Part shown: positions 1 through 64,000 of the stretch, one piece after another
Layout: the number at the start of each line of letters is the position of its first letter
Position numbering within the stretch: the stretch's first letter is position 1
Source: an uncultured Acidimicrobiaceae bacterium
Lineage (GTDB): Bacteria > Actinomycetota > Acidimicrobiia > Spongiisociales > UBA5794
Length of the DNA: 64,000 bases
Direction of reading: 5' to 3'
Assembly: GCA_964416425.1 (NCBI GenBank)
Contig: CAYQEC010000002.1
Location: 102,701 to 166,700, forward strand
Made by a program: the position numbers and the translations under genes
The notes under the pieces: model-generated
Databases searched by the model: none
Told to the model about the DNA's origin: nothing
The model's input: the letters and a program-made list of their open reading frames with translations, nothing else

Positions 1-2043
1 AAGCCCATCTGCTGGAACATCACCATATCGCCGGCGGCGAAGCCACCGAACACCGCCACCATGATGAGGGCGGCCCCGGTGATGATGGCGCCGGTGGAGC
101 CGAGGCCGAAGGCCACCGAGCCGTCGTTGTCGCCGGTGACGTCGTAGCGCTCCTTGATCCGGCTCATCAGGAAGATGTGGTAGTCCATCGAGAGCCCGAA
201 CAGCACCGTGAACAGGAAGAGCGGGATCCACGATTCGATGACGTCGGTCTGCTGGAAACCGAACAGGCTCGCTCCGATGCCGTGCTGGAACACGGCCACC
301 AGCAGCCCGTAGGCGGCGCCCACCGACAGCAGGTTCAGCAGGATCGCCTTGATCGGGACCACGATCGAACGGAACACGGTCATCAACACCAGGAAGCTGA
401 ACCCGAGCACGAAGGCGAAGATCGCCGGGGTGCGCCGGTTCAGCTCGCCGACGTAGTCGGCGGTCCATGCGGCTTCGCCGTCGACGAGCACCTCGGTGTC
501 GGTTGCATCGAAGGCCGCCGGGATCGTGTCGGTGCGCAGCGTCTCGACCGCCTGTCTCGCCTCCATGGTGGAGGGGTCCAGTTTGGTGACGGCGTCCACG
601 ACGACGATGGCGCCGTCGGGGCTCGTCCGAGTCTCGACCTCCCCGTAGTCCGGGTCGGCTTCGAGGTCGGCCACCAGGGAGGCGACCGCCGCGGTCACCG
701 CCGGGTCGGTGGCGTCTCCGTCGGCCACGATCGAGGTGGTCACGGCGCCGACGTCGAAGTTGTCGATGAGCACGGTCCAGGCGTGGCGGGCGTTGGACTG
801 CTCGGGGAGCGACTCGACGAAGTTCTGGCCGGTGTGCAGGCTCAGGTAGGGCGAAGCGAGGCCGAGCAGCAGCCCTCCTGCCAGCACGACACTGACGAGC
901 GGTCGTGCCGTCACCAGGCGGGTCACCCAGTGCCAGAACCTATTGCCACCTTCGTGGTAGGTGGTGCCGGAGACGAAGGGGACCTTGGCCCGGTTGATGC
1001 GGTCGCCGAGCAGACCGAGCACCGCCGGCAGCAACGTGAGCGAGGCTGCGACGGCGGCGAGCACGACGAGCACGGCGCCGATGCCGAGGCTGTGCATCAC
1101 CGTGTCCGGGGCGTACAGCAGCCCGAGCAGGGCGATGACGACGGTCATCCCAGAGAAGAACACGGCCCTGGTGGCGGAGTCGCCGGCGTGCTCGATGGCG
1201 GAGATGACGTCGCGCCCCTTGGCGCGTTCCTCCCGGAACCGTTGGACGACGAAGAGCGAGTAGTCGATGCCGACCGCCAGCCCGATCATCGTGATCATGT
1301 TCACGACGAAGAAGGACAGCTCGAACGCCTGGCCAACGATGACGGTCATGCCGAGCGCCGCCACGATCGAGACGACGGCGAGGATGAGGGGGATCCCTGC
1401 CGCCACCAGCGCCCCGAACACCAGAGCGAGGATCACCAAGGCGATCGACACCCCAAGCATCTCGCCCCGCTGCAGGGTGTCCTCGGCGAGGGCGCCGACC
1501 TCGTTCCAGACCGAGCCGTTGCCGATGGTCGTGACCCGGAAGCCGGGGGTGGCGTCGGCGTTCTCGACGACGGTCACGAGCGGCGCGGCGAGGTCGGACG
1601 CCTCGCCTTCGCCGGCGAGCTCGACCGGGATGAGGGCGACGGTGCCGTCATCCGAGACGAGGCCGGGGATACCGTCGAGGGTGGAGACGGCGGAAGTCAC
1701 CGTGGGGAGCTGCCGCAGCTCGGCGACGATGCGCTGCAATGCCACCGCGAACTCGGGATCGTCGGTTGTGGCGCCTTCGCTCTCGACGAGCACGTACTCG
1801 GCTTCCTGGGTCAGGGCTTCCGTTCCGGGTGTGATCGGAATGGAGAAGTGGCTGTCGACGAGGTCCTGGGCGCGCTCGGACTCGGTCTGCACCGTCGAGT
1901 CGCTCTCCTCGGTGAGCACGCTTCCCAGGTTGGTGGCGAGCATCACCGCTCCGGCGAGCACGACGAGCCAGACGGCGATCGTGCGCCACGGGTGGCGCGC
2001 CGTCGCTCCGGCCAGCCTCCCGGTGAATCCATGGGTGGACATG
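1..2043 (-). CDS. MMPL family (RND superfamily) membrane transporter, 5' part; gene continues beyond window start
   Basis: Minus-strand translation from ATG at ~2043 gives MSTHGFTGRLAGATARHPWRTIAVWLVVLAGAVMLATNLGSVLTEE... and continues uninterrupted to position 1. Alternating large loop and 6-TM modules are typical of MmpL. The listed + ORF 177..2156 is an antisense artefact. Confidence 0.75.
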
Positions 2044-2202
2044 ACTTCCTCCTCACGTCGCCACGACTCGGGTGCCGCAGCGGTGTTGTCTCGTTGTCTC
2101 CCGGGCATCGTGCGGGGAGCACGGTGCAGGCGCCATTGGGGATCACCCTGGAATGACCCCGAGCGCCGTCAGGGTGCCCTCAGGGAAGGAGGCTCAGCCG
2201 GC

Positions 2203-2511
2203 TCAGCCGGCGACGACGGCGAGCACCACCACCGCGGCGACCACCGTTGCGGCGAGCAGCAGCTCGGAGCGGACGCGGCCGCGGGGTCTCGTCCGCACCT
2301 GGGCGACGAGGGCGCGGTGATGGAAGACGACGTGGCGGGCGCCGAACACGATCGCCAGGATGCCGAGGGCGACATGGGCCGAGAGCAGGGCGCCGGGTTC
2401 GTCGCGAACGTGGGCGGCGATGCCGGTGACGGCCGTGCCCAGGGCCGAGAGGCCGAGTGTGAGCACCACGAAGGTGTGGGCCCGGAACGACGTGGCCGAT
2501 CGGGTGGTCAT
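2203..2511 (-). CDS. small hypothetical membrane protein (about 102 aa, 3 predicted TM)
   Basis: Internal ATG of ORF 2203..2604 preceded by GGAGG; product MTTRSATSFRAHTFVVLTLGLSALG... is hydrophobic. Confidence 0.45.
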   Translation of the reverse strand: MTTRSATSFRAHTFVVLTLGLSALGTAVTGIAAHVRDEPGALLSAHVALGILAIVFGARHVVFHHRALVAQVRTRPRGRVRSELLLAATVVAAVVVLAVVAG

Positions 2512-2710
2512 CGTGATGGCCTCCTCGGGTCGAGACGGGCGGCGGCGGGTCCGCCACTCCCGACATGGTGTGGGGAGGGAGCACTCGCATCCATCGGGGA
2601 TCACCCGGAAACTGCCCCGAGGTCCCGTCTCGCGTCTCGGGGGAGCGAGGATCAGTGTGTCGACCGTTGAGGCGGAACGGGCGGAGGTCGCGATTGGCCG
2701 GTCGGATCCG

Positions 2711-3397
2711 CTAGGAGGGGGAGCCGGGCCTCGCCTCGGCCAGCGTCTTGACGCCGAGCATCATCTTGCGGCTCATCACGAACAGGATCGGCTCCATCGG
2801 GAAGGGGCCGAAGAACACCCGGTTGGCGAGGCCGGGGCTGTAGTCGCTGCGTCCGCGGGTGAGGAGGCGAGTGCTTCCGTCGGGGTTCTCGGCGAGCCGG
2901 AACTGCCAGGTGGAGATGGCGAAGCCACCCTCGGCCGTCTGCTCGTTGGGATTGGGGGCGCCGTGCAGCACCAGCGTCTCGGGAGGCGCGGCGACCGCGA
3001 CTTCGAGCGCCGGCGCCTTGGGGTGGAGGCGGATCGGGTCGCCGACGTCGAGCTGCTGCAGCTCGGGGACGACGTGGTCGACGTTGTGGATGCGGCAACC
3101 GAACACGTTCTCGAGGGTCTGGTAGCTGTAGAAGCCGCCCCGGCCCTGGCCGATCTGGGCGAGCCACGGCCACACGTGCTCCCGGGGAGCGTTGATCGTG
3201 ATGGCGTACGTGTAGCTCCACTTCGGCTCGGGGACCAGCTCGTCGCCGGGCATGGGACCGGACACCTCATCGCTGGTGGCGCCCCAGCGGAGGCGCCGGG
3301 AGCGTACGAACGGCGTCGTCACGACGGCGGCGGCCATGAGCGTGAGCCCCTCCGCCGTTTCGGCGATCTCGTGGGAGAGGCGGCGGATGCTCGCCAT
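2711..3397 (-). CDS. SRPBCC (polyketide cyclase/dehydrase/AHSA1-like) family protein
   Basis: 228-aa ORF; ...WSYTYAITINAPREHVWPWLAQIGQ...GGFYSY... is a typical SRPBCC N-terminal beta-strand/helix signature. Confidence 0.7.
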   Translation of the reverse strand: MASIRRLSHEIAETAEGLTLMAAAVVTTPFVRSRRLRWGATSDEVSGPMPGDELVPEPKWSYTYAITINAPREHVWPWLAQIGQGRGGFYSYQTLENVFGCRIHNVDHVVPELQQLDVGDPIRLHPKAPALEVAVAAPPETLVLHGAPNPNEQTAEGGFAISTWQFRLAENPDGSTRLLTRGRSDYSPGLANRVFFGPFPMEPILFVMSRKMMLGVKTLAEARPGSPS

Positions 3398-3538
3398 GGT
3401 GCGGTCCCTTCGGGGTCGGAGCGAGCATCGTACCGGCGCTTCTCACGGTGTGACCGCGAGGGGTCGATTCATCCCAAACGAAACGGAGGGCGTCTCCGTC
3501 GGGACGCCCTCACGCGCGTCGCCGGTTGCCTTCCGACC

Positions 3539-6500
3539 TCAGCTACATCCCTTGCTGTCGCCGCAGTTGAGGCAGCGGTAGCACGAGCCGTTGCGCACCG
3601 TGATGTGGCCGCAGGTGTCGCAGAGGGGGGCGTCCCCCATCTTGTCGGCGAGCACCGCCTGCAGCGCCGCGGTCTGCACGTCGGCCGCGGTCCGCATCAC
3701 GGTGGCGGTGGCGACGCCGCCGCGGGCCCGGGCCGGGACCGGGGTGGGCGTGCCGCCCACTCCCACGACGGCTGAGCCGATCTCGACGTAGGCGTCGGCC
3801 TCGGCGTCGACGAACTCGGCCGCTCTCGCCTGGGCGGCGATGTCGGCCTCCTTGGCGGCATCCTCCAGAGCCATCTGATAGCCGGCCTCGACCGCCATGC
3901 CCTCCGGTGGCTCCGGCAGCTCGCCCCGCACCGGCGGGACCTGCGCCAGCTCGTCCCGGTGGAGGTATTCCACCCCGAGGGCCCGGAACACGTAGTCGAT
4001 GATCGAGTTCGCCATCTTGATGTTGGGATGGCCCTCCACCATGCCGCGGGGCTCGAACGTCTGGAAGGTGAAGGTGTCGACGAACTCCTCCAGCGGCACC
4101 CCGTACTGCAGGCCCTTGGAGACCGAGATCGCCAGGCAGGAGAGGATGCCGCGCAGGGTGGCACCCTCCTTGGCCAGGTCGATGAACAGCTCACCGAGGG
4201 TGCCGTCGGCGTACTCCCCGGTGCGGAGGAAGACCTTGTGCCCACCGACCCGGGCCTCCTGGGTGTACCCGCGCCGCCGTCCCGGCAGCAGGAAGCGGGG
4301 CCGGTGGATCTCCTTGTACGCCTGGGTGGGGGAGACGCCCGGGGCGAACATGCCGCCGTGGACGATCTGGCCCGACACCATCTCCATCTCTCCGTCGAGG
4401 GCGTCCTGCAGGCCGTCCTCGTCCTGCTCGGACACCGTCTCGTCGCTACTGGAGGACAGCGGCTGTGACGCCTTCGAGCCGTCCCGGTAGAGGGCCATCG
4501 CCTTCAGGCCCAGCTCCCACGACAGGCGGTAGGACTCCTCGATGTCGTCGGTGGTCACCTCGTTCGGCATGTTGATCGTCTTCGAGATCGCCCCCGAGAT
4601 GAAGGGCTGCACGGCCGCCATCATCTTGATGTGGCCGGTGTGGTGGATGAAGCGCTGCCCGAGCCGGCCGTTGCGGTTGGCGGTGTCGAACACCGGGAGG
4701 TGCTCGTCGAGCAGCCCCGGTGCTCCTTCGATCGTCTGGTGACCGCAGATGTAGTCGTTGGCCTCCTGGATCTGGGTCCCGGTGAAGCCGAGGGCCCGCA
4801 GCATGTCGAAGCCGGGTTTGTTGTACTCCTCGAACGTGAAGCCGAGCCGCTGCATCGTCGCCTCGCCCAGGGTCCACTGGTTGAAGGCGAAGCGCAGCTC
4901 GAAGACGCCGGGGAGGATGCGCTCGATCTTCTCGATGTCCTCGCCGGTGAAGCCCTTGGCGATCAGCGTCGCCGAGTTGACGTGGGGGGCGCCGTGCATC
5001 GACATGGTTCCCACCACGTACTCGAGGATCTGCTCGATGCTGCGCTCGGCGTAGCCGAGGTGCTGCAGCGCGGGGGCCAGCGACTGGTTGGCGATCTTGA
5101 AGTAGCCGCCGCCGGCGAGCTTCTTGAACTTCACCAGGGCGAAGTCGGGCTCGACCCCGGTGGTGTCGGCGTCCATCAGCAGGCCGATGGTGCCGGTGGG
5201 GGCGATGCAGGTCACCTGGGCGTTCCGGTAGCCGTACTCCTCACCCATCTTCACCGCGATGTTCCAGGCGTTGCGGGCCTCGTGCAGCAGGGCCGAGGGG
5301 CAGGAGGCCGGGTCGATGCCCACCACCTTGGTGGACACCCCGTCGTACTCCCGCTGGGGAGCGTTGTAGGCGGCCGCCTGGTGGTTGCGCATCACCCGCA
5401 GCATGGCGTCGCGGTTGGCGGCGAAGCGCCGGAAGGGGCCCAGCACCCGTGCCATCTCCGCCGAGGTGGCGTAGGAGTACCCGGTGAGGATGGCGGTGAG
5501 GGCGGCGCTGATCGCCCGACCCTTGTCCGAGTCGTAGGGGATGCCCATGCGCATCAGCAGCGAGCCGAGATTGGCGTAGCCGAGCCCGAGGGTGCGGTAG
5601 TCGTAGCTCCCCTCGGCGATCGCCTTGGAGGGGAATTGGGCCATCGTCACCGAGATCTCGAGCACGATCGACCAGAGCCGGATGGCGTAGCGGTAACCGT
5701 CGAGGTCGAACTCGCCGGTGGCGTCGTCGAAGAAGGTGCCCAGGTTGAGGCTCGCCAGGTTGCAGGCGGTGTTGTCGAGGAACACGTACTCCGAGCACGG
5801 GTTGGTGGCCCGGATCCTTCCGTCGGCCGGACAGGTGTGCCATTCCTGGATGGTGGTGTCGAACTGCACGCCGGGGTCGGCGCAGCGCCAGGCGGCGTCG
5901 GCGATCTGGCTCCACAGGTCCCGGGCCTTGACCCGCTTCATCACCGTGCCGTTGGTGCGGGCCGTCAGCTCCCAGTCGGCGTCGTCGAGCACCGCCTGGA
6001 TGAACTCGTTGGAGAGCCGCACCGAGTTGTTGGAGTTCTGGCCCGAGACGGTGGCGTAGGCCTCGCCGTTGAAGTCGGCCGGGTACCCGGCGGCCACCAG
6101 CGCCCGGACCTTGTCCTCCTCGGCGGCCTTCCAGCTGATGAAGGCCTCGACGTCGGGATGGTCGATGTCGACGATGACCATCTTGGCGGCCCGGCGGGTG
6201 GTGCCGCCCGACTTGATGGCGCCAGCGGCCCGGTCGCCGACCTTGAGGAAGCTCATGAGACCGGACGACTTGCCGCCCCCCGAGAGCTGCTCGCCCTCGG
6301 CTCGGATGTGCGAGAAGTTGGCGCCCGAGCCGGCGCCCATCTTGAACAGGCGCGCTTCGCGCACCCACAGGTCCATGATCCCGCCCGGGTTCACCAGGTC
6401 GTCGTCGATGCTGTTGATGAAGCAGGCGTGGGGAGCGGGGCGGCTGTAGGCGTCGGGGGAGGCGACGGCTTCCTCGGTCTCCGGGTCGACGTACCAGAAG

Positions 6501-6982
6501 CCCTGCTCGGTGCCGGTGATGCCGTACTTGTGGTGGAGGCCGGTGTTGAACCACTGCGGCGAGTTAGGGGCCGCCATCTGGTGCAGCAGCATGTAGGCGA
6601 GCTCGTCCTCGAAGATCTCGGCGTCGTTCTCGGAGGCGAAGTATCCGTGCTGCTCACCCCACCAACGCCAGGTGGCGGCGAGCCGCTCGATGACCTGGCG
6701 GGCAGACCGCTCCGGACCCGTGATCATCTTGCCGTTGTCGTCGAAGGTGGGGTTGCCGCGTTCGTCGAGCTCGGGGACACCGGCCTTGCGGAAGTACTTC
6801 GACACCATGATGTCGGAAGCCACCTGGGACCACCGGGCGGGCACCTCGGCGTCCTTCATCTCGAACACTACCGACCCGTCCGGATTGGTGATCTTCGAGT
6901 CCCGCCGGGTCCACTCCATCGTGTCGTACGGGCTGATCCGCTCCGACGTGAACCGACGTTCGATCCGCAAACCCTTGGTCAT
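3539..6982 (-). CDS. nrdJ: adenosylcobalamin-dependent ribonucleoside-diphosphate/triphosphate reductase (class II RNR), with C-terminal Zn-ribbon
   Basis: 1147-aa ORF; N-terminus MTKGLRIERRFTSERISPYDTMEWTRRDSKITNPDGSVVFEMKDAEVPARWSQVASDIMVSKYFRK is the conserved NrdJ start. Internal ...ATNPCSEYVFLDNTACNLASLNL... active-site region. C-terminal CDTCGHITVRNGSCYRCLNCG zinc ribbon. Confidence 0.9.
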   Translation of the reverse strand: MTKGLRIERRFTSERISPYDTMEWTRRDSKITNPDGSVVFEMKDAEVPARWSQVASDIMVSKYFRKAGVPELDERGNPTFDDNGKMITGPERSARQVIERLAATWRWWGEQHGYFASENDAEIFEDELAYMLLHQMAAPNSPQWFNTGLHHKYGITGTEQGFWYVDPETEEAVASPDAYSRPAPHACFINSIDDDLVNPGGIMDLWVREARLFKMGAGSGANFSHIRAEGEQLSGGGKSSGLMSFLKVGDRAAGAIKSGGTTRRAAKMVIVDIDHPDVEAFISWKAAEEDKVRALVAAGYPADFNGEAYATVSGQNSNNSVRLSNEFIQAVLDDADWELTARTNGTVMKRVKARDLWSQIADAAWRCADPGVQFDTTIQEWHTCPADGRIRATNPCSEYVFLDNTACNLASLNLGTFFDDATGEFDLDGYRYAIRLWSIVLEISVTMAQFPSKAIAEGSYDYRTLGLGYANLGSLLMRMGIPYDSDKGRAISAALTAILTGYSYATSAEMARVLGPFRRFAANRDAMLRVMRNHQAAAYNAPQREYDGVSTKVVGIDPASCPSALLHEARNAWNIAVKMGEEYGYRNAQVTCIAPTGTIGLLMDADTTGVEPDFALVKFKKLAGGGYFKIANQSLAPALQHLGYAERSIEQILEYVVGTMSMHGAPHVNSATLIAKGFTGEDIEKIERILPGVFELRFAFNQWTLGEATMQRLGFTFEEYNKPGFDMLRALGFTGTQIQEANDYICGHQTIEGAPGLLDEHLPVFDTANRNGRLGQRFIHHTGHIKMMAAVQPFISGAISKTINMPNEVTTDDIEESYRLSWELGLKAMALYRDGSKASQPLSSSSDETVSEQDEDGLQDALDGEMEMVSGQIVHGGMFAPGVSPTQAYKEIHRPRFLLPGRRRGYTQEARVGGHKVFLRTGEYADGTLGELFIDLAKEGATLRGILSCLAISVSKGLQYGVPLEEFVDTFTFQTFEPRGMVEGHPNIKMANSIIDYVFRALGVEYLHRDELAQVPPVRGELPEPPEGMAVEAGYQMALEDAAKEADIAAQARAAEFVDAEADAYVEIGSAVVGVGGTPTPVPARARGGVATATVMRTAADVQTAALQAVLADKMGDAPLCDTCGHITVRNGSCYRCLNCGDSKGCS

Positions 6983-7043
6983 CTGGTCCCTCCCTGGCTA
7001 CCGGCCCTCTGAGCGTCCGGGCGAAGACTTCTCCACAACTTTG

Positions 7044-7130
7044 CCCACACCTACAACATGTGGGGGTGAGGAAGTGAGCGTGACCCCACATATCGCATAG
7101 GGATGTCCATCTTAGTTACACCGCTGTAAC
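7044..7130. promoter_or_regulatory. three palindromes in nrdJ 5' region (candidate NrdR-box-like operators)
   Basis: CCCACA-n8-ATGTGGG (7044..7064); CCCCACAT...ATGT (7084..7106); perfect 16-bp GTTACACCGCTGTAAC (7115..7130). Located 60-150 bp upstream of the nrdJ start on the minus strand. Confidence 0.3.
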
Positions 7131-7507
7131 TACGTCAAGGGTATTCACGACGCGTCACCACCGTGCTGCGGTGCTGGGGAAGACAGGAGCCGTTCTACCG
7201 CCGGGAGCGCCCGAGGGGCAAGCGTTCCGGCTGGTTTTCTTTCGCGACTGGGGCCGCGTTTTCGCGCTCGGAGGCCATTCCGCGATCCCGCGCCACCGTC
7301 CGCTCGTCTCTCACCCAGCCGTCTGTCGAGACCGGGGAGGGTGGAGTGGGGGAGTCCCGCCCCCGGCACCATGGCGTCCCCGCACCCCCCTCGGCGCACT
7401 TCGTGCGCCGGTCCCGCTCAAGAAGGGGGGACGAGAAGAGAGTGGTGGCTTGCCTCCCTGACGCCGGGAGGGAGCCGGCGGTCGGGGACGGCTACCCTGC
7501 CGGCGCC

Positions 7508-8137
7508 ATGCTCGACACCTCGGCACTCACCGTCTTCCTCCTCGCCTCCCTGGTGCTGTTGCTCACCCCCGGGCCGGCGGTGCTCTACATCATCGCCCGC
7601 AGCATCGACCAGGGTCGCGGGGCGGGGATCGCCTCGGTGCTCGGGGTGGCGCTCGGCACCATGGTGCACGTCGTCGGCGCCGCCCTCGGCCTCTCCGCCC
7701 TCCTGGCGAAGTCGGCGGTCGCCTACTCGGTGGTCAAGTACCTCGGGGCCGTCTACCTCATCTACCTCGGCATCCGCCGGCTGCGTGGCTCCGATGCGGG
7801 AGCGGAGCCCGGCCGTACCGAGCGCAGCCTGCGGCGGGTCTTCACCCAGGGCATCTGGGTCAACGTGCTCAACCCCAAGACCGCGCTCTTCTTCCTGGCC
7901 TTCCTCCCGCAGTTCGTCGACGTCGACCGGGGGGCGGTGGCGCTGCAGTTCTTGCTGCTTGGGGCGGTCTTCGTCGCCATGGGCGTCGTCACCGACGGCC
8001 TCTATGCCCTCGCCGCCGGCACCTTCGGTGAGTGGCTGTGGCGACGTCCCAAGGTGATCGCCGCCCAGCGCTACCTCACCGGCGGCATCTTCGTGACGCT
8101 CGGCGTCGCCACCGCCCTCTCCGGCTCGAAAGACTGA
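7508..8137 (+). CDS. LysE/RhtB family amino-acid exporter
   Basis: MLDTSALTVFLLASLVLLLTPGPAVLYIIARSIDQGRGAGIAS... (the TPGP motif and six TM helices are typical of LysE/RhtB). Start taken at the internal ATG of ORF 7163..8137. Confidence 0.8.
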   Translation: MLDTSALTVFLLASLVLLLTPGPAVLYIIARSIDQGRGAGIASVLGVALGTMVHVVGAALGLSALLAKSAVAYSVVKYLGAVYLIYLGIRRLRGSDAGAEPGRTERSLRRVFTQGIWVNVLNPKTALFFLAFLPQFVDVDRGAVALQFLLLGAVFVAMGVVTDGLYALAAGTFGEWLWRRPKVIAAQRYLTGGIFVTLGVATALSGSKD

Positions 8138-8218
8138 CCCGCACTCCGAGCCCTCCGGGGGGCCCGGCGTTGGTATTGTGAGGAGGGCGAGACCCGGATC
8201 GAATCCCGGGGAGGGTTC

Positions 8219-9163
8219 ATGCCTGATCTCGAATCACGCCTCGATTCATGGACGGCTGCCGGGCTCATCACCCGCGAACAGGCGGAGGCGATCCGTGTCG
8301 CCGAAGCCGCACGTCGGCCGCCCGAGACGTCGGTGGGCCGGGTCCCGATCGTCACCGAGATCCTCGGCTATGTGGGTGCCGCCCTGGCCTTCTGGGCGAT
8401 CGCCATCCTCACTGCCGACGTGTGGGCAGACCTGGTGTGGTGGGCTCAGGCGGGACTCTTCCTGCTGGCCGCCGTCGCCTTCTTCGGCGGCGGATCCTTC
8501 ATTGGGGAGTCCGGCGAACCGGCCGCCGGCCGACTGGCGTCGGTGCTGTGGACCTGTTCGGTGGCGGCGCTGGCGGCCGCCGCCTGGATCACCGTGCTCG
8601 ATCTCGTCGAGTGGTCGGAGGAGGCGGCGACGATGACGACCGGAGCGATCAGCACGGGCTACGCCGTCGCGCTCTTCATCATGCGCCGCCGCGTGCTCCA
8701 GCACCTGGTCGTCTTCGGGAGCGCCGCGATGCTGGCCACAGGAGTCGCCATGTTCACCAGCCTCGACTCCCAGGAACTGGCCGGCCTCACCTACTGGGGA
8801 CTCGGAGCGGTGTGGCTGCTCGTCGCGCGCCGCGGCTTGCTCCCACCCGGGGAGACCGGGATCGCGATCGGGGCGGCCACGGCGCTGTTCGGGGCACAGA
8901 TCGTGGCGGGCTCCGATGTCGAGGCGATCGGATTGACCTTGGGTCTCGTGACCGCGGCGCTCCTCGCCGTCGTCGGACTCATCGGCGACCACAGGAGCGC
9001 CCTGATACTCGGTGCCGCCGGGATCTTCCTCTTCGTGCCCCAGACCGTGTTCCACTTCTTCGGTGACGCCGCCGCAGCCCTGGTGGCGTTGTTCGTCGTC
9101 GGGGTCGCCCTGGTTGCGGGCGCCGGCCTTTGGGCGCGTCACCGAATGCGCTCCGACACCTGA
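8219..9163 (+). CDS. DUF2157-like polytopic membrane protein
   Basis: N-terminal amphipathic segment ...LITREQAEAIRVAEAARR... followed by about 8 TM helices. Confidence 0.6.
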   Translation: MPDLESRLDSWTAAGLITREQAEAIRVAEAARRPPETSVGRVPIVTEILGYVGAALAFWAIAILTADVWADLVWWAQAGLFLLAAVAFFGGGSFIGESGEPAAGRLASVLWTCSVAALAAAAWITVLDLVEWSEEAATMTTGAISTGYAVALFIMRRRVLQHLVVFGSAAMLATGVAMFTSLDSQELAGLTYWGLGAVWLLVARRGLLPPGETGIAIGAATALFGAQIVAGSDVEAIGLTLGLVTAALLAVVGLIGDHRSALILGAAGIFLFVPQTVFHFFGDAAAALVALFVVGVALVAGAGLWARHRMRSDT

Positions 9164-9233
9164 GGGGGCCTCGGGTCGGCGCGCCGAAGACAGCTTCACG
9201 TGCGGTCGCCCACTCCCTGGAGAGAAGCGGGCG

Positions 9234-9469
9234 CTATTCGGCGGGTTCTTCGACCTCGGACCTCGGCATGCCGGTCCCGCCGGTCCGCTTGCGGCCGAGC
9301 GGCGCCAGCATGGCGAGCACCAGCCCGATGACGAGGAAGAGGACCGGCAGCCCGAACACACTCACGCGGTCGAGCGGCCAGATTCCCCACAGCATCAGGT
9401 TCAGCGAAAGGAACACTCCGAAGAAGAGCCCGGCGATCGCTCCCAGGATCGGTCGTCCTCGCATCATGG
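9234..9469 (-). CDS. small membrane protein (about 77 aa) translationally coupled to upstream gene
   Basis: ATGATG start overlaps the TGA of the 9464..10033 gene (ATGA overlap); MMRGRPILGAIAGLFFGVFLSLNLMLWGIWPL... has 2 TM helices. Confidence 0.4.
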
Positions 9470-10033
9470 CCTCCCCGGTCGGGCGAATGCCGCCAAGCCG
9501 ATCCCCGCTCCGAACACGACCAGCCCACCGAGGGCGATCCATCCGAGCGGGTTCGACAGCGGGTTGCCCTCGATCTTGATCATGGCGGTGCCGGAGCACT
9601 CTCCACCCGATGCGGTGTGCGAGCCGCTCACCACCCAGATCCCGGGGACCCGGCCGAACGGCACGACGTCGTCGATCTTCTCGTAGGCGTCGTCGAGCTC
9701 GTAGATACCGGCGGCGCCGCGGGTGTCGTCGGTGTTGGGATCACCCCATTCGGCGATGCCGATGTCGAATCCCGCGATCCGGACCGCGATCTCTCCACTG
9801 TGATCCAGGTTCTCGAAGTTCACCGTGCCGGTGTAGTCGATCAGGACCCCCTCCTCGTCGGGAATCGGGATCGCGTTCGACCGGGTGTCGTTGTCCGGCG
9901 TGTACGTCACGCCGTTGATGACGGCGGTTCCCCAGCACGCCCCCTCGGGCTCGACCCCGGCAGTGGCGATGGATGGCATCATGGCCAGCAGAAGACCGGT
10001 GGTGAAAAGCAGGAACGCGAGTCTTCGTACCAT
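9464..10033 (-). CDS. secreted hypothetical protein with signal peptide and C-terminal TM anchor
   Basis: MVRRLAFLLFTTGLLLAMMPSIATAG signal peptide; C-terminal LGWIALGGLVVFGAGIGLAAF anchor. Confidence 0.55.
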   Translation of the reverse strand: MVRRLAFLLFTTGLLLAMMPSIATAGVEPEGACWGTAVINGVTYTPDNDTRSNAIPIPDEEGVLIDYTGTVNFENLDHSGEIAVRIAGFDIGIAEWGDPNTDDTRGAAGIYELDDAYEKIDDVVPFGRVPGIWVVSGSHTASGGECSGTAMIKIEGNPLSNPLGWIALGGLVVFGAGIGLAAFARPGRP

Positions 10034-10070
10034 CTGAACCCCCTCCCTCTCGGTTGTGACTGCCGGAACT

Positions 10071-11510
10071 CTACCGCGCCGGGCCCTGCCTTTGGGGGTA
10101 CGCCGCCCGCTGCTCGAGGATCGCCTCGACCGCTCTGATGTCCCCCGGAGCGGTGCCGGCCGCCCGGGCGTAGCAGTACCCGGTGGGGAGGAAGAAGACC
10201 TGGAACACCGCCAGGCCCACCGCCCAGTTGAGCGGCGGCGGGAGGGCCCGCTCGAAACCGCCGGCAGCGGCCGCGGTCAGGGCGTTCCCGGCGGCCCGTC
10301 CCACGCCGTTCGAGAGGTTGCCGAGACCGAAGACGGTGCCGCGATGCTCCGGGAGGTTGACGTCCGAGACGAGGGCAAACCAGTTGGGGGAGTCGGCGGA
10401 GGTGAGCGCCAGGGCGAGCAGCGACGTGAAGAAGGCGGCCGCCACCCACGGGTTTGTCACCAGGGCGTGGAGGACCTCGGGCAGGAGCGTCGAAGTGCTC
10501 GCCCCGTTGGTGACCTCGAGGCCGTGCAGCGGGATGAAGAAGAAGACGAGGAAGAACGGGACCGCCCCGAGGATGCCGACCGCGCTGACGACGGCGCGGC
10601 CGCCTAGGGAGCGCCGCTGCATCCGGTCGCCGATCGCCCCGGCCAGGATCGAGAACAGGCCGCCGAGGCGGAGGATCGCCGCCATGAGGCCCCCGACCCG
10701 GGTGGCGGTCTCGACGTCGTAGCCGAGTGCCGCCACCTTCTCCTGGTAGAGCAGCGGGACCCAGATGAGCGACCCGTAGGCGAACTGGGCGCTGAGGCCC
10801 TGGGCGATGAGCCACACGTTGGTGCGACGCCGGAACAAATCGGGGATCTGGCCGGCGTCGATGCGGTGCTCGTAGGGATCCCCCGCCTCGTGCATCGCCC
10901 GCAGCGCCGGTTCCCGGAAGCCGCGGGGCGCGGAGAAGGTGAACAGGTAGAGCACCGCGAACCCGACACCGAGCAGGGCGATGAGGCGCAACGGGGCCCC
11001 GAAGTCCTCGGCGCCGAGCTGGCTCGCCACCAAGCCTCCGGCGACGGTGCCCAGGCCTTCGGCGAGACCCCAGAAGCTCATCGCCACACCCCGGTGCCGC
11101 GGTGAGACGAAATCGCTGATCACCGAGAAGCCGACCGAGGCGATCGCCCCCAGCCCCACGGCGGTGAGGACCTGCCATCCGAACAGCTCGCGATACCGGT
11201 CGGCGCCGGCGCTGAGATAGGCGCCCAGCGCCCACAGCAGGGTGCCGGCGAACAGCAGGCGCTTGCGGTCGGAGCGGTCCCCCCAGTACCCCCAGGCGAC
11301 GGCGGTGAGGGCCGCCAGCAGGATCACGGTGGCCGTCATCACCCCGATGGCGGTCTCCGAGGTGTGGAGCGCCTCCGTCACCGGCAGCACCATCTGGGGG
11401 ATGGCGGCGATGGCGGCGTTGTCGAGGGACGCCAGCGTCACGAATACCACGATGGTGACGACCAGGTGGAAGCGCCCGCCCCACCAGTTCGGACGCCTGC
11501 GGCCCGTCAT
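10071..11510 (-). CDS. MFS transporter
   Basis: 479 aa, 12-14 TM; ...GYWGDRSDRKRLLFAG... matches the MFS loop 2-3 motif. Confidence 0.85.
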   Translation of the reverse strand: MTGRRRPNWWGGRFHLVVTIVVFVTLASLDNAAIAAIPQMVLPVTEALHTSETAIGVMTATVILLAALTAVAWGYWGDRSDRKRLLFAGTLLWALGAYLSAGADRYRELFGWQVLTAVGLGAIASVGFSVISDFVSPRHRGVAMSFWGLAEGLGTVAGGLVASQLGAEDFGAPLRLIALLGVGFAVLYLFTFSAPRGFREPALRAMHEAGDPYEHRIDAGQIPDLFRRRTNVWLIAQGLSAQFAYGSLIWVPLLYQEKVAALGYDVETATRVGGLMAAILRLGGLFSILAGAIGDRMQRRSLGGRAVVSAVGILGAVPFFLVFFFIPLHGLEVTNGASTSTLLPEVLHALVTNPWVAAAFFTSLLALALTSADSPNWFALVSDVNLPEHRGTVFGLGNLSNGVGRAAGNALTAAAAGGFERALPPPLNWAVGLAVFQVFFLPTGYCYARAAGTAPGDIRAVEAILEQRAAYPQRQGPAR

Positions 11511-11556
11511 GAGGCGGCATTCTCGCGGGTCGCCCCGCCGCCTCGCACCCGGCCGC

Positions 11557-11991
11557 TCATGACGGGAAGCGTCCCGCCAGGCGGTCCAGGTTCCTCCGCC
11601 ACACCACGGTGAGCACCCGGGCGCCGACCAGGGCTCCGAGGCGGCCCCCCAGGTACCACGGGAATCGCAGCTCCTCCCGCCAGGTGAACCGGGTGGCCCC
11701 GCCCTCCTCCTCGAGGACGAACTCGCCGCTCCCGGTCACCAGCCCGACGTGGTGAATCGCCATGCGGTTGGGCGGGTCCCAGGCGACGAACTCCATGACG
11801 TCGGCGAGCCGGAACGGGCCGATCCTCGTCGCCACCTCCAGGCGGGTTCCGACGCCGCGGCGCTGCGCGGTGAGGAAGGTGATGCGTTCGGCGTCTGCCA
11901 TCCATTCGACATGGGATTCGAGTGCCGCGAGGTCGGCCCAGACACCGGCGACGGGGGCGGCGATGAGCCGGCTCACCTCGACGCGAGCCAT
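11557..11991 (-). CDS. SRPBCC family protein (about 144 aa)
   Basis: Internal start MARVEVSRLIAAPVAGVWADLAALESHVEWM... is the classic SRPBCC start; the longer N-terminus in the listed ORF is unlikely to be real. Confidence 0.65.
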   Translation of the reverse strand: MARVEVSRLIAAPVAGVWADLAALESHVEWMADAERITFLTAQRRGVGTRLEVATRIGPFRLADVMEFVAWDPPNRMAIHHVGLVTGSGEFVLEEEGGATRFTWREELRFPWYLGGRLGALVGARVLTVVWRRNLDRLAGRFPS

Positions 11992-12180
11992 CGCCACCTC
12001 GCCTCGCCGCGGACCGGAGCCGGGCCGGTCTCCCCATGGCGCCGGGCGGGAGCAGACCGCACTGCTGAGAAGTCCTCCCACATGTCCGGTGCGAGACTAC
12101 CGGCCGGAACGGCTCCCCGGAGGACGTCCACGGTCTCACCGCGGCGCCGGCATAGAATCGCTGGGAGGAATCGGAGGAAA

Positions 12181-13075
12181 GTCGTTGGAGGAGCCAGCCG
12201 AGCATTACGCGTCCCTGCGGGAGCGCGTCATGGGGGAACGCGGGGTCATCATGGTGGTCGGCGGCGCCGACACCGGGAAGACGACCATGTCCCGCTACCT
12301 GCTGGAGGGCGCCCTCGACGAGGGAATGTCCGTTGCCTTCATCGACGCCGACGTGGGTGTGTCGACCGTGGGCCCTCCCGCCTGTGTCGGGCTCCGCTGG
12401 GTGCGGAGCCGCGACGACCTGGCCAATTTGGGTGACGCCGACGAGCTGCGCTTCGTCGGATCCACCCAACCCCAAGGGGTGGTGCTGCCCCACGTGGTGT
12501 CGACGGCGACCCTGGTCGACATCGCCCGCCAGGAAGCCGACTTCATCGTGCTCGACACAACCAGCGTCGTCTCCGGCGTGCTGGGGCAGACGCTCAAGTA
12601 CCACCTGATGGAGGTGTGCGCCCCCACGCTGGTGATCGTCATGCAGCGGGGCGAGGAGATGGAGCCGATCATCGGCATGCTGCGCCGCTTCCTGTCGGCC
12701 CGGATCGCCAAGGCGGCCCCGCCCCCCGACCTGGTCCCGGCCAGTCCCGTGGAGCGGAGGGCCCGCCGCATCGCCTCGTTCCGCAAGGCGCTGGAGCCGC
12801 CGCTGCAGCGCTGGAGGGTCCACACCTCGGTCTTCGCCCCGACGCTGCCGGAGGGGTTCGACGTCTCCCGTCTCGCCGGGATGCTGGTCGGCGTCCAGGA
12901 TGGCGAGGGACGGTGCCTCGGCCTCGGCGCCCTCGAATACGACCAGGGCGTGGTCCGGGTCGCCACCCATTTCGGAGAGCAGATGAAGGGGCTCCGCCTC
13001 GGATCACTCCAGATCAACCTCGACACCTACGAGACCACCAGGGTCCGGCTGAGCGAGCTGATCTTCGGGTTCTGA
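12181..13075 (+). CDS. Clp1/Grc3-like P-loop NTPase (polynucleotide 5'-kinase family) homolog
   Basis: ...GVIMVVGGADTGKTTMSRYLLEG...VAFIDADVGVST... gives a Walker A GxxxxGKT and a D-x-D motif as in the Clp1 P-loop domain. Start assigned to TTG at ~12181 after GGAGGA. The upstream part of ORF 11762..13075 overlaps the convergent SRPBCC gene. Confidence 0.55.
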
Positions 13076-13485
13076 CCCCACCCATCACGGGCGGGTGGCC
13101 GGAGGACGTGGCAAAGCCCAAGGAACCTCCGCAGCCTGTCCCCGCACTTCCCCGAACGAGGTCTGGTTGCTCGAGCCCCTTGGGCTTTACCGTTTCGACC
13201 TTACGAAGACGGAGCGCACGATTCAAGTGCGTCGTTGGGGCCGATTCCACCCCGGATCCTCACTCCCAGATCGGGGTTGGCGCGCCAATTGCGGCTACTT
13301 CCCGCTCAAGCCGGCGGCTTCTCCACATATCCACAGCAATCCACAGGGTCTTGTGCACAACGGCGTGTCGACAAGTCCGGCACCGCGTTTTTTCGCGCCC
13401 GCCGCGGTCGTGTCGAATCGTGTGCCGATCCGGTGGGAACGCTTCAGGCGGGACCCCTGAAATGGGCCATCCGGGCCGGACGAGA

Positions 13486-14721
13486 TCACCGGGCGGTGAT
13501 GCCGTAGTACAGCTCGATGAGGTGGTCGACCGTCTTCGCCCAGGAGAAGCGGTCGGTGAACTCGACCCCACCCCGAGCGAGTTTGGTGGCGAGGCCGGGG
13601 TCACCCAGCACCCGTGTGAGCGCCTCGGTGTAGGCGGCCGGCTCGTGGCCGTCGACCAGGAAGCCGGAGCGCCCGTCCTCGACGGCGAAGCGGAGCCCGC
13701 CCACCGCAGCGGCGACCACCGGCAGCCCGCATGCCTGGGCCTCGGCCGCCACCAGCCCGAACGACTCACTGCGGGACGACATGACGAGGACATCGGCGCC
13801 CTGATAGAAGCGCGCCAGCTGCTCGTGGGGTTGCGGTGGGAGGAAATGGACCCGGTCGGCGACGCCGAGCACGGAGGCGAGCTCACGGAGCCGGGTCAGC
13901 TCGGGTCCCCCGTCCGGGCCACTGGGGCCGCCGACCACCACCAGATGAGGTGGCCGGAACGTTGCCGACTCCGGGATGGCGGCACAGGCCGCGATGGCGA
14001 TGTCGACCCCTTTCAGCGGCTGGATCCGCCCGACGAAGAGCACGACCGGGTCGTCACCCAGGTAGTCGTGGAGACCGGTCCAGACCCGGGCGGCGCGCCG
14101 CTCTCCCGGCCGGAAGACCGCGTGGTCGATGCCGGGAGGCGAGGTGCAGAGTCGCTCCGGACTGGCGCCGTAGTGCTCGAGTAGGTCGTCGTATTCGGCC
14201 GGGGTCGAGGCGATGACGCAGTTGGAGCGGGCGATGACCTCCTGCTCGGCCACGGTGCGGATCAGCCCGGCGCCGGGCTCGCCGGGCCGGCGATTCAGGT
14301 CCTTGATCCGCCCCAGAGTGTGGAACGAGTTGGCGAGCGGCAGCCCGAGGCGTTCCTTGAGGATCACCCCCGACCAGCCCGAGAGCCAGTAGTGGCTGTG
14401 GAGCAGGTCGAACGTGAGGCCGTTGGCGTCGATCCAGCCGAGCGTCTCTTCGGTGAAGTCGCCGACCAGGCCCGGCATCTGGCGCATCGGCACCGGTGCC
14501 GCCGGTCCGGCGGTGACGTGGACCACCCGGTAGCCGGGCTGCACGTGGACCACCTCGGGGTCGGATCCGGTGCGTCGGGTGAACACCACCACCTCGATGC
14601 CGCGCCCGGCGAGCGTCTTCGCCACCTCGTTGACGTACACGTTCATACCCCCGGCGTCGCCGATGCCGGGGAGCTGGACCGGGCAGGTGTGGAGCGACAG
14701 GAAGGCGACCCGGCTGATCAC
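13486..14721 (-). CDS. GT4 family glycosyltransferase, MshA-like (D-inositol-3-phosphate glycosyltransferase-type)
   Basis: MISRVAFLSLHTCP...GGMNVYVNEVAKTLAGRG...EAQACGLPVVA... matches the MshA/GT4 signature with the EX7E region. Confidence 0.8.
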   Translation of the reverse strand: MISRVAFLSLHTCPVQLPGIGDAGGMNVYVNEVAKTLAGRGIEVVVFTRRTGSDPEVVHVQPGYRVVHVTAGPAAPVPMRQMPGLVGDFTEETLGWIDANGLTFDLLHSHYWLSGWSGVILKERLGLPLANSFHTLGRIKDLNRRPGEPGAGLIRTVAEQEVIARSNCVIASTPAEYDDLLEHYGASPERLCTSPPGIDHAVFRPGERRAARVWTGLHDYLGDDPVVLFVGRIQPLKGVDIAIAACAAIPESATFRPPHLVVVGGPSGPDGGPELTRLRELASVLGVADRVHFLPPQPHEQLARFYQGADVLVMSSRSESFGLVAAEAQACGLPVVAAAVGGLRFAVEDGRSGFLVDGHEPAAYTEALTRVLGDPGLATKLARGGVEFTDRFSWAKTVDHLIELYYGITAR

Positions 14722-15667
14722 GCCCCACCCCCGAACGCCCCGGTGATGCGGTAGAGCGGGCGGGGACGCGCCCCGAGCCGGAACTTGTAGGGCTCACTGC
14801 CCTTGAGGAAGTCGAACCGTGGCAGTCCGCGCCGGATGGCGTGCTCGATCAGCAGGTTCACCAGCACGATCCCCGGCGAGGCGGTGGCCGCCTCCGGCTC
14901 GAAGGCGGAGTTGTAGAGGTAGTACCCGGCGGCGTCCTCGAACCCGAACCCGGCGGCCACCGCCACCCCGTCCCCACCGCGGAGCACGTCGATGACCCCA
15001 CCGACGTCGTCGTGGAGGGCGGCGAAGAAACGGGCCCGGGCCGGCGACATGAACCCGCCCTTCTCCCCGTCGGCGCGACGGTGGATCGCGACGAAGGCCT
15101 CCACCGCCCCCGGTCCTTGCTCACGCTGCAGGCGCGGCGCGCCGCGGGCGGCCTCGAACCGTCGCCCTTTCCGCCGTACTTCGTGACGCTGCTTCTTGTC
15201 GAGGCCGGCCAGGTAACGGTCGGGGTCGTCGGGTAGGTCGAGCACCGCCGCCACTTCGTGCCGTTCCGGTTCGACCCGGCAGCCGGCCGCCGCCAAGCCG
15301 GCGGCGACGACGTCGGCCGCCTCGCGCGGCAGGCTGCCGAAACGGAAGGGGGTCCCGCCGGGCAGGGCGGCGGCGAGCTTCGCCACCGCCGCCGGGACCT
15401 GGTCTCCGAGCGGGCTGTGGTAGTCGGTGAGGTCGGGGTCACCGAGGAACTCGAGGCGGTCGGCGTGCCGGTACAGCGGCAGCAGCGCGTCGCCGGCGTC
15501 GGCCAGCAAGAGTTCGGCGCCGGCAGGGCGGCAGTACTCCCACCAGGCGCGAAGGAAGGCGCGCCGCGGGAACGGACCGGTGTGTGAGGCCACCGGGTCC
15601 AGTTCGAAGGCGGGGGTCGCCCAGTCGTCGTGAACGTGCATGCCCTTCCCCGTGCGGTTCGTGGTCA
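14718..15667 (-). CDS. GNAT-type acyltransferase (FemAB/CelD-like Acetyltransf_6 family)
   Basis: MTTNRTGKGMHVHDDWATPAFELDP...; C-terminal ...YYLYNSAFEPEAATASPGIVLVNLLIEHAIRRGLPRFDFLKG... is typical of the BioF2-like/CelD GNAT family. 4-nt overlap with the downstream GT4 gene. Confidence 0.65.
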
Positions 15668-16609
15668 TTCCCCCGGCTCCGGTCCGAGCGAGCCGACGAC
15701 GACGCCGCCGCCCCAGACCGGGGGCCGGGCGACGTCGCACAGGGAGTCCCACGCCACCTGTGGCAACAACTCGAGGCACCGGATTGCTTCCATCAACGCC
15801 GCCAGCGCCACCGACGCCGATCCCTCGTGGCTTTTGGCGGCGACGCCGATCCCGTGTCGCCCGGCGGCGACGAGACCGGCCGCTCCTACCTTGACCGGCC
15901 CACCCCACCAGGCGCCGAGCCGCCCGTCGCCGCGCAGGTTGTCGGCGACCAGGGCGGGGTAGCGGTGCATGGCGGTGGCGGCGGCGGCGAAGCGCCGGTC
16001 CTCCGTGAGCCGGGCGAACGCCCGTGCCAGGCCCCGGATCGATCCCCGCAGGGTGGGAGCGCCGCAGCCGTCGACACCGGCCGGTTCGGGATCGACGCCG
16101 GTCACGTCGGCGACCACCTCGCGCACCTGTCGTTGCAGCGGATGATTCGGATTGAGGTAGCTCTCCTCCGGCCACCCGGCGGCGCGACAGGCCCGGAGCC
16201 AGGCGGCGTGCTTGCCGGAGCAGTTGTGAAACAGCGGGCGGGGCGCCCGGTGACCGCGGGCAACCAGGATGTCACGGGCGGCGTCGCTCAGTGGCCAGGC
16301 CGGTGGGCAGCGCAAGGCGGCTGTGGTGAGTCCGACGCCGCCCAGGATCGAGGAAACGAGGGCGAGGTGGGCCGGGAACCCCGAATGGCTGGCACAGGCC
16401 AGCGCCATCTGCTCGGGGGCGAGACCGGCCCCGGCCTCATCGGCGACGGTGGCTTGGAAGGGCTTGATCGCTGACCGGTAGAAGAGCGGGAGGTCGGGTT
16501 CACCCCACACCGCCAGGACCCGGCCGGAGGAGTCGGCGGCGACGGCGCTGGCGACGTGGAACGCTTCGGCGAGTCCGGATCGAACCGTGCGGATGCGGAG
16601 CGGGGGCAC
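15665..16609 (-). CDS. asparaginase II (Asparaginase_II, PF06089-like) family protein
   Basis: ...CASHSGFPAHLALVSS...HNCSGKHAAWLRAC... are conserved motifs of the Rhizobium-type asparaginase family. Confidence 0.65.
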   Translation of the reverse strand: MPPLRIRTVRSGLAEAFHVASAVAADSSGRVLAVWGEPDLPLFYRSAIKPFQATVADEAGAGLAPEQMALACASHSGFPAHLALVSSILGGVGLTTAALRCPPAWPLSDAARDILVARGHRAPRPLFHNCSGKHAAWLRACRAAGWPEESYLNPNHPLQRQVREVVADVTGVDPEPAGVDGCGAPTLRGSIRGLARAFARLTEDRRFAAAATAMHRYPALVADNLRGDGRLGAWWGGPVKVGAAGLVAAGRHGIGVAAKSHEGSASVALAALMEAIRCLELLPQVAWDSLCDVARPPVWGGGVVVGSLGPEPGE

Positions 16610-17128
16610 TCAGCTCGGCTGCAACAGCTCGTCGACGGTGGCGAGGCCCTCCCGGTACCGCCGGATCAGCTCGGCATGGATCAGCTCATGTGCTTCGTAG
16701 ACGCCGCGGCGTTGCCGGGAGACTTCGCTCTCGATCTCGGTCAGGGCCGCCTGGATGTCCTCCAGCTCGGCGTCGTCGATGCCGGGGAGGTGGGTGAGGA
16801 AATCGTCGCCGAGCACCCGATCGACCGAGCGGCGTCCCGTTGCGGGTGGCTGCGGCGGATCGATGGGCAGCGCCTTGGGGAGGGTGCTGCGCTGCCCGCC
16901 GTCGTCGGCGTCGCTCCCGGTCAGGATCTCCGGCAGCGCCTCGATCAGGCTGCGCTCTTCCTCGCCGGCCCGGCGCCGCATCTCGAAGGCGAGCAGGTCC
17001 ATGCGTCCGTGGAGGAGGCGCCGGTAGTAGGAGAGTTCGGTATCCAGCTCGTCACACAGCTTGCGGCGTTTGCGCAGCTCGTCGAGCGGCACGGTCTCGA
17101 CGTCGGCGACGAAGTCCGGGTCGAGCAC
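16610..17128 (-). CDS. acidic coiled-coil protein, RsiG-like (possible c-di-GMP-binding anti-sigma factor homolog)
   Basis: 172 aa, no TM. Two helices carry near-matches to the RsiG E(X)3S(X)2R(X)3Q(X)3D motif: DTELSYYRRLLHGRMD and ESEVSRQRRGVYEAHE. Confidence 0.45.
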   Translation of the reverse strand: MLDPDFVADVETVPLDELRKRRKLCDELDTELSYYRRLLHGRMDLLAFEMRRRAGEEERSLIEALPEILTGSDADDGGQRSTLPKALPIDPPQPPATGRRSVDRVLGDDFLTHLPGIDDAELEDIQAALTEIESEVSRQRRGVYEAHELIHAELIRRYREGLATVDELLQPS

Positions 17129-17200
17129 GATGTCGATGCGCCTGCGTTGGTGGTTCAGAGCCGATCCTTTCTGTGCCAGGCCGAGGCTACCAAGGAACCG

Positions 17201-18297
17201 TCACGGACACGCCGCCCGCAGGGTCGGGTACGGGTTCACCGGAGCACCGCCTCCGGGGTGGAGCTGGAAATGGAGGTGGGTCGCGCCGCCGATGGCGTTC
17301 CCGGTGTTGCCGACGTAGCCGAGCACGGTGCCCTTGGCGACGCGTTGGCCGGTGGCGATCCCAGGCGCATAACCGTCGAGGTGGGCGTAGTAGTAGGTGG
17401 CCTCGGCCCCCACCAGGAAGGCGGTGATGCCACCGAGGCTGTTGCTCTTGAGCCGCACGGTGCCGGCGGTGACGGCGACCACCGGGGTGCCACGTGGAGC
17501 GAACAAGTCGTTGCCCTTGTGGGTACGGCCGCCGGAACGGGGGAATCCCCAGTCGTTGATGAAGCTGGCGCCACTCGTGATCGGGCAGATGAACCCGGGA
17601 ATGGAGCCTGCGGGGAGGCCGCCGGCGGCGCCGGCCTTGCGGGCGGCCTCGGCGACCTTGCGGGCCCGCTCCGCCGCCTCGTACTGGGCGAGCACGTCGG
17701 AGTAGTTGGCCTTGGCATCGGCGTAGGCCGCGGCCTGGGCCTGCCTGGCCTCGTCGAGGCGCCCGACGTTGGCCTCGGCCTGGGCGCTCAGTTCCGCCAC
17801 CTCGGCCTCGTTGGCCTTCAACTCCTCTTTGCGGCGATCGAGATCCTGTTGCAGCGCCTCGAGACGGTCGAGCGTCACGAGGTTGGCGTCGGTGGCCCGC
17901 TCGATGAGCACCTGGCGGGTCAGGATGTCCTGGATGGATCCGGCGTCCATGGCGAGGTCGAGGATGCCGGTGCCCCCGTTGATGTAGGCCTCGACGACGA
18001 GATCCTGGGCGAGCTGCTTGAGATCCCGCACCTCGGCTTCGTCCTGCTTGATGCGGTCGACCATGCGGGTGATGCGATAGGTGAGGTCCTCGAGCCGGGC
18101 GTTGATGTCCTGGAATTCGGCCAGGGCCGCCTCCAGGTCGGCATCGGCGTCGGCGAGCTTCTGGTAGGCGGCGTCCCGTTCGGTCTTCGCCTGGTCGACC
18201 TGGCTCTTGGTCTGCGCGGTCGCCCCCACCGGCGTTACCGCGAGCAGGGCGAGGATCAACAGCGGGGTGAGCGCACGAATACGGCGCGTACATCGCA
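17201..18297 (-). CDS. M23 family metallopeptidase with N-terminal coiled-coil (EnvC-like)
   Basis: Signal peptide MRCTRRIRALTPLLILALLAVTPVGATA; long coiled coil; C-terminal ...HKGNDLFAPRGTPVVAVTAGTV...YYYAHLDG...GNTGNAIGGATHLHFQL is the M23 (LytM) HxxxD/HxH signature. Confidence 0.8.
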
Positions 18298-18401
18298 TGG
18301 CGGGAATCGAGGATAGCCCTTTCCCGGAAGCTGAGCGCATCCGCTGGATGTTTCGCCGTACTGGCGAGTGTGCTCCCGGGGCCACCCGCCCGAGGCGGCC
18401 C

Positions 18402-19328
18402 TCACCCGTCCCGCGCCGGCGCGCCGGCCCCGGGACGCCGGGTGGCGACGATGCCGACCGTCACCAGCACGATTCCGGCGAGCTGGCCGGGTCCGGGCAC
18501 CTCCGCCAGGAAGATCCAGCCGAGGACGGCGATCTGGATCAGCATGGTGTTGTTGATGGCGACCGACTCGGTGGCGGTGAGGTGGCGGAGGGAGAGGTTC
18601 CAGAGCGTGAAGGCGAGGGCGGTGTTGACCACGGCCAGCCACAGCACGATCAGCAGCGCCCGCCCGGTGAGGTGGGGCCAGCCCTCGGTGACGAGGCCGG
18701 CGAGGAGCAGCGCCCCGGCCCCGACCGTCATCGACACCGTGGTGGTGACGAGGGGAATGGCGCCCTCCATGCGGTGGACCCGGCGACCGAGCAGCGCCGA
18801 GGCGGCGTTGGCGAGTAACCCGACGCCGGCGGCCACCATGCCGGCCACGGTGGCCCCGAGCGAACCGGCGAAGTAGAGGCCGGCCCCCACCGCCACCAGG
18901 GTGGCGCCGCCGACCTGGCGCCCGCTGGGGCGTTCCCCGAGGGAGCGTCCCGCCAGGCCGGCGACCACCAGCGGGGTGAGGGAGAGCACGAGGCTGGTGG
19001 TGGCGGCCGGCTGATGGGCGAGCGCTACGAATTGGGCTCCCTGGGTGACGGTGTAGAAGACGAGGCCGAGTGCCACCAGCTCGCCCCACCCGCGCCGCAG
19101 CGCCGACCGCATGCCGGCCCGTGCCGCCGGGCGGGACAGCACCGTGACCAGGAGCACCAGCGCCGCCGCGGCGTAGCGCAGCCCGGCGAACATGATCGGC
19201 TCGAGTCCCTCGTTGTCGAGCCCGAAGCGGATGATCACCCACGAGGAGCTCCACAGCACGGTGACGAGGAGAGCGAGCCAGGTGGCGCGCCGGCTGCTGC
19301 GGCGCTCCGCCCCGAGTCGCGGACCCAT
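18402..19328 (-). CDS. EamA/DMT family transporter
   Basis: 308 aa, 10 TM, duplicated EamA-type halves. Confidence 0.75.
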   Translation of the reverse strand: MGPRLGAERRSSRRATWLALLVTVLWSSSWVIIRFGLDNEGLEPIMFAGLRYAAAALVLLVTVLSRPAARAGMRSALRRGWGELVALGLVFYTVTQGAQFVALAHQPAATTSLVLSLTPLVVAGLAGRSLGERPSGRQVGGATLVAVGAGLYFAGSLGATVAGMVAAGVGLLANAASALLGRRVHRMEGAIPLVTTTVSMTVGAGALLLAGLVTEGWPHLTGRALLIVLWLAVVNTALAFTLWNLSLRHLTATESVAINNTMLIQIAVLGWIFLAEVPGPGQLAGIVLVTVGIVATRRPGAGAPARDG

Positions 19329-19352
19329 CGCGTCGCTCCCGAGCCCGGCTCG

Positions 19353-20345
19353 TCAGCCGAACAGCCAGATCGCCGCCCAGTAGGCGGCGGCGCCCAGTGT
19401 CGCCCCGTCGAACATCGTCAGCAGGCCGGGGGCTCGGGCGGTGTGCACCACCGAGCCGGTGCGGAGCAGCGACCCGAGCAGGCGGCCCGTGATGAGGCCG
19501 GCCGCCGCCGCCACCGCCGCCAGCAGCAGGTGCCCGACCGAGATCGTGTCGACCACGAGGCCCACGGCGAGCCCGGCGCCGAGCGCCCCGAGCAGGGTCG
19601 CCAGGTTGGGGTCGAGGCCGGCGATCTCGCCGCCGCTGCGATGCACCGCCCAGGCGGCGAGTCCTGCCACCGATGCGATGATGAGGAAGGCGCTCACCTC
19701 GGGCGCGCTGCGCATCCGCACCAGGGTGAGGCCCCCGGTGGCCATGGCCCCGGCGGCGCTCACCAGCACCGAGATCGTGGCCACCTCCAGGCTGCGGTGC
19801 CCGGAATCGACCACCGTCCACACCAGCGTCACCATCACCGCGACCGCCAGCCCGCCGGCGAACCCGGCGACGCCCCACCGGTAGGCGCCGTTGGCGGCGG
19901 CGGTGGCGCCGATCATGAGCGGGATCACGTTGAGGGTGGCTCCCCGCCGGTTGAGGGCCTCACTGGCGTCCCACAGCCACGCCAGGGCGGTGCCGACGGC
20001 GACGAACACGAACGTCTGGAGGTCGATGAGATTGGCGATGGCGACGGCGACCAGCAACGAGAGCACCAGACCGGCCTGGGTCAGGTCGCCTTCGGGCTGG
20101 GCCACCATCGCCCCACCAGACACCGGGGGGATGAGGGCGACCTCGTCGCCGGCGCCGATGCCGGTGGCGACGTTGGCCTGCTCGCCGTTGACCCAGATCT
20201 TGGCGGAATCCACTCCCAGGGTGAAGTCGGCGCCGAAGCGCTCCCCGGCCGTGGCGAGCACTTCACCCACCGTTGCCCCGTCGATCTCGACCTCCGCCGC
20301 CCCGGCGGCTTCCCGGAGGTTGGCGAAGAGCCGCAGGGTGGCCAT
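19353..20345 (-). CDS. MoaD/ThiS-like ubiquitin-fold domain (ending in GG) fused in frame to a 6-7 TM membrane domain
   Basis: N-terminus MATLRLFANLREAAGAAEVEIDG...GDEVALIPPVSGG is a canonical MoaD sequence with a terminal Gly-Gly, continuing without a stop into AMVAQPEG... and about 245 aa of hydrophobic helices. Confidence 0.6.
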   Translation of the reverse strand: MATLRLFANLREAAGAAEVEIDGATVGEVLATAGERFGADFTLGVDSAKIWVNGEQANVATGIGAGDEVALIPPVSGGAMVAQPEGDLTQAGLVLSLLVAVAIANLIDLQTFVFVAVGTALAWLWDASEALNRRGATLNVIPLMIGATAAANGAYRWGVAGFAGGLAVAVMVTLVWTVVDSGHRSLEVATISVLVSAAGAMATGGLTLVRMRSAPEVSAFLIIASVAGLAAWAVHRSGGEIAGLDPNLATLLGALGAGLAVGLVVDTISVGHLLLAAVAAAAGLITGRLLGSLLRTGSVVHTARAPGLLTMFDGATLGAAAYWAAIWLFG

Positions 20346-20430
20346 CAGTTGCCGCCCCGTGCAACACCGACGGTGTCGTGCGCGTTCTGCATGGTCCGGC
20401 GCAGCGTACTACCGGCCGGGCGCCGGAGCC

Positions 20431-21231
20431 TCAGACCGGGCTGGAGTGGCTGCGGATCATCCCGACCAGCTCGGCCTGGGAATGGACCTCGAGCTTGCGG
20501 AAGATCGACTTGAGGTGGTTGCGCACGGTGTGCTCGCTCACCTCGAGCCGGGATGCGATCGAGACCACTCGATGGCCCCGTAGCAGCTCGTTGACCACGT
20601 CGCGTTCCCGCCGTGACAGCCGTTCCAGCTCGGGGGCCACCGCGGCTCCCGCCACCGGCTCGGTGTTGCCCACCGCCACGCCCAGCTTGCTCAGCTCGCC
20701 GGCGATGCGGCGGATGCCGTCTTCCAACGCCTGGCGCCGGCCGTCCCCGTTGAGCCGGGGCTCCACCGGCGTCGGGCTGAAGATCCACATCAGCGCCGTC
20801 GAGTGCTCGTTACCGTTCCGCATCGGGATCAGCTTGAGTTGGGCGCTGACCTGGTTGCCGCCGACGGTGATGAGCGACCAGTCGGTCACGATCGTCTCCC
20901 GACCGAACCGTCCCCCGATCGCCCGGTTGATGTAACGCTGATAGGCGCGCTGGCAATCCTGCGGGATCCACTCCGGCGCTGTCTCCGGTGTCATCTCACC
21001 GCACGCCAGCGGCCCCACGATCTGATCGAGCGCCGGATTGGTGTACGTGCACTTGCCGTGCTCGTCGGTGATCAAGACGCCGTCGGTCATCGCTTCGAGG
21101 AGCGCTTGAAGCGGCACCACGATGGTGCCTGTTCCATTGCGGGCCGTCATGTGAGCCTCGCACGCGCACACCGATGGATGCTGCCCCAGAGCATCGTCCA
21201 CCCCCTGTGTTGCCCCACCTTGCGCGGACAT
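20431..21231 (-). CDS. PAS domain-LuxR family transcriptional regulator
   Basis: PAS-like TIVVPLQALLEAMTDGVLITDEHGKCTYTNPA...; C-terminal LSRRERDVVNELLRGHRVVSIASRLEVSEHTVRNHLKSIFRKL is a LuxR HTH. An alternative start at the internal MTARNG (~21150) is possible. Confidence 0.75.
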   Translation of the reverse strand: MSAQGGATQGVDDALGQHPSVCACEAHMTARNGTGTIVVPLQALLEAMTDGVLITDEHGKCTYTNPALDQIVGPLACGEMTPETAPEWIPQDCQRAYQRYINRAIGGRFGRETIVTDWSLITVGGNQVSAQLKLIPMRNGNEHSTALMWIFSPTPVEPRLNGDGRRQALEDGIRRIAGELSKLGVAVGNTEPVAGAAVAPELERLSRRERDVVNELLRGHRVVSIASRLEVSEHTVRNHLKSIFRKLEVHSQAELVGMIRSHSSPV

Positions 21232-21435
21232 CTGGCCTGCGTCCGCTTTCTTCGGACGAGCGTACCTGTCCTGAGGGGGACCTGGAAGGAGGGTTTGGGC
21301 TGGCCCATTGTGGACTAGTCAGCCACACCATCCGGTCGGGTCGTGCGAGGCCGCCCCCGATCGTGGGGATGCGAGGGCCGGGGGGGGTGACCGGCGGACC
21401 CGGCAGGACCGCCGTGTCCTAGTGTCGCGGGGGAC

Positions 21436-22281
21436 ATGAACGTTCCGATCTCCTTCCTCTCCGACTTCGGCCGCGCCGACGAGTTCGTCGGCGTCGTGCA
21501 CGGCGTCATCGCCCGCATCGCCCCCGAGGTGCGCGTCGTCGACGTCGGCCACGACTTCCCCCGCGGCGACGTGCGAGCCGCCGCCCTCGGCCTGCTGCGG
21601 GCGATCCAGTACCTGCCCCAGGGTGTCGCCCTCGCCGTGGTCGACCCCGGGGTGGGCACCGAACGGCGGGCGCTGGCGGCCCGAACCGAATGGGGGACCC
21701 TGATCGGACCCGACAACGGCCTGCTCGCTCCCGCCGTCGCCATGGTGGGCGGCGCCGACCTGATCGTGGCGATCGAGAACCCCGAGTTGCGTCTCCCCGC
21801 CGAGGGCGCCACCTTCGCCGGGCGCGACCTCTTCGCACCGGCCGCGGCAGTGGTCGCCTCCGGGCAGGCGGCGATGGAGCAACTCGGCCCTGAGGTCGAC
21901 CCGAACACGGTGGTGCCGCTGATGCTCCCCCTCGTCGAGCGGGACGCCGGGACCCTGCACGGCGAGATCCTCTGGATCGACCACTTCGGCAACGCCCAGA
22001 CCAACATCTCGCCCGACGACCTGGGGGCGGCCGGCATCGCGCCCGGCAGCGAGGTCGTGGTCCGGATCGGCAGTGTCGAGTATCGCCTCACCTGGGTGCG
22101 GGTCTACGGCGAGGTGGAGCGGGGTGAGGGTCTGTTCCATGTCGACTCGTACGGTCAGATCGCCCTGGCGGTGCGGGAGGGTCGCGCCGACGAGGCGTTC
22201 CCGATCGCGGTGGGGACCACGCTCACGTTGCGGGGTCCCGGGACGCCGGCGGCCGAGCTTCAGAGCCCGTCGGCCAGTTGA
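21436..22281 (+). CDS. SAM hydroxide adenosyltransferase (DUF62/fluorinase-chlorinase superfamily)
   Basis: MNVPISFLSDFGRADEFVGVVHGVIARIAPEVRVVDVGHD... matches the conserved N-terminus of this family. Confidence 0.8.
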   Translation: MNVPISFLSDFGRADEFVGVVHGVIARIAPEVRVVDVGHDFPRGDVRAAALGLLRAIQYLPQGVALAVVDPGVGTERRALAARTEWGTLIGPDNGLLAPAVAMVGGADLIVAIENPELRLPAEGATFAGRDLFAPAAAVVASGQAAMEQLGPEVDPNTVVPLMLPLVERDAGTLHGEILWIDHFGNAQTNISPDDLGAAGIAPGSEVVVRIGSVEYRLTWVRVYGEVERGEGLFHVDSYGQIALAVREGRADEAFPIAVGTTLTLRGPGTPAAELQSPSAS

Positions 22282-22377
22282 AGTTGCACGACGAAGGCGC
22301 CGACGATGAGCAGCAGGAGCAGCAGCAGGACGAGGGCGGTGGCGGGTCGCATGGCGCGCCGGACGATAGTGGGACCG

Positions 22378-22667
22378 TGAACGACGCCCGCACGCTCCGG
22401 TTCGTCACCAGGGACGGGTGCGGCCGGTGCGCCGAATCCCTCGCCGCGATCCGGCGGGTCGCCACCCGGCTCGCGATCCCGGTCGTGGTGGAGGACGTCG
22501 ACGCCTCTCCGGACCTCTACGAGGCCTACACCGACCGGGTCCCGGTGGTGCTCGACCGGGGCGGGGGCGTAGTGGCCGAGGGGCGCCTCACCGGCCGGCA
22601 GGCCCTGTGGACCGTGCTCGCGGCCCGGATGCGACGGGGCCGGTCGCCGGGGACGCCGCAGGTCTAG
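22378..22667 (+). CDS. glutaredoxin/thioredoxin-fold family protein (CxxC)
   Basis: ...LRFVTRDGCGRCAESLAAIRRV... has CGRC in a glutaredoxin-like context. Start uncertain (GTG ~22378). The low-complexity acidic N-terminus of ORF 22278..22667 is doubtful. Confidence 0.5.
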
Positions 22668-22699
22668 AGCCCTCCGGCGGCCACTATCCTCCGCTCTCG

Positions 22700-23320
22700 G
22701 TGAAAGGCCCGATTCCCTCTGCCACGGTGGCGCGGCTCCCGGTGTACCTGCGGTGCCTCGGCGACCTCCCCACGACGCAGCCGACCTGCTCGTCGGAGCA
22801 GCTCGCCGCGATCGCCGGCGTCAACCCGGCCCAGGTGCGCAAGGACCTGTCCCACATCGACGCCAGGGGGGTGCGCGGCGTCGGCTACGGCATCGACGAG
22901 CTGCGCCGTGAGCTGCGCCGTGCCCTCGGCCTCGTCAAGAGCTACGCGGTGGCCATCATCGGCGCCGGCAACCTCGGCACCGCCCTCTCCAACTACCCCG
23001 GGTTCGCCGGGTGGGGATTCGAAGTGAAGGCGATCTTCGACGTCGATCCCTCCAAGGTGGGGGAGGAGGCCGACGGCCTGGTGGTGGAGTCCCTGGCGGA
23101 TCTCGAGAAGATCGTGGCCGAGCGATCCATCTCGATCGGGATCGTGGCGACGCCGGCCCATGCCGCCCAGGACGTCGCCGACCGGCTGACGCGGGCCGGG
23201 GTGCGCTCGATCCTCAACTTCGCCCCCGCCATCCTGCGCCGGGTCGACGGCGTCGAGGTGCGGCGGGTCGATCTCTCCACCGAGCTGCAGATCCTGGCCT
23301 ATCACCTGCAGCGCGACTGA
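22700..23320 (+). CDS. rex: redox-sensing transcriptional repressor Rex (NADH/NAD+ sensor)
   Basis: VKGPIPSATVARLPVYLRCLGDL... (winged-helix N-terminus), then Rossmann ...VAIIGAGNLGTALSNY..., C-terminal ...RRVDLSTELQILAYHL. GTG start at 22700 in frame with ORF 22418..23320. Confidence 0.8.
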   Translation: MKGPIPSATVARLPVYLRCLGDLPTTQPTCSSEQLAAIAGVNPAQVRKDLSHIDARGVRGVGYGIDELRRELRRALGLVKSYAVAIIGAGNLGTALSNYPGFAGWGFEVKAIFDVDPSKVGEEADGLVVESLADLEKIVAERSISIGIVATPAHAAQDVADRLTRAGVRSILNFAPAILRRVDGVEVRRVDLSTELQILAYHLQRD

Positions 23321-23394
23321 GTTCGCCGCAGGCCGCGGCCTTTGCGGCGACGGCGCGGTAGGGTCGGGAGACCTCGGAGACAGGAGTTCGATCG

Positions 23395-24711
23395 ATGCCA
23401 ACGCGCGTACTGATCCTCGGTGCCGCCGGACGTGATTTCCACGATTTCAACACGCTCTACCGCGGCCGTCCCGAATACGAGGTCGTCGGGTTCACCGCCA
23501 CCCAGATTCCCGACATCGGCGGCCGCCGCTACCCGCCGGAGCTGGCCGGACCGGGTTACCCGGACGGGATTCCGATCCACCCGGAGGACCGGCTCGAGCA
23601 GCTCATCGCGGAGCAGGCGATCGACCTCGTCCTCTTCGCCTACTCGGACGTCTCCCACGAGCACGTCATGCACCTCGCCGCCCGGGCCGTCGCCGCCGGC
23701 GCCTCATTCTCCCTGGCGGGCGACGCCGCCCTTATCCCGTCGTCGAAGCCGGTGGTGGCGGTAACCGCCACCCGGACCGGGAGTGGGAAGAGCCAGACGA
23801 GCCGCCGCATCCGGGGCATCCTCGCCGCCGCCGGGAAACGAGTCGCGGTGATCCGCCATCCGATGCCGTACGGTGACCTGCTGCGGCAGCGGGTGCAGCG
23901 CTTCGCCTCGTTCCAGGATCTCGTCGCGGCCGACGTCACGGTCGAGGAGCGGGAGGAGTACGAGCCGTACCTGCGCCAGGGTGCCGTCGTCTACGCCGGG
24001 GTCGACTACGAAGCCATCCTGCGCACCGCCGAGGAGGAGGCGGACGTGATTCTGTGGGACGGCGGCAACAACGACCTCCCCTTCTTCCGGACCGATCTCG
24101 CGCTGTGCGTCGTCGACCCGTTCCGGGCCGGGCACGAGCTGCGCTACTGGCCGGGAGAGGCCAACCTCCGGCGCGCCGACGTCGTCATCATCAACAAGGT
24201 GGACACCGCCCCGGCGGAGGGGGTCGAGCTGGTGCGCCGCAACGTGGCGGCGGCGGCTCCGGAGGCGGTGGTGATCGAGGCGGCGTCACCGATCACCGTC
24301 GAGCATCCGGAGCTGATCACCGGGAAGCGGGTGCTCGTGGTCGAGGACGGTCCCACCATCACCCACGGCGGCATGCCGGAGGGGGCCGGGGCGGTGGCGG
24401 CGCGCCGTCACGGGGCGGCCGACCTGATCGACCCCCGTCCCTTCGCCACAGGCTCACTCGCCGACGTCTACGCCGCCTACCCCCATATCGGTCCGGTGCT
24501 GCCGGCGATGGGATATGGCCACGAGCAGCTCGCCGAGCTGGCGGCGACGATCCGGGCCGCCGCCCCGGAGACGGTCGTGATCGGGACGCCGATCGACCTC
24601 GCTCGCATCGTCGACCTCGGCGATCTGCTCCGCACCAGGGTGTTCTACGAGCTGGAGGAAGTGGCCGGCGGTCCCACCCTCGAGCAGGTGCTGGGGCCGT
24701 TCCTCCGCTGA
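23395..24711 (+). CDS. cyclic 2,3-diphosphoglycerate synthetase (CPGS)-like protein
   Basis: MPTRVLILGAAGRDFHDFNTLYRG... and central ...VAVTATRTGSGKSQTS... P-loop-like segment, as in CpgS-family proteins. Confidence 0.6.
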   Translation: MPTRVLILGAAGRDFHDFNTLYRGRPEYEVVGFTATQIPDIGGRRYPPELAGPGYPDGIPIHPEDRLEQLIAEQAIDLVLFAYSDVSHEHVMHLAARAVAAGASFSLAGDAALIPSSKPVVAVTATRTGSGKSQTSRRIRGILAAAGKRVAVIRHPMPYGDLLRQRVQRFASFQDLVAADVTVEEREEYEPYLRQGAVVYAGVDYEAILRTAEEEADVILWDGGNNDLPFFRTDLALCVVDPFRAGHELRYWPGEANLRRADVVIINKVDTAPAEGVELVRRNVAAAAPEAVVIEAASPITVEHPELITGKRVLVVEDGPTITHGGMPEGAGAVAARRHGAADLIDPRPFATGSLADVYAAYPHIGPVLPAMGYGHEQLAELAATIRAAAPETVVIGTPIDLARIVDLGDLLRTRVFYELEEVAGGPTLEQVLGPFLR

Positions 24712-24745
24712 CGGCGGAGGTGACCGCCGCCGAGCCGAGGCCGGC

Positions 24746-25270
24746 TCAGTCGCGGTCCTGTTCCTTCTCGTAGCGGTCGAGGGCCACCAGGAACATGAGG
24801 AACAGGATGAGCGACGCCACGGCCAGCCCGATGGCGGGGATCCGCATCTGGAAGGCGTTGAGGCCGGCGAGGTTGGAGGGCCGCAGCCCGCGCGGGGCGT
24901 AGACGACGAACAGCATCGAGCCCACCACCAGCCACCCGAAGACGGCGGCGCCGGTCACGAGGAAGGCGAGACGGCGCCCGAGATTGGTGGAGAGCACCAG
25001 GAAGCCGGATCCCACGAACGCCACCACCGCCACCACGGTGATGAGGATGCCCTTGGCGGCGACGGAGAACCCGGTGGGGTCGCCGGCGTCGTCGACCTGC
25101 CCGAAGACCTTCTCCCACGCATCGCCGGCGATGCTGCGCACCAGCGGGATGAAGGCCAGCACCGCCAGGACGAGCAATGTCAGCCCCAGCTTCTCGAGCG
25201 AGCTGAGCCCGCGCTCGTCCCGGACGATGGCAGCCAGGCGATCCGGCAGGCGGCGGGTGCAGCGCATCAC
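24746..25270 (-). CDS. small 4-TM membrane protein, last gene of the cytochrome b6/Rieske operon
   Basis: GTGATG start overlaps the stop of the upstream cytochrome c gene; hydrophobic. Confidence 0.5.
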   Translation of the reverse strand: MMRCTRRLPDRLAAIVRDERGLSSLEKLGLTLLVLAVLAFIPLVRSIAGDAWEKVFGQVDDAGDPTGFSVAAKGILITVVAVVAFVGSGFLVLSTNLGRRLAFLVTGAAVFGWLVVGSMLFVVYAPRGLRPSNLAGLNAFQMRIPAIGLAVASLILFLMFLVALDRYEKEQDRD

Positions 25271-26880
25271 AAGGACCGCTCGTAGGTGACGATGAGCTCG
25301 ATGTCGTCCCGGCTCAGGATCTCCCCGAACGCCGGCATGCCGCCCACGCCGCTGAGACCGTTGACCCCGTAGTGGGAATCGGCCTCGGCGCCGCGGATCA
25401 CGAAGGTGACGTGGTCCTCGACGTCGGGGAACTGGGTGATGGCCCGCCCGTCGGTGAGCGCCGGCGCCCAGGCCCCGGTCCCCGCCTCTTGCTCGAAGGC
25501 GACCCCGGCGCTGTAGCCGGCGGTGTGACAGCGGGCGCAGTAGGCGTTGAACAGACCCACGGCGCGGGTGGCGTCGGCCAGCTCGAGGCCGGTGCGGGTG
25601 GCGACCTCCTCGAAATCGACGTCCCAGGACCGATCCTGCAGCGCCTTCTCGAGGAAGGCGATTCCCTCGTTGGCGCTCTCCAGGAACCGGTCCTGCCGTT
25701 CGCTGATGACCTCGAGCTGGAGGTGGGTGGTTTCGAGCTCCTGGTAGAAGTGGTGGGCCGAGTCGAGGTCCGCCACGGGGCGGCCCCGCTCGTCGCTCAT
25801 CGTGAAGGCGTTGTCCGGCGCCAGTTCGAGAGCGAACCGGTCGCTGGTGGTGGGCACGACCTCGAGGGTACGGTTCCCGTTCTCGTCGACCGATTCCTGC
25901 ACGGCGCGGGTCGTCACCGTGTCGAACGTGATGGCGGCATCGGCGGTGAGGGCCTCTTCGGCGGCGTCGGTGAGGCCGTCACGGTCGCGGTCCGGGCCGG
26001 GATTGTCGCAGCTCGTCCCCACCAGCTCGGCCGAGGCCTCGGTGCAGGTTCCGTCGCCGGAGAGCAGGGCGGCGATCTCGTCCGGCATGTCCTGGATCGT
26101 GGCGTACTGGCTCGGGGCGTCGAGGATGTCGTCCCGCGCCGCGTTCTGCTCGACGAGCCGCTTGCCGATCGTCTCCTCGGCGTTCTCGATCCGCTGCAGC
26201 GCCAGGGAGACGGCACCTTCGATCTTGTCGAGCGCCGCGCTCTGCGGGACCTGGATGCTCTTCAGGTAGGCCACCACCTGGTCGATCTGCTGCATCGTCA
26301 TCGAGCCGCCGCCGGCGAGCCCGGCCGCCGGCATCGGGGTGCCGTGGCGGCCGTAGGTGATCCAGTGCCGCACCTCGTCTTCGGTGTAGCGGAAGAGCAC
26401 GTCGTTGATCGACGGCGCCACCCACGACGTGTCGAGGCCGGAGCGGGCCTCGATGAAGGCGGCTCCGCCGCCTCCGCCGTCGGCGCCGTGGCACACCGTG
26501 CACTCGAAGAGCTTCCACCACCGGAGGCCCTCCTCGAGGTAGTTCTCCTCGACCTGCTGGGCCGCCTCGGCCTGGCGGTGCGACTCCCCGACGAAGTAGA
26601 CGGGGAGCAGGATGGCGAGCACCGCGGCGGCGATCGCCGCCGCCGAGAGCACGTGGGTGAGGCGGGTGGTTTCCAGCGCTTCGTCGTCGTCGTAGGGGTC
26701 GAGGTTCGGCGGAGGCGTCTCGGGGGGACGCCGACGCCGCCGGCTGGTGATGACGAGAAATCCCAGACCCAGCAGTAGCACTGCGACGGCGAGGATCAGC
26801 ACCACCGATCCGAGGCCGACGTTGCTGGGCCCGGCCGGCGTGGCGGGCTCGGCGGTGGCGAGGAGGGGCAGTGGGGTCAC
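25267..26880 (-). CDS. membrane-anchored dihaem c-type cytochrome (cytochrome c subunit of the Rieske/cyt b complex)
   Basis: Two CXXCH motifs (CTVCHG, CARCHT); N-terminal TM helix; GTG start at 26880 overlaps the Rieske stop (GTGA). About 537 aa, with a 250-aa insert between the two haem domains. Confidence 0.75.
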   Translation of the reverse strand: MTPLPLLATAEPATPAGPSNVGLGSVVLILAVAVLLLGLGFLVITSRRRRRPPETPPPNLDPYDDDEALETTRLTHVLSAAAIAAAVLAILLPVYFVGESHRQAEAAQQVEENYLEEGLRWWKLFECTVCHGADGGGGGAAFIEARSGLDTSWVAPSINDVLFRYTEDEVRHWITYGRHGTPMPAAGLAGGGSMTMQQIDQVVAYLKSIQVPQSAALDKIEGAVSLALQRIENAEETIGKRLVEQNAARDDILDAPSQYATIQDMPDEIAALLSGDGTCTEASAELVGTSCDNPGPDRDRDGLTDAAEEALTADAAITFDTVTTRAVQESVDENGNRTLEVVPTTSDRFALELAPDNAFTMSDERGRPVADLDSAHHFYQELETTHLQLEVISERQDRFLESANEGIAFLEKALQDRSWDVDFEEVATRTGLELADATRAVGLFNAYCARCHTAGYSAGVAFEQEAGTGAWAPALTDGRAITQFPDVEDHVTFVIRGAEADSHYGVNGLSGVGGMPAFGEILSRDDIELIVTYERSL

Positions 26881-27752
26881 AGGCAGGAAGGTCCTTGCGG
26901 GTAGGAGGCGGTCTTGTGGTGGGCGCGGGCGGTTTGAAAGATGGTGCCCGTGTTGATGATGAGGTCCCCGGCGTCGTTGACCGCCACCTCGAAACGGTCC
27001 ATGTTGCGAGGGGCCGGGCCGGCCTCGTACTCGCCGTGGAAGTTGTACCTGGATCCGTGGCAAGGACACTCGAATCCCTGTGAGGAAGTGCACTCCGGCA
27101 CCCGGCAGCCGAGGTGGACGCAGCGTTGCCACAGGGCCATCACACCCGGTTCGACCCCGCCCCCGGCGAGCACCGGGAGGCCTTCGAAGGAGCTGTCGGG
27201 AACGTCCTTCTCGTCCATGACGACCAGCCAGGACTGGGCGGGGGGGATGAACTTGGGGATGAGGGTGCCGTCGTCCTGCACGATCTCGTCGCGGAGGGCG
27301 ACGAGGTTGCCGGCGTTGATCGGGGTGCCGAAGCCTCCCTTCAGCTTGGGCCAGAGGAAGGAGAGCATGCCCAGGCCGAGTGAGGCGAAGAACGCCCCGG
27401 CGAAGAGCCCGAGGCTTGCCCGGTTGAGGAACTTGCGGCGGGTGACCCCCATCTCGGCGGCGGAGACCGGGATGCGGGGGATGGCGGCCGCCGGCTCGTC
27501 GCCGGGAAGCGGCGCCGCCGCGGCGGGGACACTCTCGGCAGCCTCCGCTGCGGCGGCGGGAGCGTCGTCCGCGGCGGGTTCCAGGGCCACGGGCTCCGGG
27601 GCGACGTCGGGCGTGGCGTCGGCGGCGGCGGGCTCGAACTCCCCGACGACAGGCCCGGTCGGGCCGCGGCGCCACGCGACGGTGAAGACCGCCACCGCCA
27701 GCAGTGCGGCGGCCGAGATCAGGGCGATCGCAAAGATGGTGGTGGCACTCAT
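26877..27752 (-). CDS. Rieske [2Fe-2S] iron-sulfur protein of a bc/b6f-type complex
   Basis: CVHLGC...CPCHGS Rieske boxes; N-terminal TM helix; Ala/Pro-rich linker. Confidence 0.85.
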   Translation of the reverse strand: MSATTIFAIALISAAALLAVAVFTVAWRRGPTGPVVGEFEPAAADATPDVAPEPVALEPAADDAPAAAAEAAESVPAAAAPLPGDEPAAAIPRIPVSAAEMGVTRRKFLNRASLGLFAGAFFASLGLGMLSFLWPKLKGGFGTPINAGNLVALRDEIVQDDGTLIPKFIPPAQSWLVVMDEKDVPDSSFEGLPVLAGGGVEPGVMALWQRCVHLGCRVPECTSSQGFECPCHGSRYNFHGEYEAGPAPRNMDRFEVAVNDAGDLIINTGTIFQTARAHHKTASYPQGPSCL

Positions 27753-29113
27753 CAGAAGTCGAAGAAGACGCCGTCGACCCAGGGGAACGTGAAGCTGAAG
27801 CCGGGACCCCGGAAGAACGAGCCGTAGATGGTGAGCACCGCCGCCGCCATCAGGAAGAACGTGAAGAGCATGATCGCCAGCTTCCGGTCGGAGGGCCGCG
27901 ACGACGGGTTCTTGTCGAGGTAGGGGATGAGGGCGATCCCGACGAGGCCGAAGGTCGGGATGATCACACCGGCGACCTGGGGGTCGAAGTAGGAGAGCAG
28001 CTCCTGGAGGCCGAGGAAGTACCAGGGCGCCTTGGACGGGTTCGGCTGCTGGTTGAAGTTGGCGAACTCGAGCAGCGGGGCGTTGACGAACACCGAGAAG
28101 ATGATGAGGCCGGCCGTTACCACCATGAGGGCCACGAATTCGATGGCGAGCAGGTGGGGCCAGGTGTTCACCTTGTCGGTGGGCTCCTTCTTGACCTGCT
28201 GGATCGCTCCCGCCTTGACGACGGTGAGGAGGCGTTGGGTCCGTACCTCACCGGGGGGTGGTGCCGTCGCCGTCGCCACGCCCCCGGCGGGTGCGGCGGC
28301 TGCGGGGGCGGCGGGAGTGGCGGGAGCGGCCGGAGTGGCTGCGGGGGCGGGGGTCTCGGCCGGTGGGGGTGGTGCCGTCGCGGCGGGCGCCGCGGGTTCG
28401 GGGGCGGCTGCGGGGGCGGCTGTGGGGGCTCCTGCCACGCGTTGTCGGGCCTTCATGGCGCGTTCGAGGAGGGGGACGGGGACGCCGTACTGCTCGGATT
28501 CGGCGGCGAGGTCCCGTCCGGCGGCGGCGGGAGCGGCCGGAGTGGCTGCGGGGGCGGGGGTCTCGGCCGGTGGCGGTGGCGTCGGGGTCCCGGCCGGTGC
28601 CGTCGCGGCGGGCGTCGCGGGTTCCGGAACGGAGGGAGTCTCCTCGGCCCTCAGCTCGGCGAGCACCTCGCCGACGTCTCTGCCCTCGGCCATGGCCCGT
28701 GCCTCGGCAGCCCGGAGCAGGAGGTGCTCCGGGAGCTTGGACCCCTCCAGCCCGCCGGTGGCGACCTCGGGAAGCGCCCCGACGGACTCGGGTTCGGGTA
28801 CGGCCGGCGCCGACGCGGTCTCGCCCTTCATCTCGGCGAGGACCTCCTCGACGTCGCGTCCCTCGGCCTTGGCGCGGGCCTGGGCGGAGCGGCGCAGGAT
28901 GTGGTCGGGCAGCCCGGCGAGTTCCAGGTCGCCGCTGATCGTGTGGTGGACCGGCTCCTCCTCCGGGGTCGCGGCGGGCTCCTCCGGGGTCGGCGTGAGC
29001 TCAGGCGCCGCCTCGCCCTTCATCTCGGCGAGCACTTCTTCCACGTCGCGCCCTTCGGCCTTGGCGCGGGCCTCGGCGGCGCGCCGGAGCAGGTGCTCGG
29101 GAAGGTCAGCCAT
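27752..29113 (-). CDS. cytochrome b6f subunit IV-like (cytochrome b C-terminal domain) with N-terminal triple about 30-aa repeat extension
   Basis: C-terminal ...WPHLLAIEFVALMVV...PNPSKAPWYFLGLQELLSYF...PYLDKNPS... matches PetD/cyt b C-terminal domain (PEWY variant APWY). N-terminal 300 aa contain 3 copies of LPEHLLRRAAEARAKAEGRDVEEVLAEMKGE plus PA-rich linkers. Confidence 0.8.
   Translation of the reverse strand: MADLPEHLLRRAAEARAKAEGRDVEEVLAEMKGEAAPELTPTPEEPAATPEEEPVHHTISGDLELAGLPDHILRRSAQARAKAEGRDVEEVLAEMKGETASAPAVPEPESVGALPEVATGGLEGSKLPEHLLLRAAEARAMAEGRDVGEVLAELRAEETPSVPEPATPAATAPAGTPTPPPPAETPAPAATPAAPAAAGRDLAAESEQYGVPVPLLERAMKARQRVAGAPTAAPAAAPEPAAPAATAPPPPAETPAPAATPAAPATPAAPAAAAPAGGVATATAPPPGEVRTQRLLTVVKAGAIQQVKKEPTDKVNTWPHLLAIEFVALMVVTAGLIIFSVFVNAPLLEFANFNQQPNPSKAPWYFLGLQELLSYFDPQVAGVIIPTFGLVGIALIPYLDKNPSSRPSDRKLAIMLFTFFLMAAAVLTIYGSFFRGPGFSFTFPWVDGVFFDF
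28646..29113. repeat. three about 90-bp in-frame direct repeats (spaced about 190 bp) encoding the LPEHLLRRAAEARAKAEGRDVEEVLAEM module
   Basis: DNA copies at about 28646..28735, 28826..28915 and 29023..29113 (ctcggcgag[c/g]ac...ggcc[tt/at]ggc...gagcagg...). Also a duplicated gcggccggagtggctgcgggggcgggggtctcggccggtgg at about 28320 and about 28536. Confidence 0.7.
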
Positions 29114-29128
29114 GGGCGCCTCCCCCGA

Positions 29129-29911
29129 TCACAGCGGCCCCGAGATCCCGCCGTCCTTACGCACCCGCCAGAAATGCACCGCCATGAACACGACGATGAT
29201 GAAGGGCAGGAAGAGGACATGCAGCACATACCAGCGCAGCAACGTGTCCGGGGTGATCTGCACCCCGCCGATAAGGGCGAACGACACCTGTTGACCGAAC
29301 AGGGGCGTGTACGAAGCCATGTTCGAGCCCACCGTCACCGCCCACAACGCCAGCTGATCCCAGGGCAGCAGGTACCCGGTGAAGGAGAGCAGCAGGGTGA
29401 GCAGGAGCAGGATGACCCCGACGACCCAGTTGAACTCGCGGGGCGGCTTGTAGGCGCCGTGGTAGAAGACCCGGGCCATGTGGAGGAACACGGTCAGCAC
29501 CATGAGGTGGGCTCCCCACCGGTGGATGTTCCGCACCAGCTGGCCGAAGGCGACGTCGGTCGAGAGCGCCTGCACGTCCGTGAAAGCCGCCGGCGACGTC
29601 GGGTGGTAATAGAACATGAGGAAGATGCCCGTGATGGTGAGGAGGATGAAGAGGAAGAAGCTCAACCCTCCGAGGCACAGCGTGTAGGAGAGACGCACCG
29701 CGTGCCGCTTCACCTTCACCGGGTGGAGGTGGTAGAGCACGTTGTTCATGATCACGTAGGAGCGGTTGCGGGGGGAATCGGAGTAGCCGTGGCGGAACGG
29801 CGAGCCGGGACGGAAGATGCTCGACCACGCCTGGCTGGAGCGAACGTGCTCCCCGGCGTTGGCGAGCCGTTCCCGCAGCCCCACCTTCCCGCTTCCGTTT
29901 CCGTTTGCCAC
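29129..29911 (-). CDS. cytochrome b6 (cytochrome b N-terminal, haem-binding domain)
   Basis: 260 aa; four conserved His in helices B and D (...[23 protein letters not shown]..., ...[28 protein letters not shown]), typical of PetB. Confidence 0.85.
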
Positions 29912-29962
29912 CTTGTCGTCCTTCCCACGGATCGGCGCCGCGGCCGGCCAAGATAGTCCCCG

Positions 29963-30409
29963 CTACCAGCGCATCCCGTACATGTACCCGTTCTTGAAGT
30001 CCCGCTGCCCCGAGTCGTACTCCCAGGGAGCGTCGTCGTACCGGCCGGCCTCGTCCGCCACCGATCCGGCGAATTTGCCGAGGGTGATCACGCCGGTCGG
30101 GCACCGATCGATGCAGAGGGCGCAGCGGGTGCAGGCGTCCTCGTCGACGAGGAAGAAGCCACGGTTCTCCGGCTTGTCGCCCGGATCGGAGACGTTGGTG
30201 GCATCGGTGATGGCGTCGAGCGAGAGGTAGTGGATGCACTTCCAGGGGCAGATGTCGACGCATCCCTCACAGAGGATGCACTCCGACTGGTCGATGTGCA
30301 GGAACTGCTTCGGCTTGACCGCACTCTGCAGGAATGAGCCGTCGACCTCAGTGAGCTCGTAGTCGTCCCGGGTCGGCACCAGGTCGGTCCACACGTCGGA
30401 CTTCGCCAC
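29963..30409 (-). CDS. 2x[4Fe-4S] ferredoxin-domain protein in the cyt b6 operon
   Basis: CILCEGCVDICP and CTRCALCIDRCP motifs; GTG start with GGGAGG RBS. Confidence 0.75.
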   Translation of the reverse strand: MAKSDVWTDLVPTRDDYELTEVDGSFLQSAVKPKQFLHIDQSECILCEGCVDICPWKCIHYLSLDAITDATNVSDPGDKPENRGFFLVDEDACTRCALCIDRCPTGVITLGKFAGSVADEAGRYDDAPWEYDSGQRDFKNGYMYGMRW

Positions 30410-30412
30410 CGG

Positions 30413-31021
30413 CTACCTCCCTTCCCTGCGCAACGGGCGCCCGTAGGCGGACACCGGCTCCGGGACGGGGGTGGGGACGGTGGGCTCCCGGGCCGCCCTG
30501 CCCTGCCAGCGCACCATGGTGAAGGCGACGGCCGCGAGGGCTCCGGCGGCGTAGCCCCCCGACACCATGTCCTTGAGGGCGGCGAACGAGATCGAGACCT
30601 CGTTGCCGAGCACGAGCCAGCTCGGGATGGTGAAGGCGATCTTCTGCGGCGTCCACTCCCACTGGGCCTGGGTCAGGGTCAGCCACTGATTGGGGACGAT
30701 GCCGAACATGATGATCATCAGCGCGGCGAACAGCGCCGCGCCCAAGGCGGCGCGGGCCCAGGTCATCTGCCGCTGGTAGAGGAAAGCGAGGGCCGTGCCT
30801 CCGATCGCCAGTACGACGCCGCCGACCGAGACGATCTGACCCAGCAGCGACCATAGCCAACCGCGCGGAATCGAGGGGTAGATGTCCCGTCCCAGGTTGT
30901 CGGTGACGGGCAGGGCGGTGAAGTGGGCCCACAGGGCGCCGAGCACCGCGGCGCTCACGCCGGCCATCATGGCGGCGAGGCCCAACCTCAGGTATCGCTT
31001 GTGCGTCTCGGTCTGCAGCAT
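30413..31021 (-). CDS. hypothetical 4-5 TM membrane protein, first gene of the cyt b6 operon
   Basis: MLQTETHKRYLRLGLAAMMAG... taken as start of ORF 30413..31162; the stop is 3 nt from the ferredoxin start. Confidence 0.45.
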   Translation of the reverse strand: MLQTETHKRYLRLGLAAMMAGVSAAVLGALWAHFTALPVTDNLGRDIYPSIPRGWLWSLLGQIVSVGGVVLAIGGTALAFLYQRQMTWARAALGAALFAALMIIMFGIVPNQWLTLTQAQWEWTPQKIAFTIPSWLVLGNEVSISFAALKDMVSGGYAAGALAAVAFTMVRWQGRAAREPTVPTPVPEPVSAYGRPLRREGR

Positions 31022-31338
31022 CGTCCTCGCTCGCCACGCCGGTCGCGTCGGCGGCATTCTAAGCAACCGAGTCTGGTGCGGTGACGGGTTCTGCGGGATG
31101 TCGCGAGGCCGATCGCGCCCGGCCGGAGCCCGCCGACCGGCCCCGGAACCGGGTGCCGGCAAGGGTGCGGGTGGCGCCGGAAGCTGCCCGACCCCGGCGC
31201 CTGCCCCGCCGGAGCGAGACCCCGGGGCCGGCGTCGCCGATCCTTCCCGAATCGTGTGTCCGGCCGCGGCCCTTTGGCTAGGCTGCCCCCGCCGCCGAGA
31301 GGTGGGGCGGCATCGGCGCAGAGGGAAGGGTGGAGGAC

Positions 31339-33271
31339 GGTGACCTCCGAGACGGCAACCGACACGGTGGGCGCCGCGGCCGAATCAGGGGCGGGGATGG
31401 CGGCGCCGCTCGTCGTCCGTCTCCACCTCGTCTGCTCGGTCGGCTTCCTCGTCGCCGGTAGCATCCTCGCCGCCCTCGCTGCCCTTCAGCTCGTGGCGCC
31501 GGACCTGCTCGGCGGCAGCCCACTCCTCGGCTACGGGCGCCTCGTTCCCGTCTCCCTCCACTTCGTCATCTACGGCTGGCTCACACTCGGGTTGCTCGGA
31601 GCCCTCTACCTGGCGGTGTCCGCCGGCGCCGGCGTCCCGCTGCGCAACCCGGGAACCGCTCGCATCGGGTTCGTGCTGCTCTCGCTGGGGTACCTCGCCG
31701 GCGGTGTCGCCATCGGCCTCGGCTTCTCGGAAGGCCGCCGCTACCTGGAGGCGCCGCTGTGGGCCGACGCCGTCACCCTGCTCGGCCTCCTGATCGCCGC
31801 CGTCGTCGTCACCCGCACCGTGGCGGCCCGGACGCGGGAGCTGGGTGTGGTGCAGTGGTACGCCGTCGCCGCCGTGTGGTGGCTGGTCCTCCTCCACATC
31901 GTGGGCAACGTTCCCGGGATCGAGGGTGTCAACGGGGCATTGCAGGCCGCCTTCTACCGCGCCGGCCTCACCGGACTCTGGCTCGCTTCCGCCGGGGTCG
32001 GAGCCGTCTACTCGCTCCTGTCCCGCCTCGGAGGCCGTCCCCGCCTCGTACCCACCCGCCTCTCCCTCATCGGGTTCTGGACCCTCGGCACGGCCTGGGC
32101 CCTCACCGGCTCCAACGAGCTCACCTACGGGCCGGTCCCGGACTGGTTCCAGACGATCGGCGTCGTGTTCTCGATCGCCCTGCTGGGGGCGGTGGCGGCG
32201 GTCATCACCGACGTCGTGATCGCGTTGCGGGGGCGCTGGGCCGCCGCCGTCGCCCATCCCTCCGCCCGGTTCCTGGTCGCAGGCCTCGCCCTCTTCGGGT
32301 TGCTGCCGGTGCTCGGCCTGCTGGAGGCGCTGCGGGCCTCCAGCGCCGTGGTCGGGCTCACCGACTGGGTCGCCGCCGTCGAGTGGGTCGGCGTGTTCGG
32401 CGCCTTCTCGCTGTGGCTCTTCGCCGTCGGCTACGACGCCCTTCCCCGGCTGCGGGGCCGCGCCGCCCCCGCCTGGCGGGCCCGGCTCCACCTCCAGGGC
32501 ACCCTGCTGGGTCTCGGTCTCGCGGTCGGCGCCATGCTGGTGGGAGCGGTGCAGGGCGGCCTCACCTGGCTCGGCGGCGCCAACTCGCAGTCGTTCGCCG
32601 CCGCCGGAGAGGGATTCCGCAACAGCCTCGAGCCGATGGCCGGGTTGCGGGTGGTGCGTTTCGCCGGCATCGCCGTCTTCGCCGTTGCCCAACTCGGCTA
32701 CCTCGGCAACGTGCTCTTCCGCCGCGCCGAGCCGATCACGGTGGAGGCCGCCGCCGACGAGGAGATCGACGAGGAGCTGGTGCTGGCGGCGCCGCCGTCG
32801 TGGAACCGGCTCCGCGCCGGCGTCGCAGGGGTGTTCGCCGTCGTGCTCCTGCTCGGCCTGGTGCTGCCGTCGCTCGACTCCGCCGACCGCAGTGCCACGG
32901 CCCTCGCCGACACCGCTCGGTACTACCCGAGCGACAGCACCGCGGCGGCCGGGCGCGAGGTGTACCTACGGGAGGGGTGCGGCTACTGCCACACCCAGCA
33001 GGTGCGGCCCATCGTCACCGACGTCGGGTTGGGGGCGGTGAGCGTGGCGGGCGACTTCGCCTCCGAGTCACCCGTCCTGCTCGGTGTCGAGCGCATCGGC
33101 CCCGACCTGATGCACGCCGGCTCGCGCAGCCCGACCAACTCCCAGACCTGGGTCGTCGGCCACCTCCAGGATCCCCGCCGGGATCGGGCCTGGTCGATCA
33201 TGCCCTCCTACGATTCGCTGTCGTCCACCGACCTGTGGGCGCTCGCCGCCTACCTCGAGTCGCAGAAGTGA
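31339..33271 (+). CDS. CcoN-like (cbb3 oxidase subunit I-like) membrane domain fused to CcoO/FixO-like monohaem cytochrome c domain; apparently ligand-deficient
   Basis: ...LQLVAPDLLGGSPLLGYGRLVPVSLHFVIYGW... and ...YGPVPDWFQTIGVVFSIALL... align with CcoN helices II and VII. C-terminal ...EGCGYCHTQQVR...ERIGPDLMHAGSR...WVVGHLQDPR...SIMPSY is a CcoO haem domain. Start uncertain (GTG ~31339 or ATG ~31394). Confidence 0.6.
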
Positions 33272-33275
33272 TCCG

Positions 33276-34367
33276 ATGAACGAATTGCTCGAACGCGTGT
33301 CGCAGGACCTCGGGGTCCCCGTCGAACTGCTGCGCCGCGCCGCCGCCGCCAGGGCGGCCGCCATGGGCGACACCGCCGAGGCGGTGGTGGGGCGCTGGGC
33401 GGGCGAGGAGCCTACGGGCGAGGAGCCTACGGGCGAGGAGCCTACGGGAGCGGAGCCGACGGGCGAGGTGCCGGCCGCCGCCTCCCCGCCGCCACAACCC
33501 GCCGCGACAGAAACGCCGGCGGAGGGGTCGGCCCCGGCCGCCGAGCCGGCGGGGCTGCCCGAACACCTGGTGCGGCGCACCGCGGCGGCTCGCGCCAAAC
33601 GGGAAGGGCGCCCCCTCGAGGAGGTGCTGGCCGAGATGGGCCTCGAAACCGGGGCTCCCCCAACCCCGGCCGCCGCGCCCACCCCGGCCGCCGCGCCCGC
33701 CCCGTCCGCCATGGAGCCGGCGCCGCCGGAGGCGTCACCGGACGCGACCCCGGCCCCCGCCGAGGAGCCTGCCGCGGCGCTCCCCGAGCCACCGGCCCCA
33801 CCCGACGACGAGCCGGCCGCCTCCCTCTTCGGTGGTTTCCCGCGCTGGCTGGCCGCCTCGTTCGTGCTGTTGCCGCTCATCGCCCTCGTCTACGCCCTCG
33901 TCTCCCCCAACGGGCCCGACTGCGGCACCTCGGGCAGGCTCGCCATCGACCCGGTCACCGGTGTCGGCCAGAACTGCGACGGCAGCGCCTTCGGGACCTC
34001 GAGCACCGACTTCTTCACCAGCGGCATGGAGCTGTTCACCGGCGCCACCTGCAACGTCTGCCACGGCGACCAGGGGCAGGGCGCGGTGGGCCCCGCCTTC
34101 GCCGGCGGGGCGGTGCTCGTCACCTTCCCGAGCGGGAGCTGCGCCGACCACGTCGAATGGGTGAGGGTCGGCACCGACGGCTGGCCCGACCCCACCTACG
34201 GCGCCACCGCCAAACCCGTCGGGGGGAGCGGCGCCAAGATGCCGGCCTTCGGAAACCAGCTCAGCGACGAGGAGCTGCGCAGCGTGGTGCTCTACGAACG
34301 GGTCGCCTTCGGGGGCGAGCCGTTGGCGGAAGCCGAGGCCGACTGCGGCCTCGTCCCCGCCGAGTGA
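33276..34367 (+). CDS. membrane-anchored monohaem cytochrome c with N-terminal repeat-module extension
   Basis: CNVCHGDQGQGAVGPAF haem motif; TM helix WLAASFVLLPLIALVYALV; N-terminal VPVELLRRAAAARAAAMG... and LPEHLVRRTAAARAKREGRPLEEVLAEMGLE repeats. Confidence 0.7.
   Translation: MNELLERVSQDLGVPVELLRRAAAARAAAMGDTAEAVVGRWAGEEPTGEEPTGEEPTGAEPTGEVPAAASPPPQPAATETPAEGSAPAAEPAGLPEHLVRRTAAARAKREGRPLEEVLAEMGLETGAPPTPAAAPTPAAAPAPSAMEPAPPEASPDATPAPAEEPAAALPEPPAPPDDEPAASLFGGFPRWLAASFVLLPLIALVYALVSPNGPDCGTSGRLAIDPVTGVGQNCDGSAFGTSSTDFFTSGMELFTGATCNVCHGDQGQGAVGPAFAGGAVLVTFPSGSCADHVEWVRVGTDGWPDPTYGATAKPVGGSGAKMPAFGNQLSDEELRSVVLYERVAFGGEPLAEAEADCGLVPAE
33406..33465 (+). repeat. 15-bp tandem repeat x4 encoding (EEPTG)n
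   Basis: ggcgaggagcctacg repeated; in frame inside the cytochrome c gene. Confidence 0.7.
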
Positions 34368-34416
34368 CCCTGGGTCCCGTCCGGCGCCGCTCCACCGCCC
34401 GGTAGCCTCTGCTCCC

Positions 34417-35682
34417 GTGAGCACCACGCCCGACGTCCTCGTGATCGGTGGCGGCCCCGCCGGCGCCGCCACCGCCTTCTGGCTTGCCCGCGCCGGGGCG
34501 TCGGTGCTCGTCGCCGAGAAGCGCGGCTACCCGCGGGAGAAGACCTGCGGCGACGGCCTTACCCCGCGGGCGATCAAGCAGCTCGCCGACATGGGCTTCG
34601 ACTTCGACCTACCCGAGCTGCACCGCATCGTCGGGCTGCGCGCCTACGTGGGGGAGCGCCGGCTGGAGATGCCGTGGCCCCGCCACACCGTCTATCCCGA
34701 CTGGGGGGCGGTGATCCGGCGCTCCGACCTCGACCTCCAGGTCGCCCGGCTCGCCGAGAAGCAGGGGGCGGTGATCCGCCAGCACACCGAGGCGGTCCCG
34801 GTGATGGAGGCCGGCCGCCTCGCCGCGGTGGAGCTGCGGACGAAGAACGGCACGGTGGGGAGCGAGGTGGAGGTGGTGCGTCCCCGTCTTGTCGCCGTCG
34901 CCGACGGCTCGCTGTCCCGCTTCGGGCGCCCCCTCGGCGTCCGGCGCCGCCGCGACTACCCGTTCGGGCTCGCCCTCCGCGGCTACTACGCCAGTCCCAA
35001 CTCCCGGGACGGGTACCTCGAGAGCCAGCTCGACATCCGGGACGGCGCCGGGCGGTCGCTTCCCGGGTACGGCTGGGTGTTCCCGCTCGGCGACGGGGAG
35101 GTCAACGTCGGCGTCGGCGTCGTCTCCACCTTCCGGGGATGGAAGGACGTCGGGACCTCTCGCCTGCTGGAGGCTTACCTCGCCTCGCTCCCCGGTCACT
35201 GGGAGATCGGTCCCGGCTCCGAGACCCGGGCACCGATCGGTGGCAAGCTGCCGATGGCGATGTCGGTGGGCCCGCGGTTCGGGGCCAACTGGGTGGCCGT
35301 GGGAGATGCCGCCGGGGCCGTCAACCCCTTCAACGGGGAGGGCATCGACTACGCCTACGAGACGGGCCGGATGGCGGCCGGCTCCCTCCTCGAGGCGCTC
35401 GCCGCCGGCGATCCCGGGGCGCTCGTCGGCTATTCGCGGGCGATCGACGCCGCCTACGCCGACTACCACCGGGTGGCCCGCCTCCTGGTGATGGCGATCG
35501 GTAACCCCCCGGTGATGCAGGCCCTGACCCGGGTAGGGATCCACTCCCGGCCCCTCATGGAATGGGCGCTCAAGGTGATGGCCAACTTGCTGGAACCCGA
35601 GGAGCGGGGGACGTCGGAGTGGGTGTACCACCTCATCGAACGCCTCGTCGCCCTCGGTCCCGACCCGCTCATCCGCCGCTGA
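34417..35682 (+). CDS. geranylgeranyl reductase family FAD-dependent oxidoreductase (MenJ-like)
   Basis: DVLVIGGGPAGAATAFWLARAGASVLVAEKR (GxGxxG FAD fold) ...KTCGDGL... is typical of geranylgeranyl reductases. Confidence 0.85.
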   Translation: MSTTPDVLVIGGGPAGAATAFWLARAGASVLVAEKRGYPREKTCGDGLTPRAIKQLADMGFDFDLPELHRIVGLRAYVGERRLEMPWPRHTVYPDWGAVIRRSDLDLQVARLAEKQGAVIRQHTEAVPVMEAGRLAAVELRTKNGTVGSEVEVVRPRLVAVADGSLSRFGRPLGVRRRRDYPFGLALRGYYASPNSRDGYLESQLDIRDGAGRSLPGYGWVFPLGDGEVNVGVGVVSTFRGWKDVGTSRLLEAYLASLPGHWEIGPGSETRAPIGGKLPMAMSVGPRFGANWVAVGDAAGAVNPFNGEGIDYAYETGRMAAGSLLEALAAGDPGALVGYSRAIDAAYADYHRVARLLVMAIGNPPVMQALTRVGIHSRPLMEWALKVMANLLEPEERGTSEWVYHLIERLVALGPDPLIRR

Positions 35683-35780
35683 GAGACCTCGATTCCGACC
35701 GCGCGTTCCTTAGCCGATGCCCCCTCGCTAGGCTCGAAACAGGTCCGGTCCGGGCCGTCCGGGAGGGCCGTTCCCGCGTT

Positions 35781-35798
35781 TTGCGAGCGGGGTCGCAA
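35781..35798. promoter_or_regulatory. Rex-operator-like inverted repeat TTGCGAGCGGGGTCGCAA upstream of nuoA
   Basis: 6-bp arms TTGCGA/TCGCAA with 6-bp spacer, 36 bp upstream of the nuoA start; resembles the Rex box TTGTGAA-n4-TTCACAA with one change per half-site. A third half-site TGCGAC lies at 35809..35814. Confidence 0.35.
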
Positions 35799-35833
35799 TT
35801 CCTAGTCTGCGACATCGGAAGGAGTCCGCCGAG

Positions 35834-36262
35834 ATGACGCTCGCTGCCTATCTGCCGGTCGCCCTGCTGTTCCTCGTCGGGGTGGGCTTCGCGGTGGTGG
35901 CACTGACGCTCTCACGGAGGATCGCTCCCCACAATCCGACCCCGGAGAAGCTGGCGCCCTACGAATGCGGCATCGTCCCGTTGCAGGAGCCGGCCGAGCG
36001 CTTCCCGGTCAAGTTCTACCTCGTTGCCATGCTGTTTGTGATCTTCGACGTCGAGCTGGTCTTCCTCTTCGCCTGGGCCGTCCGCTTCGTGGACTTCGGC
36101 TGGGCCGGTATCGGCGCCATGGCGATCTTCGTGGTGTTGCTCGCCGAGACCCTCTTCTACGTGTGGAAGCGCGGCGCCCTCGACTGGAACGTCGCCCGCC
36201 GCGACCGCTACCGCCGGGTCGTGGCCCCCGAGGGTGTGCCATCCACCCGGGAGGCTGCTTGA
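35834..36262 (+). CDS. nuoA: NADH-quinone oxidoreductase subunit A
   Basis: ...YECGI...[12 protein letters not shown]... is the conserved NuoA motif. Confidence 0.9.
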
Positions 36263-36732
36263 TGGCCGGCACCGCCGAGCCGCCCGGCTTCCTCCTCACC
36301 ACCCTCGACAAGGGAGTCAACTGGGCCCGGACCCGCTCGATGTGGGGGGCCGTCTTCGGCCTCGCCTGCTGCGCCATCGAGATGATGGCCACCGGCGCCG
36401 CCCACCACGACCTCGCCCGTTTCGGGATGGAGGTGTTCCGGGCCTCGCCGCGGCAGGCCGACCTGATGATCGTCGCCGGCCGGGTGTCGCAGAAGATGGC
36501 CCCCGTCCTCCGCCAGGTCTACGACCAGATGGCCGAGCCGAAATGGGTGATCTCGATGGGTGCCTGCGCCTCGACCGGGGGCATGTTCAACAACTACGCC
36601 GTCGTCCAGGGGGTCGATCAGGTGGTGCCCGTCGACATCTTCGTGCCGGGATGCCCGCCCGGGCCGCAGTCCCTCATGCACGGGATCCTGATGCTGCAGG
36701 AGAAGATCATGGCCGGCGAGATCAAGCATTAG
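36262..36732 (+). CDS. nuoB: NADH-quinone oxidoreductase subunit B
   Basis: [10 protein letters not shown]...GACASTGG...PGCPP motifs (N2 cluster ligands); ATG overlaps the nuoA stop. Confidence 0.9.
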
Positions 36733-36742
36733 AGGAAGCGAC

Positions 36743-37273
36743 GTGACCGACCAGGACCTCCCGACCACCGACACCGCCGCCGGCGCCGACGACCCGGTGC
36801 TCGCGGAGCTGGCGGTGCTCTTCCCCGATGCCCGGTTCGAGCGGTTCGAGCCGCCGGTCGGCCCGGCGCAGGACGTCGTGCACGTCGCCCCCGCCGACTA
36901 CCTCGACCTGGTGACCGCCGCCCGCAACGCCGGCTTCGACACCTTCGTCGACCTCTGCGCGGTCGACTACCTGTGGCGCGATCCGCGCTTCGAGGTCGTC
37001 GTCATCCTGGGGTCGATGGAGCTGCGCCGCCGGCTGCGGATCCGGGTCGGCGTCGGCGGCTCCCGACCGACCCTGCCCACGATCACCTGGGTGTTCCCCG
37101 GCGCCAACTTCTACGAGCGGGAGTCCTTCGACCTCTACGGCGTCACCTTCGACGGCCATCCCGACCTGACCCGCATCCTGCTCCCCGACGACTGGGAGGG
37201 ACACCCGCTGCGCAAGGACGAGTCGGTCGGCTCGGTGCCGGTCCAGTTCAAGGAGGCACACAAGGCGCCATGA
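36743..37273 (+). CDS. nuoC: NADH-quinone oxidoreductase subunit C
   Basis: 176 aa; ...FDLYGVTFDGHPDLTRILLPDDWEGHPLRKD... NuoC signature. Confidence 0.9.
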   Translation: MTDQDLPTTDTAAGADDPVLAELAVLFPDARFERFEPPVGPAQDVVHVAPADYLDLVTAARNAGFDTFVDLCAVDYLWRDPRFEVVVILGSMELRRRLRIRVGVGGSRPTLPTITWVFPGANFYERESFDLYGVTFDGHPDLTRILLPDDWEGHPLRKDESVGSVPVQFKEAHKAP

Positions 37274-38706
37274 GCGACACCCCCAACGTCGTCACCGGGG
37301 ATTTTGAAGCCCCCACCATCAAGCCGCCCACCGCCGACGAGTCGCAGCCGTCGGCGACGGCCGAGCGGCGGCGGGAGATTCACGACATCTGGGTGGCCGG
37401 TACCGAGGAGCCGTCCTGGGTGCGGCAGGCGACCGACGAGGGGTCTCAGGAGATGCTGATCGCAGGCGCCGACCAGGCCATCGCCGTGCAGGAAGGCACC
37501 GTCGTCTCCGACGACTACGTGGTGCAGGACGACAGCGACGCCGACGAGCGCCAAATCCTCAACATGGGCCCGCAGCATCCCTCCACCCACGGGGTGCTCC
37601 GGCTCCACCTCGAGCTGGAAGGGGAGACCATCCGGCGGGTCAAGCCGATCATCGGGTACCTCCACACCGGGATGGAGAAGACCGCCGAGACCCTCACTTA
37701 CCTCCAGGGAAGCACCAACGTCACCCGGATGGACTACCTGTCGTCGTTCCACGTCGAGCTGGCGTTCGCCCTTGCCGTCGAGCAGCTGCTCGGGGTCGAG
37801 ATCCCGCCGCGGGGACAGGCGATCCGGGTACTGCTCACCGAGCTGAACCGGGTTTCCAGCCACCTGATCTGGCTCGCCACCCAGGGCATGGACATCGGGG
37901 CGATCTCGATGATGCTCTACGGCTTCCGGGAGCGGGAGTTGTGCGTCAACTTCTTCGAGAAGGTGACCGGGCTCCGCATGAACCACAACTTCATCCGGCC
38001 CGGCGGGGTCGCCGCCGACTTGCCGGACGGGTGGGAGGACGACGTCGAGTTCCTGCTGGAGAAGGTCCCGGCCGGGATCGTCGAGTACGAGGAGCTCCTC
38101 AACGAGAACCCGATCTTCCTCGACCGCACCGTCGGGGTCGGGGTGATCACTCCCGAGGAGTGCAAGGCGTACGGCGTCACCGGGCCGACCGCCCGGGCGG
38201 CCGGGCTGGGATGGGACCTGCGCAAGGTGTTCCCCTACAGCGGCATCGACCAGTACGAGTTCGACGTGCCGGTGGGCCGCCACGGGGACGTCTACGATCG
38301 CTACCTGGTGCGGATGGAGGAGATGAAGCAGTCGCTCCGGATCACCCGCCAGGCGCTGGAGACGATGCCGGCCGGCGACTACCGCAGCGACGACCGCAAG
38401 GTCACCCCACCCCCCCGCAAGCGCATCGACGAGTCGATGGAAGCCCTCATCCACCACTTCAAGCTGTTCACCGACGGCTTCAAGGTCCCGGCGGGGGAGA
38501 CCTACCAGGCGGTCGAGTCGCCCCGCGGCGAGCTCGGCGTCTACCTCGTGGCCGACGGGCGCTCCCGGCCGTGGCGCCTCCACGTCCGCGCTCCGTCCTT
38601 CAATCACGTGCAGGCGTTGCCGGTGATGCTGACCGACTCGTTGATCGCCGACAGCGTCGCCACCCTGGCCTCGATCGACCCGGTGCTGGGGGACGTAGAC
38701 CGATGA
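37270..38706 (+). CDS. nuoD: NADH-quinone oxidoreductase subunit D (with about 90-aa acidic N-terminal extension if the first ATG is used)
   Basis: ...[15 protein letters not shown]... at the start and ...RAPSFNHVQALPVML...DVDR at the end; ATGA overlap with nuoC. An alternative start at the internal MLIAGAD (~37450) would give a canonical length. Confidence 0.85.
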   Translation: MSDTPNVVTGDFEAPTIKPPTADESQPSATAERRREIHDIWVAGTEEPSWVRQATDEGSQEMLIAGADQAIAVQEGTVVSDDYVVQDDSDADERQILNMGPQHPSTHGVLRLHLELEGETIRRVKPIIGYLHTGMEKTAETLTYLQGSTNVTRMDYLSSFHVELAFALAVEQLLGVEIPPRGQAIRVLLTELNRVSSHLIWLATQGMDIGAISMMLYGFRERELCVNFFEKVTGLRMNHNFIRPGGVAADLPDGWEDDVEFLLEKVPAGIVEYEELLNENPIFLDRTVGVGVITPEECKAYGVTGPTARAAGLGWDLRKVFPYSGIDQYEFDVPVGRHGDVYDRYLVRMEEMKQSLRITRQALETMPAGDYRSDDRKVTPPPRKRIDESMEALIHHFKLFTDGFKVPAGETYQAVESPRGELGVYLVADGRSRPWRLHVRAPSFNHVQALPVMLTDSLIADSVATLASIDPVLGDVDR

Positions 38707-39356
38707 CGACCCGCCAGCCCTCCGATCCCCTCGCCCCCATCGCCGAATGGAGCGAGCCCAACCGGCGCCGGGCCCGCACCGCGCTCGACGCCTACCCGGA
38801 GCGGCGCTCGGCGGTGATGCCGCTGCTGTTCCTGGCGATGATGGAGCACGGCCACGTCACCGACGAGGCGATGCAGGAGGTGGCAGACCTCACCGGCCTC
38901 ACCGCCGCCCAGGTGCTCTCGGTCGCCAGCTTCTACACCATGTACAAGCGGGAGGACCCGGGCCGCTACCTCATCTCGGTGTGCACCTCGATCTCCTGCC
39001 ACCTGCTCGGGGCCGACGAGGTGCTGGCCGCCATCGTCGACGAGACCGGCACGGCCGACGGCGAGACCGCCGAGGACGGGCTGATCAGCGTCGAGCACGT
39101 CGAGTGCAACGGCGGCTGCGGCGGCGCCCCGGTGGTGCTCGTCAACTACGAGATGATCGAGGGGGTCACCCCGGAGAAGGGCCGGGCGCTGTGCCGCTGG
39201 TTGCGCGACGGCCGCCCCGAGGTGGTCTTCGCCGGCGAGATGCAGCAGCTCTTCGGGGGGCGCCGCTCCTTCGACTGGGGCATCGTTGACGAGGAGGGGG
39301 CCATCGTCCCCGTCCCCGCCTTCGAGCCCTACGGATCATCCGGGGAGGGATCGTGA
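38703..39356 (+). CDS. nuoE: NADH-quinone oxidoreductase subunit E (2Fe-2S)
   Basis: ...SVCTSISCHLLGADE...CNGGCGGAP... cysteine pattern; ATGA overlap with nuoD. Confidence 0.9.
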   Translation: MTTRQPSDPLAPIAEWSEPNRRRARTALDAYPERRSAVMPLLFLAMMEHGHVTDEAMQEVADLTGLTAAQVLSVASFYTMYKREDPGRYLISVCTSISCHLLGADEVLAAIVDETGTADGETAEDGLISVEHVECNGGCGGAPVVLVNYEMIEGVTPEKGRALCRWLRDGRPEVVFAGEMQQLFGGRRSFDWGIVDEEGAIVPVPAFEPYGSSGEGS

Positions 39357-40645
39357 CCGCCCCTCCCCTCATCCTCACCGAGCGCATGACGGCCCATCCC
39401 TCCGACAGCCACACCATCGAGCGCTACGAGGCGACCGGCGGCTACGCCGCCCTCCGTAAGGGGCTGGAGGACATGACCCCGGAGCAGGTCGCCGCCGAGG
39501 TGAAGGCCTCCAACATCCGGGGGCGGGGAGGCGCCAACTTCCCGGCCGGGGTCAAGTGGGGGTTCCTCCCGCCGACCAAGCCCCGCTACCTCGTCGTCAA
39601 CGGCGACGAGTCGGAGCCGGGCACCTTCAAGGACCGCCAGTTGATGGAGCGTGACCCGCATCAGCTCGTGGAGGGGGTGATCCTCGCCGCCTACGCCCTC
39701 GAGGTGAACCACGCCTTCATCTACATCCGGGGCGAGTACCCGAAGTCGGCCCGCCGGGTCCAGGCCGCGGTCGACGAGGCCTACCGCCGCGGCTACGTCG
39801 GCAAGGACATCCTGGGAACCGGCTTCGATCTGGAGATCACGGTGCACCTCGGGGCCGGCGCCTACATCTGCGGCGAGGAGACCGCCCTGCTCAACAGCCT
39901 GGAGGGGCGGCGCGGCGAACCCCGCATCAAGCCGCCGTTCCCGGCGGTGGAGGGCCTCTACGCCAAGCCGACGATCGTCAACAACGTCGAGACGTTGTCG
40001 AACCTGCCGTGGATCGTGCTCAACGGCGGGGTGGAATACGCCCGGATCGGTCCCGAGACCTCCGCCGGCACCCGGCTCTTCTCGCTGTCGGGCCACATCG
40101 AGCGGCCCGGCAACTACGAGATCGTGATGGGCATGTCGTGGCGGGAGTTGATCTACGACATCGGCGGCGGCATTCCCGCCGGCCGCGCCCTCAAGACCTG
40201 GATTCCCGGCGGGGCATCCGCCCCGTGGCTCGTCCCCGAGCACCTCGACACGCCCGTCACCATCGACGACGTCGCCCAGCAGGGAACGATGCTGGGGTCG
40301 GGGGCCGTCATCGTGATGGACGAGACCACCAACGTGCTGGCCGCCGCCCTCCGTATCGTCCGCTTCTTCGCTCACGAGTCCTGCGGGCAGTGCACCCCCT
40401 GTCGGGAGGGGACCACCTGGCTGGAGCGGGTCCTGGACCGGATCCTCGCCGGCGAGGGGAGGCCCTCTGACCTCGACCTGCTGCTCGACGTCAGCGACGG
40501 CATCAGCCCCGGCCTGCGCTGGCCGCCGGTGATGACCACCATCTGCCCGCTCGGCCCGTCGGCGGTGTCGCCGGTGGTGTCGATCATGCAACACTTCCGC
40601 GACGAGGTGGAGGCGATGATCACCAAGGGGGTGCCGGTTGCCTGA
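39353..40645 (+). CDS. nuoF: NADH-quinone oxidoreductase subunit F (FMN, NADH-binding, 4Fe-4S)
   Basis: ...GRGGANFPAGVKWGF... (FMN site), ...ESCGQCTPCREGTTW... (N3 cluster); GTGA overlap with nuoE. Confidence 0.9.
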   Translation: MTAPPLILTERMTAHPSDSHTIERYEATGGYAALRKGLEDMTPEQVAAEVKASNIRGRGGANFPAGVKWGFLPPTKPRYLVVNGDESEPGTFKDRQLMERDPHQLVEGVILAAYALEVNHAFIYIRGEYPKSARRVQAAVDEAYRRGYVGKDILGTGFDLEITVHLGAGAYICGEETALLNSLEGRRGEPRIKPPFPAVEGLYAKPTIVNNVETLSNLPWIVLNGGVEYARIGPETSAGTRLFSLSGHIERPGNYEIVMGMSWRELIYDIGGGIPAGRALKTWIPGGASAPWLVPEHLDTPVTIDDVAQQGTMLGSGAVIVMDETTNVLAAALRIVRFFAHESCGQCTPCREGTTWLERVLDRILAGEGRPSDLDLLLDVSDGISPGLRWPPVMTTICPLGPSAVSPVVSIMQHFRDEVEAMITKGVPVA

Positions 40646-40658
40646 CGAGGCCGGTGAC

Positions 40659-43085
40659 ATGGTCACGATCACCGTCGACGGCACCGAGATCCAGGTGCCG
40701 GCCGGGGAGCTGCTCATCAAGGCGGCCGAGGAGCACGGCATCTACATCCCGCGTTTCTGCTGGCACTCCCGCATGAAGCCGGTGGGCATGTGCCGGATGT
40801 GCCTCGTCGAAGTGCAGGGGCCGCGGGGCACGATGCTCACCACCTCGTGCACCACGCCCGTCACCGACGGCATGGTGGTGGACACCAAGTCCGCGGTGGT
40901 GGAGAAGGCCCAGGAGGGAGTGCTCGAGTACCTACTCATCAACCATCCCCTCGACTGCCCGGTGTGCGACAAGGGCGGCGAGTGCCCGCTGCAGGACCAG
41001 ACACTGGCGTACGGGCCGGGGGAGAGCCGGTTCGTCGAGGAGAAGCGGCATTTCGAGAAGCCGATCCCGATCTCGGATCTGGTGCTGCTCGACCGGGAGC
41101 GCTGCATCCTCTGCGCCCGCTGCACCCGTTTCAGCGAGGAGATCTCGGGCGATCCCCTCATCGAGTTCATGGATCGTGGCAACCACACCCAGGTGCTCAC
41201 CTTCCCCGGCGAGCCCTTCACCTCGTACTTCTCCGGCAACACCGTGCAGATCTGTCCGGTGGGCGCCCTCACCGCCATTCCCTATCGATTCAAGGCCCGT
41301 CCCTGGGACCTCGAGGCGGTGGAGAGCGTCTCGCTGGTCGACTCGGTCGGCTCCAAGGTGTCGGTCCAGGCGAGCCAGAACGCGGTGGTGCGGATCGACG
41401 GCGTCGACAACGAGCCCACCAACCAGGGCTGGCTGTCGGACAAGGACCGCTTCTGCTTCGAGTACATCAACTCCCCGCAGCGCCTCACCGTGCCGCTGGT
41501 CCGCCAGGACGGCGAGCTGCGAGAGGGGACCTGGGGTGAGGCGCTGCAGGTCGTCGCCGACCGCCTCGGGGCCATCCCCGGCGCCGCGGTGGCGGGTCTG
41601 GGCGGCGCCCGCAACACCAACGAGGAAGCCTTCGCCTTCGGCAAGTTCCTCCGCACCGTCGTCGTCACCCCCCACATCGACGCCCAGCTCGGCGACGGGC
41701 TCGACCCCCAGTTCCTCGCCGCCGTCACTCCCCGGGCCACCATCCCCGACCTGGAGCGGGCCAGGACGATCCTGCTGTGGGGCCCCGACCTCAAAGAGGA
41801 GTACCCGGTGCTCTACCTGCGGGTGCGCCGGGCCGCCACCGCACTCGGGGCGACCCTGATCGTGGTGCACCCCCGCCGCACCGGGCTCCACGACGTCGCC
41901 ACCCACACCCTCTCCTACCGGCCCGGGACCGGGCCCGAGGTGCTGGCCCGGCTGGCGAAGGGACGGGCCACCAAGGCGATCGCCCCGCTGCGCCGCGCCC
42001 TCAAGGAAGGATCGGTGGTGGCGATCGTGGGACGGACCGGGCTGGCGGAGGATCCTCGCCTCGCCGAGGCCGTCGCCGCCTTCGCCCGCGACCTGCCCGA
42101 AGCCACCATCATGCCGCTGGCCCGCCGCGGCAACGTCTTCGGCGCCCTCGACATGGGCCTGGCGCCCACCCTGCTCCCGGGCCGGGTCTCGGCGATCGGG
42201 GAGGAGGGGAGGCGACGCCTCGAGGAACACTGGGGACCCCTCCCCGAGGAGATGGGCCGCGACGCCACCGGGATCCTGCAGGGGCTGCGGGACGGTGAGC
42301 TGCGGGCCCTCGTCATGCTCGGGACCGACCCGGTCCGTGACCACCCCGACCCGCGCCTCGCCCGCGACGCCCTCGAGAACGCCGAGTTCGTGGTGGCCTT
42401 CGACCTATTCCTCAGCGATTCCGCCGCTCTTGCCGACGTCGTGCTGCCGGTCGAGGGATTCGGGGAGGTGGAGGGCACCGTCACCAACCTCGAAGGCCGG
42501 GTCCAGAAGGTAAACCGGCTCCTCCCGGGTCCGGGCCAGACCCGGGTCGTCTGGTCGGCCCTCGACGACCTCTCCGTCCGCATGGGCGGGGTGCTCGGCG
42601 CCACCTCCGCCACGGCGCTGCTGGAGGAGATCCGGGCGGTGGCTCCCGCCTACGGCGGCGTCAGCTGGGACCTGCTCGACTGGGGTGGCGGGCGGGAAGG
42701 GGTCGTGCTCCCCACCCCCGAGGGCCACCAGCCGCTCGAGTACATCCCGGTCGATCCCGGCCTCCCGCCCGGGCCCGACGGCTGGGGTCTCCATCTCGCC
42801 CGGGTGCTCTACGACGACGGGGTGCTCACCCGGATGAGCCCGTCGCTGGCGGCGCTGGCGCCGGAGGGTCGGGCCTACCTGCACCCGGCGGACGTCGCCG
42901 CGGCGTCACTCCACCCGGGATCCACGGTCACGGTGGCGGGGGAGGCGGGGAGCGTCGACCTGCCGCTCGGCATCGACGGTGGCCTCGTTCCGGGGACCGT
43001 CTACGTGCCCGCCAATCTGGCGGCGACCGCCGGGCTGGGCGCGACGCCGGTGGTGACCGTCACCGCGGCGGGAGGGGAGGCCTGA
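40659..43085 (+). CDS. nuoG: NADH-quinone oxidoreductase subunit G
   Basis: MVTITVDGTEIQVP...RFCWHSRMKPVGMCRMCLVEV...CPVCDKGGECPLQ... Fe-S motifs; about 808 aa. In-frame upstream TTG at 40638 is an alternative start. Confidence 0.9.
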   Translation: MVTITVDGTEIQVPAGELLIKAAEEHGIYIPRFCWHSRMKPVGMCRMCLVEVQGPRGTMLTTSCTTPVTDGMVVDTKSAVVEKAQEGVLEYLLINHPLDCPVCDKGGECPLQDQTLAYGPGESRFVEEKRHFEKPIPISDLVLLDRERCILCARCTRFSEEISGDPLIEFMDRGNHTQVLTFPGEPFTSYFSGNTVQICPVGALTAIPYRFKARPWDLEAVESVSLVDSVGSKVSVQASQNAVVRIDGVDNEPTNQGWLSDKDRFCFEYINSPQRLTVPLVRQDGELREGTWGEALQVVADRLGAIPGAAVAGLGGARNTNEEAFAFGKFLRTVVVTPHIDAQLGDGLDPQFLAAVTPRATIPDLERARTILLWGPDLKEEYPVLYLRVRRAATALGATLIVVHPRRTGLHDVATHTLSYRPGTGPEVLARLAKGRATKAIAPLRRALKEGSVVAIVGRTGLAEDPRLAEAVAAFARDLPEATIMPLARRGNVFGALDMGLAPTLLPGRVSAIGEEGRRRLEEHWGPLPEEMGRDATGILQGLRDGELRALVMLGTDPVRDHPDPRLARDALENAEFVVAFDLFLSDSAALADVVLPVEGFGEVEGTVTNLEGRVQKVNRLLPGPGQTRVVWSALDDLSVRMGGVLGATSATALLEEIRAVAPAYGGVSWDLLDWGGGREGVVLPTPEGHQPLEYIPVDPGLPPGPDGWGLHLARVLYDDGVLTRMSPSLAALAPEGRAYLHPADVAAASLHPGSTVTVAGEAGSVDLPLGIDGGLVPGTVYVPANLAATAGLGATPVVTVTAAGGEA

Positions 43086-44140
43086 TGCTCACCGGATGGG
43101 AGGTGTTCCTGGAGGCGGCGATCAAGGCGGTGGCGGTCTTCGCCATGCTGCTCACCGTCACCATCCTGCTGGTGTGGATGGAGCGCAAGATCGTCGCCGA
43201 CATGCAGAACCGGATCGGCCCCTACCGGGCCGGACCGTGGGGCATCCTCCAGACCGTCGCCGACGGGCTCAAGCTGCTCTTCAAGGAATCGGTCACCCCC
43301 CGCAAGGTCGACTACGCCATCTACATCGCCGCCCCGGTGGCCGCCCTCGTCCCGGCGCTGCTCATCTTCCTCGTGATCCCGATCGGGCAACCGTTCCACA
43401 TCGGGGACCGGCTCATCGAACTGTCCGGCACCGACCTCAACGTGGGTGTGCTCTACATCCTCTCCCTGTCGTCGATGGCGGTGTACGCGGTGGTGCTCGC
43501 CGGATGGTCTTCCGGCTCCAAATACCCGCTGCTGGGGGCGGTGCGGGCCAGCGCCCAGATGATCTCCTATGAGGCGGCGATGGGGCTGGCGCTGGTGCCG
43601 GTCATCCTCTTCACCCGTACCGCCTCCCTCACCGGGATCGTCGACGCCCAGGGCGGCGACACCCTCGGCTTCCTCGGGGTGTGGAACGTGGTGCTGGTGC
43701 CGTCGTTCGTGATCTTCTTCATCTCCGGGATCGCCGAGACCAACCGCGCCCCCTTCGACCTCGTCGAGGCCGAGAACGAGCTGGTCGGCGGCTACCACAC
43801 CGAGTACTCCGGCTTCCGCTTCGCCATGTTCTTCCTCGCCGAGTACATCAACATCTTCAACATCTCGGCGATCACGGTGACCCTCTTCCTCGGCGGCTGG
43901 TACGGCCCCGACTTCGGCACGCCCGCCGCGGTCGCCTGGGTGTTCCCGATCCTGTGGTTCTTCCTGAAGACGTTCCTGCTCGTGTTCGTCTTCATCTGGG
44001 TCCGGGCCACCCTGCCCCGGATGCGGTACGACCAGTTGATGAGCTTCGGCTGGAAGCGGCTGATCCCGGCCAGCCTGCTGTGGATCGCACTGTCGACCCT
44101 GGCCGTCGCCTACCGGCGGCTCGGCCTGCCATGGACGTGA
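43085..44140 (+). CDS. nuoH: NADH-quinone oxidoreductase subunit H
   Basis: ...WMERKIVADMQNRIGPYRAGPWGILQTVADGLKL... NuoH/ND1 signature. Confidence 0.9.
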   Translation: MLTGWEVFLEAAIKAVAVFAMLLTVTILLVWMERKIVADMQNRIGPYRAGPWGILQTVADGLKLLFKESVTPRKVDYAIYIAAPVAALVPALLIFLVIPIGQPFHIGDRLIELSGTDLNVGVLYILSLSSMAVYAVVLAGWSSGSKYPLLGAVRASAQMISYEAAMGLALVPVILFTRTASLTGIVDAQGGDTLGFLGVWNVVLVPSFVIFFISGIAETNRAPFDLVEAENELVGGYHTEYSGFRFAMFFLAEYINIFNISAITVTLFLGGWYGPDFGTPAAVAWVFPILWFFLKTFLLVFVFIWVRATLPRMRYDQLMSFGWKRLIPASLLWIALSTLAVAYRRLGLPWT

Positions 44141-44151
44141 GGTAAGCGCGG

Positions 44152-44841
44152 ATGGGTTGGTTCTCAGAGATGCTCGGTCCCTTCCAGGGATTCGCCACCA
44201 CCTTCCGGCAGATGTTCAAGCCGCGGGTCACCGTCTCCTACCCGCGGGAGAAGCGGGTGAAGCCGCAGCGCTTCCACGGCCGTCACATCCTCAACCGCTA
44301 CCCGGACGGCATGGAGAAGTGCATCGGATGCGAGCTGTGCGCCGGGGTGTGCCCGGCCCGCTGCATCTACGTCCGGGGTGCCGACAACCCTCCGGAACAG
44401 CCGGTCTCGCCGGGGGAGCGGTTCGGGTTCGTGTACGACATCAACATGCTGCGCTGCATCTTCTGCGGCCTCTGCGTCGAGGCCTGCCCCACCGAGGCGA
44501 TCACGATGACCCACCTCTTCGAGATGTCGGTCACCAATCGTGCCGATGCCATTTACACCAAGGCCGAGCTCCTGGTGGAGCCGGACGGGACCCCCAACCA
44601 TCCGCAACCCGCCAACCCGCTCATCGACCTCGACGAGCTGCGCCTCGGCTCGGGGTGGCTGCGGGCCACCTCCCCGTCGGGCCGCGCCGACTACGAGGGC
44701 GTCACCGCTTGGACCCCGTCGGCCACCGCCGGGGACCTTCCACCCGAGCAGGGCCAGCGCCGGCCGGGGCCGGCCGCCGGGGAGGCCGACGAGGTGGCGG
44801 CGGCCGGTGACGTCGACCGAGACGGGGAGGAAGCCCCGTGA
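44152..44841 (+). CDS. nuoI: NADH-quinone oxidoreductase subunit I (2x4Fe-4S) with about 50-aa C-terminal extension
   Basis: CIGCELCAGVCP and CIFCGLCVEACP motifs; 229 aa. Confidence 0.9.
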   Translation: MGWFSEMLGPFQGFATTFRQMFKPRVTVSYPREKRVKPQRFHGRHILNRYPDGMEKCIGCELCAGVCPARCIYVRGADNPPEQPVSPGERFGFVYDINMLRCIFCGLCVEACPTEAITMTHLFEMSVTNRADAIYTKAELLVEPDGTPNHPQPANPLIDLDELRLGSGWLRATSPSGRADYEGVTAWTPSATAGDLPPEQGQRRPGPAAGEADEVAAAGDVDRDGEEAP

Positions 44842-45392
44842 TTGAGGTCATCGTCTTCGCCATCTTCGCCGTGGCCGCCGTCGCCGGCGCCGTCACCCTG
44901 GTGGCGTCCCGCAACTCGGTGCACTCGGCGGTGGGGCTGCTGGTGACGATGTTCTCGATGGCGGTCTTCTACGTACTCAACGGCGCCCACTTCGTGGCGG
45001 TGGTGCAGGTCCTCATCTACGCCGGCGCGGTGATGACGCTGTTCCTGTTCGTGATCATGCTCATCGGGGTCGACAGGTCCGAGGAGCGGGAGGAGCGCAT
45101 CCCGTTCCAGCGGCCGCTGGTGATGGTGCTCGGCAGCGGCCTGCTGGTGCTGATCCTGCTGGCGGGACGCGCCGTCTGGGTGATCCGGGGCGGGCGCTCC
45201 GGCGTCGCGGTCGGCACTATCGAGGAGATCTCGGATCGCCTCTTCGGCACCTGGATGCTCCCGTTCGAGTCGACGGTGCTGCTGCTCACCATCGCCGCGG
45301 TGGGCACGGTGGCGCTGGCCCGCTACGGCGGCCGGTCCCGCCACGCCGAGTTCAGCGGCGGCGACGACGACGAACCGGAGGCGGGGGACTGA
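44838..45392 (+). CDS. nuoJ: NADH-quinone oxidoreductase subunit J
   Basis: 184 aa, 5 TM, ATGA overlap with nuoI. Confidence 0.85.
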
Positions 45393-45697
45393 TGGAGGTC
45401 ACGGGCGGCTGGTACATGGCATTGGGGGCGGTGCTCTTCTCCATCGGCGCCGCCGGCCTCCTGCTGCGCCGCAACGCCTTGGTCATGTTCATGTCGATCG
45501 AGCTCATGCTCAACGCCGTCAACCTCAGCTTCGTCGCCGCCGGCAACGAGCTGGGGTCGCTCGACGGGCAGCTCGCCGTGCTGTTCGTGATGGTGGTGGC
45601 CGCCGCGGAGGTCACGGTCGGGCTGGCGATCATCGTCATGGTGTTCCGGCGGCGGGCGACCGCCAGTGTCGACGAGCTGTCGGGGATGGGGGGCTGA
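45392..45697 (+). CDS. nuoK: NADH-quinone oxidoreductase subunit K
   Basis: ...[27 protein letters not shown]... NuoK/ND4L signature. Confidence 0.9.
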
Positions 45698-45701
45698 GGG
45701 C

Positions 45702-47588
45702 ATGACCGACCTGATCTGGCTGGTGATCGCCCTGCCGCTGCTCGGCGCCGTCGGGCTGCTCTTCCTCGGCCGCCGCCTCGGCGAGCCCGCGGCCGGCTGG
45801 GTGGCGTCGGCGACGGTGGTGGTGTCGTTCCTCATCGCCCTGGTGGCGGCGATCGACTTCTTCGGGGGCGGCGCCGGGGCCGAGCCGCAGCGGGTGATGC
45901 TCTTCGAGTGGATCCCCGGCCTTGGGATCGACTTCCAGCTCCTGTGGGACCCGCTCTCGGCGCTCATGACCCTCGTGGTCACCGGCGTCGGGGCCCTCAT
46001 CCACGTCTACTCGATCGGGTACATGCACGGCGACGCCCGCTTCGTGCGCTTCTTCAGCTACCTCAACCTGTTCATCATGTCGATGCTGACCCTGGTGCTG
46101 GGCGACAACTTCGCGGTGCTGTTCATCGGCTGGGAGCTGGTGGGGCTCAGCTCGTACCTGCTCATCTCGTTCTGGTTCGAGAAGCCGTCGGCGGCCGCCG
46201 CCGGCAAGAAGGCGTTCGTCGTCAACCGGATCGGCGACCTCGGCTTCCTCGTGGCCCTCATGCTGATCTTCGCCACCTTCGGCTCGCTCGCCTTCGGGGA
46301 CGTCTTCTCACGGGCGCCCGACCTGCTGAAGCACGGCGGCACCACGGCGACCGCCATCACCCTGCTGCTGCTGCTCGGAGCCGCCGGCAAGTCGGCCCAG
46401 CTCCCGCTCTACGTCTGGCTCCCCGACGCCATGGAGGGCCCCACCCCGGTCTCGGCCCTGATCCACGCCGCCACCATGGTCACCGCCGGTGTCTACATGG
46501 TGGCCCGCACCGGGGCGCTGTTCGAGCTGGCGCCCTTCTCGGCGGGCGTCGTCGCCACCGTCGGCACCGTCACCGCCCTCTACGCCGCGACGATCGCCAT
46601 CGGCCAGCGGGACATCAAGCGCATCCTCGCCTACTCGACGATCAGCCAGCTCGGCTACATGTTCCTCGGGGTCGGGGTCGCCGCCTACGTCGCCGGCACC
46701 TTCCACCTCATGACTCATTCCTTCTTCAAGGCCCTGCTGTTCCTCGGCGCCGGGTCGGTGATCCACGCCATGGCGGGAGAGCAGGGGGTGTGGAAGATGG
46801 GCGGCCTCCGCAAGGTGTTGCCGGTCACCTACGCCACCATGGCCGTCGCCTGGCTCGCCATCAGCGGCATCCCGCCCTTCTCCGGGTTCTGGTCGAAGGA
46901 CGAGATCCTCGCCGTGACCTTCGCCAAGGGCGGCTGGTACGTGGCGCTGTGGGCGGTCGGGGTCGTCACCGCCGGTCTCACCGCCTTCTACATGAGCAGG
47001 CTCATCTTCCTCACCTTCTGGGGTGCGCCCCGCTGGGACGAAGGGGTCGAACCGCACGAGTCGCCGTCGGTGATGACCCGGCCGCTGCTCGCCCTGGCGG
47101 CGCTGGCTGCCGTCGGTGGGCTGGTGAACATGCCGTGGACCCCCGCCCTCGAGCACTTCATGGAGCCCGCCTTCGCCGGGCTCCACCAGGGCCACCTGCC
47201 CTCCGGGGCGACGTCGTGGCTGCTGGGGGCGATCTCGGTCGGGGCGGCGGTCATCGGGATCCTCTACGGCTACCGCCGCTACGTCGCGGCCACCCTTCCC
47301 GACGAGACCGGGGCGGGATGGGACCTGTTGGAGCAGGGCTACCGGGTCGACGACCTCTACGGGGCCACGGTGGTGCTGCCCGGGAAGCGGGTGGCCGAGG
47401 CGATGGCGTTCCAGGCCGACGCCAAGGTCCTCGACGGCGCCGTCAACGGGGTCGGGGCCGCCGTCAAGGAGATCGCCGCCCGGCTCAAACCGATCCAGTC
47501 GGGCCTGGTCCGCAGCTACGGAGCGGCGATCCTGCTCGGCGCGGTCGGGGTGCTGCTTGTCATGCTGCTGCGGGGAGGCGGGCTGTGA
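45702..47588 (+). CDS. nuoL: NADH-quinone oxidoreductase subunit L
   Basis: MTDLIWLVIALPLLGAVG... about 628 aa antiporter-like subunit (...AMEGPTPVSALIHAATMVTAGVY...). Confidence 0.9.
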   Translation: MTDLIWLVIALPLLGAVGLLFLGRRLGEPAAGWVASATVVVSFLIALVAAIDFFGGGAGAEPQRVMLFEWIPGLGIDFQLLWDPLSALMTLVVTGVGALIHVYSIGYMHGDARFVRFFSYLNLFIMSMLTLVLGDNFAVLFIGWELVGLSSYLLISFWFEKPSAAAAGKKAFVVNRIGDLGFLVALMLIFATFGSLAFGDVFSRAPDLLKHGGTTATAITLLLLLGAAGKSAQLPLYVWLPDAMEGPTPVSALIHAATMVTAGVYMVARTGALFELAPFSAGVVATVGTVTALYAATIAIGQRDIKRILAYSTISQLGYMFLGVGVAAYVAGTFHLMTHSFFKALLFLGAGSVIHAMAGEQGVWKMGGLRKVLPVTYATMAVAWLAISGIPPFSGFWSKDEILAVTFAKGGWYVALWAVGVVTAGLTAFYMSRLIFLTFWGAPRWDEGVEPHESPSVMTRPLLALAALAAVGGLVNMPWTPALEHFMEPAFAGLHQGHLPSGATSWLLGAISVGAAVIGILYGYRRYVAATLPDETGAGWDLLEQGYRVDDLYGATVVLPGKRVAEAMAFQADAKVLDGAVNGVGAAVKEIAARLKPIQSGLVRSYGAAILLGAVGVLLVMLLRGGGL

Positions 47589-49129
47589 CCGGCTTCCCCA
47601 CCATCGCACTGCTCGTCGTGCTTCCCCTCGTCGGCGCCCTCGTGGTGGGGCTGGTCCCCAAGAGCCGCCGGGAGTTGCTGTTCCCGCTCGCGGTGGCGAT
47701 GAGCATGCTGCCGCTGGCCGTCGCCGGCTACATCCTGTGGGAGTTCCAGGTCGGCGACGCCGGCTACCAGTTCACCCAGCAGGTGTTGTGGTACCAGCCG
47801 TGGGGCATCTCCTGGAACGTCGGCATCGACGGGATCTCGTTGCTGTTGGTGGCGCTCACCGCCCTGCTGTTCCCGCTCTCGATCGCGGCCTCCCGGTCGG
47901 TCGAGAAGGACCTCAAAATGTACCTGGTCGTCATGCTGGTGCTGGAGACCGGGCTGCTCGGGGTGTTCGTCGCTCTCGATCTCATCCTCTTCTTCGTGTT
48001 CTTCGAGGTCACCCTGGTGCCGATGTACCTGCTGATCGGGATCTGGGGGAGCGGCCGCCGGGTCTATGCCGCCGTCAAGTTCGTGATCTACACCGCGCTC
48101 GGGTCCGCCCTGATGCTGACCGGGATCGTGTGGCTCGGGGTGGTGGGGGACACCTTCGACTTCCGCCAGCTTCTCGACGTCCCGCTCAGCTCGACCCAGC
48201 AGCTCTGGCTGTTCCTCGGCTTCGGGCTCGCCTTCGCCATCAAGGTGCCGCTGTTCCCGTTCCACACCTGGCTGCCCGACGCCCACACCGAGGCTCCCAC
48301 CGCCGGCTCGGTGCTGCTCGCCGGGGTGCTGCTCAAGCTCGGCGCCTATGGCTTCATCCGCTTCAACCTGACCCTGTTCCCCGACGCCGCGGTGCGGCTC
48401 GCCCCCTGGCTGGTGGCCCTGGCGGTGATCGGCATCGTCTACGGCGCCGCCGTCGCCATCGTGCAGCCCGACGTGAAACGGCTCGTCGCCTACTCCTCGG
48501 TGAGCCACCTCGGCTTCATCGTGCTCGGTATCTTCGCCATGACCAGCCAGGGCTTGCAGGGCGGGGTGATCCAGATGGTGAACCACGGCCTCACCACCGG
48601 GGCTCTCTTCCTGCTGGTGGGGATGATCTACGACCGGCGCCACACCCGGCAGATCGACGAGTACGGGGGGATCGCGGCGGTGATGCCGATCTTTGCCGGC
48701 GTCTTCCTGTTCACCGCCTTCGCCTCGATCGGGCTCCCCGGCCTCAACGGCTTCGTCGGCGAGTTCAACATCCTGCTCGGCAGCTACCTCCGCTTCCCGG
48801 CGGCGGCCGTTATCGCCGCCACCGGCGTGATCCTGGCGGCGGTCTACCTGCTGTGGGCCTACGAGCGCATCTTCACCGGCCCGATCGTCCGCCCGGCGAA
48901 CGAGAAGCTGCTCGACCTCGACTTCCGGGAGAAGGCGATCCTGCTGCCGCTGGTGGTGCTGATCGTGTTCCTCGGGGTGTACCCGAAGCCGGCGCTCGAC
49001 CGGATCGAGCCCTCGGTCGGGGCGGTGCTGGAGCGGATCGAGGCCACCACCGGCTTCGACGTGCCCGAGTTCGGCCTCCCGGCCGACCTGATCCGGCAGG
49101 CGCCCGAGTCGCCGGTGGGGGAGGAGTAG
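47585..49129 (+). CDS. nuoM: NADH-quinone oxidoreductase subunit M
   Basis: GTG start overlaps the nuoL stop (GTGA); ...FFVFFEVTLVPMYLLIGIWG... NuoM/ND4 signature. Confidence 0.9.
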   Translation: MTGFPTIALLVVLPLVGALVVGLVPKSRRELLFPLAVAMSMLPLAVAGYILWEFQVGDAGYQFTQQVLWYQPWGISWNVGIDGISLLLVALTALLFPLSIAASRSVEKDLKMYLVVMLVLETGLLGVFVALDLILFFVFFEVTLVPMYLLIGIWGSGRRVYAAVKFVIYTALGSALMLTGIVWLGVVGDTFDFRQLLDVPLSSTQQLWLFLGFGLAFAIKVPLFPFHTWLPDAHTEAPTAGSVLLAGVLLKLGAYGFIRFNLTLFPDAAVRLAPWLVALAVIGIVYGAAVAIVQPDVKRLVAYSSVSHLGFIVLGIFAMTSQGLQGGVIQMVNHGLTTGALFLLVGMIYDRRHTRQIDEYGGIAAVMPIFAGVFLFTAFASIGLPGLNGFVGEFNILLGSYLRFPAAAVIAATGVILAAVYLLWAYERIFTGPIVRPANEKLLDLDFREKAILLPLVVLIVFLGVYPKPALDRIEPSVGAVLERIEATTGFDVPEFGLPADLIRQAPESPVGEE

Positions 49130-49133
49130 CCGT

Positions 49134-50610
49134 GGAGAACATCGCCTTCCTCCCGATCGGCCCCGAAGTGGTGTTGCTGGCCGGCGCGGTGCTGGTGTTG
49201 ATGGCGGGGGTCGCCCTCAACCTCGGCTCCCGTGACTGGGCGATCCTGGCCGGGGTCTCCCTGGTGGCCTCCTTCCTCCTCTCCTGGGTGCAGTGGCTGC
49301 GGGTCGACGACCTGGGCCGCCAGCTGGCGTTCTCCGCCCGCGGGGTGGCGACGCCGAACACGCCGATGGTGGTGATGGACGCCTTCTCCGCCTTCGGGGG
49401 CATGGTGCTGTTCGTGGTGGCGATCCTGGCCGTGGCGGCGGCGTGGCGTCTCGTCGTCGAGCTGGGAGCCCGCGGGCCGGAGTTCGTGGCCCTGCTGCTG
49501 CTGGCCACCGCCGGGCTCCACATCATGATCATCTCGGCCAACCTCATCATGCTGTTCATCGGACTGGAGACCGCCTCCATCGCCCTCTACGTGGTGGCCG
49601 GGTTCACCCGCACCGAGCAGAACTCCGACGAGGCGGCGATGAAGTACTTCCTGCTCGGCTCGTTCGCGTCGGCGATCTTCCTCTACGGCATCGCCCTCGT
49701 CTTCGCCGCCACCGGCTCGCTCTCCATCTACGGTGGCGGCGGCATCCTCTCCTTCTTCCGTGACACCCCGGTGGCGCTGCTCGACGTCGGCATCCTGCTC
49801 GCCGGGATCGGTCTCATGATCGTCGGGCTCGGCTTCAAGATCTCGGCCGCCCCGTTCCACCAGTGGGCCCCTGACGTGTACCAGGGCGCCGCCTCCGGCG
49901 CCGTCCCGCTCATGACGGCCGGGGTGAAGGTGGCCGGGATCGCCACCATCACCCGGGTGCTGGTGGGGGCGTTCGGGTCCCGGATCGAAGACTGGGCCCC
50001 GGTGATCGCCGTGCTCGCCGCCCTCTCGGTGGTGGTGGGGACGTTGGGGGCGATCGCCCAGCGGGACGTGAAGCGCATGCTGGCCTACTCCGGGGTGGCC
50101 CACGCCGGGTTCATGCTGACCGGACTGGTGGCCGGCGGCGACGGCGTTCCCGCGGTGTGGTTCTACCTCGCCACCTACGCCGTGCAGCTCGTCGGCGCCT
50201 TCATCGTCGTGACCGTCGTCAGCGGCAGCCGGAGCGGGCGGTCCTCCTTCGACGACTACGAAGGATTGGCACGGCGGTCCCCGGTGCTGGCGGGGGCGAT
50301 GGCGACGTTCATGCTGGGGATGGGCGGCATCCCGGTCTTCACCGGCTTCGTGGGCAAGATCGGCGTCTTCGAGGCGGCGATCGGAGCCGGTTACCTGTGG
50401 CTCGTCATCGTCGGGCTGGTGGCGTCGGTCGCCGGCCTCTTCTTCTACCTGCGGATCATCGTCCTCATGTACTTCGAGGAGGCGGAGGCGCCGGCTCCCG
50501 TCACGACCCGAGGCGCCGGCACCGCCCTCGTGGTGGCGGCGGCCGTCACCCTGCTGGTCGGCGTCGTCCCGTGGCCGTTGCTCAACCTCGTCCAGCACGC
50601 CCTGCTCTGA
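49134..50610 (+). CDS. nuoN: NADH-quinone oxidoreductase subunit N
   Basis: GTG start; ...MLFIGLETASIALYVVAGF... NuoN/ND2 signature. Confidence 0.9.
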
Positions 50611-50645
50611 CCGCCCCGCAAGCGGCAAGGCGCTCCTAGGGTGAG

Positions 50646-51950
50646 GTGCCGATGACGCTGCTTCCCGCCGGCCTCCGCCGCACCCTCGGCACCCTCGCCG
50701 TGCTCGGCGTCGCGCTGGTGGCGATCGCGGTTCCCTGGCGGGCCGTCGTCGCCGACGTCATCACCACCGGGGCCTACATCGTCACCGCCGACGAGGTGGA
50801 GAACGAGGACGTGTACGTCGCCGCCTCCAGCGGGTCGGTGGAGGGCGTCATCGACGGGGACCTCGCCATCGTCACCGGCGGCGATCTTGCCATCAGTGGC
50901 CGTGTGACCGGGGACGTCCTCGTCCTCTCCTCCGGCACGGTGTCGGTGACGGGCACGGTGGAGGGCTCGCTGCGGGGAGCGGCCCGCGAGGTCGCCATCG
51001 AGGGGACGGTGCAGCGCGACGTGGCCGTCGCCGCCATCTCGACCCGGATCTCGGGCACGGTCGACCGGGACGCTCTCGTCTTCGCCGCCTCGTTCGGTCT
51101 CTCCGGCGACGTCGGGCGCGACGTCAAGGGCAGGTTCGTCAGCGGCACCATCGACGGCGCGGTGGGCCACGACGTCGACGTAGCGGTCGGCGACCTCGAA
51201 CTGGGGCGGGCCGCCGCCGTCGCCGGGGACATCCGGTACCGCTCGGGAAGCGACGCTTCGGTGGAACCGACCTCGCAGGTGGGGGGACAGCTCGCCCGTC
51301 TCCCCACCCGGGGTTCGTTCTTCGTCGAGCTGATCCTGACGGTGGCCACCGTCCTCAGCTTCTTCGCCTTCCTGCTGGCGGGCATCGTGCTGCTGTGGGT
51401 GTTCCGCGCCACCGCGCCGCGGGCGGCCGGTGCCGTCCTGCGGCATCCTTGGCAGTCACTCCTGGTGGGAGGCGCCGCCGTGTTGTTGCTGCCCTTCGCT
51501 GTCGGATTCTTCGCCATCAGCCTGGTGGGGATCCCGCTGGCGGTGGCGCTGCTGCTCCTCATCGTGCTCGGGCTCCTCTTCGGGCCGATCCCGGCGGTGA
51601 CGGCGCTGGGCACCCGGATGTTGCGAGGCCGCGGCGGCCTCTACGGGGCCTTCCTGGTGGGAGGCATCGCCTGGAGGATCGGCATCTGGCTGCTCCCTCT
51701 CGTCGGTCTCGGCCTCTACCTCGGCGGCCTGGTTCTCGGGGTCGGAGGTTGGCTGATCGGAGCCTGGGAGCAGCGCCGGATCCGGTCGTCACGGCGCGCC
51801 GCGGGACCTGCCCCCGCCGCAGTCACTGCGACCGAGCCGGAAGGATGGGAAGCGCCGCTGGCGCCGGCCCCCGCCACACCGGTGGAAGCGGCCGGCGGCC
51901 CGGAGGCCGAATCCGGGGACGATCCCGCCACCGAGGAACCAGACCACTGA
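50646..51950 (+). CDS. bactofilin-like (polymer-forming, beta-helix repeat) domain fused to polytopic membrane domain
   Basis: Repeated G-x-V/I-x-G-D/T-V units (GDLAIVTGGDLAISGRVTGDVLVLSSGTVSVTGTVEGSL...) then about 6 TM helices and an acidic C-terminal tail. Confidence 0.5.
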   Translation: MPMTLLPAGLRRTLGTLAVLGVALVAIAVPWRAVVADVITTGAYIVTADEVENEDVYVAASSGSVEGVIDGDLAIVTGGDLAISGRVTGDVLVLSSGTVSVTGTVEGSLRGAAREVAIEGTVQRDVAVAAISTRISGTVDRDALVFAASFGLSGDVGRDVKGRFVSGTIDGAVGHDVDVAVGDLELGRAAAVAGDIRYRSGSDASVEPTSQVGGQLARLPTRGSFFVELILTVATVLSFFAFLLAGIVLLWVFRATAPRAAGAVLRHPWQSLLVGGAAVLLLPFAVGFFAISLVGIPLAVALLLLIVLGLLFGPIPAVTALGTRMLRGRGGLYGAFLVGGIAWRIGIWLLPLVGLGLYLGGLVLGVGGWLIGAWEQRRIRSSRRAAGPAPAAVTATEPEGWEAPLAPAPATPVEAAGGPEAESGDDPATEEPDH

Positions 51951-51959
51951 AGCCGGGGA

Positions 51960-52484
51960 TCAGCGGTCCGGCTCATCCTCCGAGAACACGATCCGGGTGT
52001 CGGCGAAGGCCCCGGCGCTGGTGCTGAATCCGCTCACCGGTGGAGTCCCGGGGACCGGAGTGCCGCCGGGCTCGGTCCGGGTCGACTCGAGCTGCGAGAT
52101 CCGGCGGTTGCGCCGTTTCACCTCGGCCTCGAGTCGGGCGGCGTTCTCGTTGGCTTTCTCCAGCTTGGCGCGGAGCTCGGTCATCGCCTCGGTCTCGTCG
52201 GCCGGGGGGCGCTGGAAACGCACCGCGGCGCTGCGCTCCGCCTCGGCGGCCTCCTCCCGGGCCAGGACCGCCTCTTTCTTGGCGGCGCCGAGCGCCGCCT
52301 CGAGGGCTTCCCGCTCTTCCTCCAGCTCCCGGATGGCATCGTGGGCGATGGTGAGGCGGTACTCGAATTCGGGGTCTGCTGCCGCGGCGCGCCTCCGGCC
52401 GGAACGGCCGAGGAGGGAGCCGAAGATGGCGGCCGCGATCATGAAGACCACGACCACGAGGATCGTGTACAGGATCCCGTTCAT
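51960..52484 (-). CDS. membrane-anchored coiled-coil protein (about 175 aa)
   Basis: MNGILYTILVVVVFMIAAAIFGSLLG (TM) then a charged coiled coil; AAGGAGG RBS. The longer N-terminus of ORF 51960..52703 is rejected. Confidence 0.5.
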   Translation of the reverse strand: MNGILYTILVVVVFMIAAAIFGSLLGRSGRRRAAAADPEFEYRLTIAHDAIRELEEEREALEAALGAAKKEAVLAREEAAEAERSAAVRFQRPPADETEAMTELRAKLEKANENAARLEAEVKRRNRRISQLESTRTEPGGTPVPGTPPVSGFSTSAGAFADTRIVFSEDEPDR

Positions 52485-52572
52485 GAAGGGCCTCCTTGCG
52501 GGCCGAAAGGTTGGAAGCGGCGCGCGCGACGTCCATTGATTACGGTCGGTCGCCGGGCCCGATGAAGTCCTT

Positions 52573-53634
52573 TCAGGCCGGGAGCGATGGAAGCTCCTCG
52601 TCCCGGCCGGGGAACAGGACCATCTCGTCGATGCCGATCTCGACCCGGTCGCCGGGAACGAGCATCGGCCCGGGGCCGATCCGGGAGCGGAGGAGGCGCC
52701 CATCGACCAGCTCGAGTTCGAGCAGCTGGTCGTGGCCGTAGAACTCCTGGTCGACGACCACGACCGACCCGTCGGCCGCCGGTGTCGGATGCACCCACTC
52801 GGGGCGGATCATCACCACCACCTCGCCGCGCAGGTCACCGAAATGGGGGAAGGAGCCGAGCGGCGTCTCCACCCGGCCGATGGTGGCCGTGCCCGGGAGG
52901 AACTCGCTCTCGCCGACGAAGCTCGCCACCCACGGCGAGACCGGCTCCCGGTAGATCCGGTGCGGCGCCGCCACCTGCAGCACCCGGCCGTGGCGCATCA
53001 CCGCCACGACGTCGGCGATCGCCAAGGCTTCCTCCTGGTCGTGGGTGACGAAGATCGCGGTGGCGGCGGCGTCGCCGAGGATGCGGCGCACCTCGCGCCG
53101 CATCCTGCCCCGCAGCAAGGCGTCGAGGTTGGAGAACGGCTCGTCGAGCAGGATCACGTCGGGACGGGGCGCCAGGGCCCGGGCGAGGGCGACCCGCTGC
53201 TGCTCGCCACCCGACAGCTCGTGCGGCATACGATCGCCGTGGCCACCGAGACCGACGAGGTCGAGGACCTCGGCGATCCGGCGGGAGCGATCGGCGGCGG
53301 CGACCCCGTAACCGACGTTGCCGGCCACGGTGAGGTGCGGGAACAAGGCGTAGTCCTGGAACACCATGCCGACCTGGCGCCGGTCGGGCGGCAGGTGCAC
53401 CCCGTCCCCGGCGACTTCACGCCCGGCGATGATCACCGTCCCGGCATCGGGCCGGTCGAATCCGGCGATGACCCGCAGCGCCGTGGTCTTTCCGCATCCC
53501 GACGGCCCCAGCAGGCTGACGATGGCCCCGGGGGCGACTTCGAGCTCGAAGCCGTCGAGGGCCACCGTGGAGTCGAAGCGCTTGGTGAGCTCGTGGCAAT
53601 GGATCGCCGCCGGGTCGGCGGTGCCCGCCGTCAC
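52573..53634 (-). CDS. ABC transporter ATP-binding protein (Fe3+/spermidine-type, FbpC/PotA-like)
   Basis: Walker [12 protein letters not shown], signature [15 protein letters not shown], Walker [13 protein letters not shown]-terminal TOBE-like domain. GTG start overlaps the permease stop. The upstream part of ORF 52573..55161 is a frame artefact. Confidence 0.85.
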
Positions 53635-55259
53635 GGCGCCACCTCCCGGCGCCGGATCACCAGGAAGTAGATCGGGACCGCCGAGACGGCCACCAGCAGC
53701 AGCGCCGGCGCCGCGGCCCGGGCGTAGAAGACCTCTCCGGCCGCCGACCACACCCGCACCGCCAGCGTGTCGAACCCGGTCGGGCGCAGCAGCAGGGTCG
53801 CCGGCAGCTCCTTCATGGTGGTGAGGAAGACGAGGGCGGCGCCCGCCAGCAGGCCCCGCCCCATCAGCGGCACCGTGATCTGGCGCAGGGTGGCGATGCT
53901 GCCCTTGCCGAGACTGCGGGCCGCCTCTTCCAGGTGTGGGCTCACCTGGAGCAGGGCGGTGCGTCCGGCCCCGGTCGCCTGGGCGAGGAAGATGGCGGCG
54001 TACACCACGACGAGCAGCGGCAACGACTGGTAGAGGCCCCCCAGGTAGCGGGCGGCGAAGAACACCACGGCGAGGGCGACGGTGATGTGGGGGAGGGAGA
54101 AGCCGACGTAGACCGCCCGTTCCACCCAGGCGGCGGCCCGACTGCGGTGGCGCACCGTGAGGACGACGACCGGGACGGCGGCGACGAGGGCGAGCAGGGC
54201 GGCGAGGAGCGAGCCGGTGAGCGATCCGGCGACGGCGCCCCATCGCATGTCGATGGTGCCGCCGCCGAGCAGGCCCCGTCCCAGCCAGATGGTGAGCACC
54301 GTCACGGGGAGCACCACCCCGGCGGTGACCATACCGGAGAGGAAGAGCAGCGCCGCCCGTCGTTGCCCGCCGCGCAGCGCGACCCGCCGCCCGGGCCGGG
54401 TGGGGCGATGCGAGGCGTAGGCGGCCCGGCCCCGGGTGCGCTGCTCGGCCCACAGCACCACCAGCACGATGGCGATCAGCACGAGGGACAGCACCGCGGC
54501 CGGGGTCCGGTCGAGTCGGATCTGGTACTGGGCGTAGATCACCCGGGTGAACACGTCGAAGCGCATCAGGGAGACGGCCCCGAAATCGGACAGGGTGTAG
54601 AGCGCCACCAGGAGGGACCCGGCCGCCAGCGCCGGCCGCAGCTGGGGGAGCACGACGGTGCGGAAGGCTCGCCACCCGGAGGCTCCCAGGCTGCGGGCCG
54701 CTTCCTCGTGGGCGGGGTCGAGGCGCCCGAGGGCGGCGCGGGTGATGAGGAAGACGTAGGGGTAGGTGGAGAGGGTGAGCGCCAGCCAGGCGCCGGCGAA
54801 GCCGTGGATGGCCGGCAACCCGATCCCGGTGAGGTCGGCGAAGAGGCCGCGGGGGCCCTGGAAGGAGAGGATGGCGAGGGCGATCACGTAGGAGGGGATG
54901 ACGAGGGGGAGCGCGATGAGGGTAGACCAGGCGCCGGCCCCGGGGAGCCGGGTGCGGGTGGTGAGCCAGGCCGCCGCCACCCCGATGGCGGCGGCGGTGA
55001 CGGTGACGGCCGTGGTGAACAGGATCGACCGCACCAGGAGGGCGGCGGTGTCGGCGGAGACCAGGGTGGCCCCGGCGGTCCGGGCCGATCCGGCCACCCG
55101 GGCCGCGAGGAACAGCACCGGGACCACGACCGGAACCAGAACCAGCAGGGCCGCCGGCCACAGCCAGCCGGGGGCCGGGAGCCCGCGCCCGGACGCGGGG
55201 GTGATGGGCGTCGCGGCCTCCGGGTCGGTCCGGGCCGGCTGCACCCCGGACCCGGTCAC
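53631..55259 (-). CDS. iron(III)-type ABC transporter permease (two fused permease domains)
   Basis: About 540 aa, 12 TM, two EAA-like loops (...EAARSLGASGWRAFRTVVLPQLRPAL..., ...EEAARSLGKGSIATLRQITVPLM...). GTG start overlaps the SBP stop. Confidence 0.8.
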   Translation of the reverse strand: MTGSGVQPARTDPEAATPITPASGRGLPAPGWLWPAALLVLVPVVVPVLFLAARVAGSARTAGATLVSADTAALLVRSILFTTAVTVTAAAIGVAAAWLTTRTRLPGAGAWSTLIALPLVIPSYVIALAILSFQGPRGLFADLTGIGLPAIHGFAGAWLALTLSTYPYVFLITRAALGRLDPAHEEAARSLGASGWRAFRTVVLPQLRPALAAGSLLVALYTLSDFGAVSLMRFDVFTRVIYAQYQIRLDRTPAAVLSLVLIAIVLVVLWAEQRTRGRAAYASHRPTRPGRRVALRGGQRRAALLFLSGMVTAGVVLPVTVLTIWLGRGLLGGGTIDMRWGAVAGSLTGSLLAALLALVAAVPVVVLTVRHRSRAAAWVERAVYVGFSLPHITVALAVVFFAARYLGGLYQSLPLLVVVYAAIFLAQATGAGRTALLQVSPHLEEAARSLGKGSIATLRQITVPLMGRGLLAGAALVFLTTMKELPATLLLRPTGFDTLAVRVWSAAGEVFYARAAAPALLLVAVSAVPIYFLVIRRREVAP

Positions 55260-56253
55260 AGCAGGCCCGCCTCCGCCACCAGCTCGGTGGCGCGGTCCTG
55301 CACCCCGGCGAGGCGGGACAGGTCGAGGTCGGGAGGGTCGAGCGTGTCGAGCGGGGGGATCTCGGGGAGGGCGGGGACGCCGGCGGCGAGCGGGTACTCG
55401 AAGGTCTGCTCGGCGAAGTAGTGCTGGGCGGATTCCGAGAGCAGGAACTCGATGAGTTGTCGCGCCGTGCCCTGCTGCTCGCTGCTGCGCAGGATCCCGG
55501 CTCCGGCCGGCATCACGAGGCCGCCGGCCCCGGTGAGGTAGTGGTTGCGCACCACCACCGCGTCGCCCAACTCGTCGATCCTGCGGTACAGGTAGTAGTG
55601 GTTGACGAGTCCGGTCTCGACCGCGCCGTCGTCGATCGCCGCCACGATTGCCGAGTTGTCCGGGAAGGTGGGCGATCCGTTCGCCGCCATCTCGTCCAGC
55701 CACTGCCGGGTGGCGTCCTCTCCTTCCAGCAGGATCTGGGCGGCGACGAAGGCGAGGAACGAGGCGTTGGTGGGGGCGAGGGCGACCCGCCCGGCCCACT
55801 CGGGGGCGGTGAGCTCGTCGACGGTGGTTGGCAGGTCGGCGGGGTCGATCTTGGTGGCGTCGTAGGCCATCACCCTGGAGCGACCCGAGGTGCCGATCCA
55901 GCGACCCCCGTCGTCGGAGAAGCGGTCCGGCACCAGTGCCAGCACGTCGTCGGGGAGCACGCTGAGGAGCCCGGCTGCGGCGACGACCCCGAGCGAGGCC
56001 GGGTCCTGGGCGAAGAAGACGTCGGCGGGGGAGTTGGCTCCCTCCTCGATCAGGGTCGCGGCCAGTTCGGCGCTGCCGGCGTAGCGGACCGCCACCTCGA
56101 TCCCGGTCTCGGCGGTGAACTGGTCGTAGAGCGGCTGGACCAGTTGCTCGCTGCGCCCCGAGTAGACGGTGAGGGTGACGGTGTCGTCGTCGCCGCTACC
56201 GCAGCCCGTGGCCAGGAGCAGCAGGGCGGTCGAGATGGCGAGCAGGCGGCGCA
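55256..56253 (-). CDS. iron(III) ABC transporter substrate-binding lipoprotein (FbpA/AfuA-like)
   Basis: MRRLLAISTALLLLATGCGS lipobox; ...LTVYSGRSEQLVQPLYDQFTAETGIEVAVRYAGS... matches Fe3+ SBPs. The upstream part of ORF 55256..57226 is rejected. Confidence 0.8.
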
Positions 56254-56334
56254 TGCGGGTTCCCCTGTCGATGCTGGAGCGAGGGTAGCTAAATACACCT
56301 ACGCCCGTAGTGCAAATGAGTCGGGTCCCGCGAG

Positions 56335-57186
56335 CTACTCGGGCAGGTCCACCACCAGGTCGGGATCGTTGGCGTCGGCCAGCTCGAAGCGCATCGTCAT
56401 CTCCCCGGGCCCGTCGAGTTCGAGCTCGGGTGGTATCCCCGTGTCGGCGAGCGCCGCCTCGTCGATCCCGACGGCCATGTCGAGCGCCACCACGTAGCCG
56501 TCTTCGGAGATCCAGGTGGTGAAGGTGTCGAACGAGACCCCTTCCAGGGCGGGCACGAGTCCCAGGCCGCCGAATCCTTCGACCGCCTCGCGCAGATCGA
56601 TCCGCTGGGCCGGGATCCCGTTGACGTCGTCCGACTCGGACGTCAGGCCCGAGATGCCGCCCGGCAGGCTGAACTGCTCCCAGAAGGTCGGCGCCGCCGG
56701 GCAGGTCTCGACGACCGATGCCGTGTCCGGATCGTCCAGCGAGGAGGGCTCGAAGCCGAACCCCGTGTCGACCCAAGCCTGGTACGGGGTGGCGACGACG
56801 TGCTGCTCGATGCCGAGCCCGAACATGTTGGTGGTCGTGCTGCAGGAGAAGGCCTCGGGCGTCCACACCCCTTCGGTGCTCATGTCGACGGTCAGCTCCC
56901 CGAGGTCGAAGGTCATCTCCATCGTGGCCGTGAAGCTGTCGAGCTCGGCTTGGGGAGTTCCCGCCATCACGGTGTAGATCGGCTCGTCGCCGATGGTGGT
57001 CGCCGTGTCGTCCGGGACGGAGGTGGTCGTGGACGTGGTGGTGGTCGCCGCCGCGGTGGTCGTCGTCGTGGCAGTGGCCGTGGTGGTGGTCTCCGGTGGC
57101 GCCGCCTGGGTCGTGTCGCTGCCGTTGTTGCTGCAGGCGGCGCCCAGCAGCGACAGGGCGGCGACGGTGGCGAGGAGCCGTCGCAT
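56335..57186 (-). CDS. hypothetical lipoprotein with Thr-rich linker
   Basis: MRRLLATVAALSLLGAACSNN lipobox; TTTTATATTTTTAAATTTTSTTTS linker. Confidence 0.5.
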   Translation of the reverse strand: MRRLLATVAALSLLGAACSNNGSDTTQAAPPETTTTATATTTTTAAATTTTSTTTSVPDDTATTIGDEPIYTVMAGTPQAELDSFTATMEMTFDLGELTVDMSTEGVWTPEAFSCSTTTNMFGLGIEQHVVATPYQAWVDTGFGFEPSSLDDPDTASVVETCPAAPTFWEQFSLPGGISGLTSESDDVNGIPAQRIDLREAVEGFGGLGLVPALEGVSFDTFTTWISEDGYVVALDMAVGIDEAALADTGIPPELELDGPGEMTMRFELADANDPDLVVDLPE

Positions 57187-57188
57187 GG

Positions 57189-58328
57189 TCAGTGTCCCTT
57201 CTCTGCATCGGCTGGTCCGGACCCATCGGTGGGTCCCGCCGCCACCATGAGCGGTATCAGGCGTTCGGCGTCGGTGAGGCCCCCGTGGGCGCCGGTCATC
57301 CGGTCGTCGCTGTGGCGGTGGAGCAGCAGGATATCGTCGTCGGCGACGAGCACCCCGTCGGGAGCCCGCTCCTCGAACGCCGGATGGAGCGGGCCAGGCC
57401 CCCACCAGGAGCGCATCTCGTCGATGGAGATCCAGGTGGCGGGGAGCTTCGCCGCCAGCGAGGCTCCCTCTCCCTTCACGAACATGGCGCGCCCGTCTCC
57501 GAAGAACTCGCGGTCGGTGTGGTCCGCCTTGGCGATGCGGATCTGGTGGCCCGGGGGGAAGTCGACGTGACCGTGGTCTGCGGTCCCCACCGCCACCGCT
57601 CCCGCCGGCAAACGTAGGCAGAGCCGTTCCCAGGCGGTGGCGACGGTCCGCACCGCGACGGCGTACTCGTCGGCGCCCTGGCCGTAAACGTGGGCGGCGA
57701 AGTCGACCTGGGGCAGGTAGGCGAGGATCAGCCTGCCGGGGTGCTCCGCGAGCTGGGCGGCGGCGTCCACCCACTCGCCGATCGTGGAGATCCCCTCGAA
57801 CCGGGATCCCCGGTAGAGGACCTCGCTCAGGTTGCTGCCCTCGAAGTTGGCCGGCTGGATGACGATCGGCTCGACGCCGCGCCCGGCGAGGCGCTCCCAC
57901 AGGTTGGGCGAGGGGAGGAAGGGACGCGGCGTGAAGTCGATGGCGTCGCCCCACAGTGTCCTCCAGTGGATCGTGTTGACCACCTTGCCGACCGAGGGGA
58001 GCCACATCTGGTAGCCGAGCAGGCCGTGGCGGGACGGGGGCAGTCCGGTCGCCAGCGATGCCAGGCTGACGGTGGTGGTGGTCGGGAACGGGGCGTCGAG
58101 CCGTCCGACCAGGGCATCCCGCAGCGGGGCGGCCGCCGGGTGGTCGAGCTGGTGGAGGCCGAGCCCGTCGCAGAGGACCAGTACGTAGGTCGCCGCCTCC
58201 GGGATGAGGTCTGCCACCTTCGGGTGGAGCGGGGCCGAAGGCGCCGCCCCGGCGAGCCGCAGCTCGAGCTCGGCGACGAGGTTGACGAGGGAGCCGCCCG
58301 CATAGTCGGGCACGGTGATCGACGGCAT
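57189..58328 (-). CDS. alkaline phosphatase superfamily protein (nucleotide pyrophosphatase/phosphodiesterase-like)
   Basis: ...YVLVLCDGLGLHQL...TTTVSLASLATGLPPSRHGLLGY...GTADHGH... are AlkP-core metal-ligand motifs. Confidence 0.7.
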   Translation of the reverse strand: MPSITVPDYAGGSLVNLVAELELRLAGAAPSAPLHPKVADLIPEAATYVLVLCDGLGLHQLDHPAAAPLRDALVGRLDAPFPTTTTVSLASLATGLPPSRHGLLGYQMWLPSVGKVVNTIHWRTLWGDAIDFTPRPFLPSPNLWERLAGRGVEPIVIQPANFEGSNLSEVLYRGSRFEGISTIGEWVDAAAQLAEHPGRLILAYLPQVDFAAHVYGQGADEYAVAVRTVATAWERLCLRLPAGAVAVGTADHGHVDFPPGHQIRIAKADHTDREFFGDGRAMFVKGEGASLAAKLPATWISIDEMRSWWGPGPLHPAFEERAPDGVLVADDDILLLHRHSDDRMTGAHGGLTDAERLIPLMVAAGPTDGSGPADAEKGH

Positions 58329-58370
58329 GTGGGGGCCGACGGTAGCAACCGGGCGCGGTGGGGGAACTTC

Positions 58371-59060
58371 CTACTCGGGGAACCGGACGATGCGGGGGGC
58401 GGCGAGGTCGTCGTTGTCGATCAGGACGTCGGCGCGGGCCTCCGGCTTGGCCACCCTGGCGTACAGCTCCTGGCCGGGGATGTAGCGGCGACGGTACCTG
58501 CGCGCCGTCTCCTCGGCGGTGCCGAAGCGGACCTCGTCACGGTCGAGGGCCCGCTCCAAGGCCACCCCGACCCGCACCGCCAGGAAGACCGTGAGGTCCC
58601 AGCAGTCCCGTAGCTCCGGGCGCAGCAGGAAGACGCCGTCGAAGAGCAGCACCACGTCGTGGGGCACGACCCGGGGTCTCTCCTCGACCCGGGCATCGTG
58701 GCGGGCGTCGGACACCCGGGTCCGGATCTGGCGGGTGCCGTCGGGGCCGAGCGGGTCGAGCAGCGCTCGCCGCAGGGCCGGGTAGTCGAAGGAATCCTCG
58801 TAGTAGCTGCGAGCCGGGTCCTCGCCGGACCGGCGCTGCCGGATCGGTGCCGGATGGTGGAACCCCTCGACCGAGGCCCGCACCACGGTCATGCCGGCTG
58901 CGCCGAGCGGGGCGGCGAGCTCATCGGCGAAGGCGGTCTTGCCGGCGGCGTCCATGCCGTCGATGCCCACCAGGAAGGGCTCGGTCCCCGCGCGTCGTGC
59001 GATGAGGCCGGCGACGCGGGAGATGACCCGATCCCGCGGTGACCTGTCGTAGCTGACCAT
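58371..59060 (-). CDS. uridine kinase-like P-loop nucleoside/nucleotide kinase
   Basis: ...FLVGIDGMDAAGKTAFADELA... Walker A; internal start MVSYDRSPRD used. The upstream part of ORF 58371..59474 has no coding character. Confidence 0.6.
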   Translation of the reverse strand: MVSYDRSPRDRVISRVAGLIARRAGTEPFLVGIDGMDAAGKTAFADELAAPLGAAGMTVVRASVEGFHHPAPIRQRRSGEDPARSYYEDSFDYPALRRALLDPLGPDGTRQIRTRVSDARHDARVEERPRVVPHDVVLLFDGVFLLRPELRDCWDLTVFLAVRVGVALERALDRDEVRFGTAEETARRYRRRYIPGQELYARVAKPEARADVLIDNDDLAAPRIVRFPE

Positions 59061-59242
59061 TGCCACTCCTCGGCCGCGCCGCCGAGCATAGGCAGTTCGA
59101 CCCGCCGCCGTCCGGCTCGCGGGTCCCGGTCGATCCCGCCGTCGGCCGCCGCAACCGTCCGCGCCCCCCCACTTCGGACCGGATCCGTTCGGTCGGTTCC
59201 GGGGCGCCCGGCCCCCTATACTCGCTCCGGCGCGCCGCCCGC

Positions 59243-59260
59243 CGACACGGCGCAGTGTCG
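59243..59260. promoter_or_regulatory. inverted repeat CGACACGGCGCAGTGTCG plus TATACT -10-like hexamer upstream of second nuoA-like gene
   Basis: 6-bp arms with 6-bp spacer, 32 bp upstream of the GTG start at 59292; TATACT lies about 20 bp further upstream. Confidence 0.3.
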
Positions 59261-59291
59261 CGCGGAGAGCCGTTGGGAAGGGGAGAAACGG

Positions 59292-59675
59292 GTGCTTGAT
59301 CGGTACTTCGGGGACTACATCACCGTCGGTGTGTTCCTGGCGGTGGGTGCGCTCATCGTCGGCGGCGCGGTCCTCGCCTCGGCGATGCTCCGCCCCAACA
59401 GGCCCAACCGGTTCAAGTCCGAGGTGTACGAGTGCGGCATCGCCCCGATGGGGAGCGGCTGGAGCCAGAGTCACATCCGCTACTACATCTTCGCCCTGCT
59501 CTTCCTCGTCTTCGACGTCGAGGCGGTGTTCATCTTCCCTTGGGCGGTGCGGGTCGAGGCCTTCAGTAGCGCCGGGATGGGGGCATTCGTGCTCGTCGAG
59601 ATGATGATCTTCATCGTGATCCTGGTGCTCGGCCTCGTCTACGCGGTCCGCAAGGGAGTGCTCCGGTGGGAGTGA
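59292..59675 (+). CDS. complex I-like subunit A paralog (NuoA2)
   Basis: ...YECGI...[12 protein letters not shown]...; clearly paralogous to nuoA at 35834. Confidence 0.85.
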
Positions 59676-60163
59676 TCGAGAAGTTCGGCGCCCCCAAACC
59701 GCTCTCCTGGCTGCTCAACTGGTCACGCAAATACTCGCTGTGGTTCTTCAACTTCGGGCTCGCCTGCTGCGCCATCGAGGTGATGGCGGCGGCCGGACCC
59801 CGCTACGACTTCATGCGCTTCGGCGTCATCCCGCTTCCGGCGTCACCCCGCCAGGCCGACCTCATGGTGGTGGCAGGGACCCTCACTGACAAGATGGCGC
59901 CCGCCGTCAAGCGTCTCTACGACCAGATGCCCGACCCCAAGTACGTCATCTCGATGGGGTCGTGTGCCAACTGCGGCGGACCGTACTGGGACTCCTACTC
60001 GGTCACCAAGGGCGTCGACCAGGTCATCCCGGTCGACGTCTACGTACCCGGCTGCCCGCCGCGGCCCGAGGCGCTGATGGAGGGGATCCTGCTGCTGCAG
60101 GAGCAGATCACCCACGAGGATGTGCGGCGGAAGTGGAGCGAGCGTGACCCCCAGCCCGTCTGA
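59666..60163 (+). CDS. complex I-like subunit B paralog (NuoB2)
   Basis: [10 protein letters not shown]...GSCANCGG...PGCPP. Confidence 0.85.
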
Positions 60164-60743
60164 GACCGCCACGGACCCGGCTGCGCTCGCCGCCCGCCTC
60201 GCCGACCTGGTCGGTTCCACCGAATGGAGCGCCGAGCACGGCACGGTGAAGATCCAGGTGGAGCGGGATCGGTGGGTCGAGGCCATCCGCACCGCCCGCG
60301 ACGAGGCCGGCCTCGCCTTCTTCTCATGGCTCTCGGCCGTCGACTGGACCCGGGAGGTGGCGGTGGGCGACCCGCCGGCCGAGCCCGACACGGTCGAGGA
60401 GCGCTACGACGTCCTGTGCCGCCTCTCCTCGGTGGAGCGAGCCGACGCCGCCGTCTTCGTTGCCTCGCTCCCCAAGGACGGCGCCCGGATCGACTCCCTC
60501 GTCCCCGTCTTCGGAGGCGCCGCCTGGCACGAGCGGGAAGCCGCCGAGATGTACGGCATCGAGTTCACCGGGCATCCCCATCTGGTCAAGCTGTACCTGC
60601 CGGAAGGCTTCGAAGGTCACCCGCTCCGCAAGTCGTTCCCGTTGCTTTCCCGTGAGGTGAAGCCCTGGCCGGGCACGGTCGACGTCGAGGCCATGCCGTC
60701 GACCGAGAACCGGGAAGCCGGCGAGGGAGGCGAGGAGGCATGA
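60144..60743 (+). CDS. complex I-like subunit C paralog (NuoC2)
   Basis: ...[24 protein letters not shown]...; GTG start, 20-nt overlap with NuoB2. Confidence 0.8.
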
Positions 60744-61933
60744 CCACCCTCGACTCCGGCGGCCTGGTCCACATCTCCGACGCCGCCGTCTCGGTGGAGC
60801 TGGTGGGTGAGGACATGATGCTCAACATCGGCCCGCAGCATCCCTCCACCCACGGGGTGCTGCGTCTCATCGCCCAGGTCGACGGGGAGCGGATCACCCG
60901 ACTCGAGCCGGTCATCGGCTACATGCACCGCGGCAAGGAGAAGCTGGCCGAGGTGCGCACCTACCCCCAGATCACCACCCTCATCAACCGCATCGACTGG
61001 ATCTCCGGATTCGCCAACGAGGTCCCGTTCGTGGTGGCGGTGGAACGGCTCATGGGCATCGAAGCGCCCGAACGGGCCCAGTACATCCGGCTCATCCTGA
61101 CCGAGCTGACCCGCATCTCGAACCACCTCGTGTTCGCTTCCTCCTACCCGCTCGAGCTCGGCGCCGCCACCCCGCTCATGTACGCCTTCCGGGAACGGGA
61201 GCGGGTGCTCGACCTCATCGAGGGCGTCACCGGCGGACGGTTCCATCCCAACTTCAACCGGGTCGGCGGCGTCAAACCCGCCGCCGGCGGGGGATCCACC
61301 CAGAAGAAGGTGGTGCTCGACCTGCCCGAGGGGTTCTTCGACGCCACCCGCCGCGCCATGGATCGGGTCATCGAGGTGTGCGACGAGATCGACGACCTCG
61401 TCGTCGGCAACGAGCTGATCCAGGCCCGCACCATCGGCGTCGGCGTGATCCCGGCCGAGAAGGGCCTCGAATACGGTGTCTCCGGTCCCAACCTGCGGGC
61501 GGCGGGGGTCGACTTCGACCTCCGCAAGCACGAGCACCTGCTTCCCTACGACGACTTCGAATTTGACGTCATCGTGCGCCCCAACGGGGACTGCTTCGAC
61601 CGCTACGTCGTCCGCATCGAGGAGATCCGCCAATCGGTCTCCCTCGTGCGCCAGGCCATCGACAAGATCCCCTCCGGCCCGCTCCAGGCCAAGGTGCCCC
61701 GGGTGCTCAAGGTCCCGCCGGGCGAGATCTACGTCCGGGCGGAGAACCCGAAGGGCGAGATGGGGTACTACGTCGTGTCCCAGGGCGGGCGGGTGCCCTA
61801 CCGGGTCAAGATCCGCTCCGCCTCCTTCTCCAACATCTCGGTGCTGCCCTGGGTGGCGCAAGGCCAGCTCATCCCGGACCTGGTGGCGACGATGGGGAGC
61901 CTCGACTTCGTGTTGGGAGACGTCGACCGATGA
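60740..61933 (+). CDS. complex I-like subunit D paralog (NuoD2)
   Basis: ...[15 protein letters not shown]... and C-terminal ...DFVLGDVDR; 397 aa. Confidence 0.85.
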
Positions 61934-62940
61934 GTTTCAGCGTCGAGTTGCTGCTGAAGGTGGTCGTCGTCCTCGGCCTCGTCCTGCCCCTGGCGCTGGT
62001 GGTCATCTTCGGGGAGCTGAAGATCTCGGCCCACATGCAGAGCCGGATCGGGCCCTACTTCGCCGGCGGCCGCTGGGGTTGGGCCCAGCCGCTCGCCGAC
62101 GCCGTCAAGTTCATGCAGAAGGAGGACCTGGTACCCGCCGGCGCCGACACTCAGGTCTACAAACTCGCCCCCTACGTGGTGCTCATGGGCACGGTCGCCA
62201 CCTTCGTGATCATCCCGATCGGGCCCGACCTGGTGTCGCGGAACCTCGACCTCGGGCTCTTCTACGTGCTCGCCGTGTCCTCGCTGTCGACACTGGGAGT
62301 GCTGATGGCGGGATGGTCGTCCGGCAACAAGTACTCCCTCATCGGCGGGTTGCGGGCCGGCGCCCAGCTCATCGCCTACGAGCTGCCGCTGGTGCTGGCG
62401 GCGGTCGGGGTGGCGGTCCAGGCCGGGACGCTGTCCCTCAACGGCATCGTCGCCGCCCAGGCCCAACCCTGGTTCCACATCGGGGACTTCGGTGTCGCCG
62501 TGCCCTTCGTGGTGTCGGGCCAGATCATCGGGTTTCTCATCTTCCTCACCGCCGGCCTGGCCGAGCTGAGCCGGATCCCGTTCGACATGCCGATCGCCGA
62601 ATCCGAGCTGACGATGGGCTACCTCACCGAGTACTCCGGCATCCGCTTCACGATGTTCTTCCTCGGCGAGTACGCCGGCATGGTGTCGCTGTCGGCGATC
62701 GCCGCCACCCTCTTCCTCGGCGGATACTGGCTGCCCGGCCTCAGCGGCGACGCCCTCAACTGGGTGGGGCCGCCGGTGCTGATCGGCAAGGTGCTGTTGC
62801 TCTGCTTCCTCTTCATCTGGTTCCGCTGGACCTTCCCCCGGCTGCGGGAAGACCAGCTGCAGGGCCTCGCCTGGAAATGGCTCATCCCGGCGGCCCTCGT
62901 CAACATCGTGGCGACGGCGTTCTTCAAGGTGGTCTTCTGA
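61930..62940 (+). CDS. complex I-like subunit H paralog (NuoH2), directly after NuoD2 (no E/F/G)
   Basis: ...[27 protein letters not shown]... Confidence 0.85.
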
Positions 62941-63401
62941 TGGCCAAGATCCCCCTCGGCGGTCTGCTCAAGGGCATGAAGGTGACGCTCAAGGCGCTCT
63001 TCACCAAACCCGTCACGGTCAACTACCCCCTCGAGAAGGAGACCCTGGTGCCGCGGGCCCGCGGGGTCATCGCCCTCGACGTCGAGAACTGCACGGTGTG
63101 CATGCTGTGCGCCAGGGAATGTCCCGACTGGTGCATCTACATCGAGGGCCACAAGGAGGAGGCCCCGCCCTCCAAGCCGGGCGGCCGGGTCCGGTCCCGG
63201 GCCAAGCTCGACCGTTTCGACATCGATTACGCCCTCTGCATGTACTGCGGCATCTGCGTCGAGGTGTGCCCGTTCGACGCCCTCTACTGGAGCCCCGAGC
63301 ACGAGTACAGCGAGTACCGGATCTCCGACATGCTGCACGACAAGGAACGTCTCACCGAATGGCTGGAGACGGTCCCCGAGCCCCCGGCGCTGGAGCCATG
63401 A
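62940..63401 (+). CDS. complex I-like subunit I paralog (NuoI2, 2x4Fe-4S)
   Basis: [12 protein letters not shown] and [12 protein letters not shown]; ATG overlaps the NuoH2 stop. Confidence 0.8.
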
Positions 63402-63970
63402 TGCCCGTGATCGCCGTCACCGCCGCCGACTGGTTCGGGGAAGTCGAGAACTGGGTGTTCCTCGTGATCGCGGTCGTGATGGTGGCCGGCTCCTTCCGGG
63501 TCGTCACCAGCCCCAACGTGGTGCACGCCGTGCTCGCCCTGGTGGCAGCCCTCGGCGCCTCCGCGGCGCTGTTCCTGCTGCTCGGGGCGGAGTTCGTCGC
63601 CTGGACCGTGGTGCTGGTGTACATCGGCGCCGTCGTCGTGCTGTTCCTCTTCGGGATCATGATCACCCGGGCCCCTCTCGGTCACGAGACCGCCCTCAGC
63701 CACCCCTTGCGGGTCCGGGCCGGGGCTGCCCTCGTCTCCGGGGCGCTCTTCCTCCTCATCGGGGGCGCCATGCTGGACGCCTTCTCCGACCGCCTCATCG
63801 ACGAGCCGGCCGCCGCCACCCGAACCGCCGACCTGGGCAAGTCGATGTTCGAACGGTTCGTGATCCCCTTCGAGGTGGTGTCGGTGGTGCTGCTCGCCGC
63901 CCTCATCGGCGGCATCGTGCTGGCGAGGAAGGACCCGGAACCGGGCGTCGCCGGCGAGGTGTCGCGATGA
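63398..63970 (+). CDS. complex I-like subunit J paralog (NuoJ2)
   Basis: 190 aa, 5 TM; ATGA overlap with NuoI2; cluster continues past the window end. Confidence 0.75.
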
Positions 63971-64000
63971 GGTCGCCGGCTCGGCCCTCCCGCTCCCGAC

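Follow-up and report, generated by a model that had tools for sequence, protein, structure and literature searches.

What does a protein do that bears the name of a terminal oxidase and none of the residues that hold its metals? The question is posed by a gene near the middle of the window (the whole 64-kb stretch of DNA analysed), whose product joins a CcoN-like membrane domain to a CcoO-like haem c domain. An earlier note took it for a non-catalytic, oxidase-like scaffold carrying a CcoO-type cytochrome, a view that holds up under profile alignment and structure prediction, against a positive control, and across more than 70 relatives surveyed. The answer favoured here, with reasonable though far from complete confidence, is that the protein descends from a fused CcoN-CcoO that has died as an enzyme, and that the CcoN relic is now the scaffold for a haem c relay between a quinol:cytochrome c oxidoreductase and a separate terminal oxidase.

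The earlier note found the right open reading frame, and its placement at 31339-33271 misses the start by one base. From its first GTG the frame spans 31256..33271 (+) and encodes 671 aa. Database homologues share a later start, a GTG at 31340 with GGAGG immediately 5' of it; the resulting 643-aa product is 100% identical to a database protein (P0001). A scan of positions 30900-35900 found neither promoters nor terminators. The gene and its two main parts are as follows:

31340..33271 (+): fused pseudo-CcoN / CcoO-like gene, 643 aa (ORF, homologue-matched N-terminus, Pfam COX1 and FixO)
31340..32749 (+): CcoN-like 12-helix domain, residues 1 to about 470, lacking ligands for haem and copper (profile, AlphaFold2, Foldseek)
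32898..33268 (+): CcoO/FixO-type monohaem cytochrome c domain (Pfam FixO, PDB CcoO chains)

The membrane domain and its ligand positions

Similarity to CcoN is far above chance, and the absence of such similarity, which would have refuted the earlier note, can be ruled out. Pfam COX1 matches residues 53-441 of the 671-aa frame (1e-28; 100.9 bits against a cut-off of 34.8), phmmer finds Pseudomonas stutzeri CcoN (3mk7_A) at 4.9e-27, and a profile of the family aligns with the full length of the same chain (E=4.6e-54). NorB chains are far weaker in the family-profile search (4xyd_A, 5.9e-12; 3o0r_B, 7.5e-4). The AlphaFold2 model (pTM 0.88) has 12 helices in this part, and its best Foldseek matches are CcoN chains (3mk7_A and 9g6b_A; TM 0.85-0.87, rmsd 2.4 Å, about 455 columns). 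The domain thus has the 12-helix fold of haem-copper oxidase (HCO) subunit I.

Curated models tell how far the protein has moved. COX1, a broad model, is the only subunit I model that it passes; it scores 116.3 bits against the TIGR00780 (CcoN) cut-off of 583.15. The best NCBIfam match is PRK14485, fused CcoNO (5.4e-60, model positions 14-633 of 716), again below the cut-off (203.4 bits against 1080). A single polypeptide that holds a CcoN domain, an anchor helix, and a CcoO domain is nevertheless the architecture of PRK14485, so the fusion, which the earlier note did not recognise as described, is known from real cbb3 oxidases. The unusual feature is that every ligand has been lost, not that CcoN and CcoO are joined.

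The residue roles in P. stutzeri CcoN are those that we take to hold for 3MK7; their only check in this analysis is the all-His pattern that real sequences show. Single-sequence and profile alignments agree on the equivalent codons:

31553..31555 (+): S72, at CcoN H60 (low-spin haem b ligand)
31559..31561 (+): H74, at CcoN N62 (the helix-II His of the earlier note)
31961..31963 (+): A208, at CcoN H207 (CuB ligand)
32096..32098 (+): W253, at CcoN Y251 (cross-linked Tyr)
32114..32119 (+): N259-E260, at CcoN H257-H258 (CuB ligands)
32378..32386 (+): V347-E348-W349, at CcoN H345-V346-H347 (haem b3 and haem b ligands)

Every one of the six His ligands is lost (0/6 kept), and the cross-linking Tyr is replaced as well. 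The replacements read by eye in the earlier note (A/V, SN, and AVEWVG) hold up at A208, N259, V347, and W349, and profile alignment finds no conserved His at the CuB, haem b3, or low-spin haem sites; the presence of such His would have overturned it. One of its claims falls: that the helix-II His alone is retained. In both kinds of alignment H74 lies two residues off the ligand position, and among 51 full-length relatives that position holds His in 17, Asn in 11, and Asp in 11. This His was rejected as a surviving haem ligand, which leaves the CcoN-like domain without any candidate.

The loss is a property of the whole family. More than 60 Acidimicrobiia relatives lack His at the six positions, barring a few sporadic single His. 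The residue equivalent to H60 is Ala in 39/51 relatives and that equivalent to Y251 is Trp in most; otherwise the replacements at the former metal sites differ widely. Neither the low-spin haem b pair (H60, H347) nor the haem b3 ligand (H345) is present, all three positions varying across the family, and the three CuB His (H207, H257, H258) and the Tyr are missing. The pattern of an NO reductase (cNOR NorB or qNOR: haem ligands, plus three His and Glu for FeB) is not met either, the His being absent. Residues that bind Ca and propionate or line the channels, and that real CcoN conserves, are also gone: R57, E122, T215, Y317, and R437.

An alignment artefact was considered and rejected. In a common alignment, real fused CcoNO from Bacteriovoracaceae and Planctomycetes (loci L068-L078), which share the single-polypeptide architecture, show H,H,Y,H,H,H,H, that is, 7/7 catalytic residues; independent pairwise local alignments concur. 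With the ligands for haem b, haem b3, and CuB gone together with the cross-linking Tyr, the protein is inferred, from its sequence and without activity data, to reduce neither O2 nor NO. (Cofactor ligation by residues other than His cannot be excluded by such reasoning, and the predicted model does not reveal the state of the former haem pockets, which could be filled, hold lipid or quinone, or stand empty.)

Precedents within the superfamily are partial. A survey found the active-site His completely conserved in every family except gNOR, where one is changed (PMC11214002). The target resembles gNOR in belonging to an HCO family with replaced active-site His; however, gNOR has a single His->Asp change and is thought still to be catalytic, whereas here all are replaced and the replacements are unconserved. 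In qNOR, as here, subunits I and II are fused and one part lacks its cofactor (PMC11214002), but the case is the reverse: the cytochrome c-like part of qNOR lost its haem while the catalytic part works. The present protein would be an HCO homologue without any metal site, yet conserved and selected.

The haem c domain and its neighbours

Three features make up the rest of the protein:

32801..32884 (+): 13th transmembrane helix, residues 488-515, equivalent to the CcoO membrane anchor (AlphaFold2 helix; profile alignment)
32978..32992 (+): CGYCH haem c attachment motif, residues 547-551 (invariant in the family)
33200..33202 (+): M621 in SIMPSY, the expected sixth haem c ligand (Met in 98% of relatives)

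Here the earlier description of an intact CcoO/FixO-type domain is upheld, down to its motifs EGCGYCHTQQ, RIGPDL, WVVGHL, and SIMPSY. Pfam FixO (PF02433) matches residues 560-660 of the 671-aa frame (3.4e-23; 82.7 bits against 29.6). PDB CcoO chains are found at about 1e-13 with the single sequence and about 5e-23 with the profile (4.9e-23 to 3mk7_B), and in 6xkw_o the profile alignment begins at the N-terminal helix of CcoO. The TIGR00781 (CcoO) score is low (75.9 against a cut-off of 200.65) because the match is limited to model positions 45-143 of 232. C547, C550, and H551 of the CxxCH are invariant (100% of relatives), and the Met of MPSY is present in 98%.

Order and parts therefore resemble the cbb3 core (3MK7; 9G6B, 8SMR, 6XKW): a 12-helix subunit I fold, a single anchor helix, and a class-I haem c domain with CxxCH and Met. 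Motifs of the outer face are retained too (GR at the start of helix II, E125, PDW, and TDW). The target departs from that core in lacking its haem b, haem b3, and CuB ligands, its cross-linking Tyr, and its Ca/propionate and proton-path residues. It departs also in its company: the gene partners are those of a Rieske/b6 operon rather than oxidase accessory genes, and no CcoP, CcoQ, or CcoGHIS is among the annotated ORFs nearby. Haem binding itself is inferred from motifs only. If haem is bound, it can no longer provide entry into an oxidase, as the "electron-entry" cytochrome of the earlier note would have done, and must hand its electrons elsewhere.

The genes on either side, where the earlier note had placed a cytochrome b6/Rieske operon in divergent orientation and, after the target gene, a membrane cytochrome c, bear out that description by Pfam annotation:

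24746..25270 (-): 174-aa conserved protein, last gene of the operon (conserved position)
25267..26880 (-): membrane-anchored dihaem cytochrome c, 537 aa (CxxCH at 26488-26502 and 25525-25539)
26877..27752 (-): Rieske [2Fe-2S] protein (Pfam Rieske; NCBIfam PetC-like)
27752..29113 (-): subunit IV, the C-terminal part of cytochrome b, with a long cytoplasmic N-terminal extension (Pfam Cytochrom_B_C)
29012-29107, 28820-28915, 28643-28738 (-): 32-aa motif, three copies in the subunit IV extension (motif matches)
29129..29911 (-): cytochrome b6-type protein, the N-terminal part of a split cytochrome b (Pfam Cytochrome_B, 8e-49)
29963..30409 (-): 2x[4Fe-4S] ferredoxin-like protein without signal sequence (Pfam Fer4 families; conserved position)
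30413..31021 (-): 202-aa conserved membrane protein, TM202, first gene of the divergent operon (conserved position)
33276..34367 (+): membrane-anchored monohaem cytochrome c, 363 aa (Pfam Cytochrome_CBB3/Cytochrom_C; CNVCH at 34050-34064)
33312..33407 (+): cytoplasmic 32-aa motif, copy 1, in that cytochrome c (motif HMM, 2.5e-13)
33552..33647 (+): cytoplasmic 32-aa motif, copy 2, in the same protein (motif HMM, 5.3e-16)
34417..35682 (+): geranylgeranyl-reductase family flavoprotein, MenJ-like (GG-red-SF 224 bits, above cut-off; MenJ 279, below)

The b6-type protein, with CLGG at residue 79, scores 308 bits against NCBIfam ExtP and 218 against cytochrome b6, and the GTG start of the dihaem cytochrome c overlaps the Rieske stop. 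The 202-aa and 174-aa proteins and the 32-aa motif have no Pfam or NCBIfam match.

This order recurs in essentially all related loci with enough flank: p174, dihaem cytochrome c, Rieske, subunit IV, cytochrome b6, ferredoxin, and TM202 on one strand, and divergently pseudo-CcoN(O) followed by cytochrome c. The latter gene, only 4 nt beyond the pseudo-CcoN stop in the window, follows in nearly all of them, and the MenJ-like gene often comes after it. The loci of real CcoNO, by contrast, have none of the Rieske/b6 operon neighbours. The 32-aa cytoplasmic motif occurs only in subunit IV, in the downstream cytochrome c, and at the N-terminus of unfused CcoO-like proteins; being common to subunit IV and the cytochromes, it ties those subunits together. 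(That the downstream cytochrome c is a relic of CcoP is speculation: it has the operon position, a ccoP match of 1.5e-5 that is far below the cut-off, and E=0.73 to 3mk7_C.)

A six-frame search of the window with a CcoN profile (hmmsearch) returned the target only and no other C-family oxidase or NOR homologue. Neither COX1 nor COX2 is among the annotated ORFs of the window, and ccoP, ccoQ, and ccoGHIS are missing from its Pfam-annotated ORFs and from the flanks of related loci; the remainder of the genome lay outside the analysis. Real COX2-COX1 genes lie 3-4 kb downstream in one Acidimicrobiaceae metagenome-assembled genome (MAG), and directly follow an unfused pseudo-CcoN at another locus (L082). 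Among about 45 Acidimicrobiia loci whose flanks are long enough, an A-type oxidase is nearby in just 1, which, with its absence from the window, counts against a relay to such an oxidase.

Relatives in two phyla

The phylogenetic distribution had been named as a check in the earlier note: the pseudo-CcoN family is present in at least 119 species-level genomes, nearly all Acidimicrobiia, with the reading frame intact at 31-86% identity. An unfused form, with CcoN and CcoO as separate proteins, occurs as well. This is a family and not a decaying gene. It is under purifying selection: dN/dS in the CcoN-like part (0.23-0.26) does not exceed that in the haem domain (0.29-0.35). Strongly conserved positions are enriched on the outer (P) side, where CcoO sits (18/165 against 10/281 elsewhere; Fisher p=0.004); real CcoN is conserved evenly, without that bias.

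A second ligand-less clade (0/6 His) is found in the Chthoniobacterales, of the Verrucomicrobiota. Its CcoN is 50% identical to a full-ligand CcoN, whose own top matches are labelled Verrucomicrobiota, and only 29% identical to the target. On these identities, read together with a rough NJ tree (identity-based distances, not used alone), the clade is of independent origin. The two clades do not share their replacement residues, and some Verrucomicrobial members have Met at positions 345/347.

In all three contigs examined, the Chthoniobacterales gene follows ActC/D/E/F, genes of Alternative Complex III (ACIII), and precedes a FixO cytochrome; the longest (L088) continues with cytochrome c, COX2, COX1, CtaA, and CtaB. 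The trio thus has the same components as the target locus: a CcoN with 0/6 His, an intact CcoO-type cytochrome, and then a monohaem cytochrome c, all adjoining a quinol:cytochrome c oxidoreductase. It differs in being unfused, in having ACIII rather than Rieske/b6 as its partner, and in the aa3 genes that directly follow in L088. That the loss occurred twice, independently and in the same genomic setting, suggests a general route by which a supercomplex enzyme becomes the structural and electron-relay subunit of that supercomplex.

No description of a ligand-less CcoN, nor of the Chthoniobacterales trio, was found in open-access papers and bioRxiv (the former by full-text search). All source annotations encountered read "cbb3-type cytochrome c oxidase subunit I" or "I/II". 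Given the lost ligands and the constant adjacency to a quinol-oxidising complex, that oxidase label is almost certainly wrong. Since it is applied uniformly, reconstructions of high-affinity, low-oxygen respiration that use ccoN or ccoNO as markers will credit Acidimicrobiia and some Verrucomicrobiota with an oxidase that is probably absent. Acidimicrobiia MAGs have been credited with caa3 and cbb3 oxidases (PMC8357290), although identity of the latter with the pseudo-CcoN family is not established.

What the module may do

Real cbb3 oxidases dock on bc1 through CcoN, CcoO, and CcoP (PMC10556555). In the bc1-cbb3 supercomplexes of P. aeruginosa (8SMR) and R. capsulatus (6XKW), these subunits meet the Rieske protein and cytochrome b in what is proposed to be an ancestral arrangement; there, unlike here, cbb3 is a working terminal oxidase. 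The present module looks like a remnant of such an ancestral complex III-cbb3 assembly, in which the oxidase chemistry was dropped and the cytochrome and its scaffold were kept.

The target organism belongs to a group that is usually regarded as single-membrane and as lacking a periplasm in which soluble carriers could move; electron transfer would then require a fixed relay. The CcoN relic would hold the CcoO cytochrome in position as its platform in the membrane, probably docking onto the b6-type complex, and the single haem c would serve as the fixed relay. Electrons might then pass from menaquinol to the Rieske centre, the dihaem cytochrome c, and the CcoO-like haem c, and from there, by way of the membrane cytochrome c that follows, to a distinct A-type terminal oxidase. 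Gene order and conservation are the sole basis for inferring this role; there is no evidence of physical association. A single helix would suffice to anchor a cytochrome c, which speaks against a scaffold, and the keeping of 12 helices under selection could mean a function beyond anchoring.

Such a function is the most durable of the alternatives, although it remains unlikely: the membrane domain may have gained an activity of its own that the haem c feeds or senses, for example as a quinol- or lipid-binding site where the haems once sat, a path for ions or protons, or a sensor. Purifying selection on the 12 helices is as strong as on the haem domain, and the dead CcoN is retained even where it is not fused to its CcoO, which then is a separate protein. 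Conservation confined to the pseudo family is seen at a few residues (among them D291 and R297, where helix 8 ends on the cytoplasmic side, and P139/P192 in outer loops), and the small residues at the former H60 and H207 positions (Ala, Ser, or Gly) could leave cavities. The membrane core, however, has no conserved polar chain across it (5/114 core positions are at least 90% conserved), residues at the former metal sites differ widely from relative to relative, and the two independent clades have no replacement residues in common.

Improbable, and more so, is a role limited to the transient assembly or stabilisation of c-type cytochromes or the b6-type complex, as neither a permanent subunit nor an electron carrier. 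A variant arrangement in some relatives has the cytochrome c maturation genes ResA-ResB-CcsA directly upstream, and cbb3 operons offer a precedent in CcoQ, which acts only in assembly (PMC10556555). Yet it is not obvious why an assembly factor would need an invariant CxxCH and Met ligand of its own, the dedicated downstream cytochrome c has no obvious place beside it, and a stoichiometric-looking arrangement with structural genes is conserved across two phyla.

That the gene is a decaying cbb3 remnant without present function fits its lost catalytic residues and its scores far under the CcoN and CcoNO cut-offs; it is already contradicted by the intact frame, the dN/dS of about 0.24, the invariant haem c motifs, the strict synteny, and the same state maintained independently in Verrucomicrobiota. 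Least credible of all is a working oxidase or NO reductase with moved or non-His ligands: Tyr has migrated between helices in the C family (PMC11214002) and Met occurs at 345/347 as noted, but the CcoN-like domain has no invariant His, Cys, or Lys (only two His exceed 50%, both at cytoplasmic helix ends), one relative (P0074) has a single His in 499 residues, the sites vary rather than share one alternative ligand, and the annotated window ORFs include no ccoP, ccoQ, or ccoGHIS.

The scaffold and relay reading can be extended, as a conjecture that is put forward tentatively and may well prove wrong. Cofactor-less CcoN relics with a live CcoO cytochrome may constitute an unrecognised class of respiratory adaptor, which couples quinol:cytochrome c oxidoreductases (b6-type Rieske in Acidimicrobiia, ACIII in Chthoniobacterales) physically and electronically to A-type oxidases. 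At least two separate origins would be involved, each by the stripping of cbb3 chemistry with docking surfaces kept, and the 32-aa motif would be part of the same assembly system.

Protein searches named no isolate as a carrier, and the 80 loci listed by a genome scan come only from MAGs. A split cytochrome b has been reported in Ilumatobacter coccineum YM16-304, a candidate cultured carrier (PMC4122944).

Ligand positions of the CcoN-like domain

The open reading frame spans 31256 to 33271 on the plus strand. Homologues, including the identical 643-residue protein P0001, start at a GTG at 31340. Relatives share the N-terminal sequence MTSETATD, and GGAGG lies immediately 5' of this GTG. The gene is therefore taken as 31340 to 33271. 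Its third codon positions are 92% G+C, as in real genes of this window (about 70% G+C overall).

An earlier note placed a gene here with CcoN- and CcoO-type homology, and both points hold. Pfam models match the 671-residue reading frame at residues 53-441 (COX1, 1e-28) and 560-660 (FixO, 3.4e-23). In phmmer searches the protein matches P. stutzeri CcoN (3mk7_A, 4.9e-27) and CcoO chains (about 1e-13); a profile search with 38 relatives finds CcoN over its full length (4.6e-54), CcoO (about 5e-23) and, much more weakly, NorB (5.9e-12). Scores against curated NCBI models lie far under the cut-offs: 116 versus 583 for ccoN, and 203 versus 1080 for fused CcoNO. In the AlphaFold2 model (pTM 0.88, mean pLDDT 79.7), twelve helices are followed by a linker on the cytoplasmic side, helix 13 (488-515) and a small domain on the outer face. 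The model's top Foldseek matches are cbb3 CcoN chains (target-normalised TM 0.85-0.87, rmsd 2.4 Å, about 455 columns). HMMER and AlphaFold/Foldseek alignment, the check that the note had proposed, thus confirms a CcoN fold and, with the ligand positions scored, the absence of the histidines.

Ligands were mapped onto residues 5-471 of P. stutzeri CcoN, rebuilt from HMMER output. Single-sequence, profile and MAFFT alignments all agree.

CcoN residues, with the roles we take them to have in 3MK7, and their counterparts in the target protein
H60 (haem b): S72
H207 (CuB): A208
Y251 (cross-link): W253
H257 (CuB): N259
H258 (CuB): E260
H345 (haem b3): V347
H347 (haem b): W349

Loss of the CuB, haem b3 and second haem b histidines had been noticed by eye, and A208, N259, E260, V347 and W349 bear it out. 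The helix-II histidine, read then as a surviving ligand, is not one: H74 pairs with CcoN N62, two residues past H60. Of 51 full-length relatives, 17 have His at the H74 position, 11 have Asn and 11 have Asp; 39 have Ala at the true H60 position; and no histidine is invariant in the CcoN-like domain. Only H29 and H384, both at cytoplasmic helix ends, exceed 50% His. Also lost are R57, E122, T215, Y317 and R437, each of which is conserved to 90% or more in real CcoN. The fused CcoNO proteins that the same scan found in Bacteriovoracaceae and Planctomycetes served as a positive control; at the seven positions of this alignment they give H,H,Y,H,H,H,H.

The C-terminal domain is intact, as first proposed: C547, C550 and H551 are invariant among relatives, and M621 is present in 98%. 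By sequence, the protein meets the criteria for a FixO-type cytochrome domain, and misses every chemical criterion for CcoN, fused CcoNO and NOR. We infer with high confidence that it is not an oxidase. The proposal of a non-catalytic scaffold joined to a cytochrome agrees with these data: the fold is retained, the CcoN-like domain has no metal-binding residues, and the haem c motifs are complete. The quinol-dependent enzyme qNOR is the mirror image, its cytochrome part having lost haem while its catalytic part works. A family with none of the histidines is outside the classification of Murali et al., and we class this one as a pseudo-enzyme within the haem-copper oxidase superfamily.

Distribution and constraint

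A scan that took one genome for each GTDB species yielded 119 encoded relatives. Among the 80 listed, almost all come from metagenome-assembled genomes labelled Acidimicrobiia, Acidimicrobiaceae or Actinomycetota (31-86% identity), supplying the phylogenetic distribution that the first reading had lacked; the remaining few (24-27% identity) are real CcoNO proteins of other phyla, with all catalytic residues. Comparison with the three closest relatives gives dN/dS values of 0.23-0.26 in the CcoN-like part and 0.29-0.35 in the haem domain, with dS uncertain owing to strong codon bias. Even so, the ligand-less domain is constrained at least as strongly as the haem domain, and the gene belongs to a family under purifying selection rather than being a wreck. 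Strongly conserved membrane-domain positions are enriched on the outer side (18/165, versus 10/281 elsewhere; Fisher p=0.004), whereas conservation in real CcoN is even, core included. In cbb3 oxidases, CcoO is located on the outer face.

The architecture had not been recognised as one already described. This stands for the ligand-less CcoN, of which no description was found in open-access papers and preprints (earlier mention elsewhere is not excluded), but not for the fusion, which also occurs in real cbb3 oxidases (NCBIfam PRK14485). In a divergent Acidimicrobiia subgroup (loci L062-L067, L071, L072, L075, L079 and L081), a separate 484-residue ligand-less CcoN gene precedes a separate CcoO-like gene; fusion is therefore not the defining feature.

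All source annotations seen name these proteins cbb3 oxidase subunits. Metagenome-assembled genomes of Acidimicrobiia are reported to have cbb3 oxidases (PMC8357290); if those assignments derive from this family, there is no basis for the high-affinity oxygen respiration inferred from them.

Neighbouring genes and a proposed role

Annotation confirms that the gene is divergent from a cytochrome b6/Rieske operon.

Genes of the divergent operon
minus strand: 202-residue membrane protein, no family match
29963-30409, minus strand: cytoplasmic 2x[4Fe-4S] ferredoxin-like protein
29129-29911, minus strand: cytochrome b6, CLGG at residue 79
minus strand: subunit IV, long N-terminal extension
minus strand: Rieske protein
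minus strand: membrane dihaem cytochrome c, 537 residues
minus strand: 174-residue protein after the dihaem cytochrome c, no family match

We take CLGG to be the motif that carries the haem c_i cysteine in b6-type cytochromes. The cytochrome b6 gene exceeds the NCBIfam equivalog cut-off for "ExtP, selenite/tellurite reduction operon b-type cytochrome" (308 versus 290 bits), so automatic naming as ExtP is expected despite the respiratory setting. The ferredoxin-like protein is unusual for a bc or b6 complex.

The membrane cytochrome c noted downstream is also present: it has 363 residues, begins 4 bases past the stop, and has a cytoplasmic region at its N-terminus, a single helix and one CxxCH. 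Next come a MenJ-like gene of the geranylgeranyl-reductase family (34417-35682, plus strand) and nuoA onwards. The MenJ-like gene lies between the cytochrome genes and nuoA in most related loci; its presence there suggests that this chain uses a partly saturated menaquinone. With window proteins as phmmer queries against all reading frames of the fetched loci, the gene order recurs in virtually all Acidimicrobiia loci whose flanks are long enough; real CcoNO loci lack all of these neighbours. ResA-ResB-CcsA lie between the two operons in L083. In the window, no further C-family oxidase or NOR homologue can be detected, and its annotated reading frames include no cco accessory genes.

Gene order and the homologous loci L003 and L083 suggest that the nuo operon, from 35834, is complete. 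A further complex I-like operon (59292-64000, plus strand) reads NuoB-C-D-H-(gap)-J, with no E, F or G genes between D and H, and is possibly a version with a non-NADH (ferredoxin-type) donor. A Rex-like redox-sensing regulator (Put_DNA-bind_N plus CoA_binding; 22418-23320, plus strand), found at the same place in L003, and a PAS-LuxR regulator (20431-21231, minus strand) are encoded a few kb before the respiratory cluster.

A 32-residue motif without a Pfam match (rough consensus GVPExLVxRSAxARAxAxGxxxxEVLxxW), cytoplasmic by topology, connects the module's cytochromes with a b6-complex subunit through its distribution. Three copies occur in the subunit IV extension (28643-29107, minus strand) and two in the downstream cytochrome c (33312-33647, plus strand). 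Across related loci, its HMM matches 54 subunit IV reading frames, 65 of the downstream cytochrome c, the N-termini of 10 unfused CcoO-like proteins and three stray others. Every unfused CcoO-like protein carries one N-terminal copy (for example, L065 11370-11500); the fused protein, in which the CcoO N-terminus is joined to helix 12, has none.

A-type oxidase genes adjoin some loci. In L037, from a metagenome-assembled Acidimicrobiaceae genome, genes for COX2 (CuA motif present) and COX1 (histidine motifs present) follow on the same strand, 3-4 kb downstream. L082 (1789-5521) reads ResB-CcsA-ligand-less CcoN-COX2-COX1, with a single histidine in the 499 residues of the unfused CcoN. The L082 COX2 has an extra cupredoxin domain, and this locus is 66% G+C.

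We favour, with some reserve, an inferred role as relay and scaffold. The CcoN relic would be retained as a base for the folding and seating of the CcoO cytochrome and, probably, as a docking surface facing the b6 complex; the haem c would be one link in a chain of membrane-bound c haems that starts at the Rieske centre and ends at a distinct A-type oxidase. In real cbb3 oxidases, CcoN, CcoO and CcoP mediate docking on bc1 (PMC10556555), so a complex III-cbb3 assembly stripped of oxidase chemistry is a plausible origin. The main rival, a membrane domain with a new function of its own, would account for the keeping of twelve helices where one would anchor a cytochrome; we consider it unlikely.

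Ligand-less CcoN in Verrucomicrobiota

The gene arrangement has a counterpart elsewhere. An exhaustive profile search found many CcoN homologues without ligands, one clade being verrucomicrobial. Pairwise alignments of P0155, P0158 and P0186 retain 0/6 ligand histidines. P0155 shares 50% identity (453 residues) with P0221, in which all ligands are kept, but only 29% with the target; total ligand loss therefore occurred at least twice. Among the best 120 matches of P0155, 75 have all six histidines and 31 have none, the named ligand-less ones being from Chthoniobacterales, where the annotations seen name the protein cbb3 oxidase subunit I. By these sequence relationships, the Chthoniobacterales form is independently derived.

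Verrucomicrobial contexts
L087, 6286-8474
L088, 1114-17307
L089, 1-7203

In all three, the ligand-less CcoN follows Alternative Complex III genes and precedes a FixO cytochrome; a further cytochrome c comes next in L088 and L089. The L088 order is ActB-ActC-ActD-ActE-ActF-small protein-ligand-less CcoN-FixO with CxxCH-cytochrome c-COX2-COX1-CtaA-CtaB. Thus, a trio of dead CcoN, live CcoO and extra cytochrome c adjoins quinol:cytochrome c oxidoreductase genes in both cases.

Other fused CcoNO-like proteins of 700-1000 residues (P0139, at L086 7001-11004; P0089; P0114; P0121; P0134; P0154; and P0159) keep the haem ligands but are without two or three CuB ligands and the tyrosine (for example, HHFQNHH). 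The P0139 gene follows an ECF sigma/FecR pair and precedes genes for a small cytochrome c and a Urate_ox_N protein.

Follow-up and report, generated by a model that had tools for sequence, protein, structure and literature searches.

An eleven-gene complex I-like cluster without an NADH dehydrogenase module, in tandem with a canonical nuo operon in an uncultured Acidimicrobiaceae bacterium

A second set of complex I genes, lacking nuoE, nuoF and nuoG, was found downstream of a canonical nuo operon in a 64,000 nt stretch of DNA (the window) from an uncultured Acidimicrobiaceae bacterium. This set, cluster 2, is an ancient paralog of the canonical complex I genes that has been passed down vertically within Acidimicrobiia. 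By analogy with related enzymes its product would most likely be a proton-pumping oxidoreductase passing electrons from ferredoxin, or another low-potential donor, to menaquinone, an assignment to which we give about an even chance.

The initial annotation had placed nuoA2-B2-C2-D2-H2-I2-J2 in this order at 59292–63970, and each gene corresponded to an ORF that strongly matched the anticipated Pfam family (Table 1). The stop and start codons along this run overlap: nuoA2 and nuoB2 share 10 nt, the start of nuoJ2 overlaps the stop of nuoI2, and the ATG of nuoH2 overlaps the stop of nuoD2 by 4 nt (61930 against 61933). This last overlap means that nuoE, nuoF and nuoG cannot sit between nuoD2 and nuoH2, in agreement with the annotation. 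The start of nuoC2 is that of the JGI gene call on a matching contig; the longest ORF begins at 60120.

Table 1 Features of cluster 2, its continuation on the matching contig, and operon 1. Positions marked "ext." are window-equivalent (contig coordinates + 50739)
Feature	Position	Strand	Details
nuoA2	59292..59675	+	127 aa; PF00507 Oxidored_q4, 7.7e-35; GTG start
nuoB2	59666..60163	+	165 aa; PF01058 Oxidored_q6, 1.5e-30; bears cluster N2
nuoC2	60144..60743	+	199 aa; PF00329 Complex1_30kDa, 3.1e-31
nuoD2	60740..61933	+	397 aa; PF00346 Complex1_49kDa, 5.3e-83; quinone-site subunit
nuoH2	61930..62940	+	336 aa; PF00146 NADHdh, 5.6e-102
nuoI2	62940..63401	+	153 aa; 2x[4Fe-4S]; Fer4 dicluster families; TIGR01971 NuoI, 3.7e-30
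nuoJ2	63398..63970	+	190 aa from ATG 63398, or 189 aa from 63401; PF00499 Oxidored_q3, 7.8e-34
nuoK2	64020-64325 (ext.)		contig extension
nuoL2	64330-66444 (ext.)		contig extension
nuoM2	66461-68035 (ext.)		contig extension
nuoN2	68039-69571 (ext.)		contig extension
Methyltransf_28 gene	69660-70724 (ext.)		contig extension; PF02636
HtpX gene	70875-71750 (ext.)		contig extension; M48 peptidase
Operon 1	35834-50610		nuoA,B,C,D,E,F,G,H,I,J,K,L,M,N; canonical 14-gene complex I

Over 13,261 nt, the window differs from JGI contig Ga0315555_1000138 by a single mismatch. Past the end of the window this contig carries all four of nuoK2, nuoL2, nuoM2 and nuoN2, for which the annotation had proposed a search, followed by a Methyltransf_28 gene and a gene for an HtpX (M48) peptidase. 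All 11 families (NuoA, B, C, D, H, I, J, K, L, M and N) were matched by Pfam in one cluster spanning the window and the contig extension. No nuoE, nuoF or nuoG was found downstream of cluster 2 in the 7.9 kb of contig past the window, and the cluster is a complete 11-gene nuoABCDHIJKLMN without an N-module of its own. Genes for FrhB/FpoF-like proteins, ferredoxins or flavodoxins were absent from the window ORFs scanned with Pfam and NCBIfam models and from the genes called in the 7.9 kb extension, bearing out the earlier statement that the donor is not encoded locally.

Operon 1 is on the same strand and its stop at 50610 lies 8,682 nt ahead of nuoA2, consistent with the 8.7 kb first given. 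The identity between the two sets of paralogs is 31–55% (NuoA2 40%, NuoB2 55%, NuoC2 32%, NuoD2 42%, NuoH2 43%, NuoI2 32%). They are therefore not recent duplicates, as had been concluded from the lengths of NuoD (397 aa in cluster 2, 478 aa in operon 1) and NuoI (153 and 229 aa). Identity is lowest in the peripheral-arm subunits NuoI and NuoC, which would face NuoG. NuoD2 is without an N-terminal extension of about 80 residues found in NuoD1, and NuoI2 without a C-terminal extension of about 75 residues found in NuoI1, which is 76 aa longer. A gene for a MenJ-like menaquinone reductase directly upstream of nuoA1 (NF045655, 5e-83, under the model cut-off) suggests a menaquinone-based chain. 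The gene neighbourhood has an aerobic respiratory look.

The ORFs of all 11 cluster-2 genes are intact and, when compared with five orthologous loci, every gene gave a dN/dS of 0.05–0.72, indicating purifying selection. The gene order is common to 79 Acidimicrobiia species loci (NuoD identity 66–79%); the complete A–N run is present in 53 of them and the remainder are interrupted by contig ends. No match to E, F or G was found by tblastn in any of the 79. Across the loci that reach beyond nuoN2 no extra gene is conserved after it and the neighbours vary (GNAT, NUDIX, Methyltransf_28), which agrees with the published conclusion that such enzymes have no dedicated partner (PMC3144371).

The ligands of the iron–sulfur clusters are in place. 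Those of N2 in NuoB2 are C34/C35 in CCAIE, C100 in GSC and C130 in GCPP, and NuoI2 provides those of N6a and N6b in a pair of CxxCxxCxxxCP motifs (residues 51 and 100). The acidic FDVE motif of NuoA2 is kept, and the glutamates of NuoK2 and the lysine motif K...P..H.WLPDA of NuoL2 and NuoM2 are present; a simple regular expression for the TM7 lysine motif had no match in NuoN2 and likewise none in NuoN1. NuoB2 scored above the cut-offs of the NCBIfam NuoB subfamily models (NF005012, 237.6 against 116; TIGR01957, 227 against 142.7).

NuoD2 has only two cysteines (214 and 285; C-terminus ...LGDVDR), so both the N- and C-terminal pairs that ligate [NiFe] are missing and it is not a hydrogenase of the group 4 membrane-bound/FHL type; its PDB matches gave 336 bits for Nqo4 against 138–195 bits for MBH, MBS and FHL large subunits. 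A canonical 14-subunit NADH:quinone oxidoreductase was rejected as the cluster has no E, F or G and NuoD2 scores 428.8 on TIGR01962, below the cut-off of 459.35 (NuoD1, 544). NuoD2 does exceed the cut-off of NF004739 (420.8 bits against 360).

The initial annotation held that a complex of this kind must take electrons from another donor, such as ferredoxin or F420H2, via a separate input subunit. This was not established: no dedicated partner was found in published work on 11-subunit enzymes (PMC3144371), and sharing of the NuoEFG of operon 1 is possible (cf. PMC4453560). In the mechanism that we favour by homology, a low-potential cytoplasmic carrier would donate electrons to the exposed clusters N6a and N6b of NuoI2. 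This carrier would most likely be reduced ferredoxin, which would need no dedicated input subunit and would dock on the surface of NuoI2/NuoC2/NuoD2 itself. Electrons would then pass to N2 on NuoB2 and on to the presumed acceptor, menaquinone, in a pocket formed by NuoD2, NuoB2 and NuoH2, with proton pumping expected via NuoH, A, J and K and the antiporter-like NuoL2, M2 and N2. Maturation would probably involve the co-located NDUFAF7-like methyltransferase, acting on Arg64 (HRGXE) of NuoD2, and the HtpX protease. The choice of ferredoxin is purely by analogy: this carrier feeds cyanobacterial NDH-1 and the Methanothrix Fpo-like complex. For the N-module-less enzyme of Desulfitobacterium hafniense, ferredoxin is the currently proposed donor (PMC11238625).

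It is rather unlikely that the enzyme is an Fpo/Fqo-type F420H2:menaquinone oxidoreductase, with an FpoF/FqoF-like subunit encoded elsewhere docking on the 11-subunit core. This role was proposed by Lopez-Perez et al. for the orthologous cluster of Ca. Actinomarinales, which has ≤35% identity to M. mazei Fpo, F420 being widespread in actinobacteria (PMC7771536), and NuoD2 aligns to the FpoD model end to end in one stretch, as against two for TIGR01962, NF004739 and NdhH. However, the scores on the Fpo NCBIfam models are far under their cut-offs (FpoD 342.9/600, FpoH 253.3/475, FpoI 55.6/180, FpoC 56.5/220, FpoJ 38.1/110) and under those on bacterial Nuo models, and NuoD1 has a nearly equal FpoD score (329.4), so the resemblance of NuoD2 to FpoD is generic. 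The absence of an FrhB/FpoF-type gene from the scanned window ORFs and the 7.9 kb downstream, and of any gene conserved immediately after nuoN2 in the loci extending that far, also argues against F420H2.

An NADH-dependent isozyme, in which the Q/P core of cluster 2 would combine with NuoE1, F1 and G1 so that two versions of complex I share one N-module, also seems improbable. Spero et al. (2015, PMC4453560) noted that two isozymes could arise where a genome has a single nuoEFG but duplicate sets of the other genes, and the closeness of the operons on one strand is consistent with this. So is the position of a nuoN-like gene, regarded as marking where operon 1 ends, not more than about 8 kb upstream of the cluster in 7 of 45 related loci (nuoM/N-like pairs in 5 of the 7). 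In the other 38, however, there is no such end of operon 1 over that distance. The divergence of the paralogs, strongest in the peripheral-arm subunits I and C, and the absence from NuoD2 and NuoI2 of the extensions of their counterparts likewise speak against a common N-module. The second-sphere arginine near cluster N2 is on NuoD2 (Arg64, HRGXE) in cluster 2 but on NuoB1 in operon 1: NuoD2 has MHRGKEK where NuoD1 has LHTGMEK, without HRGXE, and the Thr in VAGTLT of NuoB2 corresponds to the Arg in VAGRVS of NuoB1. This placing on different subunits points to separately co-evolved complexes. None of the evidence against a shared N-module is decisive.

The third alternative concerns the quinone site. 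NuoD2 aligns without gaps to T. thermophilus Nqo4 over residues 19–179 and, in Nqo4 numbering, His38 is kept, Tyr87 is replaced by Trp and Asp139 by Glu. H38, R64, W87 and E139 are invariant in NuoD2 and the 200 close relatives examined (201/201), whereas NuoD1 of the same genome is canonical (H38/Y87/D139). NuoD2 therefore lacks an intact form of the Tyr/His pair that canonically donates protons in quinone reduction, so that quinone reduction by the cluster-2 enzyme may run differently, or its acceptor may differ. Reviews describe the tyrosine as strictly conserved and essential for binding of the quinone headgroup (PMC8119997). W87 recurs in NuoC/D fusions from Methanofastidiosia and Methanonatronarchaeales, and the sister clade of NuoD2 is an orphan NuoD. 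As the quinone-ligating Tyr is replaced, the enzyme might be an unconventional quinone reductase with another acceptor or partner, or one that works mainly in reverse, pmf driving the reduction of a low-potential carrier from menaquinol. We consider this unlikely: His38, Arg84 and the NuoH/NuoB quinone-tunnel scaffold are all retained, Trp would still be able to hydrogen-bond or stack with the naphthoquinone head group, and every proton-pumping subunit is under purifying selection, as expected of an energy-coupled quinone enzyme. A decaying duplicate or pseudogene array, finally, can be dismissed, as nothing was found to support it and 11 intact ORFs with coupled starts, full cofactor motifs, dN/dS < 1 in every gene and an order kept in 79 species-level loci all stand against it.

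The gene after nuoN2 encodes an NDUFAF7/MidA-type Methyltransf_28 protein (PF02636, 143.9 bits against a cut-off of 23.3) with PDB matches to 4f3n (3.9e-33), 1zkd (6.3e-27) (COG1565/MidA) and the NDUFAF7 homolog 5ztz (2.2e-13). In mitochondrial and Paracoccus complex I the HRGXE arginine of NDUFS2 is dimethylated in an NDUFAF7-dependent reaction (Hameedi et al. 2021, PMC8042128). Cluster 2 resembles these systems in that NuoD2 has HRGKE and an NDUFAF7-family gene adjoins the operon, and NuoB2 has Thr where Thermus Nqo6 has a compensating Arg. It differs in that symmetric dimethylation of Arg64 is putative, being predicted from the target motif, and the gene adjoins the operon in only about one fifth of related loci. 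The sister clade of NuoD2 is an orphan NuoD gene in Nocardioidaceae which lies beside an NDUFAF7-like gene and has no NuoB partner nearby. We tentatively suggest, as a possibility, that the NuoD2 lineage (the Acidimicrobiia 11-subunit enzymes and the Nocardioidaceae orphan NuoD, with Arg64/Trp87/Glu139) forms an actinobacterial branch of its own within the 49-kDa family, in which the otherwise universal Tyr/His/Asp quinone-protonation triad has been rebuilt and which is linked in function to an arginine methyltransferase of the NDUFAF7 type. In that case the quinone-site (or acceptor) chemistry of the second complex would be unlike that of any complex I studied, and the bacterial NDUFAF7–NuoD pairing would be a tractable model of a mitochondrial assembly step.

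Among known systems, Fpo/Fqo of Methanosarcinales and Archaeoglobus shares with cluster 2 a NuoABCDHIJKLMN-homologous core and a short NuoD that aligns with FpoD throughout; cluster 2 is bacterial, has no FpoF/FqoF (FrhB-family) input subunit or FpoO among the scanned window ORFs and called extension genes, and presumably reduces menaquinone rather than methanophenazine. Cyanobacterial/chloroplast NDH-1, a ferredoxin:plastoquinone oxidoreductase, likewise has an eleven-subunit Nuo-homologous core without an N-module, its ferredoxin input being a mechanistic analogy. NdhA and NdhH are among the top-scoring solved relatives of NuoH2 and NuoD2, and for NuoH2 chloroplast/cyanobacterial NdhA is the best (219.9 bits, above M. 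smegmatis NuoH at 197.9). However, the NdhH and ndhI models score below their cut-offs (357/583 and 64.9/302), the operon, which has no additional genes, is without those for the oxygenic-specific subunits NdhL–V and NdhS, and NdhH retains the Tyr (RWDY in the alignment), unlike NuoD2.

Eleven-subunit "ancestral" complex I-like enzymes without a dedicated partner have been catalogued in bacteria and archaea, with actinobacteria among the phyla (Moparthi & Hagerhall 2011, PMC3144371), and the nuoABCDHIJKLMN of D. hafniense is an example (Willemin et al. 2024, PMC11238625). Cluster 2 has the same gene set and order and also lacks NuoEFG, [NiFe] cysteines and a linked donor gene but, unlike the D. 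hafniense set, it forms a tandem with the genes of a canonical 14-subunit enzyme, in a seemingly aerobic respiratory neighbourhood. NuoD2 has Trp in place of the canonical quinone-binding Tyr.

Earlier publications on the Acidimicrobiia order Ca. Actinomarinales describe both the 11-gene tandem arrangement and the idea of F420/ferredoxin as donor; Ca. Actinomarinales/TMED189 has a 14-subunit operon, an iron ABC transporter, an 11-subunit operon, NDUFAF7 and htpX (Lopez-Perez et al. 2020, mSystems, PMC7771536; Bulzu et al. 2021, bioRxiv 10.1101/2021.02.01.429150). Here too an Fe3+-type ABC transporter lies between the operons and NDUFAF7 (PF02636) and htpX follow nuoN, a synteny from which we infer orthology. 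Unlike Ca. Actinomarinales (about 32% GC), the lineage here has 70% GC and the 80 closest species loci all have at least 56%, and the interval between the ABC transporter and nuoA2 is without heliorhodopsin, holding genes for a lipoprotein, a Phosphodiest-family protein and a PRK-like kinase. To the published picture the present analysis adds the Trp87/Glu139 of NuoD2, the N2 arginine on NuoD2 as opposed to NuoB1, and the orphan-NuoD sister clade in Nocardioidaceae.

The seven ORFs of cluster 2 run consecutively as nuoA2-B2-C2-D2-H2-I2-J2 (see table), the order given in the initial annotation, which had left no gap for nuoE, nuoF or nuoG. Their Pfam matches have E-values of 1e-30 to 1e-102, and in NCBIfam all seven fall among Nuo subunit models. 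Neighbouring genes overlap by 10 nt (A2/B2), 20 nt (B2/C2), 4 nt (C2/D2 and D2/H2), 1 nt (H2/I2) and 1 or 4 nt (I2/J2), which fits a single translationally coupled operon, and the overlap of D2 with H2 means that E/F/G cannot sit between them. Scans of the operon and the region downstream gave no sites resembling promoters, and those resembling terminators did not rise above background; an Rfam scan of the whole window gave no match.

The protein sequence of NuoD2 was found unchanged on JGI contig Ga0315555_1000138 (46,979 bp), which matches the window from 50740 on with one mismatch in 13,261 nt. This contig supplies the continuation of the operon: nuoK2, nuoL2, nuoM2 and nuoN2 are all present, followed by genes for a Methyltransf_28 protein and two peptidases. 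Neither nuoE/F/G nor FrhB/FpoF-like genes were found after nuoN2 on it, so the claim that cluster 2 lacks an N-module also holds past the window end.

Features of the two nuo clusters, their surroundings and related loci (window coordinates unless a contig is named)
Feature	Position	Strand	Remarks
Rex-like regulator	22370-23320		
Rieske protein, split cytochrome b, 2x[4Fe-4S] protein, multihaem cytochrome c	25267-30409	-	
Extra 2x[4Fe-4S] protein	29963-30409	-	148 aa; the 2x[4Fe-4S] protein of the row above; with multihaem cytochrome c
Fused cbb3-type CcoN-CcoO-like oxidase	31256-33271		
Cytochrome c	33276-34367		
MenJ-like menaquinone reductase	34417-35682		immediately upstream of nuoA1
Operon 1	35834-50610		
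nuoB1	about 36250-36732		
nuoD1	37270-38706		
Weak bactofilin-like ORF	50646-51950		434 aa; directly after nuoN1; Bactofilin 24.4 bits, sub-threshold (cut-off 27.9)
ABC transporter, iron(III) Afu-like type	between the nuo operons		type inferred from Pfam families
Predicted lipoprotein	56335-57186	-	between ABC transporter and Phosphodiest gene; no Pfam match
Phosphodiest-family gene	57189-58328	-	alkaline-phosphatase superfamily
PRK-like kinase	58371-59060		
nuoA2	59292-59675	+	127 aa; expected Pfam family
nuoB2	59666-60163	+	165 aa; expected Pfam family
nuoC2	60144-60743	+	199 aa; expected Pfam family
nuoD2	60740-61933	+	397 aa; expected Pfam family
nuoH2	61930-62940	+	336 aa; expected Pfam family
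nuoI2	62940-63401	+	153 aa; expected Pfam family
nuoJ2	63398/63401-63970	+	190/189 aa; expected Pfam family
nuoK2	Ga0315555_1000138, past window		101 aa
nuoL2	Ga0315555_1000138, past window		704 aa
nuoM2	Ga0315555_1000138, past window		524 aa
nuoN2	Ga0315555_1000138, past window		510 aa
Methyltransf_28 (NDUFAF7/MidA family)	after nuoN2		354 aa; PF02636 143.9 bits; PDB relatives 4f3n, 1zkd, 5ztz (NDUFAF7 homolog)
HtpX-type M48 protease	Ga0315555_1000138, after Methyltransf_28 gene		
Methyltransf_28 and HtpX genes together	Ga0315555_1000138, 18921-21011 (window-equivalent 69660-71750)		
S8 peptidase	Ga0315555_1000138, after HtpX gene		start only
Orphan NuoD and Methyltransf_28	L083, 8596-11203		
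Orphan NuoD and Methyltransf_28	L084, 2714-7203		
Orphan NuoD and Methyltransf_28	L087, 2033-7206		

Operon 1, upstream, holds all 14 genes, including those for NuoE (2Fe-2S_thioredx), NuoF (Complex1_51K and NADH_4Fe-4S) and NuoG. From its last stop codon to nuoA2 we counted 8,682 nt, in agreement with the 8.7 kb stated previously. Judged by identities of 31-55% (A 40%, B 55%, C 32%, D 42%, H 43%, I 32%, J 32%, K 47%, L 38%, M 43%, N 31%), the genes of the two clusters are old paralogs, in line with the earlier view that they are no recent duplicates, and the lengths quoted in its favour were reproduced (NuoD1 478 aa vs NuoD2 397 aa; NuoI1 229 aa vs NuoI2 153 aa).

All four N2 ligands are present in NuoB2 (C34/C35 in CCAIE, C100, and C130 in GCPP), as are both CxxCxxCxxxCP motifs in NuoI2. 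NuoK2 retains both membrane glutamates, and NuoL2 and NuoM2 retain the K...P..H.WLPDA motif. Both the Q-module and the P-module of cluster 2 are complete and conserved, every Fe-S ligand being in place, and there is no N-module. Among solved structures, NuoH2 scores best against NdhA of chloroplasts and cyanobacteria (~220 bits), ahead of NuoH from M. smegmatis (198 bits) and Thermus (187 bits). A pseudogene array was ruled out by the intact ligands and motifs and by dN/dS values of 0.05-0.72 for all eleven genes (pairwise, against five orthologous loci), and a hydrogenase by NuoD2, which has two cysteines only, neither at a [NiFe] position.

The closest 120 homologs of NuoD2 (72-94% identity) are labelled Acidimicrobiia or Actinomycetota wherever named. 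Complete Acidimicrobiia genomes with cluster 2 include OY970227.1, OZ241390.1, OY762464.1, OZ241841.1, OY282370.1 and OZ242000.1. At least 582 relatives occur among GTDB species representatives; the best 80 of these all have a GC content of at least 56% and nearly all are titled Acidimicrobiia or broader or unnamed actinobacterial MAGs, four being titled Acidobacteriota or Kiloniellaceae. The full A-B-C-D-H-I-J-K-L-M-N run was seen in 53 of 79 usable loci, the rest being interrupted by contig ends, and none of the 79 gave a match to E, F or G. One further locus, L078 (CP070681.1, 992272-1013453), was left out of the counts for its 500-N scaffold gap; its inverted nuoL/M/N-like genes upstream of a truncated C2-D2-H2 are probably a scaffolding artefact. 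In 7/45 loci a nuoN-like gene, presumed to be the last of operon 1, lies within about 8 kb upstream.

The sole conserved upstream neighbour across related loci is a divergent Phosphodiest-family gene, directly before nuoA2 in 54 of 59 and with no obvious redox role or respiratory link; in the window the PRK-like kinase gene separates the two. The 3' neighbours of nuoN2 in 55 loci were GNAT (22), NUDIX-like (19) and Methyltransf_28, the last holding this place in only about 10 (10 counted). No dedicated electron-input gene was conserved beside the cluster among these 55.

The quinone site was compared by gap-free alignment of NuoD2 with residues 19-179 of T. thermophilus Nqo4. His38 is kept, position 87 is Trp (NRIDWISGF vs PRMDYLHSF in Nqo4) and position 139 is Glu; H38, R64, W87 and E139 are invariant in 201/201 NuoD2-type sequences (that of the window and 200 relatives). 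Reviews call Tyr87 strictly conserved and count it among the ligands of the quinone head group (PMC8119997). At these four positions NuoD1 has H, T, Y and D. Trp87 was found in 34 of the 150 nearest representatives of clusters at 50% identity. In a neighbour-joining tree without bootstrap, limited to those 150, the closest branch to the Acidimicrobiia NuoD2 group is its sister, an 'HDW' group (Nocardioidaceae/Propionibacteriales), the two forming an all-W87 clade. NuoD1 lies outside this clade in the same tree, among sequences of the Thr64/Tyr87 type, and two archaeal NuoC/D fusions (Methanofastidiosia, Methanonatronarchaeales) carry W87 and branch elsewhere. A literature search for the residue of FpoD at the Tyr87 position gave nothing relevant.

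The HDW-group NuoD gene of three long contigs (L083, L084 and L087) is an orphan: a span of 6-10 kb around it contains no second nuo gene. An NDUFAF7-like Methyltransf_28 gene lies 0.6-3 kb upstream, and a hexapeptide acetyltransferase gene is placed directly before it in L083 and L084, and also in the short contigs L085 and L086.

The two paralogs also differ beside cluster N2. NuoD2 carries the HRGXE motif (MHRGKEK) and its partner NuoB2 reads VAGTLT; in operon 1, NuoD1 reads LHTGMEK and the arginine is on NuoB1 (VAGRVS), at a position which we take, from the N2-ligand numbering, to be that of Arg83 in Nqo6. The HRGXE arginine, 3.7 Å from N2, is symmetrically dimethylated by NDUFAF7 in mitochondria and Paracoccus, and in Thermus Arg83 of Nqo6 occupies the equivalent space (PMC8042128). 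One genome thus holds both the Thermus arrangement (operon 1) and the mitochondrial one (cluster 2). From this placement it follows that NuoD2 alone would offer a substrate to the methyltransferase encoded after nuoN2, and that in each complex NuoB and NuoD look adapted to one another.

The window is a neighbourhood of respiratory genes. Between the nuo operons lie the bactofilin-like, ABC transporter, lipoprotein, Phosphodiest and PRK-like kinase genes; the lipoprotein, whose long linker is rich in Thr and Ala, recurs in only a few of the closest loci. Because a Rex-like gene is present, the window was searched for the Rex operator TTGTGAANNNNTTCACAA with up to 3 mismatches. The single match, at 1289 inside an MMPL gene, is at chance level, and neither nuo operon has one nearby. 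The ORFs scanned with Pfam and NCBIfam include none for ferredoxin, flavodoxin or an F420-related protein, in keeping with the initial annotation, which had placed the donor outside this DNA.

The electron donor of complex I enzymes that lack the N-module is a long-standing question in bacterial bioenergetics. In the scheme that we prefer, to which we give an even chance, a soluble low-potential carrier would donate electrons at NuoI2 and menaquinone would accept them, with proton pumping. Ferredoxin is the shown donor of cyanobacterial NDH-1 and of the Methanothrix Fpo-like complex. It was also proposed for D. hafniense, where growth on lactate and pyruvate is rotenone-sensitive (Willemin et al. 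2024, PMC11238625). This analogy, the lack of a linked or conserved input subunit and the poor fit of Fpo models make ferredoxin our tentative choice of carrier. The same poor fit speaks against F420H2 delivered through an unlinked FpoF-like protein, which seems unlikely. Sharing of the NuoEFG of operon 1 is equally doubtful, as the NuoG-facing subunits of cluster 2 are strongly diverged, shorter forms and the arginine is swapped between the B/D pairs. An altered acceptor or reverse operation is suggested by W87/E139 but is the least probable of these readings.

Since no partner gene is linked to cluster 2, the locus gives no new handle on the donor; it is a further well-conserved example, in widespread uncultured sediment, soil and marine actinobacteria. 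The natural Tyr87-to-Trp/Asp139-to-Glu site, the reciprocal N2 arginine and the recurring NuoD-NDUFAF7-like pairing, which we did not find in the literature consulted, are modest, testable additions that could guide mutagenesis as well as structural and mass-spectrometric studies of a relative in culture.

The 11-subunit enzyme was reported in about 12% of surveyed organisms, actinobacteria included, with no designated partner protein, and was proposed to work with several donors (Moparthi & Hagerhall 2011, PMC3144371). Ca. Actinomarinales, also of class Acidimicrobiia, have two nuo clusters, one without EFG, separated by heliorhodopsin and Fe3+ ABC transporter genes, and the truncated one was suggested to use F420, 'like other actinobacteria' (Lopez-Perez et al. 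2020, PMC7771536). A conserved unit of afuABC, HeR, nuoA,B,C,D,H,I,J,K,L,M,N, NDUFAF7 (PF02636), htpX, pspE and adenosine kinase, with a 14-subunit operon nearby, has also been described (Bulzu et al. 2021, bioRxiv 10.1101/2021.02.01.429150). The cluster noted in the initial annotation is confirmed, but both it and the proposed entry of electrons from ferredoxin or F420H2 through a separate input subunit, a reasonable hypothesis, were already in the literature, the same arrangement having been published for Actinomarinales. Judged by synteny, the present locus, found in a high-GC lineage of Acidimicrobiia, is probably orthologous to that arrangement, minus the heliorhodopsin.
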